Below are positions 1 through 64,000 of a DNA stretch of 64,000 nt, piece by piece (within the stretch, counting starts at the first letter, position 1; each line of letters begins with the position of its first letter). Where the stretch lies: positions 8,375,403 to 8,439,402 of the forward strand of contig CM082587.2 in NCBI GenBank assembly GCA_040954595.2, given 5' to 3'. Under the pieces are notes generated by a model. It was not told where the DNA came from, did not search any database, and saw only the letters and a program-made list of their open reading frames with translations. Both the position numbers and the translations under genes were made by a program. The stretch is from Balanoglossus misakiensis. Its lineage: Eukaryota; Animalia; Hemichordata.

Positions 1-112
1 GTGTATTGAAGTTGGTAAACCCCTAACCCTGTGTCAGTGATGACAATGTGACCCCCTAGCCTTCTGTTAGAGATGCTGGCGTGAAACGGATTATGGCCCA
101 TTTTCCCACTAC

Positions 113-640
113 ATGTATTTGGACAGAACCCATGGAGAGGAACTACTGTTTAATTCCGAACAACTAAAAAAAATTCACAAAATAGAAGGAAATTTCATAT
201 GCGCAACCGCAACAAATCTGAGACAGATTCTTCGGATGAAGAGACAGAACCACGAAGACTGTACAACACATGCAAGAGAGGTTTTGGTAATAGAAATGCT
301 CAGAAAAACCAAAGAAACATTTAGATAGGTTGGCTAGATTATGACTTTTCTCTGGGCTGTTATAAGCAAGTTCATTCTAAATCAGGTGGTGCAACTAGGG
401 GTGTTATTGTTGGAAAACATAGTACCAAGTTGGATTTGCTAGAAGGTTCAAAGGGGCAATTTTTGCAAATGGTATTTCACCAAAAGGCAGCAGTCAAAAA
501 TTTGATTTTGACATACAGGAAATAGCACAAAATACCCTTGACAGCAATTCCACAGTTGGCCAAATATGTATAAGTATTCGTCCTCGGTTGATATCATGGA
601 CATCGCCTCGGTAGTCATATGATATTTGACATACACAACG
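113..640 (+). pseudogene. Degenerate ORF remnant, probably transposon-associated (GW..Y..V....GG.TR / FF.NG.SPKG motif)
   Basis: Reading across a stop and frameshifts gives GWLDYDFSLGCYKQVHSKSGGATR...KLDLLE...ANGISPKGSSQKFDFD. From recall, this resembles N-terminal regions of invertebrate and fish repeat-borne G2E3-like ORFs; not verified. Confidence 0.3.
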
Positions 641-1699
641 AGTGAGACATCCCTTCACCGACAATACAGTGGTCGAAAATCTTTTATGTTAACTTTAAAA
701 ATGGTTTGGTCCCACTGACAGAAGGATTGATTATTCAACGTTTTGCACCTGGGATGAATATATTACCAAACTCAACCAATTACTGCTTAGTAATCAGTTA
801 ACATGCAATGTTGCTTACGATTTTATTGGCTGTGCATATTTTACACGTGCACTAGTATAAATGCATGGCCACGTATCACATTTGTCTTCCTGGTCAACGT
901 GTCATAGTCAGCATGGTGAAAGAAGTGTATCAAGGGATTAATGAGTAAAGAAGAAATGGTTAATATGCAGTCTGACATATCACCTGTACTGTACTCCTCC
1001 TTTAGGTTTATCAACTACAAAATGCCATCTTCCACACAAGGGAACGGAGGGGGGCCTGTTATATGGCAATGGAAGGCATACCTATAGGCTAGAAAAGAGG
1101 ATGAATGTAGTGTTATGCAAATTAGCTGTCTCTCCTGGTTTCCAAGCCGTGGACAACACTGCAAACCATTTACAATTCACATCATGACCTATACTTAATA
1201 TGTATTTTTATTGGTTAACTCTGATGGGTTTTGAACACTGTGAGCAGCACCATCCAGCAAATGGGAACAGTTAATAAATGTTTTTCTACTAACATTGTAA
1301 GCTGCTGGACTTTTCTTTCAAGAGGAAAAAAATGTAGGGTCCTTGTGTTGGAATTACAGTTTGTCAGGCTACTGGAAACACTTTATTCCTGAGTTCAAGC
1401 CACCACCCACATTCCCAATATAACATCTAATACTGATGATAATATATGGGATGTTGTGTGTCAAATTCCAGGTACTCCAGTTATTTAATCCAACCACGTC
1501 AGTGATGAAGTGTTCTTCAGTGGCCTTGCAGAGAAGGTAGAATTGGAAAGTACATATGGCTAACAATAATCCAAATACTGCCATTGAAGCAACCCAACAG
1601 TACGTCACAGATGAAGGGTTGTTCAACTACATCAAGAACAATGTTAACTCATGAAAAGGCAATTGCGATAAACCACAGAGAAGAAGTGATAATGAGCAG

Positions 1700-2190
1700 T
1701 TGCATGAACATAGGAAATAAAGGTTAACAGCATCAAAAATGCATGGTATCCATCGCTCTGTTGAAAGAAATGGTTTTAAACCGTCCAGATCAATAATGGC
1801 ATCAGTAAAGGGCAAGAGTACATTCAGAAAAGCAAATCCACCATTGGCCATCAAATGGGGGAAAGAGAAGGAAGACGTCGCAGTCCAGATGTACCAGAAA
1901 GCCATACCAACCCACCACAAAAACTTGGTTGTCACCAGATGTGGGTTGACTGCCCCTGTAGGAGCTGACTCACATCTTGGTGTATCCCCAGACAGGATTG
2001 CCAACTGTGAGAACTGTGAGTGCTGTGTGACAGTGTCATTGAGTGCAAGTGTCCATACAGTGCCAGAGAATTGCCTCACCTCAGCAGGCTGTTGGACAGA
2101 CAATCAAGTACATATATCTATGCAGTAACGGTGACTACAGCTTGGTACCAACACATCAATACTACACACCCAGATGGTACAAGTGTTTTT
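1700..2190 (+). pseudogene. YqaJ-like (lambda-exonuclease family) domain remnant, DNA-transposon derived
   Basis: Motifs RLTASKMHGI, AIKWGKEKEDVAVQMY, CGL, HLGVSPD and, after a frameshift, VIECKCPY match YqaJ motifs (RxTAS, WG..xE..A, GaSPDg, ExKCP). The frame is disrupted. Confidence 0.75.
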
Positions 2191-2514
2191 TGTTTTTTTA
2201 AGAATTAAATATTATTACAAGCCCAGATGGGTGTTTTCAGTATTGAAGTGTGTGATTTTGTTGTGTATACCAGGCTTGGTTTACTTGTCAACAGACAACC
2301 AGCCAATCGTGATCAGACAAGAAGGGAACGACGTCGTAAATATCAGCCGGAGCGAGCTGGAAGACCTGGCCCGGTCAATCAACGCCACCGGGCGAGCTCG
2401 AGAGCCCGAACCAGAATCGCCAGACCCAGACATCACCGTCATCGGCCACACCACAGCTCAACCAGGTAACATTCAAAAGCCCCACAACGAGAAAAACAAT
2501 ATGCCGAGTAGTGG

Positions 2515-2880
2515 CAGGCAAATTTCTGTTTTCAAGTATGGCTTGATTGTAAATCCATCTACCGGTATGCCCTGGTGTGGTACATCACCTGACGCCAAAG
2601 TAATTGATAAACAAAGTGGTGTTGGTAATTTAGCAGAAATAAAATGCACATATTATGCATACGGCAATATTAGTCATATAGATGCGTGAAATGACAAACA
2701 GTTTTATTGAGAAATAGATGGTGTTCCTAATGTTTTAAAAGCATCGCAATTACTCTTATCAGGTTCAAGGCATATGTAATGTGTTTGGTGTGACTTTATT
2801 TTATACATAAATAAAGGTCTGCTGATTGGGAGTCAATGGAGGGGGAAATTGGCTTGTTTTTAGAAGACATATTTTATTCC
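2515..2880 (+). pseudogene. Second YqaJ-like exonuclease remnant (C-terminal half)
   Basis: YGLIVNPSTGMPWCGTSPDAKV...AEIKCTY, followed in broken frames by NYSYQVQG and WCDFILY, which are typical YqaJ C-terminal motifs. Confidence 0.7.
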
Positions 2881-3385
2881 TAAGCAGTGTCTTTTTTTTT
2901 TAGGGGAATGTGGTAGATTCCCAATTTTCTCAGTTATAAAAAGGTATTATCATATTGGTATAAACTTCTTAATATGCCCCAAAACAAAATTGCAAAGCAT
3001 GCAAGAGTCTGACGTCAGAGAAGTCAATCACTTACGTTGACCGACTACTGATTGGCCGTTGATGGCATGGTCATGTAGCTCCGCCCCGAATGATACATAA
3101 TCATGATCACGTGGTGACGCTTGACGTCAGATTGCTCAGTTGGAGACTATTCACATTCAAATTACCATTTTTATGGCCTTACTAGATTTTGGTTAGGCGT
3201 TCCTAGACGGTAGTAGGGTGAATGCGACTACGAACGGATAGATTCTAGACTAAGGCCAAATAGGCATATGTAATGTGTCTTGGTGTGACTTTATTTTACA
3301 CATAAATAAAGATCTGCTGATTGGGAGTCAATGGTGGAAAACAGGGTTTGTTTTAATTTTATAGGACATATTTTGTTCCTAGTGG
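2769..3385. repeat. ~115-bp direct duplication (2769-2885 and 3263-3385)
   Basis: ggcatatgtaatgtgt..tggtgtgactttatttta.acataaataaag.tctgctgattgggagtcaatgg occurs twice. Confidence 0.85.
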
Positions 3386-4291
3386 AATTGTTGTACAATT
3401 GTGATAAAGATGTAGTGCACAGTTAAAATGATAGCTTTTGTAAATCTAGCTGCAAATAAAACTGCTAATGTACTAGCAGTAATGCATTCAGTTTTTTTCT
3501 CCTCAGAAGACTCTGACAACACCCTTGACAACAATGACAAGAAGCTCATTGCCGAAAACAAAAGCTGTAGACATTAGCATAACAAAATGTGATGTCGATA
3601 TCACTCATCATATTAGCACAAGGGAAAAAACAGGCCACAAGAGCAGAACCAGACCTAACAACACCGACCCATCATTATACGTTTCAACAACAGGTGAGCC
3701 AGAAACAACAGGTACAGCAAGAAGAGAAATGAACGTAACACAACAGCCAGAAATTATGGATTCAATGACAACAGCAGGATTTACATCAATGAAAACCTTA
3801 CACAAAGAAGAAAATTGCCCAGCTGGATAGTTAAGTTCAGAAAGTCGCTGCTCCTAGGGGCAATGAGCCTCATCTGCAGGGCAAAAACTGAAAACAGACC
3901 TAGTACTGTATCTGCCGTGGACCAGACACGGGAGAACTTACATTCCAGTGTGACAGCTGTTACGACTGGTTCCATGGCGCATGCGTCAGACTAGACTTAC
4001 CCCAAAGCGAGCAAATTCAGCCGTTCCCTTCCACTTCCTAAATTGCGAACGGGAGACCGCTGAGGATTAAGGGAGCACATGGGAAGGGAGAAAAATTCCA
4101 CCAGGTGGGGCTATAACGCGTCGTACAGACGAGGAACCTTTAAGACCGTCCAATAACGACCCTGACTGATGATCCCGAAGATATGCTGAGCATATTCACG
4201 GATCCCGAGCAGGACAGGCAAGTAATGGGTTATGCCAGGCCTGGGGTACACCCAAGAGTGCAGTGCATAAGGACAAGAAGAAGACCTGGCA

Positions 4292-4570
4292 ATGGATGTC
4301 TCTGAGAGTACGGAGCCGCCAATAAGTAACCAGTGCCTTGAGGAAGGAAATCTTCGTCCATTTCCGAAGATTATTTCCTCAACATCCACACGAAAGAAAA
4401 GAAGCAAGGTGGTAGTCGTCAAACAGAGCTGCCAGATGTGTGTATTTCCAGAAGTCTACAGCAATATGGTGGAATGCACCAGATGTGAACAATGGTTTCA
4501 CTTCAAGTGTGTCAATATAGGAGCAGACATACCACCTTCATGGAAGTGCACATTATGTGGCAAAGAATGA
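4292..4570 (+). pseudogene. PHD finger ORF, probably a transposon remnant
   Basis: CQMC...VECTRCEQWFHFKCV...WKCTLC fits the C4HC3 PHD pattern. It lies among YqaJ remnants and has no clear host-gene context. Confidence 0.65.
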
Positions 4571-5242
4571 AGATGTACATCAAAAAGGCCAACGGAACAG
4601 TAACATGTTTCATCACTTTGCAATTAGAGGCATTAACTTTGTTAGCATGAAAACAACGGTTATTCTTTGCTTAGTTTAAATTTATATCAAAAGCCGAAGC
4701 ACTGATTGTTATCATTATGCATATAATGAATGTTCATAAGAAAGTAATTAAAAGAGTTCGTGACAGAAGTGACCATCTCATTCGATACTGTCAGAGAAAA
4801 AAGAACAGCTAAAGAAGAGGATTGGTTGAATCTGACCCCACCTCCCCGGCCCTTGGGTGCTTCGCTGAATAACATAGCCGCAAACGATATCCCGTACTCC
4901 AATACTTACAACTATAGGCTATATTATTGAGTGAAGTAATGACGCTTTATATATAATATTTTCAGGGGCCTCAATCAAAACACAAATTTATTGGTGCATG
5001 AAGCAAACAAATCGTATATCACGGAGAGAGGGGACAGCGAAGAAACTAGTCAAGAGGCTTGTCAGCTGTCGAGGCAACTACTTGACAATATCGTCAAGCA
5101 TTATCAGGTAATGTTTAAAATTTGTATTTTTTGTCTGGCTCATTGAAAGTAGATGTGGCGTAAATATGATACATATCTGAGATATAAAACAGATACGATA
5201 CAATATGTAAGAGCTACATAATAGAATGTTGACAATGATCAT

Positions 5243-5460
5243 ATTTTTAGCTCTACTGTCACTTGTGCCAGCCGAGCTGTAGCAGTAGGTTGATAAGTGT
5301 CCGTCCGTCGTCCGTCAACTTTTGGTATTTCAATCTTCTTCTTTGAAACAACTTGGCAAGGATACACACTACGTCGAGAGTTACAACAACGTGGTTCTGG
5401 TCTACACAGATAAAAGAGTAGTGTTTGGAAATTATAAATATCTGCTTAGGAGTGAAATGG
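5243..5460. mobile_element. Probable non-autonomous Helitron2/Helentron-type (HINE-like) fragment
   Basis: Begins tttttagctc with a short hairpin, then a tccgtccgtcgtccgtc microsatellite and tcttcttctttgaaac, a layout typical of such elements. Family assignment is from recall. Confidence 0.45.
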
Positions 5461-6137
5461 CATGTCTGGACTGGGTATGTATACCTATAATCATGCATCA
5501 AATGTTGACCCTCTGGGAAATCACAGAGAAATCAATAAATCACACTGATTGAATTTTCTGGGGTTTTTTGCCTGACGTGTATTGGAGCAATATATCATAC
5601 ATGTCAACGAAGAATATTGCTAAATTCATGACAAAAATTTTAGGCCTCCAGCTAGCAAACTATATACGGTACATTTGAATATTGCTTTCAAATAGTTTTG
5701 AAATATCATGATATACCGTAGTATTGACAACACATGATATCTCTTTACAGAATGGAAATGTTGATAGGCCGGCAACATCAGAACCAGATTATAGACGACC
5801 AAGGAGACAGACTGGCCGCAAAACTCTGACAAAAAAGAAGTCACAGTGGAAAATGGATTTATGGAAAGACTTCATGGAACATATTGTTGCTGATAACTGA
5901 ATTCGATATACCGGTATATGGCAATTTTATATAAATTTGACAGATGTTTGCGAAAAAAAACTCCTGTAAAAGTCGAAACTAAAATATAATACAACAATTT
6001 ATTTTCCTTCATAAGAATCGCCTATTTGTGTACTCCAGACTGCCATTCCAGCATAGGATTGGACTCGCTCCTCAAAGGTGTGATCTTACACGAAGGAACA
6101 TTGAAAACTGACTCTATAGTGCTATGCTTATACTCAG

Positions 6138-6461
6138 AGTAAATGTGCTGTTTGCCAGCGATATTTTTGTACAATCTTGGCATACAGAAGATACATTCGC
6201 TTGTCACACGGAAACCGCCACATCTACCACTGCCATGAGTGCAACAGGTTGGCCTTTCTCAGGAAACAGGATCTGCTATTCAACAGAAGAAGGCGGCGCC
6301 CCAAAAGGCTGTGCAAGAAGAGTTTAGAAAGCAGTAGTAAACTTGGGAGAGTAGATTGTAATCTGACAAATGAAACTAGAAAGGAAGTGTCACAGCTGAT
6401 GCGACTTCTTAGAACATACACAATTCCCGACACATTCATTGAGAATCTCTTCAAAAGTTAG
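6138..6461 (+). pseudogene. Degenerate tandem C2H2 zinc fingers
   Basis: In frame: SKCAVCQRYFCTILAYRRYIRLSH, then YHCHECNRLAFLRKQDLLFNRRRR. The CxxC..F spacing is kept but several His ligands are lost. Confidence 0.5.
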
Positions 6462-6589
6462 AACTTGCATGAACTCTCAAAACTTAAGCAAAATTCACCA
6501 ATCTCATTATGACCAAGTTTCAGTAGTTTTTATTTTTTCCCTGTATTTTACATTTCTGAAAATTTTTTCGGTATATGAATGTTCCTTGC

Positions 6590-7560
6590 AATCTGCAACA
6601 GCATGAAAATATTCTCTGTACTGTTAATAAAGTATAATGTCTGCTCCTAATTCTGCAAAATGTGTCATACTAAAAATGTTATACCATTAGTGAAATTATG
6701 ACTAATAATAAAATGCCATTCTCTCCCCTCGTTATGTATTACAGCTGTTAATGAAATGATATTCCCATTCCTATCTTTGTACTGGTACTAATATAAGTAA
6801 AATGTTACTTATACGCTTATCTCAAGCATAGTACTGGTATTAAAACTGGTAGTACAATGCCATGCCCATCCCCTTGCTGTGTTAATTGATAATAAAGTGT
6901 CCTACCCTCCCCTTGTTCTGTACTGTTGCTGGTAATAAAACGTTATGATAATCCCTCATTGTACTAATATTTAACTGTAAGTACAATATCATGCACATCC
7001 TTTGCTTTTTAGTAAAATGCCATGCCTTCCCCTAGTTCTGTACTATAACTGTTAGTCACATGTCATGTCCAACACTCACTTTGTACTATAAGTTTATAAT
7101 ACCAATAATATAAATGTCATGCCCTCCCTGCTTCTCTATAGTTGTTAATAAAATGCTACTCCCACCCCAAGGGTTGTACTGGTACTTGAACTGTTAGTAA
7201 AATATCATGCCCATGTTCTTTGTTATGAACTGAAATGTTTAGGCTAATCAACTGTAATGCTCAATGTACTTGGTTAAGTAAAATGTCTGCCAATGTCTTG
7301 CCTAGTTCTACAACTCATAATAAAATGCCATGCCCTCCCCTAGTTCCGCACTGTAGGGGTCAATAAACCGTATTATCTGGCCACCCCTAGCTCTTAAGTT
7401 GATCGTATGCCATGCCGAAACCTAGTTCTGTATTGTGACTTAGAGCTTAGATGGTCCTATCATGGAGGTACTAGAGAGAAGCTTATAAAACTTGTGCACA
7501 CTCCAAATAGGCCGAAAATGTCATGTGTACCGACTGATAATAAACTGTCATTTCACCCCA
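6590..7560. repeat. Degenerate tandem repeat, unit about 45-60 bp
   Basis: Recurrent core aataaaatgccatgccctcccctagttctgtact, in many diverged copies. Confidence 0.75.
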
Positions 7561-8930
7561 GCTATGCACTCAAAAAATGACGTGGCATTAAACACTAGAG
7601 GACGTGTACTGATCTGAGTGAATCAGATCCCGTGAGGAGTACGGTGCCCAGAGTACACGTGTCCTAGTAAAGAAATGCCAAATGTTGCTACATCTTCGCG
7701 CTTCGCCCGCCAAGGTCGCCATTGCTCTCCGGAAAATAGGAGACTGCATGTAGTCGAGCGAGCACGTGCGAACGGACGATGGTTTTGCTACCGTCGACGA
7801 GGCGAATTAAGAGACAGCACTAATACTAGTATCTGTAACGACTATCACACAAAAACTGCAAAAATAGACTAAGTCGGAGGAGACTTTAGACGACGTGTTA
7901 TCTTCACCGAGGAGCCATTTGTATCTGAATTTGCATACCAGAGAGCTATGCCTCCCAGCCTCGTTCGCGGATGACCTGTTCGTTGTAATACATGTGATGG
8001 ACCACGGGGCGTGTAACTAGTATTTAAGGTAAATTGCCTTTAAAAATACATACTCAGGTGCCAAACCAGCACCGCGTACCAACATACAGATATCGACGTT
8101 ACTAATACATGGCCGTTCTACCACGTATACCTATATTTTCTGAAAATATATTTTGTCATATGCATGTAAAAGAAATTCGCTCGCCGAAACCTGCATTGCG
8201 CCCTCACGAAAAAGATTGTCGAACCAAGAGAAAGAGCGCCCCCATAAGTTGTGTAACTTGAAAAACCATGGAAATAAAGATTTAACTCAAAAATAAAAAT
8301 TTCACCTGGGAAAAATAATTTATTTAAAAAAATAAACTCTCTCTTAAAAAATTAAAGCATAATTTTATCTCAAGTTGTTACAGTTTATTTAAAAAAATAC
8401 TTTTTCGAAAAATAAAATTTGGTTCTCTCTTGTGCGAAAGATTAGTTCATCAAAATTACAGTTGCCTCCACCAAAATTTATATTTAAGATATTGTCTATA
8501 AAAAGTTTAACTTTCAAAAATAATAAATTATTAATTTATTAACCCTGGCGTGTAGGTGCCACCATAATAATTTCACTTCCTCATAGAGTTATCCGAAATG
8601 ACAGGTGTCCTTGCGCTGGGCTTGAATTGTTGAGTACAGAAAACCGGGTCAGTGGGACCGAAGTTGGTAGCCTTATGTAGACTGTATGCGTCTTATACAT
8701 ATGTAAATAGGCCTTAGCAAAGGGGATGTCAGGGTTAGGACACAGTTACGGTCAGAAACACGGCCATTAAATACGTTTTGCATTTTAACAAAGGATTTTA
8801 AGCGTTCATGCAGCGCCAGTGATACTAAGTCAGAGTCGATCTGCGCATCGCGTCGGCAGAGATTAGATAAACCACAGTCCTTCCCTGATACTGCTTATAT
8901 TAGATTACTCATTTTGCAGTCACCCACAAA

Positions 8931-11900
8931 ATGCGATGCCTACTGTCGTATATATCATTTCGCTGCTTAGTTATTGCTTTGTGCGTTGATTATCTGAGGT
9001 TTTCCTGCGTCAAGTCGGAGGCAGTACACAACGATGTGCATAATGAGGCGGAAGAGGATACACTACACGAAGTGGTGGAGTATTTGGTAGACCTGGAAGA
9101 TTCTCACCGACAAAATGGAGAGCCGAACGTAACGATTCCCGCAACTTTAATGGAAACTCTACTGGAAGCGCTGTCGGAAAGGATGAAATGCCCGGAAAAC
9201 CGATCTTGCGCCAGTGTAAGTGAAAGTGCATAGTCTGTATGGTCATGTGGTTGTTATAGTATGCCTAAACTTCGTGATTTTAGCAGTGGGGCTGCAGGTC
9301 CGGAGCCCTATACCACATGTACCACCTCCTGGACTGTCTCAACTTGCTGAGGCTAGGGATATGGGGGAATGACGAAGGGCTAAGGATCTGCAGCTGCAGG
9401 AAGTCTTGCTCAGGACTGCTTCAGAACACACGCACACACCTTGATTGAAAGAAAACAAATATGGCGTCCACGAAACCTTTGCATGTCCAGAATAATAAGG
9501 CTCAGCTATTGATTTCCCACCCTTTTTTTCACTTTCAGTGTGTCCGTGTTGATGACCTATATGATGCGATTGGCGTGTTTCATGGTTTGGAGTTGAGCAA
9601 TGAGGAGTTTGGCGAAGCTGCCGTCGTATTGGTGTATAAGTTTTCACAGTTGGATACCGTGTGCAAAGATCGCAACGAACCGGGTGCAAAACGCAACTCC
9701 ACCGAGATAGTCGATGAAGGCTTGCACCGTGAAAGTTTTGGTACGATCCTTCACAACATAAGTATATATTACGAGCCGTCAAGTTCACAGGTAAGTGAAG
9801 GTTGATTGGAAGGGACGACGTCCACGAAATATTGCGTTTAATTTTAGCCCGAACCCTTCGCAGTTTGCATGTCACCGTGACCGCGCGCGTCGCGCACCCC
9901 GGGGTCGCGCTCTTCTGCCCAGTCGCGTCGCCCGGGGGTCGCGTTGTACCTTGACAATCGATGTGGTACGGGCGCGCGTTGTCGGGGCGCGGGGCACGCC
10001 CCGAAAATACTCTACCGGACCGCCAGGTGGCATTTATCACGAAATCCGACATTTATTGCAGCCGCAGCCCCTCCAGAAAGTTCTTGGAGGAAGTGTGTTG
10101 CAGCTATTAGAATGTCCCAGCGCTTCTTGGATTCTACCATTCTCTGGTGGGGATGGCCAGTGTGGGACGGTGAGAGTTGAGAGTAGTAAAAGAAACAACT
10201 TGATGAAGAAGATCATGATGAAGACGATCGACTAGTCTAGTTGACCTAAACAGAATACAGTATCCATTTTCATGATAATCTGGCTCAGTATTATTGCCTG
10301 ATTACTATTTATATGATTGTTTTCAGTGTTTTGATGTGGACACACTGTTTGACGCTGTTGGACTTGAAGATGGAGTTGCAGCAACTGATCATGAGATTGA
10401 ACAGATATGTACCATTGTGATTTGGAAGTTATTGCAAGGTCATTGCATTGGACCCCCACAAGGACCAAATCCAGCTTCATTTATAGAATCAATATTCCAC
10501 AAATATGGTTCAAATGGAACTATTACAGAAGAAAGTAAGTACTTCAACTGGTTGTATTATCATACTCCTAGCCTCTAGATGTTTCAGAAACTTCCCTAAG
10601 AATTTCACATATTTTTTGAATTTGTGACGTGATTTGACCCGACCTGTGAGTGTACTGCATATGTATGTGACTATTTCAAAACTTTATTTCATTTTCATAA
10701 AGACACACACACATTGTTCTCCCCAGGAGCAATAACAGAGCAGTCACTGCCACTCTGTAATTTTTGGAAAACAATAGAAACTCATTGTTATATCATTGTT
10801 ATGTAAATTAGCCACCACTTCAAGAGAAATTCCTGGGGAGAACACTGCACACACATACATGTAGTTGTTGACCAATTTACCCCATAAACTGATTCGCATC
10901 ATAACCCAAGCGTGAATTAAGTTAAAAGGAAACTGTCACAGCAGAATTCAGGTCACATTTCAAGTGATCCTTTTCTACATAATTGGAGGTATTTTTATGC
11001 AAATTAGCCAATACTTTATGTAAATGAGCCACCACTCTGAGAGAAATTCCTGGGGAGAACAAAGCACACACATACATGTAGTTGTTGACCAATTTACCGT
11101 ATGACCTGTATTTTTATGCAAATTAGCCAAAACTCTATCAGAAATTCATGAAGAGAAAACTGTGCAACTTTAAATTCTCAAATAAATAAAAAATAAATAA
11201 ATATTACACTGTACAGTCAAAGTAACAGCCAAATGTTTCATTAAATTTCCAAATGTGACTGTTTTTTCTGGCAGGTTTTGATGAACTCCTGGAGAAACTT
11301 GGAATTGGCAGCAATGACGGTGAGCATACGGAAGAAATGGCAGAAGATGATGGACATGCACACAGGAGAGATGTCGATCAACGTCAGAAACGCCACACAG
11401 AAGATGAAACTCATTATCACCATGGTGATGAAATTGTTCATGCAGAGGAAGATGATCACCATGGCGATGACGAAGATCATCATGAGGAACATGAGAATAA
11501 TGTAAGTTTAGAGACACATGCATGTTCAGTAATTTCTGACAAAAAACCACAGTGTATTTTGATATCACAAATCACCATCAAAGCGGTTCATCTTTATATT
11601 TGATATTTGGTACAAATAGGTCCTTGACAATCAGTTCCTTCTTAGTGGCTTGACAGGTTACTTGTCTGCTTCAATTAATGTCAATATATGAAAAATGTTG
11701 AAAGTTTACAGTATGTTCACGTTGTGTACTTCATAGAAAACAAAGAGTTTACCAATCACTGGGTGTCAATATTCAAATTACACAAAATGTTACTAGGCCA
11801 CCATGTTCAAAACTTCCATAACACGTCTCAAGCATTTGTTGACTGACTGAAAATTTGCTACCACAGTGCTACAGTGGAGAGACAATATTGAGTGCCTATG

Positions 11901-14900
11901 ACATTGACCACGACCTTGGAATAAGCAGTGAGCAATTCATGGCGCTCTGTCCAGCGTTAATACAACAGCTCGTCACAGATGCATGTCTGCCAGGGGATGA
12001 TCATCACGATTCTGGTGTTGGTCCAACTCTTACCAAAGCTGAAAGTGAGTGTCTTGCATAGAACCTTTTTTTTTGGAAATTGTTCTGAAGTCTCCATAAT
12101 GGCTACATGTGGATATATAGAGAACCAACACTCGACCACACACAACTTCCATCCCGTTTGTAGGATATGAGAGTAAAAATCCCACCAAAATGAATAAATG
12201 GTAAACACTGATTATTCATTTTGGCGAGTTTTTCACTCTGGTGTCTACAAGTTGGATGGAAGTTGTGTGGGGTTGAACGTTGATTCACTATGTATCCACA
12301 TGTAGAATAATATAAATGGTGTCTTGTATCAAACATAATTAATGGAAAAAGGGCAGCGAGAGAGAGACTTTGTCCCTTTAGATTACATACAGTAAAACCT
12401 GTCTAAACCAAACCCTGTCTAATCTGGAAACCTGTCTATACCGAACACCTTTTCCAGTCACTTTGACATAGAATTACATGTTAAAAGAACCTCCATAAAC
12501 TGGACATCTCTGTAAACCGAACAATTTCTTCCGTCCTTAGAAGTCTGCTTTAGACGGGTTATACTGTTTTATATTTTGTTTCATGTTTGCAAATCCAAAT
12601 GTATTTTGATGTATTTTATCTTATGAACATTACCCACAATTATTTATAATAATTGCTACACACCATGTTAAGACATCAGCCAGGCGATCTGATACTCATG
12701 ACGATCATCGAAGTCTAACATACCGGTACAATCTTATTTCTGGCTTAGATATACAGCTTGAATGTACAGTTGGCTTCTTTTACTAACATATATCCATTGT
12801 TATCGTCTTACAGGTTATGGATATGGTTCATTATCTGTGTTCATCATCAGTTTATTATCCCTGCTTGGTGTTGTTTTCATACCAGTGCTAACCAATGTGG
12901 TATACACACAGTTCTTACAACTCTTCATTGGGCTTGGGATCGGTACACTGGCAGCAGATGCTTTCTTGCATCTTATCCCTGAGGTTTGTGCTGTACTGCC
13001 ATTACTAGGTGAACCCTACATTTTTTGTGCATGCACCTCGAAAATCAAAGCCTTAAACAGGCTGAAATTCAGTTGTCAATCAATGCATACCACGTGTGGA
13101 CCATGGCTTTGAGTGTGTCCAATTTTTACACTATATGATATGAGGTCAATATTTGTAGTTTTCAGAGGTGTTTAGTGTGAATTACACTGGATGTATTCAG
13201 AATTTGTGTTTGGAAGTTTCTGTATTATGCAGGGTTTAGATTGGATGTATCAGCCTGTCTGGCCTAAAACAACCTTTTCCCTGTTGGGCATGTTAAAATT
13301 GCCACAATCATGTACATACAATTTGCCATTTATGCAATATTCATCACCTAGCTTATTCATGGAAATCAAACGTCAATATCGGAGAACAAATGTCACCATT
13401 CTGGCCAAAATTATGATCAAAGCCTCGAAATGACAAAATTATGACAAAAGCGTGAGAGTTATACAAACAATGTGCTAGTATGTGTTCCTTTTCACCCCAG
13501 TTCCCTATGACACCGGTAGAGGTCCAACTATACCGTAAAAAACAATGGATTTTTAAACAAACAATGATGGTGAAATGCATGAATAATCACTTTCTTTGTT
13601 TTTTTTATATATATAGGCATATGGTATCCATGGACATAGTGTTGGAGATAGCCATGACCATGAAGAAGGGGAGGAGTCTTTTGATCATCTGTGGAAAAGT
13701 TTGACGGTGTTGGCAGCAATTTATGTATTCTTTGTTTTTGAAAAGCTGACATCAACATGTGCAGAGAAATTCTATGAACATGTAAGTTACATACTACAGT
13801 GAAACCTGTCTATTAAGGACACCTCTGGGACCAGAAAATACTGTATGTCCTTAATAGACAGGTAAAGTTATATTAATACTGTGACTTTTGTCTTGAAAAA
13901 TCTGTCCTTAATAGAGAGGTGTCCTGATTAGAGAGTCCGTAATGACAGGTTTCACTGTAGTAGTTTATTCCATATTTTGTGAAGAATACAAAGTCTTATA
14001 CAGTATAAAGTGTATTTTATAAGTATAATATAATACAGTACAATATGATACTAGCAATACAGTTCAACATAGAACAATACAAACAGACATTTACAAATAA
14101 TCTAATGTACAATGTAACATCATTGCCTTGGTGAAATATTTCCATTTTTTGGTCTTCTAGCATAATGATCAGTTACATATTTTATACACAAATCCTCGAA
14201 AAGATGCGCATGTCAAACATTACTGTGGAGTTATATTGGCCATGGAAAATTTGGCCAGGAAATTTTCACTATATCAAAAGTGGCAACTGTCACGCGAGGA
14301 TTAATGTTGGCATTCTCGTATTTTGCTAACTGTATCGTTATCTCCGAAATACATTTTACGCGACTTTATTTTTACACGTTTTTTTTGGCTCTCGCGTAGT
14401 TCGCGAAAATTTATTGCTCGCGAAAAGAACCCATTTTACAGTATAACATGTGCCTGATATAAATGTACATTATGTGTAATTGTTTGTTGATAGAGCCATG
14501 AAATAGGACAAGATCAGCCCCTCCACCGCACGGAAAATTACGATCTTGGCCATTCGCATTCTCATTTTGAAAAACCAGCATCCCCATTGACAAGTTCTCA
14601 TTCAGAGTCTAAGGTGCAACTGGTAAGTCCATTCCACTCATCACAAAAAAATGGTCTGGTTGATGTGAACACGGACTTTCATGTATTTTATGATCATAGT
14701 CCCTCCATGACCAGTTAAGTGACAAGAGTTTCCATGAATAAACTCTTGGAATTAGACTCCTTTTGTGTGAAAGGTGTGATTCAATCCCCTGGGACTTGCA
14801 CTGCGTAGATATGGTCACATTTATCGGAGTGTAAAAATCAAAACGTGGGATGTGATAATGCTCAACATGTTGGCAAAAACTAATAATACACTGACTCAAA

Positions 14901-16997
14901 CCATTTGGGGAAATCCGAATGGGGAATAACCTGTATGTAATTTTTTAATTGCATTTTTTTTCAGCTTCCTTTATTGGGGCATGCTTAGACAGTTGTGTGT
15001 ACTTTCAAATCAAAACTGCAAAGGTTAATTTCTTTTTTGCTATAATCATCATTATATTATTATTATTATTTACAGGCAAATTTGAGTGAGGAGAATGACA
15101 AGAATACAATGAATGTGGATGAATCAGTCCCGGGCAACAAGAAAAGTAAGTCAAAATAACGCATCACTTGATTTAAAACAAACCATTTTGGAGCTTTATG
15201 ATGAAACCAGTCTGGCGAGGCATGTAATAATATTTTTGCCTGAATGCATGGTGTATGGGCCCTCTGGAGACCATTTGCACTCCTGTGCTCGGGGGCCATT
15301 AACTCTATCCAGGCAATAACATTGTCTCTTTGATTTTGGTCACCTTTCTAATGAAATGCACCATAACTCTTGTACAATAGGGCGCGTATCCCCTGTTGTG
15401 TGGATAGTGATATTAGGCGATACTCTGCATAACGTCAGTGATGGTCTCGCCATCGGAGCTGCTTTTGCTGCCAACTTGTACGTGGGAATATCCACGTCCA
15501 TTGCTGTGTTCTGCCATGAATTACCACATGAATTAGGTCAGTCAATTTTCATGTTCAAAAAGCTATGTTAACCATAGCATGACCAAAAGTCAGCTACCAC
15601 ATGGAACCTGAAATGTTATACCCACAGTGGTTGTGTATGATTTGCACAAAACTTCTTCTGTACAACATATGTCTTCATAGTGTGAACATTTTTGTTCGAT
15701 TTTCATGAAATTGTCAAGTTGGAGATATGTAAAATATCAGCAGGCAATTGAGCACTGTAGTCATATACGGTATATTGCAGGAAAACTGGATGTTTATGTG
15801 ACATCACTACAAATTTTGTGGTTTGCTAACTTCATGTGCACATATTGGCAACTGAGGTGGGTACAAAATATCCTTCCAGTATTGAAATCAATATCCTTGT
15901 CTTTGCTATTGCAGCTGAAACTAAATTCCCTATATTTTTTATGTGGTTTTCATTGCAGGTGACTTTGCTATCTTGTTGAATGGTGGGCTTAGTTTTAAGA
16001 AAGCACTCTTATTCAACTTCATATCGGCATTGAGTTCATTCATCGGTTTGTACATTGGTATAGCGGTTGGTGCAGATGATGAAACTCGACGATGGATCTT
16101 TGCAATTACAGCTGGTATATTCCTCTATGTGGCGTTAGTTGATTTGGTGAGTTTTGATTTCAGTCTTTGTCTGTGGCCAACTGGAGCACTAAGACTCTGA
16201 AAAGTGGGCTGCAAATGCACATGATCATTGGGACCCTCGCAATACTCTGATTTTTTTTTTTTAATTGTGGCTTAACAGCTGTTGATAACATCAAAAGAAA
16301 AGAAGAAATGTATTTCTCCTTTAATGGGACACACCTCATTATAGCTGGAGGGAGTCATGTATTGGTTTATTGACTGTGAAATGGTTAAAACCACCAATAG
16401 TTTAGTTTCATGTGCTAGGGGAATGTCTTTGGAGCTATCGGCAAATGCAACAACTAGATTGATAAGGATGTATGATAGTATAGTTGATTCTAAGATTCTC
16501 CTCAGCAAGTGTAAAAAAAAATCATATTGAAATATTGGTACAGGGCCATCATGGATGGTGGATTGATGGATGGATGTGGGGTGAGGTGGGTGGGTGTGGT
16601 GGATGTATGATGGACATTAGGTATTGAGGTTAGACTCTCTCACAGCCCCTCTGGCCATCCATGCAGGCTTATTGTCTGATTGCAAGGTTTGCTGCACAAC
16701 ACCATATGGAGCTTCTCCTTTGCTAAACGGTTGAGGGCGCATCAGTGAAGAACCTTGTAGCGAACCGTGGGCTGTGAGAGAGTCTAGTAGGGAGGTATAC
16801 CGGTAGTATGACATTTTGTACATGCAGACTAAACATATCTTTTTTCTTTCTTCTGACAGATGCCTGAAGCCTTACACTTCAAATCTACCCACAAGTTAAT
16901 TACATTTATCCTTCAAAATTTTGGAGTTCTGGCTGGATTTGGCATCATGGTGCTGATAGCAATCTATGAAGAAGAACTGTATTCCTCCTTCAACTAG
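8931..16997 (+). CDS. LIV-1-subfamily ZIP zinc transporter (SLC39A12/SLC39A4-like), 12 exons, ~721 aa
   Basis: GT-AG exons that join in frame: 8931-9215, 9539-9790, 10327-10534, 11275-11501, 11867-12044, 12814-12983, 13617-13781, 14494-14622, 15076-15145, 15381-15536, 15959-16146, 16860-16997. Features: signal-peptide-like N-terminus, His-rich ectodomain, LCPALIQQ (PAL motif), [20 protein letters not shown] loop, [10 protein letters not shown] and the [14 protein letters not shown]-1 signature. The exact paralogue is not resolved. Confidence 0.93.
10712..10847. mobile_element. hAT-like MITE in ZIP intron 3
   Basis: TIRs ca(t/g)tgttctccccagga with the 8-bp flank cacacaca on both sides. The right end plus flank is duplicated again at about 11018-11098. 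Confidence 0.7.
12100..12381. mobile_element. Fold-back MITE family, Kolobok-like (copy 1; others at ~57505-57745 and ~61955-62195)
   Basis: Three near-identical copies with an internal palindrome centred on ccaaaatgaataa...ttattcattttgg. The terminus reads ttaaagggacaaagtc (TTAA + RR). Confidence 0.7.
12390..12567. mobile_element. Tc1/mariner-like MITE
   Basis: ta-cagtaaaacctgtctaaa ... tttagacgggttatactg inverted ends. Confidence 0.6.
13797..13957. mobile_element. Tc1/mariner-like MITE
   Basis: TIRs cagtgaaacctgtc / gacaggtttcactg flanked by TA on both sides. A related copy lies at ~57003-57187. Confidence 0.8.
14223..14441. mobile_element. TA-flanked MITE (family also at 55507-55702 and partly at ~59849-59995)
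   Basis: Shares ttttttggctctcgc..ttcgcgaaaatttattgctcgcgaaaa..cc..tt.acagta with the 55.5-kb copy. Confidence 0.6.
16631..16786. mobile_element. Short MITE with TAG termini in the last ZIP intron
   Basis: Perfect 18-bp TIRs tagactctctcacagccc / gggctgtgagagagtcta. Confidence 0.7.
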
Positions 16998-18234
16998 TTC
17001 GGCCCTCGTCTAACATAACATCAAGCAAGCTTGTATTTTTCTGTTACTTTTCTTGACGTGACTTTTATTCCTCTGTTGCCATAGTAACGGCTTTTTGTTC
17101 TGCTGCCTGGGTGCAAAACTCTGCATTATATCAGTATACATGAAAAAAAAACTTTTGTCACCAGCTTAGTTAACACACATTCATGGATGTGATAAAATGC
17201 CATCATTGGATACATTGCATGTATTGCAATTCTGTGCATCTTTAATACTGGGAGATTTTCATTTTATTCTGGTTGACTTCAATGTTGAAATGTTTTTTTT
17301 TCCCAAGTCAAGTGAAAGAACCTAAAAAGTAAAATTTGAGGTCCTGATTCAGCAAAAGTACATTATATAAAGTGAATATTAGAAAAGGGCTATAGATTCT
17401 GTAGCTAAGGGACAGGGAATGAAGCAACCACCAACACAGTCTGTGCTAGGTTTCCGCCCTTTCACCACCATGGTTTGGTCCAAAATCATTGTTTTCTATG
17501 GTAAAGTTGGACCTCTATATAGGGAATTGGGGGTGAAAGGGTTAGGCTAGATAAACTTGATAGATATGAACATTACAGTATTTTCATCGTTTATTTTTAT
17601 AGTATTTATAGTGTGAAATATACAACTTTTATATTTAATATTTGTTTTAAAAAGTACGAATACCAGAAACATGGTATGTATGGGTTAATAAAATTCATGA
17701 TATTGTGACAGCAACTGAAGATCCTAGGACCTAGTAGGTCGTGGCGACTGCAGTGGGGTTTTCTCTGGTATGGGAGGACAACCACACGGCGCAATGACCC
17801 ATTCCCTTTTACAGTGTTTTAGTCAATGTGTAAATTTTCAATGTTGAAAGGTATGCAGTGATTAAGGGGTGAAACAAATTAGAGGAACTATGTGTAAGTG
17901 TGATTTTGACGACAGCCCATAACCGTAGACTGCCACTAGAGGACGTCATTTACAAAATTTCCCTTCATCATTGATGGAATAGGAGTGTTCAACCAACACA
18001 GCAGATGGGTGCATGTTTTATAGACAGAAGAAAACTTCTTGGTTTTATGTAATATTCAATATGTGACATTTATGATATTTATAGACAAACTAATAAAACA
18101 AGGGCAAACTTTACGTTATGTGTAAGTCCACAAAAATGCAGTTTCCAGCTCTTTATATTACAAAACCCACACCCAGCCCCTTTGCCCCCCCCCCCCACCA
18201 TACATAAATTACTTCCTACGCCCCTGAGATATCC

Positions 18235-18620
18235 TGTTTCTCACACTCCTGGCACGCTGGGAGTGTGGGATCAGAGTGCGAGAACAAATTGATCCTACAC
18301 TCTCACTGAATCGAAAGCTGTATATGACGCGAGGGCTGATTGGTTGACAAAGCGTTTTTTGCTAACATGCTTAATGTTATCCAATGACGCGATGTGTATT
18401 ACAGGGACAGAGACTACAACGTCCCCACACGACAGATCCAGAGTCATTTATTCAATGTTTTTAACGAATTTTGCTAATTTGTGACCGTGTGAGAAATATA
18501 GTCTCACACACCAAGGACTTGGGATCATATTTCTCACACTCGTCGGGGATTTTCTGTCCCACATGAGCCGCAATCCGTGTCAGAAATATGATCCCAGGTC
18601 CTTGGGAGTGTGAGATTCTA
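18235..18620. mobile_element. Palindromic non-autonomous element (Crypton-like layout)
   Basis: Repeated tctcacact..gggagtgtg.ga inverted motifs and a terminal hairpin at 18500-18615. Confidence 0.4.
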
Positions 18621-18677
18621 TTATTGTTTTTATTTCTCTGCATTGGGAAGTTTGAATATTTCCCGGTATTTGCATTT

Positions 18678-19060
18678 TTATTAGGGGACCAAGCGCCATC
18701 AGGCGCTTGGTCCCCTTCTGTTATTGCTGGAGTTTTTCTTCTTTCTTCTTGAGTCGTTTTTTTACTCCCGTTTTTCTCAAAAATCCCTGGACCTACGCCT
18801 ATGAAATTTGGTACGGTGGTTGGGGCCCATGAGTACTTGTGCACCTGCCCTTTGAATTTGTAATTAGTCACGTGACTTGGTGGCTATAATCGAGCGAAAT
18901 TTTCAAATTGACCTAATTTGCACGTTAATGGCGGCATTTAAATTCTTTTCTCAAACTTTGTATACCATATGACCATAATCCCCTGTGCCAAATTTCAAGG
19001 TCCTAGGCCACGTCGATTTTGAGAAGAAGATTTTTGTAATATTTTTCGCATTTTTTGGTG
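18678..19060 (-). mobile_element. Helitron2/HINE-like repeat fragment
   Basis: ttattaggggaccaagcgcc..ggcgcttggtcccc terminal hairpin, followed by aaatttgg and caaatttcaagg...gagaagaagattttt motifs. Confidence 0.45.
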
Positions 19061-19224
19061 GGCTGAGGACGAACACTAGGGCATCGGACTTTGACCGTCA
19101 TTGTGTAATGTTGTGGAGATCTCATTAGCAGGGTGCATGTACTCACTTCTGGCGGGTTGCAGTAGTCCTTGGAAAATCGGCTGAAATACGTAAACTACGG
19201 TGGCCCGTACATGACAGTCAAAAT

Positions 19225-19545
19225 CTCTAATTAAGCGGACACAACTTTAATTTTGCCCGACAAAACTCTCTAATTGGTGGACACAACTCTAACTTTGTCG
19301 GACAAAACTCTCTAATTGGTGGACACAACTCTAACTTTGTCGGACAAAACTCTCTAATTGGTGGACACAACTCTAACTTTGTCGGACAAAACTCTCTAAT
19401 TGGTGGACACAAAACTCTCAAATTGATGGACACAACTCTAATTTCGCCTGACACAGCCCTTTATTTGTTGGACACAACTCTGATTTTGATGGGCGCAACT
19501 TTCTAATTTTGTCGGACACAACTCTTATTCGCGTGGACAAAACTT
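19225..19545. repeat. 42-bp tandem repeat, probably subterminal repeats of a DNA transposon starting TACGGTGGCC at 19196
   Basis: ggacacaactctaactttgtcggacaaaactctctaattggt: about 4 near-exact copies plus degenerate ones. Confidence 0.85.
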
Positions 19546-19666
19546 TCTTTTGCTCAAGGCGGAAATTCACTATATATCCCACAATACAGTTCGCGTCAAC
19601 GTCACTGGATTACTGCCATTTGAGTCTGATGCCGGAGACGGAGTTACACTACATCCTACAAACAAA

Positions 19667-19928
19667 ATGTCGAAATTTATTCGTGTAACTGACAAAGTCA
19701 GGACCGGCGAAGCAGTCAAACTTCCAACAGAGGAAAATGGGACAGTTTTACTCAGTACATTGGAAGGTCAGTTTCCCGGGGCATGTGGCCTGAGATATAC
19801 AGTGCGTCACGATCGTGGGGGCTCAGTTGTGAGAGGAATTCGGATGGAAGAACGTGTTTTCTAAGCACCGTCCTGTGGATGGGACGGCGTTGATCTGTAT
19901 GTTGTATATTCCGATGACAGAAGAAAAG
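19667..19928 (+). pseudogene. TDP-43 N-terminal-domain-like exon with an in-frame stop
   Basis: MSKFIRVTD...[28 protein letters not shown]...RGIRMEERVF*APSCGWDGVDLYVVYSDDRRK aligns with the TDP-43 NTD (MSEYIRVTE...[20 protein letters not shown]...LHAPDAGWGNLVYVVNY). TAA at 19862-19864; donor gtgagt at 19929. Confidence 0.85.
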
Positions 19929-20869
19929 GTGAGTGGTGAAATTATGGCAATAATTGGTGATCGTTTCGGATGTGATTTACATGAAGGGACGCGGACATTG
20001 GACGGACGGACGCACGCGGTCTGCTGTAAAGAAAGGTTGCCAAGCTGATAAAAATCAGAATAATTCACCCTGAGTGTCGGTAGTTTTTAGAAGTCTATAG
20101 TTGGAGCCTAGTTTTCTGACAATTCTGATTTTATATAGGTGAGAAAACAACTGAAGAAGAAAAGGCTAATTTACTAGTAGTTTCATGTTTGTACATGTGT
20201 GCAGCTAGGCGCAATCAGCAATATTGGCGCCAAAATGTAGCATTTCTGTGAGGTGAGGCATTGTAACAAAATTGTTCTACCACATTCACTACAGTGGGGT
20301 CATAGTAAACATTGTCTGTTGCTGTATATGTTGTGACGTGATTAAATTTCGATGTCATGTTCTAACAAATATTCATTTGGTGTTATAAGTCTTCTTCTCA
20401 CTAAAAGTTTCGACAGCAGTGCTATGCCAGTGTTTACTCTCTGCAAACACAGGGGATTAGCCCACAGAATCTCCGTGCGTCCACACACTAAACTTTTGGC
20501 CACTGTTTTGAAATAAACACCGTCTAAATGGCCATGTTTAGCAACACGGCAACTAACAAAATTGAGGACGTCGAGCACATTACAGCAACATGTTTCAGTT
20601 TCTATACCTGCATATGCGTTCTAGACGACTTTGTCATCTTTATGACAGTTTTGATAATGTTTAGAAGTAAATGAATGTTAATCCATAAATGGAAAAGCCT
20701 CAAATTTTCGGTGATCGAGAGAACCTTATGAAAGTTGGTGGCAGACAGAAGTGTTGCAGACCTGGCAAACCGTGAATGGTTTGAAAACCACTCGCGTCCA
20801 GTGTGATTGACTTCACAATGGAAACTGACCAGAGACAATGGGCTATACCTCATAAACATACCCAAAAGT

Positions 20870-21093
20870 CACTGCAGGGTGGCGCTTTTGAACGGTGTTT
20901 GTTTATCTTTGCGTTCTCACTGCATATTTGCGTCGGAGCGCTGGCCCAGCACTGGCCCTGACCCACCACCCATCGCCGTCGCAAATTAACACCAGCCCAG
21001 CACCGGTGTAGAGCGTTCTCACTTACTTTTTTCCGTCGGTGTCAAATCTACACCGGTGTAGCACCGGTGTAAACGTGCCAGTGAGAACGCCCT
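20870..21093. mobile_element. Probable Harbinger-type element end
   Basis: GC-rich subterminal caccggtgta repeats ending gtgccagtgagaacgccc. Only one end was recognised. Confidence 0.4.
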
Positions 21094-21103
21094 TTTAGTT
21101 TCA

Positions 21104-22084
21104 GTTACTGAGGAATGCAGGAAAGGTGTTGGTCTATTTGGCAAAGTCAAATCTTTCCAGACTTACAAAAATGAGAAGAGCTATATCACAAATTCTCAGT
21201 TGTTTGATGGTGATGAACATCAGAAATACATTTCCTGTGTGAGCAAATGTATTGATGAGAATGAATACTTCTATGCTGGGCAAGTGATTGCCATGTCTTT
21301 AATTCATGGGGGTCCTCTACCACATTGTTTTGCTGAGCACTTTTTTGATGCTGTTGTATTTGGGCCAGACAGTGCAAAACCTACATTGGATGATCTCCCA
21401 CAGGATAGTTATGCTAAAAATGAGTTGACAAAGTTAAGGAATGCCCCTTTAACTGAGGTTGATAGTGTGGTAACTGGAAGCTTGGATAATTTCCTTGAAT
21501 TAGCTGGGACATGGAAAATAATGAGATGTGAAGATGACAAAGATAGGGTTATCCTGTCCACAGTAAAGTGGTATTTATATGGAAGGAACAGACCAGCACT
21601 TGACCAATTTAGAGACGGTCTGTCTACCCTTGGAGTTCTTGCAGCAATGCAGCAGTATCCAAATAGTTTCAAGTCAGCATTCTGCCAAAAAACATCACTC
21701 TCACAGCAGATATGTTTGCTGATGTTGACAGGGTAAAATACACAAGAAGTGAAATTGGATCTAATAGACACATTGTTGAAAGTAATGTATTATCCTATTG
21801 GGCAGACTTTCTTCAGGATGTTGAAGAGGGTGAAGTTTCCAACATAACACTTTCACAAATTTTCATGTTCATTACTGGTTGCAGTGAATTTGGGTATGGA
21901 TTAACATTAGAAATTCAATTTCTACATCAAAATGAGGAAACTGGTACACCATCAAGGTTTCCTAAGGCCAATACTTGTGCTTGTATATACTTCATTTACC
22001 TGTTATACATAAAACATACCATATGACTTCAAAAACGATGTTGCATTTGGCATTGCAAATGCTAAGGGTTTTGGATATGCCTGA
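21104..22084 (+). pseudogene. G2E3-like HECT E3 ubiquitin ligase domain, frameshifted
   Basis: YFYAGQVIAMSLIHGGPLP, ALDQFRDGLSTLGVL, GSNRHIVE..W..FLQD, IFMFITG, catalytic FPKANTC and terminal NAKGFGYA*. Frameshifts near 21690 and 21990. Confidence 0.85.
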
Positions 22085-22722
22085 AAATTAAAGTGTAAAA
22101 TGAGACATAACTACAGTTTTTCATCTATTTTCACACAGTGTCCAGACTCGGCCATTCACTGATGACCAAGCTTAAGTTCACACACTATTTTTAAACCTCA
22201 GAAGCAAGTTAAGCAAATTCTATGTAATAAGATGTGCTGCTGTTTATGCATTCAACTGCCAAACAGTACACCTGGTATGCAAGAGATTTGATTTTGCCTT
22301 TTGGCAAGTGGTTTCACTGTTCAGGTGTGATAAATTTAGACAAAATTGTTCCAGATTTGTGCCAGAGAAAAAACATGGTTCCCAATGTCATCACTACAAA
22401 TGTGCATGTGTTAATGTTGCCCATTTATGAATGTCTATCAATGGACAAAACATTCTATTGGGAAATCAGTAAGAAAAGAGTAGTTTTTATACCTTTTTTA
22501 CCTCGTTCTCCTTTAAAAAGTGTTCAAAATTCTGGTGAGCATCAGTTGTTTAAACCGATTTGTGTAGTAGTCACAAGTTTTAGAATAGAACTGTACTCTG
22601 CAGTATATTATATTGTGCTTGATCGACCAGTTTAGGGTTTAACCTTCTGTTAGATGTTTACTATAACACTTGGAAATAAAAAATGATACTCTGTTCATAA
22701 ATTAGTTGTGTATGTTCATTAA

Positions 22723-23324
22723 AGCCTCAGTATTTCTCGTAGGGGCAAAATTTTGTTTGAAACGGCATCTATAATTTCTAAAAGTAGATGATAATTGATA
22801 CTGAATCGAACAGTCATCATCCCCAGCTCTGCTCATAAACTCATACAATTTACAATATAACAAGTGAAGAATGACTTTCTGTCCGGACAGAAAGTCACGT
22901 GAGTCAGGCTCCTGTTGACACACGTGACTAGTGCGCATGCGCACTCCAATGTGAATCTATGCGGAAGAGGTTTGGTCGCCCCAAATCAAGCGACTCAGCG
23001 AAGAAATGCGCACTAATTCGGCGAAATTTTGGGAAGATAACTTTATGGGAGAAATCAGTCGATGGAACCAAATCAAATCCGAAAATGGTCTGACCATCAA
23101 ATGTCAAAATGGCACATTTGCTGATCGACATGTACAACATTTCCGTTGTAAACAAACCCGCGCATCATTTCAAGTGTTACGGGCAATATTTACAGCTTGC
23201 ATGTAGCTACAGTTGCCCAAACCTTTCTTCTATCTTCATTATGTAGTATTCCATGATGAATGTACAGGAAAAACGGGCATTTTTCGATGATGAAAAATGG
23301 ATACACACGAGAAATACTGGGGCT
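22723..23324. mobile_element. Kolobok-like MITE
   Basis: TIRs agcc(t/c)cagtatttctcgt / acgagaaatactggggct with TTAA on both sides. Confidence 0.8.
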
Positions 23325-25427
23325 TTAAAGTGTGTGTGAACACCATTATGTCATGAAACAAGGTAATGCTGTACTAATGTCTGTGTGTGTGTGTGTGAAT
23401 ATGACATAGTGTGTGACATTTGGGAATTATGACTTGCTAATTGACAGCTAATTTGCATATTTAATGATTCTATGCAATTAGCAATACAACTCTTGAATTA
23501 CTGTTCTGATATTCATGAAATTTGCCAGCTTATACTGTTTTTTACATAGATCAAACAAAACCTCACTGCTGCCATTTTGGCAATAATTTCAGATTTTCAA
23601 CATTAATTTGGTGTATTTGCAATATATCATAAAACTACAGTAAGAATCCCAAACTGATCTTAGGGGAGAACCATTTGATTGTTTGGGTGGGGGTTGTTGC
23701 AGATGGTTCAGAAGGAAACAAATTCATTTGCAATGCCTTGTTTGAAATGGAGTAAAGAATGTCACACAAGTTAGAAAATCTCATTCTTTCATTTTTAGGC
23801 ACTTGTCAGTTTATGAGCAGTTTATTCTTGTCCACCGTTCATTTGAATAATTTTTTTCAAAGAGTGTTCTTTTTAATACTTTGTGTGTATTTTTTGTGGG
23901 GGTGAAGTGTGCGTTTTTCGTTAAAAATGTGCGTGTGGTTTTTTTGTGACAAATTAGTGATTTTTTTTTTGCAACTGCCTTGTGGACATATTTTTTTCGG
24001 TAAGCTTGGTGGGGGTTTTTTTGACAACAGGTGAGATTTTCTTCTGTGTGTGTTATTTTTTATTTTTTGTTTTGACTCCACGATGGATTACTTTTTACAC
24101 TCGTTGTTTTTTAAACCACCAATCAGTTTTTTGTGTTTTTTACGTATTTTTTTGTTAAAAGACATCAATTTTCTATAAAATAATGATAAATAATTTTGAA
24201 ACACTTGGCGCGCCGTACTATGGCATCATCTCAATGCAAGATGCATTTATGTGGAACTGTTTGTGTGAGGTTGAATATAGAGTGAGCTTGCTTGCAGAGA
24301 GCTGAGTTGGTAATTTCTTTGCAGTGAGTTGGATATTCTGCTCAAACTCCAGTATACTGTGTCGGCTTTCATTCAAACAATTATTTCACATATTTAATAG
24401 ACTACAAATAATGTAAGAATAATAATGACTATTTATTGCTGTATATAAACAATAAACAAAGAAATCTTTCAATGATAAACATAAAACAAAAATAAAAAGC
24501 ACAAATTAAAACTTAAGTGTCAAAGATATAATATGCTTTGAACAAAATCATGTATTTTATACAAAAAATTAATAATGACGAAAATTTACTACTCTATGTA
24601 AAAATAATAAAAATAAATTTGAAATAATAAATCTACAACAAAAATAAACAACACATATTAAATTATAGATCTCATATCATGCAGTTTAGGATATGCACAG
24701 AATATACAAGTAAAATTTACTGCTTTATGTAAACAAAAATGTATTAACAACAATAAACATAAAAAAATAAAAAGGATATATCAAAATTGGTTCCTTCAGT
24801 TCTCGCGATATGCCAAAATGTCAAAATTCAATAAATATAAGAAGCAACACTCACTAACTTCAATAAGCTCTCAAGAATCATTCATAAAGCTACATTTTCC
24901 ACAGACAGGTTCAATGTTTAGAGCATATGATTTCTTAAACTTATTAAACTTATTTGGATATCATCACTACTTTTTAAAGTGAATATCATCTAGGAGGTCA
25001 GTCAGGACAATTATAGTTCAAACAAGCTGACACAAGTACTGTAGAATGTGTATCACAGTATGTTGGGATATGTTGAGTGAAAAAGAAATTGCAAGATACT
25101 AACATGATGATGATCTATGATATGAGTATCAAGTAGGGCTCCTATATAAAACACCAAACAACACCACCATCGGAACTCAGAATAACAGGGCTACTCATCA
25201 CCAGCCCCGCCCCCAATAAAAGGACTAGGGCGATCCCTAGAAACGAAATAAGGTAGTCCCAGCCCATTCAGACTGACTAAGTCATGCATCACACACACAA
25301 AAAGAAAAGAAATAGATGACAACCCTCAATCCTCCACCCCCTCCAGCAAGACAATAATATTAAGGGGTGCAAGTGTGAGAATAATTCAATGTCACAACCA
25401 TAACTTTTACCAAAACATTGAAAACTA

Positions 25428-28400
25428 TCACTCTTCACCACGAGAACTACATGAACTGCGAGAACTACCAGCACTGCTATGTCCACCACTGTGAATACTT
25501 CCACGTCGACTGAATTCCGACCAATAACTTGTGCTGCCAAAAGTTTCATCAAAACCTCCCAATGGGTCAGAAGCATAATCTGCTTCAACAGTTTCAACAA
25601 TATTCTTTTCATCAAAATGTTCCGGCATATCATGTATATCATTATGACTTAAATCAATATAAGGTGATCTTTGTAAAGAATCAACAACAGATTGTAAGTT
25701 AATCACACCTCTATCTGTAATGTTATTATAACTCAAGTCAAGAAGCTTTGAGCTTTGCAGTTTGGATAACACTTTGCTGAAAATATCAACACCAACATCT
25801 CCAATGTTATTATGACTAAGATCCAGGTGTCTCACCAAAGTCATATTCTCCATCCCTCTACTTAAACTCTCAGCACCAACATCTACAATGTTGTTATGAC
25901 TAAGATCCAGGTGTTTCAGCCTAGTCATATTCCCCATCCCTTTACTTAAACTCTCTGCACCAACATCTCCAATGTTATTATGACTAAGATCCAGGTGTCC
26001 CAGCACAGTCTTATACCCTATCCCTTTACTTAAACTCTCTGCACCAACATCTCCAATGTTATTATGACTAAGATCCAGGTGTTTCAGCCTAGTCATATTC
26101 CCCATCCCTCTACTTAAACTCTTTGCACCAATAAATCCAATGTTATTATGACTAAGATCCAGGTGTTCCAGCCAAGTCATATCCTCCATCCCTTTACTTA
26201 AACTCTCTGCACCAACATCTCCAATCTTATTATGACTAAGATCCAGGTGTTTCAGCCTAGTCATATTCCCCATCCCTCTACTTAAACTCTTTGCACCAAC
26301 ATCTCCAATGTTATTATGACTAAGATCCAGGCGTTTCAGCCCAGTCATTTTCCCCATCCCTTTACTTAAACTCTCTGCACCAACATCTCCAATGTTATTA
26401 TGACTAAGATCCAGGTGTCTCAGCCCAGTCATTTTCCCCATCCCTTTACTTAAACTCTCTGCACCAACATCTCCAATGTTATTATGACTAAGATCCAGGT
26501 GTCTCAGCCCAGTCATTTTCCCCATCCCTTTACTTAAACTCTCTGCACCAACATCTCCAATGTTATTATGACTAAGATCCAGGTGTTTCAGCCTAGTCAT
26601 ATTCCCCATCCCTTTACTTAAACTCTCTGCACCAACATCTCCAATCTTATTATGACTAAGATCCAGGTGTTCCAGCCAAGTCATATCCTCCATCCCTTTA
26701 CTTAAACTCTCTGCACCAACATCTCCAATCTTATTATGACTAAGATCCAGGTGTTTCAGCCTAGTCATATTCCCCATCCCTTTACTTAAACTCTTTGCAC
26801 CAACATCTCCAATGTTATTATAACTAAGATCCAGGTGCCAAAGCCTAGTCATATTCCCAATCCCTCTACTTAAACTCTTTGCACCAATAAACCCAATGTT
26901 ATTATGACTAAGATCCAGGTGTTCCAGCCTAGTCATTTTTCCCATCCCTTTACTTAAACTCTTTGCACCAACATCTCCAATGTTATTATGACTAAGATCC
27001 AGGTATTCCAGCCCAGTCATATTCCCCATCCCTTTACTTAAACTCTCTGCACCAATATCTCCAATGTTATTATGACTAAGATCCAGGTATTCCAGCCCAG
27101 TCATTTTCCCCATCCCTAAATTACTTAAACTCTCTGCACCAACATCTCCAATGTTATTATGACTAAGATCCAGGTATTCCAGCCTAGTCATATTCCCCAT
27201 CCCTTTACTTAAACTCTCTGCACCAACATCTCCAATGTTATTATGACTAAGATCCAGGTATTCCAGCCCAGTCATTTTCCCAATCCCTTTACTTAAACTC
27301 TCTGCACCAACATCTCCAATGTTATTATGACTAAGATCCAGGTATTCCAGCCCAGTCATATTCCCCATCCCTTTACTTAAACTCTCTGCACCAACATCTC
27401 CAATGTTATTATGACTAAGATCCAGGTATTCCAGCCCAGTCATATTCCCCATCCCTTTACTTAAACTCTCTGCACCAACATCTCCAATGTTATTATGACT
27501 AAGATCCAGGTGTTCCAGCCCAGTCATATTCCCCATCCCTCTACTTAAACTCTCTGCACCAACATCTCCAATGTTATTATGACTAAGATCCAGGTGTTCC
27601 AGCCCAGTCATATTCTCCATCCCTCTACTTAAACTCTCTGCACCAACATCTCCAATGTTATTATGACTAAGATCCAGGTGTTCCAGCCCAGTCATATTCT
27701 CCATCCCTCTACTTAAACTCACTGCACCAACATCTCCAATGTTATTATGACTAAGATCAAGATGTCCCAGCAAACGCATTTTCCCCATCCCTTTACTTAA
27801 ACTCTCTGCACCAACATCTCCAATGTTATTATGACTAAGAGCCAGGTGTCTCAGCCAAGTCATATTCTCCATCTCTTTACTTAAACTCTCTGCAACAACA
27901 TCTCCAATGTTATTATGACTAAGATCCAGGTGTCTCAGCCAAGTCATATTCTCCATCCCTTTACTTAAACTCTCTGCACCAACATCTCCAATGTTATTAT
28001 GACTAAGATCCAGGTGTCTCAGCCCAGTCATTTTCCCCATCCCTCTACTTAAACTCTCTGCACCAACATCTCCAATGTTATTATGACTAAGATCCAGGCG
28101 TTTCAGCCCAGTCATTTTCCCAATCCCTTTACTTAAACTCTCTGCACCAACATCTCCAATGTTATTATGACTAAGATCCAGGTGTCTCAGCCCAGTCATT
28201 TTCCCCATCCCTTTACTTAAACTCTCTGCACCAACATCTCCAATGTTATTATGACTAAGATCCAGGCGTTTCAGCCCAGTCACTTTCCCCATCCCTTTAC
28301 TTAAACTCTCTGCACCAACATCTCCAATGTTATTATGCCTAAGATCCAGGTATTCCAGCCCAGTCATTTCCCCCATCCCTCTACTTAAACTCTCTACACC

Positions 28401-31400
28401 AACATCTCCAATGTTATTATGACTAAGATACAGGTGTATCAGCTCAGTCATATTCTCCATCCCTCTACTTAAACTCTCTGCACCAACATCTCCAATGTTA
28501 TTATGACTAAGATCCAGGTGTCTCAGCCAAGTCATATTCTCCATCCCTCTACTTAAACTCTCTGCACCAACATCTCCAATGTTATTATGACTAAGATCCA
28601 GCTGCCCCAGCCCAGTCATATTCCCCATCCCTTTACTTAAACTCTTTGCACCAAGATCTCTAATTTTATTATGACTAAGATCCAGGTGTCTCAGCCAAGT
28701 CATATTCTCCATCCCTCTACTTAAACTCTCTGCACCAACATCTCCAATGTTATTATGACTAAGATTCAGGTACCACAGCCCAGTCATATTCTCCATCCCT
28801 TTACTTAAACTCTCTGCACCAACATCTCCAATGTTATTATGATTAAGATCCAGGTGCCACAGCCTGGTCATATTCCCCATCCCTTTACTTAAACTGTCTG
28901 TACCAACATCTCCAATATTATTATGACTAAGATCTAGGTGTCTTAGCTCAGTCATATTCTCCATCCCTTTATTTAAACTCTCTGCACCAACATCTCCAAA
29001 ATGACAACCACTAAGTTTCAGAGTTTGCACAAATGAAAGAATACTCAACCCGTCACAGAAGTCTTCAAATTCAGCCTGACTCCACTGCTTACTTACTTCC
29101 ACAATCTTACATTCTTTGACAATTTCCTTGATGAATATTAATTTATCTAGAGTAAGACTGTCTTCATCAAAATTGACATCATGGAAGTATATCTGCAGTA
29201 CCTGGGGAATGTGTGGTAGGATGTACTTTAGGCCTCTGATGTCATTGCCAGCAACATTGACAATTTGTTGTTGATTCTGTGGCACAATGTTCAACAAAGC
29301 AACTATTCCTCTCAAACTGGTACCAGTGTTACTAAAATTAACATCAGTGAGATATTTCAGTCTATTCAGTTTCCCACCTATGTACTCAATGCCATCATCT
29401 CCTATGTTATTTGAACTGATGTCTAAATGTCTCAGAGACGACAGATGCTCAAAACTGTCAGCAACAACTTTAGCATTATCAGTAGTGAAACCAGACTCTG
29501 TAATAACTAAATGTTTTAAGTTCTTGAAAAAAACCAAATGTAAACATAGCAAGTTGGTTACATCAGAAGATAAACTTGAAACATTTATTTGTTCTACATA
29601 GTTTAGTTGTTTGTGCAAATTGAAAATGTCACCCACAGTTTGGAAGTGTGTCACATGTGATTTGAAATCTCCAACCTGGTTCACAATCTGTTCACAGTCT
29701 AACAACCTTTCAAGACTTCCTTCCACCCCATTATTCTCCAACAGAACATTGAATTCATCAACCAATGGTAACAATGCTACACACCCAAGAGAACCTAACT
29801 TGTTGTTCGAGACATCTATATCCTTCAGAAATGGAAAACATTTGACAGCTCTCAAAAGTACATCGATAAAGGTGTATTCTAAATCATTATATGGCAACTC
29901 CAATGTCCTTACTTTCAATGACACATTTTCATTTACCATCCTTTCGAAAACCTTTGTGATAAACACATTATTAAATCCAGTGAAATGGAGTGATTTCAAC
30001 AGAGGCAGTGATCCCAATGCTTTGACAAGTGCCTGAATTGTTTCATGACCAACATCCTGAAAGTTGTAATCAACCGCTTCAATAGTCAGACCCCTCAGAC
30101 CGACCTCACTATGACCTCTGACAGATTTGTGTGTGTGAGCCATTAAGAGTTGATGGAATGTGATGTACCTAGTGACCACAGTCAACTCAGTTGAGTTTTT
30201 AACTTGAAATTTGACAGTTGATGATGGATTTTCAATCATTACATTCAGGTGTTTGTTGAACTCCTCTGAAAGGTCTGCCCTTTCCTTATCACTTGTCAAA
30301 TTGATATTCTGAACAATAGTTGTGTTCTTTAAAATAAATGATACTTCATCTAAACTTTGGCAAGAGACTCTATTTAAACCAACGGCTGACAGATCTAATG
30401 GTTGTCGTTTTAACAACTGCTGAATAATTCCTGTAAACTTTTCTGGACATTTTGATTCATGAAGGCAACCAGCAAGTAGTGCAAAATATTCATACCTCAC
30501 TGGAAATGACTTTCCTATACATTTTGTGAGTACTTTGAAGAAAAAAGTATCCTTTTTCTTACCCACAAAAGATCTAAAACGCAAAGCAAGTGGTACTCTG
30601 AAGGAAAGTGTTGTTTTATCCTTCGTCATACTTGACAAAAAATACAGAGCAATAGGCATGGACATCAAAATGGTCTGAATTCTATTCCGTTCCAAGAATA
30701 AATTTTTGTCTTTCTTCAAATACACAGCAACTGCGTAAAAATATAGATATCGACTTAAAAAGTAATATGGGGACCTATATTGTTGAGTCTTTCTACACAA
30801 ACCAAACAGATAGGCTTCATTAACAGAGGCAGTTCGTGAGAGAGAAAGCGACTGAGTACGAACAAAGCCTTGAAATGCCTGTTGCCCAATTTCACAAAGC
30901 CTGTCCTGCACTACATCCCAAACATTCTCTATCTCAAGTTGATGTTCCCTACAGTACATCTCTACATGATGTTTAATTGCATATTCAGTTGCCTCTGTCA
31001 AAGTTGATGGTAAAGTGTAACAATTCTCATACCAGTAAGACACAAGAGAAGGAAAGAAAAATTCTTGCGATCTTAATTCACCCACAATTGGATGAAATCT
31101 GGACTGCTGTATCAAATACTTAGCTTGGCTGTTCTCTTCTACATTATGTAAAACATATCTCTCCCATTTATCATATGCGACAGTCCTCACCCAGGTCTTC
31201 TTAGGGATGGTGTAGACAGCAGACATATCTGATAGAAACAAAAAATATGTACTACATGTAATTATGCTCAATATATTCAACAGACATAATACACACAAAG
31301 ATGTTGTTTGGCCTGCAGTCTTCATTCAGTGACATAACTACCGGTACATGTAGTTAAGAACATTGTCAACAGTGGAAGGTCAGTGAAATCTTGATCAATT

Positions 31401-34400
31401 TTATCCATTTCAGCAGTAGTCAATGAAAATGAAATTCAGTGAGCACAGAAAATGTATGTCTGCCTTGAGGCAGCTAAGATACACAGCTGCCCTCAAGGCA
31501 GATTGGTAGAAATACACTTTGCAATGCTGTATAAGCATTTATAATATACCTCATGCTAATACTGTGCCGTGATTCGCCAGAATCCGTCACGTGATAGGAA
31601 AATAGAATCGACTATGAATCCCTCTAGGGAAATAGCAGAAAAAATATAAACCGGTCACGTGACCAGCGTGAGTGCGCAGACTCGGTCACGTCAATCACGG
31701 TCGCGTCGTCTGACACAATGGCCACTGCTGAAGATGTCGTCTGCCAAACTCAAGAGAAAATTGCAAGATTTTCCCAACTGTTAGCATGAGGTTAATTATA
31801 AAACACCTATAGCCTGGCCTATATTCGGGCTATAGCAGCCGTTTTTACCCCCTCGTGACTGTGAGTTACCAGATTCTGGTAACTCACAGCCCCTCGTGGG
31901 TAATAAACGGCCGCTATGGCCCTCATGGCCAGGCAATAGGTGTTCAATATGAATATGTGAAAAGTATGAATGATGCATTATAAAAATTGTGCAGATGTAA
32001 ATACTCACCATGAAGTATGTGTTTGACAGTCTCATACTCCTTTTCATCTATCTTCATTCTGATTCTGACAACACATCCAGCTTTCTCTGCTAGGGATCTC
32101 ATCTCGGATGTTATTAGGATACCACTCAGCATTTCATCAACTTCTCCAGCTTTGTATTTCTGCCAGAAATAATCAATGTCCTCGTCCGAAAGGAAACTTA
32201 GTAAGAACCACAAAGAGCTTTGCACAACTCCATCAAGTCTTGCTTTATATTTCTCATAGGCTTTATCTAACTGTTCTATCAGTTCTGGGTCATCTCTGTC
32301 CATGATTTTCTTTATCTGACGTTCATACATTGCTGTTATTTGATTTATCAAGATCTGTTTCTGCTCCATTTTCTCCCTTTCAAGTTCCATTTTCTCTCTT
32401 TCAAGCTCCACTGTTTTGTTTTCTTTCTCCATTTCAAATTCCATCTTCGTCTTTTCTGTTTCAAGCTCCATTGCTTTGTTTTCTTTCTCCCTTTCCACCT
32501 TCAACTTTTCAAGTTCTATCCTCTTGTGTTCTGTTTCATGCTCCATCCTTTTCTGTTCCGTTTCAAGCTCCATCCTTTTCTGATCTGCTTCAAGCTCCAT
32601 TTTCTTGTGTTCTGTTTCCACTCTCATCTTTTCCATTTCCATCTCCATCTTCATCTTTTTTTCTTCAAATTCCAGATTTACTTCACATTGAACAGCTATG
32701 GGTTGAATAAACAATGAAACAGAAATAATTGCCAGCTGGGTGACTATAAATTGATCAAGATTATGTTACTACATATAAACAACTGCCAAATTATATTTTA
32801 TCTCCCAAACGAGTAATATAGTTTCATCCTACTCAAAATAGCGATGTGTTATCAATAGAGAAAAAATACAATGTCTGATGATGTTAATGCCAGAGCTTAG
32901 ATGAGTGTTTTGACATCAACTGCCACTGTGGTTTTATATCAAAACATGCAAATGGCCATTTCTCTAAGCCACCAATCAGTTTGGATATTTGAGGCGGAAT
33001 TAGAAAAAATGTCTGCCGGGTGACTGTCCATGGGGGTGACTGTCTCCAAGAACCTTTGGTGTTCAGGAAAAGTGATTCATAGATGATGAGAAAAAGGAAG
33101 ATTCTGTAAAATCATGAAAGAGTACAAGGTAGGAAACATAACTTACTTGGCATCAATGGCCTTTTCCGTTGTATCAACTTTGATTTGTGAGTTTCACTTG
33201 TTGGTTTCTCATCTGAAACAACAGCAGACACTGGACTGCCTGTAAGAGAAATGATTCAATTTTTAAAATGGCAGCAGTTCATGGTGAAAAAGAGTGTGTA
33301 TTTTTAACACTACTGGTCCAATCAAAGAAAGCAATCAAACTGTACTTACCAAGGTTCTGTGGCTGGGGTGAGAGAGACTGGGAAGAACAGGCATATTCAA
33401 AACCTCCTACACCTTCATCAGTTAAAGGACTCCTTACACTATGGGCTGGTGATTTGGGACTTACCGTGATCACTAGAAAACAGAAAAATAAAGTTTAATG
33501 ACTGACAGTTGCATTTAAAATCTTATAACGAGATTACCAGTAATAAAAATATGAATTGTTAAAAATTGCATATTGCATTCTTTATTTAACGAAACATCAG
33601 TTTCTGCAATCTTTTTTTTTCAATCTTCAGGAGCCTGCAACTTGTAAAGTGTTCTTACCCGGGTTTTCTTGTTTGGGTGAGAGTGACTGGGAAAGCTGGC
33701 CATCTTCAAAAGTTGCAAAACCTTCACGAGTTGAGGGACTCTTTCCATTCTGAACTGGTGATTGAGGTGTTGGAACTGGAAGAAAGAAGCCAAAAATCAA
33801 TGACTAAAATTCGTAATCTCAAGTCTTGTAATAAGACGAATGAGATTATGAAGATTTACACTATTGGAAGGAAACTAACACATTTTGTTTTGGGATTGTG
33901 TGTGGAAAAGGAAATACTTACTTTGTCCAGGCTGTGTAGTCGGGACTTCTTTGAAACAAGCTCTGAACTTTTCATGACTGTCAGTAATCTCTGTGTGACT
34001 GAGATACATATTCTTCAAACGTGTTGCCGTGGGTATTGCATGTGTTGCTCTCAACATCTTATTGATCTGTTCTGATAAATCCCCATCAACTAAAGGGTCA
34101 TACAGGAAATACCTTGCTTCATGGCCTAGGTATGTGTTCATGAAAGTTGCTAAGGCAGTTCGTTCCGGAACCAACACAGGTAGTCCTGCAGCAATGGATC
34201 GTAATCCCTCCATCCTGAATGGCTCATCAGGTGGTATAATACAGACATTACTCTGGCGTAAATCTCTGTAAATATCATCTTGAGAGCTATATGGGGGATT
34301 AGAGTTTGCTTCAATGTAGGGGCAATTTAAGTTGTCTGTCAGAAAAGTCTTTGTGTTAGCAACATCAGCTTCCGGGGGAGTACGTACACACCACAATGGA

Positions 34401-37400
34401 ACCGTCACGTGCATAGAGTTGAATGTACCAGCTGTTTTTCCAACTTCAGCTGCCAGTCTTTTATATCGTGGGGATTGCACAGCTGTATCAGTCACCACAG
34501 TCAGGATTTGTTTCAAGTCACTTGTTTTTTCTATTTGATCCACATTAACATCAAAGAATTCTTTCTCTGGTCTCGGAAGATACAATTCATGTCTTACAGG
34601 AACTGCGTTTGTTTGGTAGAATTTCTTGTAATGTTCAAAGACATCTGGTCCAACAGAGAAAACTGCAGATGCCTCCTCAGCAAATTTGATGCGTTTGTCT
34701 TGTACTTCAACTGATGGGATGGTGTGATTGATGAGGATAATGTTAGCATCTTTGAAATATCGTTTCCTCAAAACATTTGCAACCAGGAGTTTTGCTGAAG
34801 GCTTGACATGTTCCACAATGTATTCCACATTTTGTAACTCTGTGAGGGTTGTGAAGAATGTCTCTGGAGAAAGAAACCAATCTGGTTTCGGTGTGTCGTT
34901 CTTGTATCTCTCAATCACATCCTCTTGTATTCTTGGAAGTATCAACTCAACTCCACAATCAGCTGCATCTTTCCTTTCTTCGTCACTTGCCTCCAAAACA
35001 ACACAGCATGTTTTACGTTGTCTGTCTTCGGCTACACTGCTGGCAAGTTGACAGTTGAGGGCAGATACAGTGTCCTTCACACGATTCCACTTTTCAGCCA
35101 GGAATATGATGGTCTTTTTGAGGTCCTTTCCTGAAAAAAGAACACACAAGATGTGTTTATTGATTTGCAATGCAAACCAATTTGTGAAGAAATTGCACAC
35201 TAACACAGCAATATGACAGAAGCAGATTTTGTTACAGAAAAGCAAAATATTTGATAATTTTCTTTTTTTTCAAATCATGCATAGATTTGGTAGTGAGAAT
35301 TTCTTTTCCACAAATTCACATCCGACACTGGTGATGCAGATAATTATCCATATATTACTTAACATGTAGCTGTCAATACTTGCACCTGGGAATCACTGAT
35401 TGGTTATCATTGATTGGTAACATTTTTTTACCTTTCTCAGTAGTGTCCTTTCCTACTAAAACAGTTTGTTGCCTAGGTGATGGTGACTGTCGTCTTGATG
35501 TCAAGGAATACTGTGCATGTCTGTCTATGTGGTGTTGTAAACTTGTGGTGACACCTTCTGGATCTTTCATCATTGTCGTCATCTCAATCTGTGTTGCAGC
35601 TGAACTAACTGCACTGCTAGCAGCAACATCACCGACATCTGAAATACCTGAAGTATGTGAAAAATAAACATGGGTGAATTCATTCTGACCTGTACGTGTG
35701 TTTAACTCCTATTAAAATATATTTTAATTACCACAAGCATTGTAAGTGATCAACTGTTCAAAATGCTTGCAATGACCACCATTTTTTTCAAAATTAAATT
35801 TTCATTTTACCTCTACGTTACAAATATGGGATCATTCAAAGCCTTATGTAGGACGGTGTGTCGTTAATGAGGACAGCATCTAACCATGAGCATTTGAACT
35901 GCATAATTGATAACTTTTCAAAGGGTCAGATGACCTCAAACTGACATGTCTTTCCATCATTTCATCTCTTTCATAATTATTTAATTCTGGTTGAAGGGTA
36001 TTTGTGTAATACAAAATGTATATAAAAATATATGGTATCATGAGATATATGCTTACCATGAGATTCTGTTGTGTATACTTGAGTCTTGGAATGAGTGGCT
36101 GTCACTGCTGGAATCTTGGGACGAGTTGATGTCATTGGCTGCACTTCTCCGGTGACTGGATTTGGATGCTGTGAGGGAAATGGTGGTCCTGCTGAGGTCC
36201 TCTCAGTTGGGAATGTTTGGAAAGTGGTAGATGGTAACTGTGATCCTGCTGAGGTCCTCTTAGTAGGGAATGTTTGGAAACTGGTAGTTGGGAATGTTTG
36301 GAAATTGGTAGATGGTAACTGTGATCCTGCTGAGGTCTTCTCAGTTGGGAATGTTTGGAAACCGGTAGATGGTAACTGTGATCCTGCTGAGGTCCTCTCA
36401 GTTGGGAATGTTTGGAAACTGGTAGATGGTAACTGTGATCCTGCTGAGGTCCTCTCAGTTGGGAATGTTTGGAAACTGGTAGATGGAAACTGTGGTCCTG
36501 CTGAGGTCCTCTCAGTTGGGAATGTTGGCCAACTGGTAGATGGTAACTGTATGCCTGCTGAGGTCCTCTCAGTTGGGAATGTTTGGAAACTGGTAGATGG
36601 TAACTGTGGACCTGCTGAGGTCCTCTCAGTTGGGAATGTTTGGAAACTGGTAGATGGTAACTGTGGTCCTGCTGAGGTCCTCTCAGTTGGGAATGTTTGG
36701 AAACTGGTAGATGGTAACTGCAGTGGTCCTGCTGAGGTCTTCTCAGTTGGGAATGTTTGGAAACTGGTAGATGGTAACTGTGGTCCTGCTGAGGTCTTCT
36801 CAGTTGGGAATGTTTGGAAACTGGTAGATGGTAACTGTGGTCCTGCTGAGGTCTTCTCAGTTGGGAATGTTTGGAAACTGGTAGATGGTAACTGTGGTCC
36901 TGCTGAGGTCTTCTCAGTTGGGAATGTTTGGAAACTGGTAGATGGTAACTGTGGTCCTGCTGAGGTCCTCTCAGTTGGGAATGTTGGCCAACTGGTAGAT
37001 GGTAACTGTATGCCTGCTGAGGTCCTCTCAGTTGGGAATGTTTGGAAACTGGTAGATGGTAACTGTGGACCTGCTGAGGTCCTCTCAGTTGGGAATGTTT
37101 GGAAACTGGTAGATGGTAACTGTGGTCCTGCTGAGGTCTTCTCAGTTGGGAATGTTTGGAAACTGGTAGATGGTAACTGTGGTCCTGCCGAGGTCCTCTC
37201 AGTTGGGAATGTTTGGAAACTGGTAGATGGTAACTGTGGTCCTGCTGAGGTCCTCTCAGTTGGGAATGTTGGCCAACTGGTAGATGGTAACTGTATGCCT
37301 GCTGAGGTCCTCTCAGTTGGGAATGTTTGGAAACTGGTAGATGGTAACTGTGGACCTGCTGAGGTCCTCTCAGTTGGGAATGTTGGCCAACTGCTGGTAG

Positions 37401-38781
37401 ATGGTAACTGTGGTCCTGCTGAGGTCCTCTCAGTTGGGAATGTTTGGAAAGTGGTAGATGGTAACTGTGGTCCTGCTGAGGTCTTCTCAGTTGGGAATGT
37501 TTGGAAACTGGTAGATGGTAACTGTGGTCCTGCTGAGGCCCTCTCAGTTGGGAATGTTTGGAAAGTGGTAGATGGTAACTGTGGTCCTGCTGAGGTCCTC
37601 TCAGTTGGGAATGTTGGCCAACTGCTGGTAGATGGTAACTGTGGACCTGCTGAGGTCCTCTCAGTTGGGAATGTTTGGAAAGTGGTAGATGGTAAATGTG
37701 GTCCTGCTGAGGTCTTCTCAGTTGGGAATGTTTGGAAACTGGGAGATGATAACTGTGGTCCTGCTGAGGCCCTCTCAGTTGGGAATGTTGGCAAACTCTC
37801 TCCACTTCTGTCACTTATCTCTTGAGGGCTATCAGCTTTCATCATAGACTCAACTTCTCTTGTCACTTCATCATATGGATAGTCTTTGTCAAATCCTTTC
37901 TCAAATCGAACTTCTACATGCCGTGCTAACATGTAAAGTCTGGCATTTTTCAACAGCTGAATAACTGTCTCAGGTTTGTCCTTTGATAAATGTCCAAATA
38001 TACACAACTTTTCAAATAAAACATATGCTCGTTTCTCTGTCCGAATTTCTTCTCTCACAACTGTTGGTATTGAAGGTTTCAATATAGCACCCATTCCATC
38101 TACCAATTTAATCAGGTCATCTTTAATGGAAAAAAGTAAAAGTTATAGTACCGTACACATTTTCTGGATAAAAATCTTTTGAGAAAAATCTTAAAAGTAC
38201 AGTAGATCACTGTCTTAAATTTCAAATGGAAAATGGGATGATCATGTATTGTCTTTGTGCCAAGTTTGAATAAAATCAGCCTTGTTGTACAGTGTTTCCA
38301 TGGGTGCTCCAACAGAAGATTGTTACAAGAATACAGGGGAAAATGTTAGTTTTATTACTGATACTAGTTCAGTGTTTCATTCAGGATGGTATCAGCAGGG
38401 GGGATATTTCCCTCTTTGCCAGAATATTTGAGGGGGATTCCACTCTGGCAAGGGGGACTGTAATATCTTCAACATGTGAATGGCATTGGTCCCCCCTTGA
38501 CAAAGTGCTATGGGGTGTCAACATGTCAATCCCCCCATGCATCCCCCCATCTAGATGAAACACTGGTTGTATGTGAGATGACTGTGGATGCAACTACTGC
38601 ATCATTATAGACATTCTGTGAACAACCGAGACATGCACACTGATGAGTAGACATCCAGGAGTGTCCCAGAGCACCACTCACTCTGGGATAAAAACATTCA
38701 AATATTAAATGTACACTCACCATTTCCGATGTCATCTGCCAGCCTTATAAGGTACTCCCTAAACCAATCAAAGTCTGCCAT
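25428..38781 (-). CDS. NLR-like protein, ~3456 aa: DED, Ser/Thr/Pro repeats, degenerate GT-B glycosyltransferase, coiled coil, TRADD-N-like domain, truncated NACHT (helical/winged-helix part only) and RI-type LRRs
   Basis: Exons (minus strand, all GT-AG, all introns phase 1, open throughout): 38781-38721, 38120-36057, 35647-35432, 35130-33922, 33775-33659, 33472-33350, 33239-33147, 32695-32009, 31228-25428. DED-like MADFDWFREYLIRLADDIGNDDLIKL...LFEKLCIFGHLSKDKPETVIQLL; GT-like EPFRMEGLRSIAAGLPVLV; TRADD-N-like SSLWFLLSF..IDYFWQKYKAGEVDEMLSGILIT; NACHT-tail-like LPSTLTE...LCEIGQQAFQG; LxxLDLSHNNIGDVGA LRRs. Confidence 0.8.
25770..28965 (-). repeat. Coding LRR tandem array 1: 38 x 84 bp (28 aa)
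   Basis: Unit MxxMTxLxxLDLSHNNIGDVGAESLS(K/R)G, counted from the ORF translation. One unit carries a 3-nt insertion. Confidence 0.97.
31547..31950. mobile_element. Crypton-like palindromic element in the last NLR intron (related fragment at ~50225-50366)
   Basis: Inverted acctcatgctaa/ttagcatgaggt plus an imperfect 150-bp terminal hairpin. The segment aataaacggccgctatggccctcatggccaggcaataggtgttcaatat recurs at 50318-50366. Confidence 0.55.
36183..37795 (-). repeat. Coding minisatellite, ~28 x 57 bp (TFPTERTSAGPQLPSTSFQ)
   Basis: 57-bp unit gttgggaatgtttggaaactggtagatggtaactgtggtcctgctgaggtcctctca inside NLR exon 2. Confidence 0.97.
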
Positions 38782-39303
38782 CTTTGGATAATCTTTGAGC
38801 TGCCTTCAGCTTTTGAAGTTCTTCAAAGTGATCACCAACAGAACTAATACATATGTCTCACCTATCAAAGAATATAACCAGATCAGTATTGTTACGGCAA
38901 TAATAACACGTACACCAGTCGCTTGGGGGTTGTTACACCGATGACTTAGAAAAGCGGGAAGTCATGAAATCAAATCTACTTTCGACACAAGTATTTCAAA
39001 GTTCCGAAGATGTTTTCACTCAAACAAAGGCGAAATTTAATCAATAAATCGGCGTCAATACCACCTATTCCATGTCAAAATTCATACCTGCTATTCTCTT
39101 TGCCTATTAATATCAATATTCTCTGTGTTTTGGGGTGATTTCTGAGGGGGACTAAGCTTTGTGCGTTCAATCCACTTTCGATCTACCTCCCCGGACAAGC
39201 AGTGTTGGGAAAGGCCATCTAAAGTTGACTTCTTGTCCATAACTCAATAATTTATCAACAATAACATATTTCCCTTTCCAGAGTAAAAAAAGGTGAGTCA
39301 TAC

Positions 39304-39703
39304 CACAGGGAACTGAGTAATTTTGTTATTGTTATTGTTGTTGTTGTTGTTGTTGTTAAGATTGGTAATAAAATTTAAAAAAAAAATCAATGTTCATTTC
39401 TTGCTATGTTTGTCGATGTTGTAGAAAGCTGTAAAAAACCCCAACCATAATTGTGGAAAACACGACCTAGGTCGCCGAATGTCACTACCGTCTTATATAC
39501 AGGCGGTAGTGACATTCGGCGACCTAGGTCGTGTTTTCCACGATTATGGTTGGGTTTTTTTTACAGTTATCTACAACATCGACAAACATAGCAAGAAATG
39601 AACATTGATTTTTTTTTTAAATTTTATTACCAATCTTAACAACAACAACAACAACAATAACAACAACAACAACAACAATAACAAAATTACTCAGTTCCAT
39701 GTG
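39304..39703. mobile_element. 400-bp fold-back element (near-perfect hairpin) with a 7-bp target duplication
   Basis: The arms are inverted around ~39496 and include gtt/aac microsatellites. The flank gtcatac is present at 39297-39303 and 39704-39710. Confidence 0.85.
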
Positions 39704-40586
39704 GTCATACAACAGACGATGTGAAATATACTGGGGTAGACTTTAATTTTCAGAATCAGTAATTTGACTCGAGGTGAAACTCCCAGCACGTCACAAGACA
39801 GAATCTGTTTCCTGACACATAAATCCAAGAGAACATACATTGAGGGCTGGTAGTTGGTGATTTGAGGAATCACAATAGCCCACTAATAGTAACATATAGC
39901 CTTACAACTCTGACAGCTTTATGTGAACTCTACAAAACACACGGTAAAGGGTATATGAAGTGTACTCGCTACATCAGGGCCAACAACAACAGTGGTCTAA
40001 GAGCAAGTGTGATGAATTTGAACACACATTTCAACTACTTTCAGAACTCATAATGATTCTTCAGAATACGTCTGCTCAAATAATATCTGCAACACCTGTT
40101 AAAAGTATTGACATGATCAGTATGGCTATACATTTTGCATTATTGGTGATTGACTTGTGTCTGAAGGAGCAAATTTAAATGAATTCAAATTTGGATTAAT
40201 AATTTAATCTCTATGGTGTACATAACACATGGAGTACGTCATTGATTAAATTTTCGAACTGTTACCTGACCATAATGTGGCTGAGGACCAAATTTAATAT
40301 TTTGTCATTATTATAAACATCAAACCAAATTGTTTCAATGCACGTTAACAATTTCTTAATCATAGCAGCTCTACTTAACATTATCAGGTAATTTTATAGT
40401 TTTGTCAATGCCAGTGAATTTGCAGACTTCAAAAAGTATAGGTGCGAACAATTCAGACTCGGACACGGAGATCGAGAACAGAGCAATGGCGTACGCGTAA
40501 ACAAAAGGTCACCTGATCGTGGTGTGTCAGTGTACTGTACATTTCTAGTATCATATTCAAACATCAGGAAATATATAAATAACGGA

Positions 40587-41755
40587 GTGTCTATTGACAC
40601 GCGCGTGTCAATAGCCAGTGCTTGTCGGGCCGGCTATTGACACGCGCGTGTCAATAGCCAGTGCATAGGGGGCCGGCTATTGACACGCGGGGACTTTAAT
40701 ATTCTCAAATTATTGCCGATTTTTGAAAACCAAAGCACATTTCACATAGTCCATTAAATGATTCGTCTTTTCTTCCCCGAAAATCAGATGAAACGAAGTG
40801 CAAAATTCCGAAAGTCAAAGCGTATGTCATAGTTCTTCTACCCGTTCTACGCGTGTACGCCTGCCGATTCTAAGCTTATCTCCTGACCGTGACACGGGGA
40901 TTTTCCCTCCATTTTACTGCCGACTTTTATAAAGCAATGCACATTTTCCATCGGAGGACTTATCTTTTCCGCCGAAAATGTAAATGAAAGGAAGTGCAAA
41001 TTTCTGAAATATTTCTGAGCATCGCTACGATTGTTTTACTGTTCATGCACTACGGCCGCTGCACACAGAGGGACACACTCACCGCGACGCTGACCTCAAC
41101 AGCGCGGACATACTGTAAAATGTTTCGTTTGAATTGAGAGATTTTTTCATGATGAACAAATTCATTGCTTGTTGGGAAATACGTTACAACTTGAACCGTG
41201 GTGTGACAACTTACTTAGTCCCCAAATGCATGCCTTGCAGGGTCCAGTGCAATGACGTGTATTACCGAAATTAACATTTTCATGCCATAGCACTAGCAGT
41301 CAGATTTTTCCTGGTTGAAGCAACGAAAATGACGTATTGCCCAGTGCAGTCTGACATACTTCGAAATACTATTGTACTTGGATTTTCTTTATTTTACACC
41401 TCGCAACGGAGGATACGGAATGTGCATTGCTTTATAAAAGTCGTGTCACGGTCAGGAGATAAGCTTAGAATCGGCAGGCGTACACGCGTAGAACGGGTAG
41501 AAGAACTATGACATACGCTTTGACTTTCGGAATTTTGCACTTCGTTTCATCTGATTTTCGGGGAAGAAAAGACGAATCATTTAATGGACTATGTGAAATG
41601 TGCTTTGGTTTTCAAAAATCGGCAATAATTTGAGAATATTAAAGTCCCCGCGTGTCAATAGCCGGCCCCCTATGCACTGGCTATTGACACGCGCGTGTCA
41701 ATAGCCGGCCCGACAAGCACTGGCTATTGACACGCGCGTGTCAATAGACACGCCC
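40587..41755. mobile_element. Non-autonomous long-TIR element, Mutator/fold-back-like
   Basis: Near-perfect TIRs of ~310 bp (40587-40895 vs 41404-41751) contain repeated 24-bp palindromes ctattgacacgcgcgtgtcaatag. The 9-bp direct repeat aataacgga lies at 40578-40586 and 41756-41764. Confidence 0.85.
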
Positions 41756-42415
41756 AATAACGGATGAAGGTTTATTAACGCATGTGAAAATTCATTTAAG
41801 GGTTCTGCTGAAATATATCTGAAAAAGTTTCGATTTTTGTGTAATCTTGGGGAGGACTCGGGGAATATTTGAATTCGTTTGCGTTCTCAGGAAAGTTCAC
41901 GTATACGGGCGCTCGGAAGGTTGCAATACATAAACAAACTCGCCCTCGATCGACCCTCCATACTGCGTAGACAACATGACAGTGACAAGTGACACTTGCG
42001 GCATATTTTTTTTTACGTATAGCTTCGTTGACATGACTGCTTGGTACATGGTACACGGTATGTATGGTGAACGAATGTCAAATCCAGCATCATCGAGAGG
42101 TTTGCTTTACGTGCGTGAGCGAGCCATGTTGACTGCGCGTAGCCGTAGGAAGAAAAAATAAACAAAACGCCAGTCGAGGACAGATTTGGAAATTAATAAA
42201 TATCGCCGTATTTATTCTGTGTACGTTTGCATTTCTTTTTTAGCCCTTAAAATGTTCGCATTGTTTGAAATCCAGCTCCGTTATTCAGTCGGAAATTCAA
42301 TGTACACGTCCACTGGTTCTTGGGCGCGTCGCGCGTCCATCGAATAACACGATACATTATCAGTAATAACGTCACAAAATTCACTGGCATTGACAAAACT
42401 ATAATAATATAAAAT

Positions 42416-42556
42416 GAGAATAATGAACGCCCCAAAGACCCATAATGGACTCAAGCACACATTGTGCTCCATAATATACTCGGCTTCGCCTCGTATATTA
42501 TGACGCACAATGTGTGCTTTCGTCCATTATGGGTCTTTGGGGCGTTCATTATTCTC
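42416..42556. mobile_element. 141-bp hairpin element
   Basis: gagaataatgaacgccccaaagacccataatgga ... tccattatgggtctttggggcgttcattattctc around a ctcggcttcgcctcg loop. Confidence 0.75.
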
Positions 42557-43479
42557 TAATTCACAAGTGGTAGGGCTATGTACAAAACTTGTACAGCAGT
42601 GGTCTGCAGATAGTGACTGTAATAAGTTCAATCACAAATTTCAGGTGCTTTCCGATGTCATAATGATTCCAGCCTAGTCTGTGAATTCAGCCGAACAATC
42701 CGAAATACTAAGAACGATAATATTTCCCTTCTATCGCTTCTTATGTTTTCCTGATCCCTAATTTGCTACAAGGAAATAGCTACTAAAAATGCCACTTAAA
42801 GTGGCCTCAGGTGAACTCTGAACACAAGTAGATTTACCGTTTAAAACATTATTTTGCCGGAAAGCTGTTCGAAAATCCAATTCAAATGATTCCTCAAGCA
42901 CTTATTTTCTATATCTGTCAAGAATTATAGAACACAGTAGCAAGAAAACACTTACTTTCAGTTCTGGTAGAACTCTTCAAAATCCAGCCTCCAGCTTGCA
43001 CCCTATCACATCCCACTTTCAGTCATGTGAGTCTGTTAAACATTAACCCAGAGACGCCCTCTACAGTATCTTCTAACGTTTCTGTTCTTCATGCTCATCT
43101 AGTGGCTTTATTACCCTTTGGACCAGCTTTATCTAGCCTAGACAGATGCTCCAACCCTATCTGTGCATAAAACCTGTTTGTGTGGACTGTAGGTAAGTTA
43201 AAATTTGAAAAGAATAAATTCGTATATTACACATGAATAATTCCATCATTTAATATTGGTCCATACCAAAAATTATTTCCAGAGGTAATTTTACACACAT
43301 GTACAGGGTGTGAGTTGAATTGTAACAACTAGCCATTGAACATGTTTCAGTGAGTAGACAAACATCAATAACCCATCAAATGAAACTTAAATAACCAAAA
43401 TATTTTCAAAAGTTATCAACTTTTCTCTTTTACTCTAAGTTCTCATTTAAAATAAACTAGACAAATCACTAAAGTAATG

Positions 43480-46400
43480 ATAAACATTTAATGCTGTATA
43501 TAATAATAAACAAAAAAATATTCAATAATAAAACTAGAACAAAAATAAACAACACAAATTAAAACTTAAGTGTAAAAGATATAATATGCTTTGAACAAAA
43601 TCATGTATTTTATACAAAGAATTAATAATGATGTAAATTTACTAATCTATGTAAAAATAATAAAAATAAATTTGAAATAATAAATCTAAAACCAAAATAA
43701 ACAACATATATTAAATAATAGATCTCACATCATGCAGTTTAGGTTAAAAAAATATTATACAATTAAAATTTACTGCTATATGTAAACAAAATGTATTACA
43801 AACAATAAGCATAAAAAAAATAAAAGGATATATCAAAATTGGTTCCTTCAGTTCTCGTGATATGCCAAAATATCAAAATTCACTAAATATAAGAAGCAAC
43901 ACTCACTAACTTCAATAAGCTCTCAAGAATTATCCATAAAGCTACATTTTCCACAGACAGGTTCAATGTTTAGAGCATCTGATTTCTTAAGTGAATTAAA
44001 CTTATTTGGATATCATCACTACTTTTTAAAGTGAATATCATCTAGGAGGTCAGTCAGGACAAGTATAGTTCAAACAAGCTGACCATAGAATGTGACCGCA
44101 AAAATATGTATGTTGGGATATGTTGAGTGAAAAAGAAATTGCAAGATTCTAACATGATGATGATCTATGATATGAGCATCAAGTAGGGCTCCTATATAAA
44201 ACACCAAACAACACCACCATCGGAACTCAGAATAACAGGGCTACTCATCACCAGCCCCGCCCCCAATAAAAGGACTAGGGCGATCCCTAGAAACGAAATA
44301 AGGTAGTCCCAGCCCATTCAGACTGACTAAGTCATGCATCACACACACAAAAAGAAAAGAAATAGATGATAACCCTCTATCCCCCCTCCAGTACGACGAT
44401 AATATTAAGGGGTGCAAGTGTGAGAATAATTCAATGTCACAACCATAACTTTTACCAAAACATTGAAAACTATCACTCTTCACCACGAGAACTACATGAA
44501 CTGCGAGAACTACCAGCACTGCTATGTCCACCACTGTGAATACTTCCACGCCGACTGAATTCCGACCAATAACTTGTGCTGCCAAAAGTTTCATCAAAAC
44601 CTCCCAATGGGTCAGAAGCATAAGCTGAGTCAACAGTTTCAACAATATTCTTTTCATCAAAATGTTCCAGCATATCATGAATATCATTATGACTTAAATC
44701 AATATAAGGTGATCTTTGTAAAGAATCAACAACAGATTGTAAGTTAATCACACCTCTGTCTGTAATGTTATTATAACTCAAGTCAAGATGCTTTGAGCTT
44801 TGCAGTTTGGATAATACTTTGCTGAAAATATCAACACCAACATCTCCAATGTTATTATGACTAAGATCCAGGTGTCTCACCAAAGTCATATTCTCCATCC
44901 CTCTACTTAAACTCTCAGCACCAACATCTACAATGTTGTTATGACTAAGATCCAGGTGTCTCAGCCATGGCATATCCTCCATCCATTTACTTAAACTCTC
45001 TGCACGAACATCTCCAATGTTATTATGACTAAGATCCAGGTATCTCAGCCCAGTCATATCCTCCATCCCTTTACTTAAACTCTCTGCACCAACATCTCCA
45101 ATGTTATTATGACTAAGATCCAGACGTCTCAGCCATGGCATATCCTCCATCCCTTTACTTAAACTCTCTGCACCAACATCTCCAGTGTTATTATGACTAA
45201 GATCCAGGTGTCTCAGCTCAGTCATATTCTCCATCCATTTACTTAAACTCTCTGCCCCGACATCTCCAATGTTATTATGACTAAGATCCAGGTGTCTCAG
45301 CTCAGTCATATTCTCCATCCCTTTACTTAAACTCTCTGCACCAACATCTCCAATGTTATTATGACTAAGATCCAGGTACCACAGCCCAGTCATATTCTCC
45401 ATCCCTCTACTTAAACTCTCTGCACCAACATCTCCAATGTTATTATGACTAAGATCCAGGTGTCTCAGCCCAGTAATATTCCCCATCCCTTTACTTAAAC
45501 TCTCTGCACCAATATCTCCAATGTTATTATGACTAAGATCCAGGTATTCCAGCCCAGTCATTTTCCCCATCCCTAAATTACTTAAACTCTCTGCACCAAC
45601 ATCTCCAATCTTATTATGACTAAGATCCAGACGTCTCAGCCATGGCATATCCTCCATCCCTTTACTTAAACTCTCTGCACCAACATCTCCAATGTTATTA
45701 TGACTAAGATCCAGGTGTTCCAGCCCAGTCATATTCTCCATCCCTTTACTTAAACTCACTGCACCAACATCTCCAGTGTTATTATGACTAAGATCCAGGT
45801 GTTCCAGCCCAGTCATATTCTCCATCCCTCTACTTAAACTCTCTGCACCAACATCTCCAGTGTTATTATGACTAAGATCCAGGTGTCTCAGCTCAGTCAT
45901 ATTCTCCATCCCTTTACTTAAACTCTCTGCACCAACATCTCCAATGTTATTATGACTAAGATCCAGGTGTCTCAGCCCAGTAATATTCCCCATCCCTTTA
46001 CTTAAACTCTCTGCACCAATATCTCCAATGTTATTATGACTAAGATCCAGGTGTCTCAGCCATGGCATATCCTCCATCCATTTACTTAAACTCTCTGCAC
46101 GAACATCTCCAATGTTATTATGACTAAGATCCAGGTGTCTCAGCCCAGTAATATTCCCCATCCCTTTACTTAAACTCTCTGCACCAACATCTCCAATGTT
46201 ATTATGACTAAGATCCAGGTGTCTCAGCCCAGTAATATTCCCCATCCCTTTACTTAAACTCTCTGCACCAACATCTCCAATGTTATTATGACTAAGATCC
46301 AGGTGTCTCAGCCATGGCATATCCTCCATCCATTTACTTAAACTCACTGCACCAACATCTCCAGTGTTATTATGACTAAGATCCAGGTGTCTCAGCTCAG

Positions 46401-47765
46401 TCATATTCTCCATCCCTTTACTTAAACTCTCTGCACCAACATCTCCAATGTTATTATGACTAAGATCCAGGTGTTCCAGCCCAGTCATATTCTCCATCCC
46501 TCTACTTAAACTCTCTGCACCAATATCTCCAATGTTATTATGACTAAGATCCAGGTGTCTCAGCCATGGCATATCCTCCATCCATTTACTTAAACTCTCT
46601 GCACGAACATCTCCAATGTTATTATGACTAAGATCCAGGTGTCTCAGCCCAGTAATATTCCCCATCCCTTTACTTAAACTCTCTGCACCAACATCTCCAA
46701 TGTTATTATGACTAAGATCCAGGTGTCTCAGCCCAGTAATATTCCCCATCCCTTTACTTAAACTCTCTGCACCAATATCTCCAATGTTATTATGACTAAG
46801 ATCCAGGTGTCTCAGCCATGGCATATCCTCCATCCATTTACTTAAACTCACTGCACCAACATCTCCAATGTTATTATGACTAAGATCCAGGTGTCTCAGC
46901 CCAGTAATATTCCCCATCCCTTTACTTAAACTCTCTGCACCAATATCTCCAATGTTATTATGACTAAGATCCAGGTGTCTCAGCCATGGCATATCCTCCA
47001 TCCATTTACTTAAACTCACTGCACCAACATCTCCAGTGTTATTATGACTAAGATCCAGGTGTCTCAGCTCAGTCATATTCTCCATCCATTTACTTAAACT
47101 CTCTGCCCCGACATCTCCAATGTTATTATGACTAAGATCCAGGTGTCTCAGCTCAGTCATATTCTCCATCCCTCTACTTAAACTCTCAGCACCAACATCT
47201 ACAATGTTGTTATGACTAAGATCCAGGTGTCTCAGCCATGGCATATCCTCCATCCATTTACTTAAACTCTCTGCACGAACATCTCCAATGTTATTATGAC
47301 TAAGATCCAGGTATCTCAGCCCAGTCATATCCTCCATCCCTTTACTTAAACTCTCTGCACCAACATCTCCAATGTTATTATGACTAAGATCTAGACGTCT
47401 CAGCCATGGCATATCCTCCATCCCTTTACTTAAACTCTCTGCACCAACATCTCCAGTGTTATTATGACTAAGATCCAGGTGTCTCAGCTCAGTCATATTC
47501 TCCATCCATTTACTTAAACTCTCTGCCCCGACATCTCCAATGTTATTATGACTAAGATCCAGGTGTCTCAGCTCAGTCATATTCTCCATCCCTCTACTTA
47601 AACTCTCTGCACCAACATCTCCAAAATGACAACCACTAAGTTTCAGAGTGTGTACAAATGAAAGAATACTTATTATCCTTTACAGAACTCTTCAAATTCA
47701 GACTGACTCCACTGCTTACTTACTTCCACACTTTCACATTCTTTGATAATTTTCTTGATGAATAA
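43480..47765 (-). pseudogene. 5'-truncated duplicate of the NLR last exon: 33-unit LRR array, C-terminus and ~1 kb of 3' flank
   Basis: Homologous to ~24420-29140. The 1038-codon frame 44473-47589 is open, but a 2-nt insertion with TAA TAA near 47670 cuts it from the upstream homologous codons. Homology ends at ~47765. No DED, GT or NACHT exons are upstream. Confidence 0.8.
44815..47589 (-). repeat. LRR tandem array 2: 33 x 84 bp
   Basis: Same consensus as array 1, counted from the ORF translation. Confidence 0.97.
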
Positions 47766-49733
47766 ACTGACTGGCCAATCAACGGCTGGTGTGAATCACA
47801 ATCAGTATAGCCGTCACCTAGTTCTTCCTTTACCCTGGTCTCATCCACACGCAGAGGTCCATTCGAGGAAACATCACACGCAACCCCATCCGCCATTTCT
47901 GCGGGTGTCTGTTCACAATGATACCTGGTTGATCTGACATCACTTCCTCTTGTTTCCCCTTGAAAGTCTCCATCGTCTACACTAAGTCCCTTTCCAATGT
48001 TGCAAGCATTTTCAATTGCACATTTTGCATCCAATCCACAGTCCGTACTATTTAACCGATACGAGACAACACTGACACTTTCTTCGGAGTAGCAAGCGCC
48101 ATCTACGTTACAATAGGACACCCGCCTTTCGCCAGACTCCTCACTGATAAAATCTCTTGAATTTGCATTTCCTTCATAAGACAAGAAATCTTCTTCTGTA
48201 AGCTCCAACTTCACTCTAGGTGCATCTTTCCCTGGTTTGTCTATTGGCTCAATGTACATATCTGGGTCACTACATGTACCACAAGAGTTTTCACTCATCT
48301 GTGAGACGTGGTCCCTAATGCAGAAATTAATGACACCATCTTCTCCGGGAATATGGTATTCCTGTATGAAGTAATCGTCACTCTCTGGGGTGCTACACAC
48401 GGGCTCTGACGTCACCACTTCCAGCGTCGCAAGTGTCGCCATAGTTACCACAGCGCTCGTCTGCAGTGACGTCATCAGTATTAACAGTCACAATCCCACG
48501 TGGTGCATAATTAGCACCAGTGCCCTCCCCACAGTCAGTGATGATCATGGCCAGAATCTAAATAAGCACCTTCAGTTTTGATGCAATTGTCCCATAAGGG
48601 AGCATTCGTTTTTTACAGGGAGGGGGGGGGGCCGGTGGAATTTGAGTCGCCGACTAAATGTAAAAGGCAACCCCCCCTCGAAATTACTTTTCTAAAATGT
48701 GTCCCCCCCTAAATTCTTCAATTGTAAAATGTGAACCCCCCCCCCCCAAAAAAAAGTTTATCCACCGGATTAAACTTATCAAACTTTGTCAGATATTTAG
48801 ACTGACCATTGTTATTGTTGACATATGATTCTATTCAGAATTACATTCATTCTATCTTGTAAAAAAAGAAAAACAGCACTCCCATGAAAAGAATTTGAAA
48901 CTGATGTTTCCCCTCATCAGTGGGTATTAAAACTGAACATTGTTTTTATTTTTTAAGTATTTGTATTCTGTGTTGGGAGACATTGTAAACCGAGAATTGA
49001 AGGGGGTGGGTTTGGGAGGGGGTGTCCCCCTCCCACGTTAGAAAATTTTGTAAAATACAGAGCTCAAAGCTGCATTTTAATGAACCCGGCAAAAGCAAAT
49101 TAACTCAACTACCGGTATGTTGGGGAGGACAAATTTAACCGTCGCCGCTCAAAGTTATCATGGGGTGGGGGCAAGTCCCCTGACCTGGGACACTATAGAT
49201 AAACCAGTCAATGATTGGAAGGTGTTGATCCGGTTTGTAAAATAAAGGGCGCGAAACTGCATTTTTGCGGACTCAAAATAAACATTTAGTCGTCAAAGTG
49301 TGCTATAATTCCATACAAATCTGTTGTAAAAATTGTCCCCCCCCTAAACCATTGATTATAAAATTTGTCCCCCCCCCCTAAAAATTGCTTTGTAAAAGTA
49401 AACCCCCCCCTGATTTCCACCGGCCCCCCCCCCTCCCTGTAAAAAACGAATGCTCCCTAACCGAACTTCAGAGTGCGCGGTTGTCTGTACTGGGTTAGTG
49501 TCCATGTAACCTCTTTCTGCTTGATCACAGGCGTCGCTATTTGAGCCTGATCCGCATTCAGAAGTTTCAAACACATTTTCAAAATCCTTCGGTTCTTCTT
49601 TTATTCTTATATTGTTGGGCACATCCCTACAAATTTCGACAGATTCGCTGACTTGTGTGCTGCTTTCGTCAGATTCATCCTCGATGTCTTCACTCAAATC
49701 GCACGCTTTCAGTTTCATTCTGACCATTCCAGT
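47766..49733 (-). pseudogene. Broken acidic low-complexity exon (IKEEP/IKTE motifs), interrupted by a MITE and fused to LRR array 2
   Basis: Acceptor cctctgccag precedes 49733. ORF MVRMKLK...IKEEP...SEVR rejoins in frame as LWDNCIKTE after removing the MITE, then frameshifts before the 47720-48475 ORF (VKLE, VKEE motifs). Confidence 0.55.
48598..49457. mobile_element. PIF/Harbinger-like MITE
   Basis: TIRs of ~40 bp, gggagcattcgttttttacagggagggggggggccggtggaa, with a TAA target duplication at 48595-48597 and 49458-49460. Confidence 0.9.
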
Positions 49734-52700
49734 CTGGCAGAGGAAATTTAAAATGTTGGTCCTTTCTGTCGAAAGAAAATATTAAATGGTGACAACTTTA
49801 TACTTTTTATGGGTTGTTGTGTTTTATTTACACCAAAATGACACAATGAGAATCGGAAATTATCACAATGAGGTTTTCTAGCACTAAATACGCCATCACT
49901 CAGATAGGACGCTCACTTAGCACGTTGCAATTTTATTCAGTGAGGTTGCAGCTCCACTCAATGAAAAGATTACGTCTGCGTGACCCCCTGATTGTTCGTG
50001 CGCGATCTCTCTCTCCCCCTCTCTCTCTCATTCAACGGCTCTCAGTCCAAAACAGACATGAAAGTTCAAAACTGACATAATCATGCACAATTCTCACTCT
50101 CATTTCACCCATATGAGTACACGCTGAAGACTGTCAGCAAAATCAGAAGCCTACAACACAACAGTACACTAACGAGGTGCTAATCAGCGCGGTATCCCAG
50201 CCGGATACATTATGCATGCAAGCTCATTAAACGCTGCTAATCGCTTTCCCGCCTGTACCTCGCCTGCGGCCTCGGGAAATAGCATATGATTCTGGTAACC
50301 CACAGCCCCTCGGGTGTAATAAACGGCCGCTATGGCCCTCATGGCCAGGCAATAGGTGTTCAATATAACATGATGTACACATTTTCTGCTGGCTGAATCT
50401 CATCCCAGATGATTGCACAGCGCCCTCACAGTCAATATGTGCCTGCTCCCTCAAATCGGCTAACAAGCTCTAACAGGTCAAATATCACTTCCTTTATTCA
50501 TACTTTTTAAATTCCACTACACAATGTACAGTCATTTTAACTGTATCTGGAATATTAGCAAAGATAAAATACTACTTTTCTCATTTCATAAAAAGACAAA
50601 AAGCCACCATCTTTTGAAATTATTATTTGTTCATTTTTGTATGTATACAAACAGTACTGGACATCTCTCCAATCACAGATTTCATTCTGGTGGCCAAATA
50701 AAAACGTTGAACCACTTGCACACTGTTTTTAAAAAAGGCCATATATAAATTTGGAATGACTGTATACCTCCAAATGAAAAATGTTTTTAGATTGTACATG
50801 TTGAATGAGTGTGTGGGTCTCTTATTCTGATGACACACATATAAAAACATCACAATAATATAATTTTATGATGTCAGTTAAAATTATGTCATCATAGAGT
50901 TTCTGTATTAGGTTTATATTTGGATGTGATGAAAGCACTTGCAATGGATACTTCAACTCTTTTGAAGATGCAGCATACTCAGTAACTTCTCGACTGAAAC
51001 ATGGCAATGTCAGAAGATGGTGGCTGGTTTCTTGAAAAACTTGATGACTTGATATTCCGTACTACAATATCTCTGTACATCAATCATCAATAACATCTGT
51101 GTTATACAAAAAAAGTATATTACAAAGTCTATTTCCATATATATAGAAATAACGAAAAAAGACGAAATATTGGATTACATAGTGTCTGTTATAGGTGGCA
51201 AAACTGTAAGCATACCAGATTATCTTTACTCTGGTATTTATAAATGTAGTATTTGCGACAACAAAAATCACTAAAACCAACCAGAGCTATTGCACGGCAG
51301 TGAAATCTTAATTTCTTATGAATAATTCTACATCGTGTTTTCTTAGATGTGGAAAATGACTAACTGTAGTTGTGTAATCCAATTCAAAGAGTTTCTTCAA
51401 GTAACAACAAATTTTATAGCATCTGCAGCAGCCTGTTTCTGGATTTTTTCTTATTGGTTGATGGCGTTTATTTCAATAAAACACATCCATCAATTTGTAC
51501 CGTCGAATTTTTTGAGAGGGTTCACCTTAAAACAGGACCATCACTGAGTATTATGTCCTGTGTAAGCAAAGTAGCCATAATTCAACCGATCACTGTAGTT
51601 TCCCACTTCAAAAGTCACATCAAATATATTTTCAAAGAATTGCCTATTTGGTCTTTCAATCAAAACCACATTTCTAGTTTAATAGCACCCAGTTGATTAA
51701 GTGTATTTTTTCAAAAAGCAGAGAACTTAAATTCCAAAGTTTTGTCATTAAAAAGTACAGCAGCCATAAAGTGTTCCTCAATCTCTGCTTTTTACACTAC
51801 TTTGGATAAATGTGACTCATTCATGACGACACATTTGGTCATGTCTCTGCAGTCCATCTTAATAATATGTCAAGAATTTAACTGCCAAATACCATTATAC
51901 TGAATACATAACAACATTTTAAACTACACTTTATAGGTTTCCATAGTTACAGATAATATGGATCATGTGATAGACTTTTTGCAAAAATGTTCATAAAATT
52001 TTACCAAGTACTGCACAAAGCTGTGAGGCATTGTACATACATACAATACTTGTAAAACTTTTATCGCATTTTGTGAAATGTGTTTGATATTTCTCACATC
52101 AGAACTGGGTACCACTTCATGTTGCAGGATTTGTACATGAAAAGTTACCAGGGTACATAAGTTCCTGGTCTTTTCCGCAGTCAAAAATGTCTCTTAGATT
52201 TTCCGGGATTACCCAGAGTGTACGAACCCTGATGCTGTGAAAATGTGGCCCTAGACTTGGAAAGTCATCTTTAAAACATTTAAAACCTGGAAAAAATCCC
52301 TCTTAAAATTGTTTCATAATTTCCTTCAACCAGAGTTCTAGGTTATGTAAAAATAAATGAAATGTGTGTACTTGTCCAGATATATACAACAAATTGTTAA
52401 GGATATATGTTTCTCGTCCAGTGTTGCTTAGAAATCAGTCAGTCTCCGGATAAACAGAGATTTATGTATGATGCAGGCAAAAAATGAAGTCATTTTAACG
52501 AATATGATACAGTAATGACTCGTGAGCCGAGGAAAATTTCTTGTGGAAGGCATAACACAGTCACACAAACAATCATCCCTGCTATTCTTCTATGATGTTT
52601 GTAAACATCATGAAGGGGCATTAGCTTTGATGATATTCTACAGAATTCTTTGTTATGTGATTAATTACGGTTTCTTGTTCTACCCTTTTATGCATGCTGA

Positions 52701-52856
52701 AATAGTATTGGGCTTGCAGTACGGCCTTTGATGCGAGATCTCCCTAACTCAAAATTACCCCATTGTCACCACCAATGAATGTGACATCAAAAACATACAG
52801 ACTAGTTTCAAGGGGATTGTGGTTGATACACAACAAAAATACCCCCCCCCCCCCCA

Positions 52857-52887
<31 letters not shown>

Positions 52888-53055
52888 AAGTTTTCCCTTT
52901 CATACGTACAAAAGTTGTAACCTTCTACTTCATCCATGTATAAGCTTATTTGAAAACCAGTCACTGACATGGAACTTTAAAAGGGAATTGTCTAACTGCA
53001 GTTATAATTCTGTTTGTGTTGCTACCTATTTTCTGGAACAAGTTTGTTGGCAATT

Positions 53056-56000
53056 TCATTCTTGCTTCTTATAGACGGCATGGTAGGCATTTCTGAGCAG
53101 TACAAACGGAAAACAGGATTCCAACAGGTCCATGGTAAGAAATGGGGATTCTTGAACAATCTGAAAATCAAATCAACTCCTTGTCAGTGATATAGTTTCT
53201 GACACATGTATATTGCAAATAATTGGTTTGAAATTAACTTGCTATGCGCAATAATTGCTGCACAGATTACAAGCAGAAGAACATTTCCCCGAACAACAAA
53301 CAGTACATCTTTGTATATTAGTAATAAAACAGTAAGTGGATGGGGCTTTATTTCCTATATCAGTCAGCTGTTTAATATGATTCAACATAATGCTCACATG
53401 AAGTCACTTCTTCATAAGAACAAAAGTTGCATGTCTTTGAACCAAGGACAAAAGAGGAACAAACACATGTTGTATGTTTCTATAGGGGGGGTTACACGTG
53501 CCTGTTTACTCCGGACCTGACACCGGATTAAATTTAACCCGGTGTCAGTTTGACGTGTGACCAGACAACTCCGGACTAACACCGCATTAAAATAATCCGG
53601 AGTCGGAGGGGTGGTTCAGGTACGGTGCGCCGTCTTAAACAATGACCTCTTCACACGTGTGACCCGATCGCCGAACTAAACACCGCACTAAATCTTGTCT
53701 TCCGGCTCGCGGTCATTACCACGATGGACAGCGTTCAAGCAAGATGCTCCCGCGATCGCGGCAACAATTGGTCAGATGACGAAGTCAAACTACTGATTTC
53801 AATCTGGAAAGACGAAAACGTTATCCGTATGATGGACGGCACGTCGAGGGATAGGCGAGTGTATGGGGTCATCGCTGCCAAGGCCAGGGAGAAGGGACTC
53901 GACAGAACCGCGGAGCAATGTCACAACAAAATCAAACGGTTGCGAAACCAATACAAAACTGTTTCCGACCACAACCGTCGTTTTGGCGATTGTGGTTAAG
54001 TTGAGTTAGCCCAGTGAATACTGCTGAGGGCGCTTGACCCGAACTAAATTTAGAGCTTGTAAATTGACGTGTAAACGAGCGTTCTCCTAAGTCGCTGATA
54101 AGGAATGTTTACAGAGCGACAAATCCGATCAACTCAGGTTTAAAATTATTCACGTGTAACCCCAGCATATATCGTACACAACATACAACAATGACACACC
54201 ATGTAAATAGTTAACCACACACCAGTGCCAAGGACATCCACACTACCAGACATCTGCATTAAAATACCAAGCAATGTTCATGATGTTTGACTTTCTTGTA
54301 CACTTACCTCATCTAATAAAAGATAGACAGATTCTCTGTTACGAATCACAAGTTTGTCTGTTTCTTGACCAAGCCTTAGTAGACTGGATGATGCAAGCTG
54401 TGAATACAACAAATCATGGAAATTCTCTAATTCAGGGAGTCACTTCTACAACCTGGGATTCATGATTTCAAAGTTACGTATTTCTAATAATAATACAATC
54501 TCTTGATGCCCTATCATTGGCCCCGATCACTGGCCTTGAACCAAGATGAAATCACAACTAATGTATAAGTTGTTCAAAAAATCACTGAAAAGTGTCAAAT
54601 ATGACAAAAGCACAACACAGACAAAACACTAACACAATGAATGACTCAATACTTACAGCTAGGAATTCTTTCAATCTGTCTTCCACATCACCTTTACCAT
54701 GGATAGTGAATAAGGCACCGGCTATTCCATTGACAGCTTTGGCTATACAGTGACTGTTATTGGCATTACCTGTCAACCACAAACATCAGACAACGTAGGT
54801 CACAAATCGGAGGTAAAGTGTACTCAAATACACAGAAGATTGATGTAACAATCTCAATCTTTTCATTCAGCTGCTTATTTGTATTCAACATTTATGAAGT
54901 TATTTTGAAAAGTGAACGGTGTGCGAAATTAAGAGAAAATAGCTCATAAGGACCTGCACCAAGCCAAAGCTTCAGGTCCCCACAGAAAACTGCCGGTCCC
55001 TTCAAAATGCAGTTGTTGAAGACCTGTATTACTATTACAGTCAACACTCTCTCCCCTGAATAGTGAATACAATGTACTATGCTTTTGAATGTTGCATGAA
55101 AATATTATTCTTTTCAACATATTGCAATAAAAGAGACCGAGCTAAAATTGAGTTATTTATTTTCTACAACTGTTTGTTATTTTACTTTAGAAAAAAATAT
55201 GCCTGATTGGCTTCTACACTTGACTTCTTCTGTTTGTTCCCTATTTCGCATGTTTGAAGTGAGTCTGCTAAACCTCACTAATCAGCCTCTTAGATAACTT
55301 CCCACATAATGCTGACCGACAGAAAACATGATAAAAAGACACACACCTTCCAAGTAAGCCTTGTAGAAGGAATTCTCACTTCTGGCCAATGTGGGTATAG
55401 CCACTGCTACAAAAACCATCAATAGACATGATATTCTGTAATCATCTTCTGCATTATCTGAAAGAAGAAAACAAGAGTTACAACACTATTACTGTTGCTT
55501 GTGATACTGTAAAACGGGTTATTTTCGCGACAGGAAATTTTCGCGACATCAAAAGAGGCAACTGATTAATCTTGGCATTCTCGGATTTCACTGCATCGTA
55601 AGCTCCGAAAAACATTTTTACGTGACTTTTTACTTTCACGTTTTTTTGGCTCTCGCACATTTCGTGAACATTTATTGCTCGCGAAAATAACCCGTTTCAC
55701 AGTACACTGAATGATCTGGCAACATGATACACATTGTTGGATATACAGTCAATTCGGTGGGCAATCTACAGCCATAGCCAAGATACAGTGACAAAATCAC
55801 ACAAATTTCTGTCAGAAGTCCAAACACTGAATTAAAATATAGCATCAAGCACACTGTACCCCATTTAAGGATTACACGGAAATACATTGTAGGCATACAC
55901 CAGAATAAAAATCACAGGTGAAATTGGCAATCAGATATGACCTAATGATGAGGAAGCTGTTCAAATGACATTTAGAATTTGCCGAATGTTTTCTACATTG

Positions 56001-59000
56001 ACTGGTCAAAATATATTGTGTCATCACCAACACAGCTGAGTTTAGAGGCCATGAGAGCAAAACTGAACAACATCCTGTGAAATGTGAAAATGCATAAAAA
56101 CTGCAACCCATGAGACTTTAAAGTGCAAATGTCCAACCTGATCTTTGCTGTCTCAGTGCAGACACCAGTGCAGGATCGATATCACAGGGCAAACCAGCAG
56201 CTGCCGCCATTTCATTGACGATCTCCGTCTCTTTGCCAGCCGGCACGTGCTCACGGAAATCAACAATGGCACTTTGCAGGAAAGGGATGCGACGAGACAG
56301 CACCTGTGGAGAACAAGTGAAAAGAATGGGACTCAACTGAAGAAATGAATAAAATGAAAAACATATGCCATTGCAGTTATCACTATTGATACAGGACTAC
56401 AGACATGTTGAAACTTCGTTCAAGTGTAGTATATTGGTCACAAACGGTCAACAGAAGACTTCATGGATTTCATCATTGTCATTTCCAATAAAATTCACTC
56501 AAATTTCATATTTCTGATCAGTCATGTTGTTGATATTGACATTTCTATAGTTACATGTAAAGCAATAGGCATTTCTATGGATTGTTGATCACAACTGCTA
56601 CATGTCATACAAAGTATTGAAACACGACAAAGACTAGTGTCTGGTATGCTGCACACAGTGAATAGGAAGTGATACACACAACAGGCCAGACACTTTCAAT
56701 GGTTCAGGTGAAAGTCCAACTTACGTCACTGAGAGCATCCTGTGCCAGAGACCGGAATGCTAAGATCACACCAATTATTGTCATGCGCTGAATTACATTG
56801 TCAACATCTGAAAAATTGAAACATTTCACAAATTTATGTTTGATTGTCTACTAAAGAAGTTCAAGGAATTTTATAAAGACATTCAATGAAGAATGTGAAA
56901 AATTAATGGCTATTCACAAAGTTAAACACTTCTGTTGACTACACCAATGTACGTGACATAAATATACACTATTGATCATACAATGTACACATAAAACACA
57001 TGCAGTCAAACCTGTGTTAGTGACCACCTATATATAGTGACCACCTCTATACATGTTTAGTGGCCACAATGTTACAGTCCCTGTGCAACTTACATTTGCA
57101 TTAATAGACCTGTTTATAAAGACATCCTGTCTATAAAGGCCAGTTTAGGAAAATCTCTTGACTGGCCACTATAGACAGGTTTGACTGTACATGTACCAAT
57201 ATTTGCAATTCTAAACATGATTATATTTTTACTTACGCCTCAATCTTCTGAACAATTCCAACATTTCACCTGGCTTGTCAAAGTTAGTGCGCAATGCGGA
57301 CAAAACATCCTTGTTCAATGTCACCAGTTTCTGTCAATGATAGAAATCAATCTCATTTCACTGAGATGTCACATTCTTCCCCAGAAACAAAGCAACTATA
57401 TGACTGACAGGAGACGAAAACATGGCCAGCCTCATCAAGCTACCAGTCATAACTGACACTGTACGTGAGAATCCCAGACTCATCTTGATAAAGGCAGCCA
57501 TATTATGGCAACTTCCATCCCATTTGTAGGATATGAGTGTAAAAATCTCGCCAAAATGAATAAACAGTAGAGACCAATTATTCATTTTGGCGAGTTTTTC
57601 ACTCTCGTGTCTACAAGTTGGATGGAAGTTGTGTGCGGTCGAACGTTGATACACTATATATCCACATGTAGAATAAAATAACCAGTGTCTTGTATCAAAC
57701 ATAATTAATGGAAAAGGGGCAGCCAGAGAGAGACGTTGTCCCTTAAACACTGACATTTGATTAAACTATTGGGGGCAAATACAGTGACTGTAATATACCA
57801 TAAGACATAGGATCAATGTCTAATATACCTTGAGTTCTGACACCTGGCTTGAGATATGCCACATCAAACTTTCATTCAAAAACTTCATGCCGTATGGTCC
57901 CAACAGTTCACTCAAAGCTTGTAATTCTGAAAAGTCAGAAAAATCAAAGAAAGGTAATTAGACACACTTGCTTAGCTGCAGTAAGGAATTACTGTCTTAC
58001 TGCAAGAAGGAGTGAGCTGAGGTAGTTTCAATACGAAATTCATACCAAAAGTTGTGATAAAATAAGGGAATCAATGCTATATGCTGAAGGTATGTACAGC
58101 CTGTAACAGGTACCTTCAAAACGTGTCATTTGTGAATTAAGTCCCTGTGCAGTCAGTGGTGTCCAGATCTTTAATTTACTGTCTTTTTCCTATCTTACAG
58201 GGTAATGATAAAATTTATTCCACCAAAAAAACCCAAGGTAATACGAGGTAATGGTGTTAATAATTATATGTTATTTTATGAATGACAATATCAATAAGAA
58301 ATGCTTTTTTGTCGGAGGTTCGCCAAACCTGCAAAATGGCAGTGAGCATTCAATTCATTTGACCTCGGGTAACTATCTGTTTGGGTATAGTATGTTACAA
58401 ACCTGCGCATGATTATCTTTTAGTAAGCCACTACGCGACCACTGGGCGACTATTAGAAATACTCAACTCACCTGAAACATCTGAATATTCCTCAGCATTG
58501 ATGTTGATTTGGCTATCAGGAGACAGACTGACAAATGCCTTGTGATTGGGTGAAAAACAGATGTTACCAGTGCTCACCTGGCGAAGTAACACCTCCAAAT
58601 ACCTAACAACAAAGTTTGGTCATAAAAATATTATAATAATTATGGAGACAAGATATGGAAATGTTAACCCTATCCTATCAACACCCATTTCATCGCCATA
58701 TTTTAGTTCAATCTAATTGTTTTCATTAGTGAGGTTCGACTCAGGTACAGTGTGAAAGGTCTAATTTAAGAGGTGCTTGATTAAGGGAACATGATGACCT
58801 GTCTGATATGGAATGAAAATAACTGTGAACGAGATTGTGCATCTTTCATTTTACAGTCACTGCAAATATTTCTGGTACTGGTATTTTTAGAACCAATAGT
58901 TCTTGCTCTACCACTTTACCAGACAGAATTTCTCCTGGCAACATCCAAAACATAGCTGCATTACACCAATGCCTTTAAAACACCTATTTATTGACTCCAG

Positions 59001-62000
59001 GCTCCTATGCAACATTAATGCTAATGATATGTAAACAATATGCAAATTAATATGCAAATTAGAACATTACAACAATCTGCAAGCCATTTTTAAAAGTGGC
59101 TTTCACATAAAAGCATAGTACATGAATCTGCTTTCTTTTATGAACTGAACTGGAAGAAAATGTACTCACCAATTTGTGTAGATATTCGTGACTGTTTTGT
59201 CTCCATGGCTATCCAAGGGCTGTGTTTGTTGTAGCAACACATTGTTGAAAACTCTTGTAATGTCAATATGAACTATAAACAAAACAAAACAAAATAGGAT
59301 AATTTCTAACCATTCACTATTTTACTACACCAGATGAACTACATCTTGGATTTACCTTATTTTGTCAATCAGGAAATTAAGCATCTCACTTCCATGTCAG
59401 AGTATCAGCATTTAGCACAAAAGATGTAACTAAAACATCAAAGGTTGAGTTTAGTAGCTTTCAGAAGAAACATGAAAACATATTGTTTGGCAAGGACAGT
59501 GATCGGAATATATTAAACCAAGGTCTTTTGTTTAATTACTCCAATAGTATAGAACTTATACAACTTATCACAGTATATTAACTTGTCTTGCCATTGGTTG
59601 TCATGATGGTAAAGTATCACTGTGTTATGGGATCAGCATGGTGGATAGACACTTACCATAGTTTTCAATGCTCTGTAGGACAGACATGTACGTTCTGACA
59701 CTGGCCAACAATTCTGATGGTTTAGCGATCTCATTACTGTCAGGATTGTACATCATCATGCCAACCACAGCTCTGTGATGTAATCAAACAGAAATATATA
59801 TGAATAGGTAGGTGCTGATTTTGTGTGATATTAATTATGGAATAGTTACCGTAAAACACTTTTTTTTCGCGAGTTAAAATTCTCGCGATATCGAGAGAGG
59901 CCACTGTTTCGCGAGTATTAATTTTCGCGTTCTCTTATTTTATTCACTGCATCGTTATCTTCAAAAAAAATTACGCAACTTTTTATTTTCACGCCATCAT
60001 GTTTTGTAAACAACTACAATAATAATACATTCAGTGACTGAATCCCGCAATAAGCAAGACTAAGAACCACACAGCAAACTTACTTGTTAAATCTGGCCTC
60101 TAAATGAGAGATGAGATACTCCCTTGGTGAAAAGGTATGTTCCCAGGTTTCTATTGATTGTGTGTAGTTGATGGCATAACATAACTCTGTCAGTTCCATG
60201 TGGTATTTATCCATTCTGCAGGAAAGTAAATAGTTGGAACTGTGTAATACAGGACAGGCAGGCACCCCCTGGTCATTTACCATCCAGATAAATACCACCC
60301 ACCAATTACATCAGACGGATTATCACAGGTGTCCAGGGGGAATGTCCTAGAATTGCAAAATATCACTACCTGACAAGCCAATGTTTGGGATATATATTAT
60401 TACCGGTATAAAGTCCCAATAGATTAAGAAACCATTTAAATGGAATCAGTCTGGAGATATGTTTTAAATTCAATAAGTAGTGTTTCTGCTGATTTCTCAA
60501 TAGCTAGATGAAACTCAATAACTGAGTGGACCACTTAACCCTATCACCACAATGGTTTGGTCCAACTCCAATGTTTTCAATGGCAATGAAATGCTGGACC
60601 TGTAATGGTTTATATGGAAATGGGGATGAAAAGGTTAAATTTGAGGACTTACTCTGTGAAATCTTCCCTCGTTTTTCGTTTACTTTCTTCGCCAGGTTTT
60701 TCAGGTTCTTGTAAAGCCTTGTTCCTCATGTCTTTGTTTTTCTTCTTCTTGGCTTGCTGGAAAGCTATGAGTTGGACGCAGTTTTTCGGCAGCAACTGTA
60801 ACACAACAGTTGGAATCAGTATCTGTTAGTAAGTTCGCATTGCTGAAACACTGTACTATGACAGTTGGACATTATTGAAACAATGTATCAGTCTGTGGCT
60901 AGATGATTGTTACATTTCCCAACAGATCTACAGTACATGTACAGTCTACTGTCAAATCGGGGATGTACTCTCCTTGATTGTAACAGAGCTAGGGTTTTTG
61001 TGAATGTGAAGTCCGTAATTTAACCAGCAAAAATCATTTCAAGAAAATGCCAAACATTTCCCCCTTGCAGATGAAAGTGGTCTACCTTATCATTGAGTGC
61101 ACAATGCACAGAGCAGATATTTGTGATGATGTTTTTGGCTTCCTTTGCCATTTCATCTAGGAAAAGATTGACTGCGGAAAGACTTCTATCGCCAACGTGG
61201 TGCCTCTGTCAACAACAACAACAACAAAAAAACATGTTAAAAGTACAGTATTTCTATTTACACATATCACTTGTCTTTGGCAAAGTTACTATTCACAGCA
61301 CCTGATATAGCTATAAAAACACCCGCATACTTTCTGTAGGATTACACATTTTACCAGGTATATAATTTCCAATTTATAATTTTGTCTAAAATTACCTCTT
61401 CAGGACACAGGTCATGTGTACAATTCAGGAAATGGCTGCAGATCAGTGGGAATGCAATGATAAAGCGGGCCTGTGATGGCATATCCAGACACTGGCGGAA
61501 ATATTTCTCAAAGCAGCCGGTGTAATGACTAGAAAAAAACAGAGGAGAGATGCTAAAATTAGTAACAGAATCAGTACGTTCACTGCAATAACATTTTTTT
61601 GCTTCTTTTTCATTTTTGTGTGTTACAGTTTGGTAGCGTGGCTGTTTTCTGCTAACAGTATCCCTGGATTTGCGACATCATGGTACACAATAAAACTTAT
61701 TGGCACTAACCAGAAGATACTGAGATCAGATGTCTCTGTCAGCATTTCATCCAGATAATCCACCATCTTTGTATGGAAACATATTGTATTCAAAGTCTTG
61801 GCCAATTCTCCGTGTTCACGTAACACCAGGGCTGCTCTGTTCACACTGGTGTATGCCTGCAAATCAGAGATGTGTTGAAGAATGAGTATTGTATATCTAC
61901 ACCAGAATGTAACTAATAGTGCACACTTGAAATGAAGTTGAATGTACTTAATGTTTAAAGGGACAAAGTCTCTCTCTCGCCGCCCCTTTTCCATTAATTA

Positions 62001-62917
62001 TGTTTGATGCAAGATACTATTTATGTTATTCTACATGTGGATATATAGTGAATGAACATTCAACCAAACACAACTTCCATCCCATTTTTAGCATATGAGA
62101 GTAAAAATCTCGCCCAAATGAATAAATGGTAAACACTGATTATTCATTTTGGCGAGTTTTTGGCGTGTTTACAAGTGGGATGGAAGTTGTGTGTGGAAAC
62201 TGTTTTCTGAACAATATATGTAATGTAAAATTTTGATCATTGAAAGCAAACAGTTGGGCAAAATACCCAAATGCAAAATAATTCAAAGATAACATATTTT
62301 GACATGATAGGGACTGAGATCACTTTTCTAAATTTTGCAGAGATATAAGTTGTAAGAACTGTAATCCAGAGGGTAGGGCTATATATAGTGAAGTACCTGA
62401 AGTCTAAACCAGTCTAGACGAAGTCCTCGGAAATCAAACAGTTCTCCTTCTTCAACTGTAAGACAAAAACAGTGGTTTTAGCAGAGGATAGTGACAAGAT
62501 GAAGAAACATGTTAAAGGTTGACGATCGTCTTCTGCACATGTGCCAAACCAGAGACTCTGGTTACAAAAATTGCATATAGTCAGTGCCTTATGGCAGTGT
62601 GCTGTCCTAACAACAGACAAGATGGCGGCGACCATAGTCTGTGTCAGAGATTGGGAAAAGACAGCAAACTGGGTGAAAAGAAGGGACAAAACTAGTCTAC
62701 TTAATGGTGTGCATGAAATATGGAAGGCAGCGAAGGCAGTCCACTATTTGAATGCATCGAACGCACAATTTTCAGAACATTTGGATTGAACGCAGTGTTC
62801 TCTCTAACATGGGTTCCTGTATTGCAAAAGCTTACCTTGTTTGACACTGAGTGATTGAATATCGCCGACAAATGATGACAACATGAAAGATTCATCTTCT
62901 GGACACACTGCTAAACT
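53056..62917 (-). CDS. NCKAP1: Nck-associated protein 1 (Nap1/Hem-2, WAVE complex), 3' 17 exons; the gene continues beyond the window
   Basis: Exons 62917-62836, 62455-62397, 61856-61711, 61528-61396, 61205-61086, 60795-60653, 60215-60084, 59772-59657, 59272-59170, 58602-58472, 57926-57829, 57330-57237, 56807-56725, 56303-56138, 55457-55347, 54769-54657, 54397-54308 and the terminal exon 53160-53056. Peptides [58 protein letters not shown] and [31 protein letters not shown] match NCKAP1. Confidence 0.96.
53485..54166 (+). mobile_element. Internally deleted Harbinger element retaining a Myb/SANT (trihelix) ORF, in the last NCKAP1 intron
   Basis: TIRs ggggttacacgtg / cacgtgtaacccc with a 3-bp flank duplication (ata). 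ORF 53724-53999 reads [14 protein letters not shown]...[18 protein letters not shown]. Confidence 0.85.
55507..55702. mobile_element. TA-flanked MITE
   Basis: TIRs ctgt(a/g)aaacgggttattttcgcga with TA on both sides. Confidence 0.8.
57003..57187. mobile_element. Tc1/mariner-like MITE
   Basis: cagtcaaacctgt ... acaggtttgactg-ta. Confidence 0.7.
57505..57745. mobile_element. Kolobok-like fold-back MITE (copy 2)
   Basis: Near-identical to 12140-12381. Confidence 0.7.
60539..60634. mobile_element. ~95-bp piggyBac-like MITE (related copies at ~17457-17545 and ~58665-58762)
   Basis: ttaa-ccct.tcacc...gg.tgaaa.gg-ttaa, with a shared internal atggtttggtccaa...tggacct. Confidence 0.55.
61955..62195. 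mobile_element. Kolobok-like fold-back MITE (copy 3, showing the opposite terminus)
   Basis: Starts ttaaagggacaaagtc and has the same internal palindrome as 12100-12381. Confidence 0.7.
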
Positions 62918-64000
62918 CTGTAAAGAGAGACGGACATAAAGCTCAGTTGACCTCATTTGCATGTGACCTTTCACCCAAAGAATTCATGACTCGCTCCTGT
63001 ATGGTAACATACAACCTGTAACATTGCCCAACTTCTAGTTGTCAATGTAGAAACTGAGTTAGAGATCATTTTATGTCTTACTAAATATTAATGCTTCAGG
63101 CCTTAGGACAACTCATGAATGCAAACTTTTTATGTGAAAAATGCTATATTTTGACATGGATGTGAATAGATACAAAAGATATGAATGAAACCTCAATATG
63201 AGCACCTTAGCACCCAAATTTTGAAATGAAAAGACTGGTTAAAATCACATTTTTTTGGTTCTGTTCATCAGCTCTTGTTTTCTTGTTCTACACCCCTGAA
63301 CCAAGTTAAAGGTATACAGTCACCTCTAATTTACATATGCCCATATATGGCTGAAATGGCGTATTTAAGCATTCTAAAGAACATATTGTGGGGCTCTTTT
63401 TTTCGCATGTGCCACCCACTGAAAATCTGTGGTTGGCTAGAAGATCTCAATTTGCTACGGTAACTATAGCTAATTTTTCATAGGTAACCATATAGCTTTA
63501 ATACAGCCACTGTCATGTCTGTCAAACACATTTCTGTATAGGAAAGCATTGCTTTTGAAGACACTGTACTGTAGTGCAGACTACAAATTTCAATCATTGC
63601 CGATAACAATGCAAACTACAAACATACAGACAGAGTTGGCAAGTTGAATATTTCCGCATGCTTCAAAATTCTAGTAAATGTACCATAAAAGACAGATAAC
63701 AAACAATAATTCAATAATGATCCACAGTTACCGATACTGTCAGTTTTATGGAATTTTGTATATTGTTGCGGTGTTGACAGGTTGTATGGTAACAACAGGA
63801 TTTGCTTGGTCGCGAAGACCCATTGTACAACTGAGATCAGCACACATGACAAACACAAATCTATAGAGGGTGAAAGGAATGGTGATTGTGTGTAATTAAC
63901 AAAGAACAGATGGGTGATCCAGTGCACAGAGGATGTTACAGACCCTTTAACCCAGGAGAAACACACAAAATGCAACAAAAGATGTTATCAAAGGAAAATA

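What the first reader, a model, noticed from the sequence alone, without database searches (positions are those of the whole stretch)
43480..47765. Headless second LRR array upstream of the NLR-like gene: candidate silent donor cassette for receptor diversification
Seen: a 33-unit, 84-bp LRR array lies in the same orientation ~5-9 kb 5' of the gene start. It is stop-free over 1038 codons, yet a frameshift with TAA TAA near 47670 cuts it off and it has none of the gene's N-terminal exons. It carries variants absent from array 1 (MPW, SKW, NNT, DVRA, NIT), while array 1 has others (RLKH, GLKR, GFIG). Established: lamprey VLRs and chicken Ig genes are diversified by copying from flanking non-expressed cassettes. 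Inference: this array may act as a germline or somatic gene-conversion reservoir for an intracellular LRR receptor.
Basis: partly seen in the sequence, partly recalled or inferred. Interest (0 to 1): 0.8.

Follow-up and report, generated by a model that had tools for sequence, protein, structure and literature searches.

The report
Broken receptor copy still swapping repeats
The second repeat array is the frameshifted, headless back half of a neighbouring immune-type receptor gene, likely of an acorn worm, fused to a decayed piece of another gene; it has likely kept exchanging repeat units with intact relatives, probably mostly as the receiver, as known for fungal immune pseudogenes, rather than serving as a lamprey-style donor library.

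Summary
In detail: 33 84-bp LRR units plus a cap, open frame, a 2-bp insertion giving TAA TAA, and five private motifs absent from all 38 array-1 units. It is joined out of frame, at a 2-bp overlap, to a decayed exon of another multi-copy gene. Gene 1 is a DED-GT4-TRADD-N-LRR protein (closest hits Ptychodera flava) with no Walker A, so not a true NLR. Exchange is likely: flanks differ by 9%, but an 821-bp 3' tract by 2%; a 134-bp stretch with a unique insertion is identical; there are no fixed differences. Direction leans gene to pseudogene: 6 of 33 array-2 units are nearest to array 1. Array-2 variation looks neutral (pN/pS 1.0) and its private changes miss the presumed binding face. Verdict: likely a pseudogene in concerted evolution, like Podospora NWD pseudogenes. 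A donor role is unshown; somatic use and expression are untested. The scan noted other GT4/TRADD-N arrays in this genome, none with this feature in the listings seen.

The parts
43440..47764 (-). 5'-truncated copy of the receptor gene's last exon and 3' UTR (homologous to 24385-29137)
   Evidence: self-BLAST and alignments
44835..47624 (-). LRR array 2: 33 84-bp units (one of 87 bp) plus cap; units 1-6 nearly repeat units 28-33
   Evidence: unit distances 1,0,1,0,0,3
44473..44834 (-). C-terminal tail and stop codon of the copy
43440..44472 (-). 3' UTR of the copy; ATTAAA at 43492; homology ends about 50 nt past gene 1's AATAAA (24437)
44111..44931 (-). Low-divergence tract (16 of 821 sites differ from gene 1), likely a conversion or recombination tract
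45473..45606 (-). 134-bp stretch identical to array 1 (unit 25 = array-1 unit 23, with the 3-bp insertion, plus the start of the next unit)
47673..47674 (-). 2-bp insertion giving the frameshift and TAA TAA; absent from all contigs laid over this place
47763..47764 (-). Junction with 2-bp overlap between the host exon and the LRR-gene segment; out of frame
   Evidence: loose ends
47636..47723 (-). Possible cryptic 88-nt intron (GTAAGT donor, phase 2, to a CTTAG acceptor, phase 2) that would skip the stops and join host frame to array frame; untested
47765..49765 (-). Decayed acidic exon of an unidentified multi-copy gene: transposon insertion, two frameshifts, 3' end lost
48598..49457 (.). High-copy miniature inverted-repeat element, 44-bp terminal repeats, TAA duplication (Harbinger-type, label recalled); empty site seen in reads
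24385..38781 (-). Gene 1: DED-like, 19-aa repeat, GT4-conflict, coiled coil, TRADD-N-like, helical region without Walker A, LRR; eight coding exons modelled by eye
25790..28999 (-). LRR array 1: 38 units plus cap, within gene 1's last exon

Best explanation
Array 2 is the headless, frameshifted back half of a GT4-TRADD-N-LRR receptor gene joined out of frame to a decayed exon of another gene, and it likely survives as a pseudogene whose repeats still turn over and still exchange with intact paralogs, probably mostly as recipient. Shown: anatomy, junction, lesions, mosaic divergence, variant sharing. Inferred step 1: it arose from a family member other than the window's gene-1 allele, by a break joined at a 2-bp microhomology (DNA-level rearrangement about 60%, 5'-truncated retrocopy about 40%). 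Inferred step 2: unequal crossover inside the array spread a few private alleles and erased singletons. Inferred step 3: germline conversion or recombination with gene 1 or its close paralogs overwrote the 3' tract and some inner units. It adds to the family's repeat pool only passively.
For: Block limits and content. Both parents of the junction appear in reads of one sample, overlapping by 2 bp. Host exon lesions: transposon with empty site in a paralog, and a 5-bp deletion at one of two frameshifts. Divergence from gene 1: 13 of 140 sites in the 5' flank, 57 of 661 in the distal UTR, 7 of 362 in the proximal UTR, 9 of 459 in the last units and tail; permutation p 0.0002 for heterogeneity. 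No fixed differences between arrays. A 134-bp identical stretch has P about 3e-6 per site at 9% and 0.002 at 4.5%. Six of 33 array-2 units (14, 22, 23, 25, 27, 33) are nearer to an array-1 unit than to any array-2 unit; the matches of 14, 22, 23 and 25 have relatives one base away inside array 1. All 7 array-2 singleton alleles occur in array 1; array 2 has 0 private singletons, array 1 has 29. pN/pS is 1.03 in array 2 and 2.01 in array 1. Reads hold a version sharing the copy's 5'-flank letters without the insertion. Precedent: PMC1805685.
Against: Direction is read from one haplotype with no outgroup. Five array-1 units (1, 3, 7, 23, 38) are nearer to array 2, and unit 7 is a possible reverse import. 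Shared units could be ancestral if the array part is young (P 0.067 at 2%). The best statistical break is at 43822, not at my 44111 boundary. pN/pS rests on non-independent pairs, and array-1-only alleles are 27 nonsynonymous to 7 synonymous, equal to the random 194 to 51. No listed contig bridges the junction or holds the insertion (16 of 86 records shown). Silence is assumed, not shown.
Confidence: 0.66

Rival explanations
1. Array 2 is a maintained donor reservoir that feeds new repeat variants into the expressed receptor, in the germline or (much less likely) in immune cells.
For: Exchange is likely. Direct orientation about 19 kb apart and 91% identity between units allow conversion either way. 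Array-1 unit 7 is nearer to array 2, and the AVSL allele is 1 of 38 in array 1 against 4 of 33 in array 2. The direction of the 821-bp tract is unknown.
Against: 0 of 38 array-1 units carry any of 7 private alleles; three or more recent whole-unit imports would leave none with P 0.028. Private changes lie at unit positions 4, 11, 15, 16 and 28, none at the presumed face positions 19, 20, 22, 24, 25. Array 2 is less diverse: 20 distinct units of 33 against 35 of 38. Gene 1 is complete without it.
Confidence: 0.13
2. Array 2 is a young duplicate made mosaic once, at its origin, from two paralogs or alleles, with no continuing exchange.
For: Reads show several versions of the 5' flank. The 2% tract is near the 10 of 654 and 4 of 913 differences seen in nearby contigs. 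The arrays are statistically separable (p 0.0005).
Against: Array-1-like units are scattered at positions 14, 22, 23, 25 and 27 between units loaded with private alleles, which needs several events or long retention.
Confidence: 0.1
3. Array 2 is expressed as a chimeric or LRR-only protein through a cryptic 88-nt intron that removes the frameshift.
For: A consensus GTAAGT donor at 47723 and an acceptor at 47636 share phase 2 and would give one open frame of 1308 codons from 48487. Tail, stop and a poly(A)-type signal are intact.
Against: The same donor word sits inside gene 1's coding exon (29096), so it is inherited, not new. The host exon upstream carries a transposon and two frameshifts. 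No promoter or upstream exon was found between NCKAP1's end and the host exon.
Confidence: 0.07
4. The copy is an assembly artefact or misplaced haplotig.
For: Near-identical repeats are known to misassemble (PMC12222747, passages). No listed contig holds the junction or the 2-bp insertion; the best run holds 0.47 of the sampled words.
Against: 9% flank divergence, private alleles and a different unit order do not fit an allele of gene 1. A join with only 2 bp of overlap is not how assemblers misjoin (general knowledge). Contigs identical to the window lie at 47904-48171 in both runs.
Confidence: 0.04

Closest known systems
Podospora anserina NWD/HNWD family and its pseudogenes NWDp1-3 (Paoletti 2007, PMC1805685: abstract, passages, section 13; PMC12222747: passages)
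   Same: Intracellular receptor family with near-identical repeats in concerted evolution; pseudogenes keep intact repeat arrays, explained there by replacement from active loci; NWDp3 is a headless remnant beside a transposon relic; later data show mostly within-gene clustering with occasional shared units.
   Different: Animal, 28-residue LRR units instead of WD40, no NACHT NTPase, no RIP; one haplotype only; no function or positive selection test shown here.
GT4-TRADD-N-LRR proteins (DEDD2/TRADD-like clade) of cephalochordates, hemichordates and cnidarians (Kaur 2021, PMC8195603: passages, section 15)
   Same: Gene 1 has this architecture; nearest relatives are Ptychodera flava proteins at 37-63% identity.
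   Different: LRR units here are about 81% identical to each other as protein, against about 41% in three P. flava relatives; a truncated copy was not mentioned in the passages read.
Lamprey VLR cassettes (PMC3308329, passages) and chicken Ig pseudo-V donors (recalled)
   Same: Non-expressed LRR sequence lies beside a receptor gene and could template copying.
   Different: VLR germline genes are incomplete and need hundreds of 1-3-module cassettes plus deaminases in lymphocytes; here the gene is complete, there is one truncated paralog, and traceable flow leans the other way.

Membership tests
VLR-type donor cassette system | Germline receptor gene incomplete without donors | tested here: not met
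   Gene 1's last exon is one open frame holding 38 units, cap and tail
VLR-type donor cassette system | Many short cassettes of 1-3 modules around the gene | tested here: not met
   One 4.3-kb truncated paralog in 64 kb; beyond the window not testable, no genome held
VLR-type donor cassette system | Donor-specific sequence appears in the expressed gene | tested here: inconclusive
   0 of 38 array-1 units carry private alleles in this haplotype; one or two possible older imports
VLR-type donor cassette system | Somatic, deaminase-driven assembly in immune cells | not testable with these tools
   No RNA holder listed; no genome
NWD-type pseudogene in concerted evolution (works like) | Repeats over 80% identical within a gene | tested here: met
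   Mean 91.8% in array 1 and 92.0% in array 2
NWD-type pseudogene in concerted evolution (works like) | Intact repeats within an otherwise broken locus | tested here: met
NWD-type pseudogene in concerted evolution (works like) | Repeat units shared between loci beyond flank similarity | tested here: met
   direction only leaning
NWD-type pseudogene in concerted evolution (works like) | Diversifying selection at binding-surface codons of active genes | tested here: inconclusive
   Array-1 pN/pS 2.0 and six variable positions, but distinct-allele counts match chance; no codon model run
NLR (NACHT-LRR), gene 1 | NACHT NTPase with Walker A | tested here: not met
   No GxxxxGK[ST] in the last exon, nor in an NTPase position in four P. 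flava relatives, while all six NACHT-annotated hits checked have it; no Pfam NACHT; only sub-0.9 leads to NACHT-associated helical domains
GT4-TRADD-N-LRR family, gene 1 | GT4 domain | tested here: met
   PF20706, E 4.7e-25
GT4-TRADD-N-LRR family, gene 1 | TRADD-N domain between GT4 and LRR | tested here: met
   Atlas top hit TRADD-like_N, 0.91, 209 of 256 features; Pfam itself gave no hit
GT4-TRADD-N-LRR family, gene 1 | N-terminal death-fold domain | tested here: inconclusive
   Pfam DED E 0.042, below cut-off; no pairwise match to P0006
Processed (retroposed) pseudogene | Ends at the poly(A) site, with A tail and target-site duplication | tested here: inconclusive
   Homology ends about 50 nt past AATAAA; tail only 48% A, reached by 9% of local windows, and no duplication found; host continuation absent from the window; no intron spanned

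The most novel reading that the evidence does not exclude
An animal intracellular LRR receptor family keeps a shared, fast-turning pool of 84-bp repeat units across intact genes and a silent truncated copy, and the silent copy returns new variants to expressed receptors by germline (possibly somatic) conversion: a fungal NWD-style or proto-VLR-style diversifier in an invertebrate deuterostome.
Probability: 0.15. Interest if true: 0.72.

Novelty: new variant of a known kind. Interest (0 to 1): 0.36.

Why it matters
It suggests that the fungal pattern (near-identical sensor repeats, concerted evolution, pseudogenes that keep intact arrays) also operates on LRR units of an animal GT4-TRADD-N receptor. 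The seven private alleles give ready markers to measure conversion direction and rate in sperm and immune cells. If flow from the silent copy were shown, it would bear on how LRR template copying, as in VLRs, could start. On present evidence it is a decaying paralog, and I found no paper describing this case in four searches (listings only, open-access library).

Tried and rejected
No genome was held, so paralogs could not be compared. No RNA holder listed: no evidence on expression. Runs X4 and X5 hold only repeat-derived pieces, and X3 laid nothing. The host exon had 0 hits among 1.84 billion representatives and none in Pfam; the second host reference was in a wrong frame and is uninformative. 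The host gene's continuation seen in reads is absent from the window, so a clean insertion into the host gene is rejected. No target-site duplication, no clear A tail, and no flank similarity beyond the block except shared repeats. A possible decayed exon at 42950-43170 gave no Pfam hit in three frames. NCKAP1 ends near 53056, so the locus is not inside its introns. A family profile of gene 1's helical region did not match NACHT proteins significantly. Contig depth was not used as copy number beyond a rough hint. The 34 of 34 Ile at position 28 in P. flava units is forced by my search pattern and was discarded. Sequence look-ups among earlier findings gave nothing. No structure was predicted; face and core positions rest on recalled LRR geometry. 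No supplements were read.

Full report
Observation. Two 84-bp arrays lie on the minus strand: array 1 at 25790-28999 and array 2 at 44835-47624. Unit parsing gives 38 units plus a cap and 33 units plus a cap. The array-2 frame is open for 1068 codons. A 2-bp insertion at 47673-47674 puts TAA TAA in gene 1's upstream frame. Gene 1's ATG is at 38781.

What the block is. Self-comparison shows that 43440-47764 matches 24385-29137. That covers 140 bp before the array, the array, cap, tail, stop codon and the 3' UTR to about 50 nt past gene 1's only AATAAA. It lacks all upstream exons and the first 2.1 kb of the last exon. At 47764 it joins an acidic exon of another gene, out of frame. In DNA contigs of one sample (two runs), LRR-gene versions run off at 47764 into gene 1's own upstream letters, and host-gene versions run off at 47763 into other sequence. 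Both parents therefore exist, and they overlap by 2 bp. That host continuation is not in the window, and there is no target-site duplication or clear A tail.

The host exon is decayed. It carries an 860-bp inverted-repeat element with a TAA duplication and, once that is set aside, two frameshifts. A contig with the empty site has 5 extra bases at one frameshift and 22 gap letters in all. The 5 bases rejoin the frames; the other 17 were not displayed but have the needed length modulo 3. The exon has no protein relative. NCKAP1 ends near 53056.

Gene 1. It reads DED-like (Pfam E 0.042, weak), a 57-bp repeat, GT4-conflict (E 4.7e-25), coiled coil, TRADD-like N domain (Atlas 0.91), a helical region and LRRs. 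All 6 hits of the GT4 search and the top 4 of 12 hits of the last-exon search are Ptychodera flava proteins, so the animal is likely an acorn worm. This architecture is described in PMC8195603 (passages and section 15). There is no Walker A and no NACHT hit, so 'NLR' fails as membership. Units are about 81% identical as protein here against about 41% in three P. flava relatives, so homogenisation is likely recent. Reads show at least three versions of the pre-array segment besides the copy's, one sharing the copy's letters without the insertion. The copy may thus come from another family member, or have an intact allele.

Exchange. Divergence from gene 1 is 13 of 140 sites in the 5' flank and 57 of 661 in the distal UTR, but 7 of 362 in the proximal UTR and 9 of 459 in the last units and tail, with a 192-bp run free of substitutions. 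Heterogeneity is significant by permutation (p 0.0002), with the best break at 43822; my 44111 boundary was chosen by eye. The arrays have no fixed difference. Array-2 unit 25 is identical to array-1 unit 23, including a 3-bp insertion, within a 134-bp exact match. Six of 33 array-2 units are nearer to array 1 than to their own array. For units 14, 22, 23 and 25 the matches belong to a block of close relatives in array 1, and the units are outliers in array 2, which leans gene to pseudogene. Against this, array-1 units 1, 3, 7, 23 and 38 are nearer to array 2, and unit 7 could be a reverse import. No outgroup was available.

Donor role. Seven alleles are private to array 2 (4 nonsynonymous, 3 synonymous by single-base class) and mark 23 of 33 units; none is in array 1. 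Three or more recent whole-unit imports would leave no trace with P 0.028; one or two are not excluded. Array 2 has 20 distinct units, no private singleton, and a six-unit block repeated with few differences, which points to recent unequal crossover. An open frame is expected by chance (P 0.82). pN/pS is 1.03 in array 2 and 2.01 in array 1. Non-consensus residues at presumed face positions are 12 of 165 against 46 of 190. These figures are descriptive, because units are not independent, and array 1's distinct alleles (27 to 7) match the random ratio (194 to 51). Face positions rest on recalled LRR geometry.

Other readings. A donor at 47723 and an acceptor at 47636 would splice the host frame to the array frame. 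The donor word is also inside gene 1's exon and the host exon is broken upstream, so I rate this 7%. An artefact is unlikely, but no listed contig holds the junction or the insertion (16 of 86 records shown; contigs drop rare variants). Expression is untested.

Comparison. The closest system is the Podospora NWD family, whose pseudogenes keep intact repeats, explained by replacement from active loci, and one of which is a headless remnant (PMC1805685, passages and section 13). Later work found mostly within-gene clustering with occasional sharing (PMC12222747, passages). VLR loci differ in having an incomplete germline gene and hundreds of short cassettes (PMC3308329, passages). Four searches (listings only) showed no report of this arrangement in an animal LRR gene. 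Earlier scan notes describe other GT4/TRADD-N arrays in this genome; they are unchecked and did not change my reading.

Verdict. A real feature: likely a truncated pseudogene in concerted evolution with its family (0.66). New variant of a known kind, interest 0.36. A true donor reservoir has about 0.15 probability and would merit about 0.72.

Noticed in passing
window 30240-31228 (-): Between TRADD-N and the LRRs, gene 1 and four P. flava relatives have a helical region with weak leads to NACHT-associated domains but no P-loop: possibly an NLR-derived sensor that lost its NTPase.
   Followed up: partly
window 25790-28999 (-): Array 1 varies mainly at unit positions 10, 13, 14, 17, 19 and 20 while the Leu/Asn frame is fixed; 35 distinct units of 38. 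It is the better candidate for a diversifying sensor.
   Followed up: partly
window 36286-37797 (-): 26 copies of a 57-bp unit encode a Ser/Thr/Pro-rich 19-residue repeat inside gene 1, between the DED-like and GT4 domains.
   Followed up: no
window 40584-41754: Element with 313-bp, 99.7% identical terminal inverted repeats holding 43-bp subrepeats, between gene 1's start and the copy.
   Followed up: no
window 39300-39700: Near-perfect palindrome with arms of about 190 bp, bounded by (AAC)n and (TTG)n, just upstream of gene 1 (seen by eye).
   Followed up: no
window 53056-62000 (-): 3' exons of NCKAP1 (Nckap1 hit E 4.8e-15); last exon ends near 53056.
   Followed up: partly
window 53721-53996 (+): Myb/SANT-like ORF (E 2.2e-17) in an NCKAP1 intron, likely from a Harbinger-type transposon (association recalled).
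   Followed up: no
window 19490-21736 (+) and 1721-2128 (+): TDP-43 N-terminal-like ORF, HECT-like ORF and YqaJ-like ORF, probably mobile-element cargo.
   Followed up: no
window 47765-49950: The host segment occurs in several versions in reads yet has no protein relative: an unidentified multi-copy gene family.
   Followed up: partly
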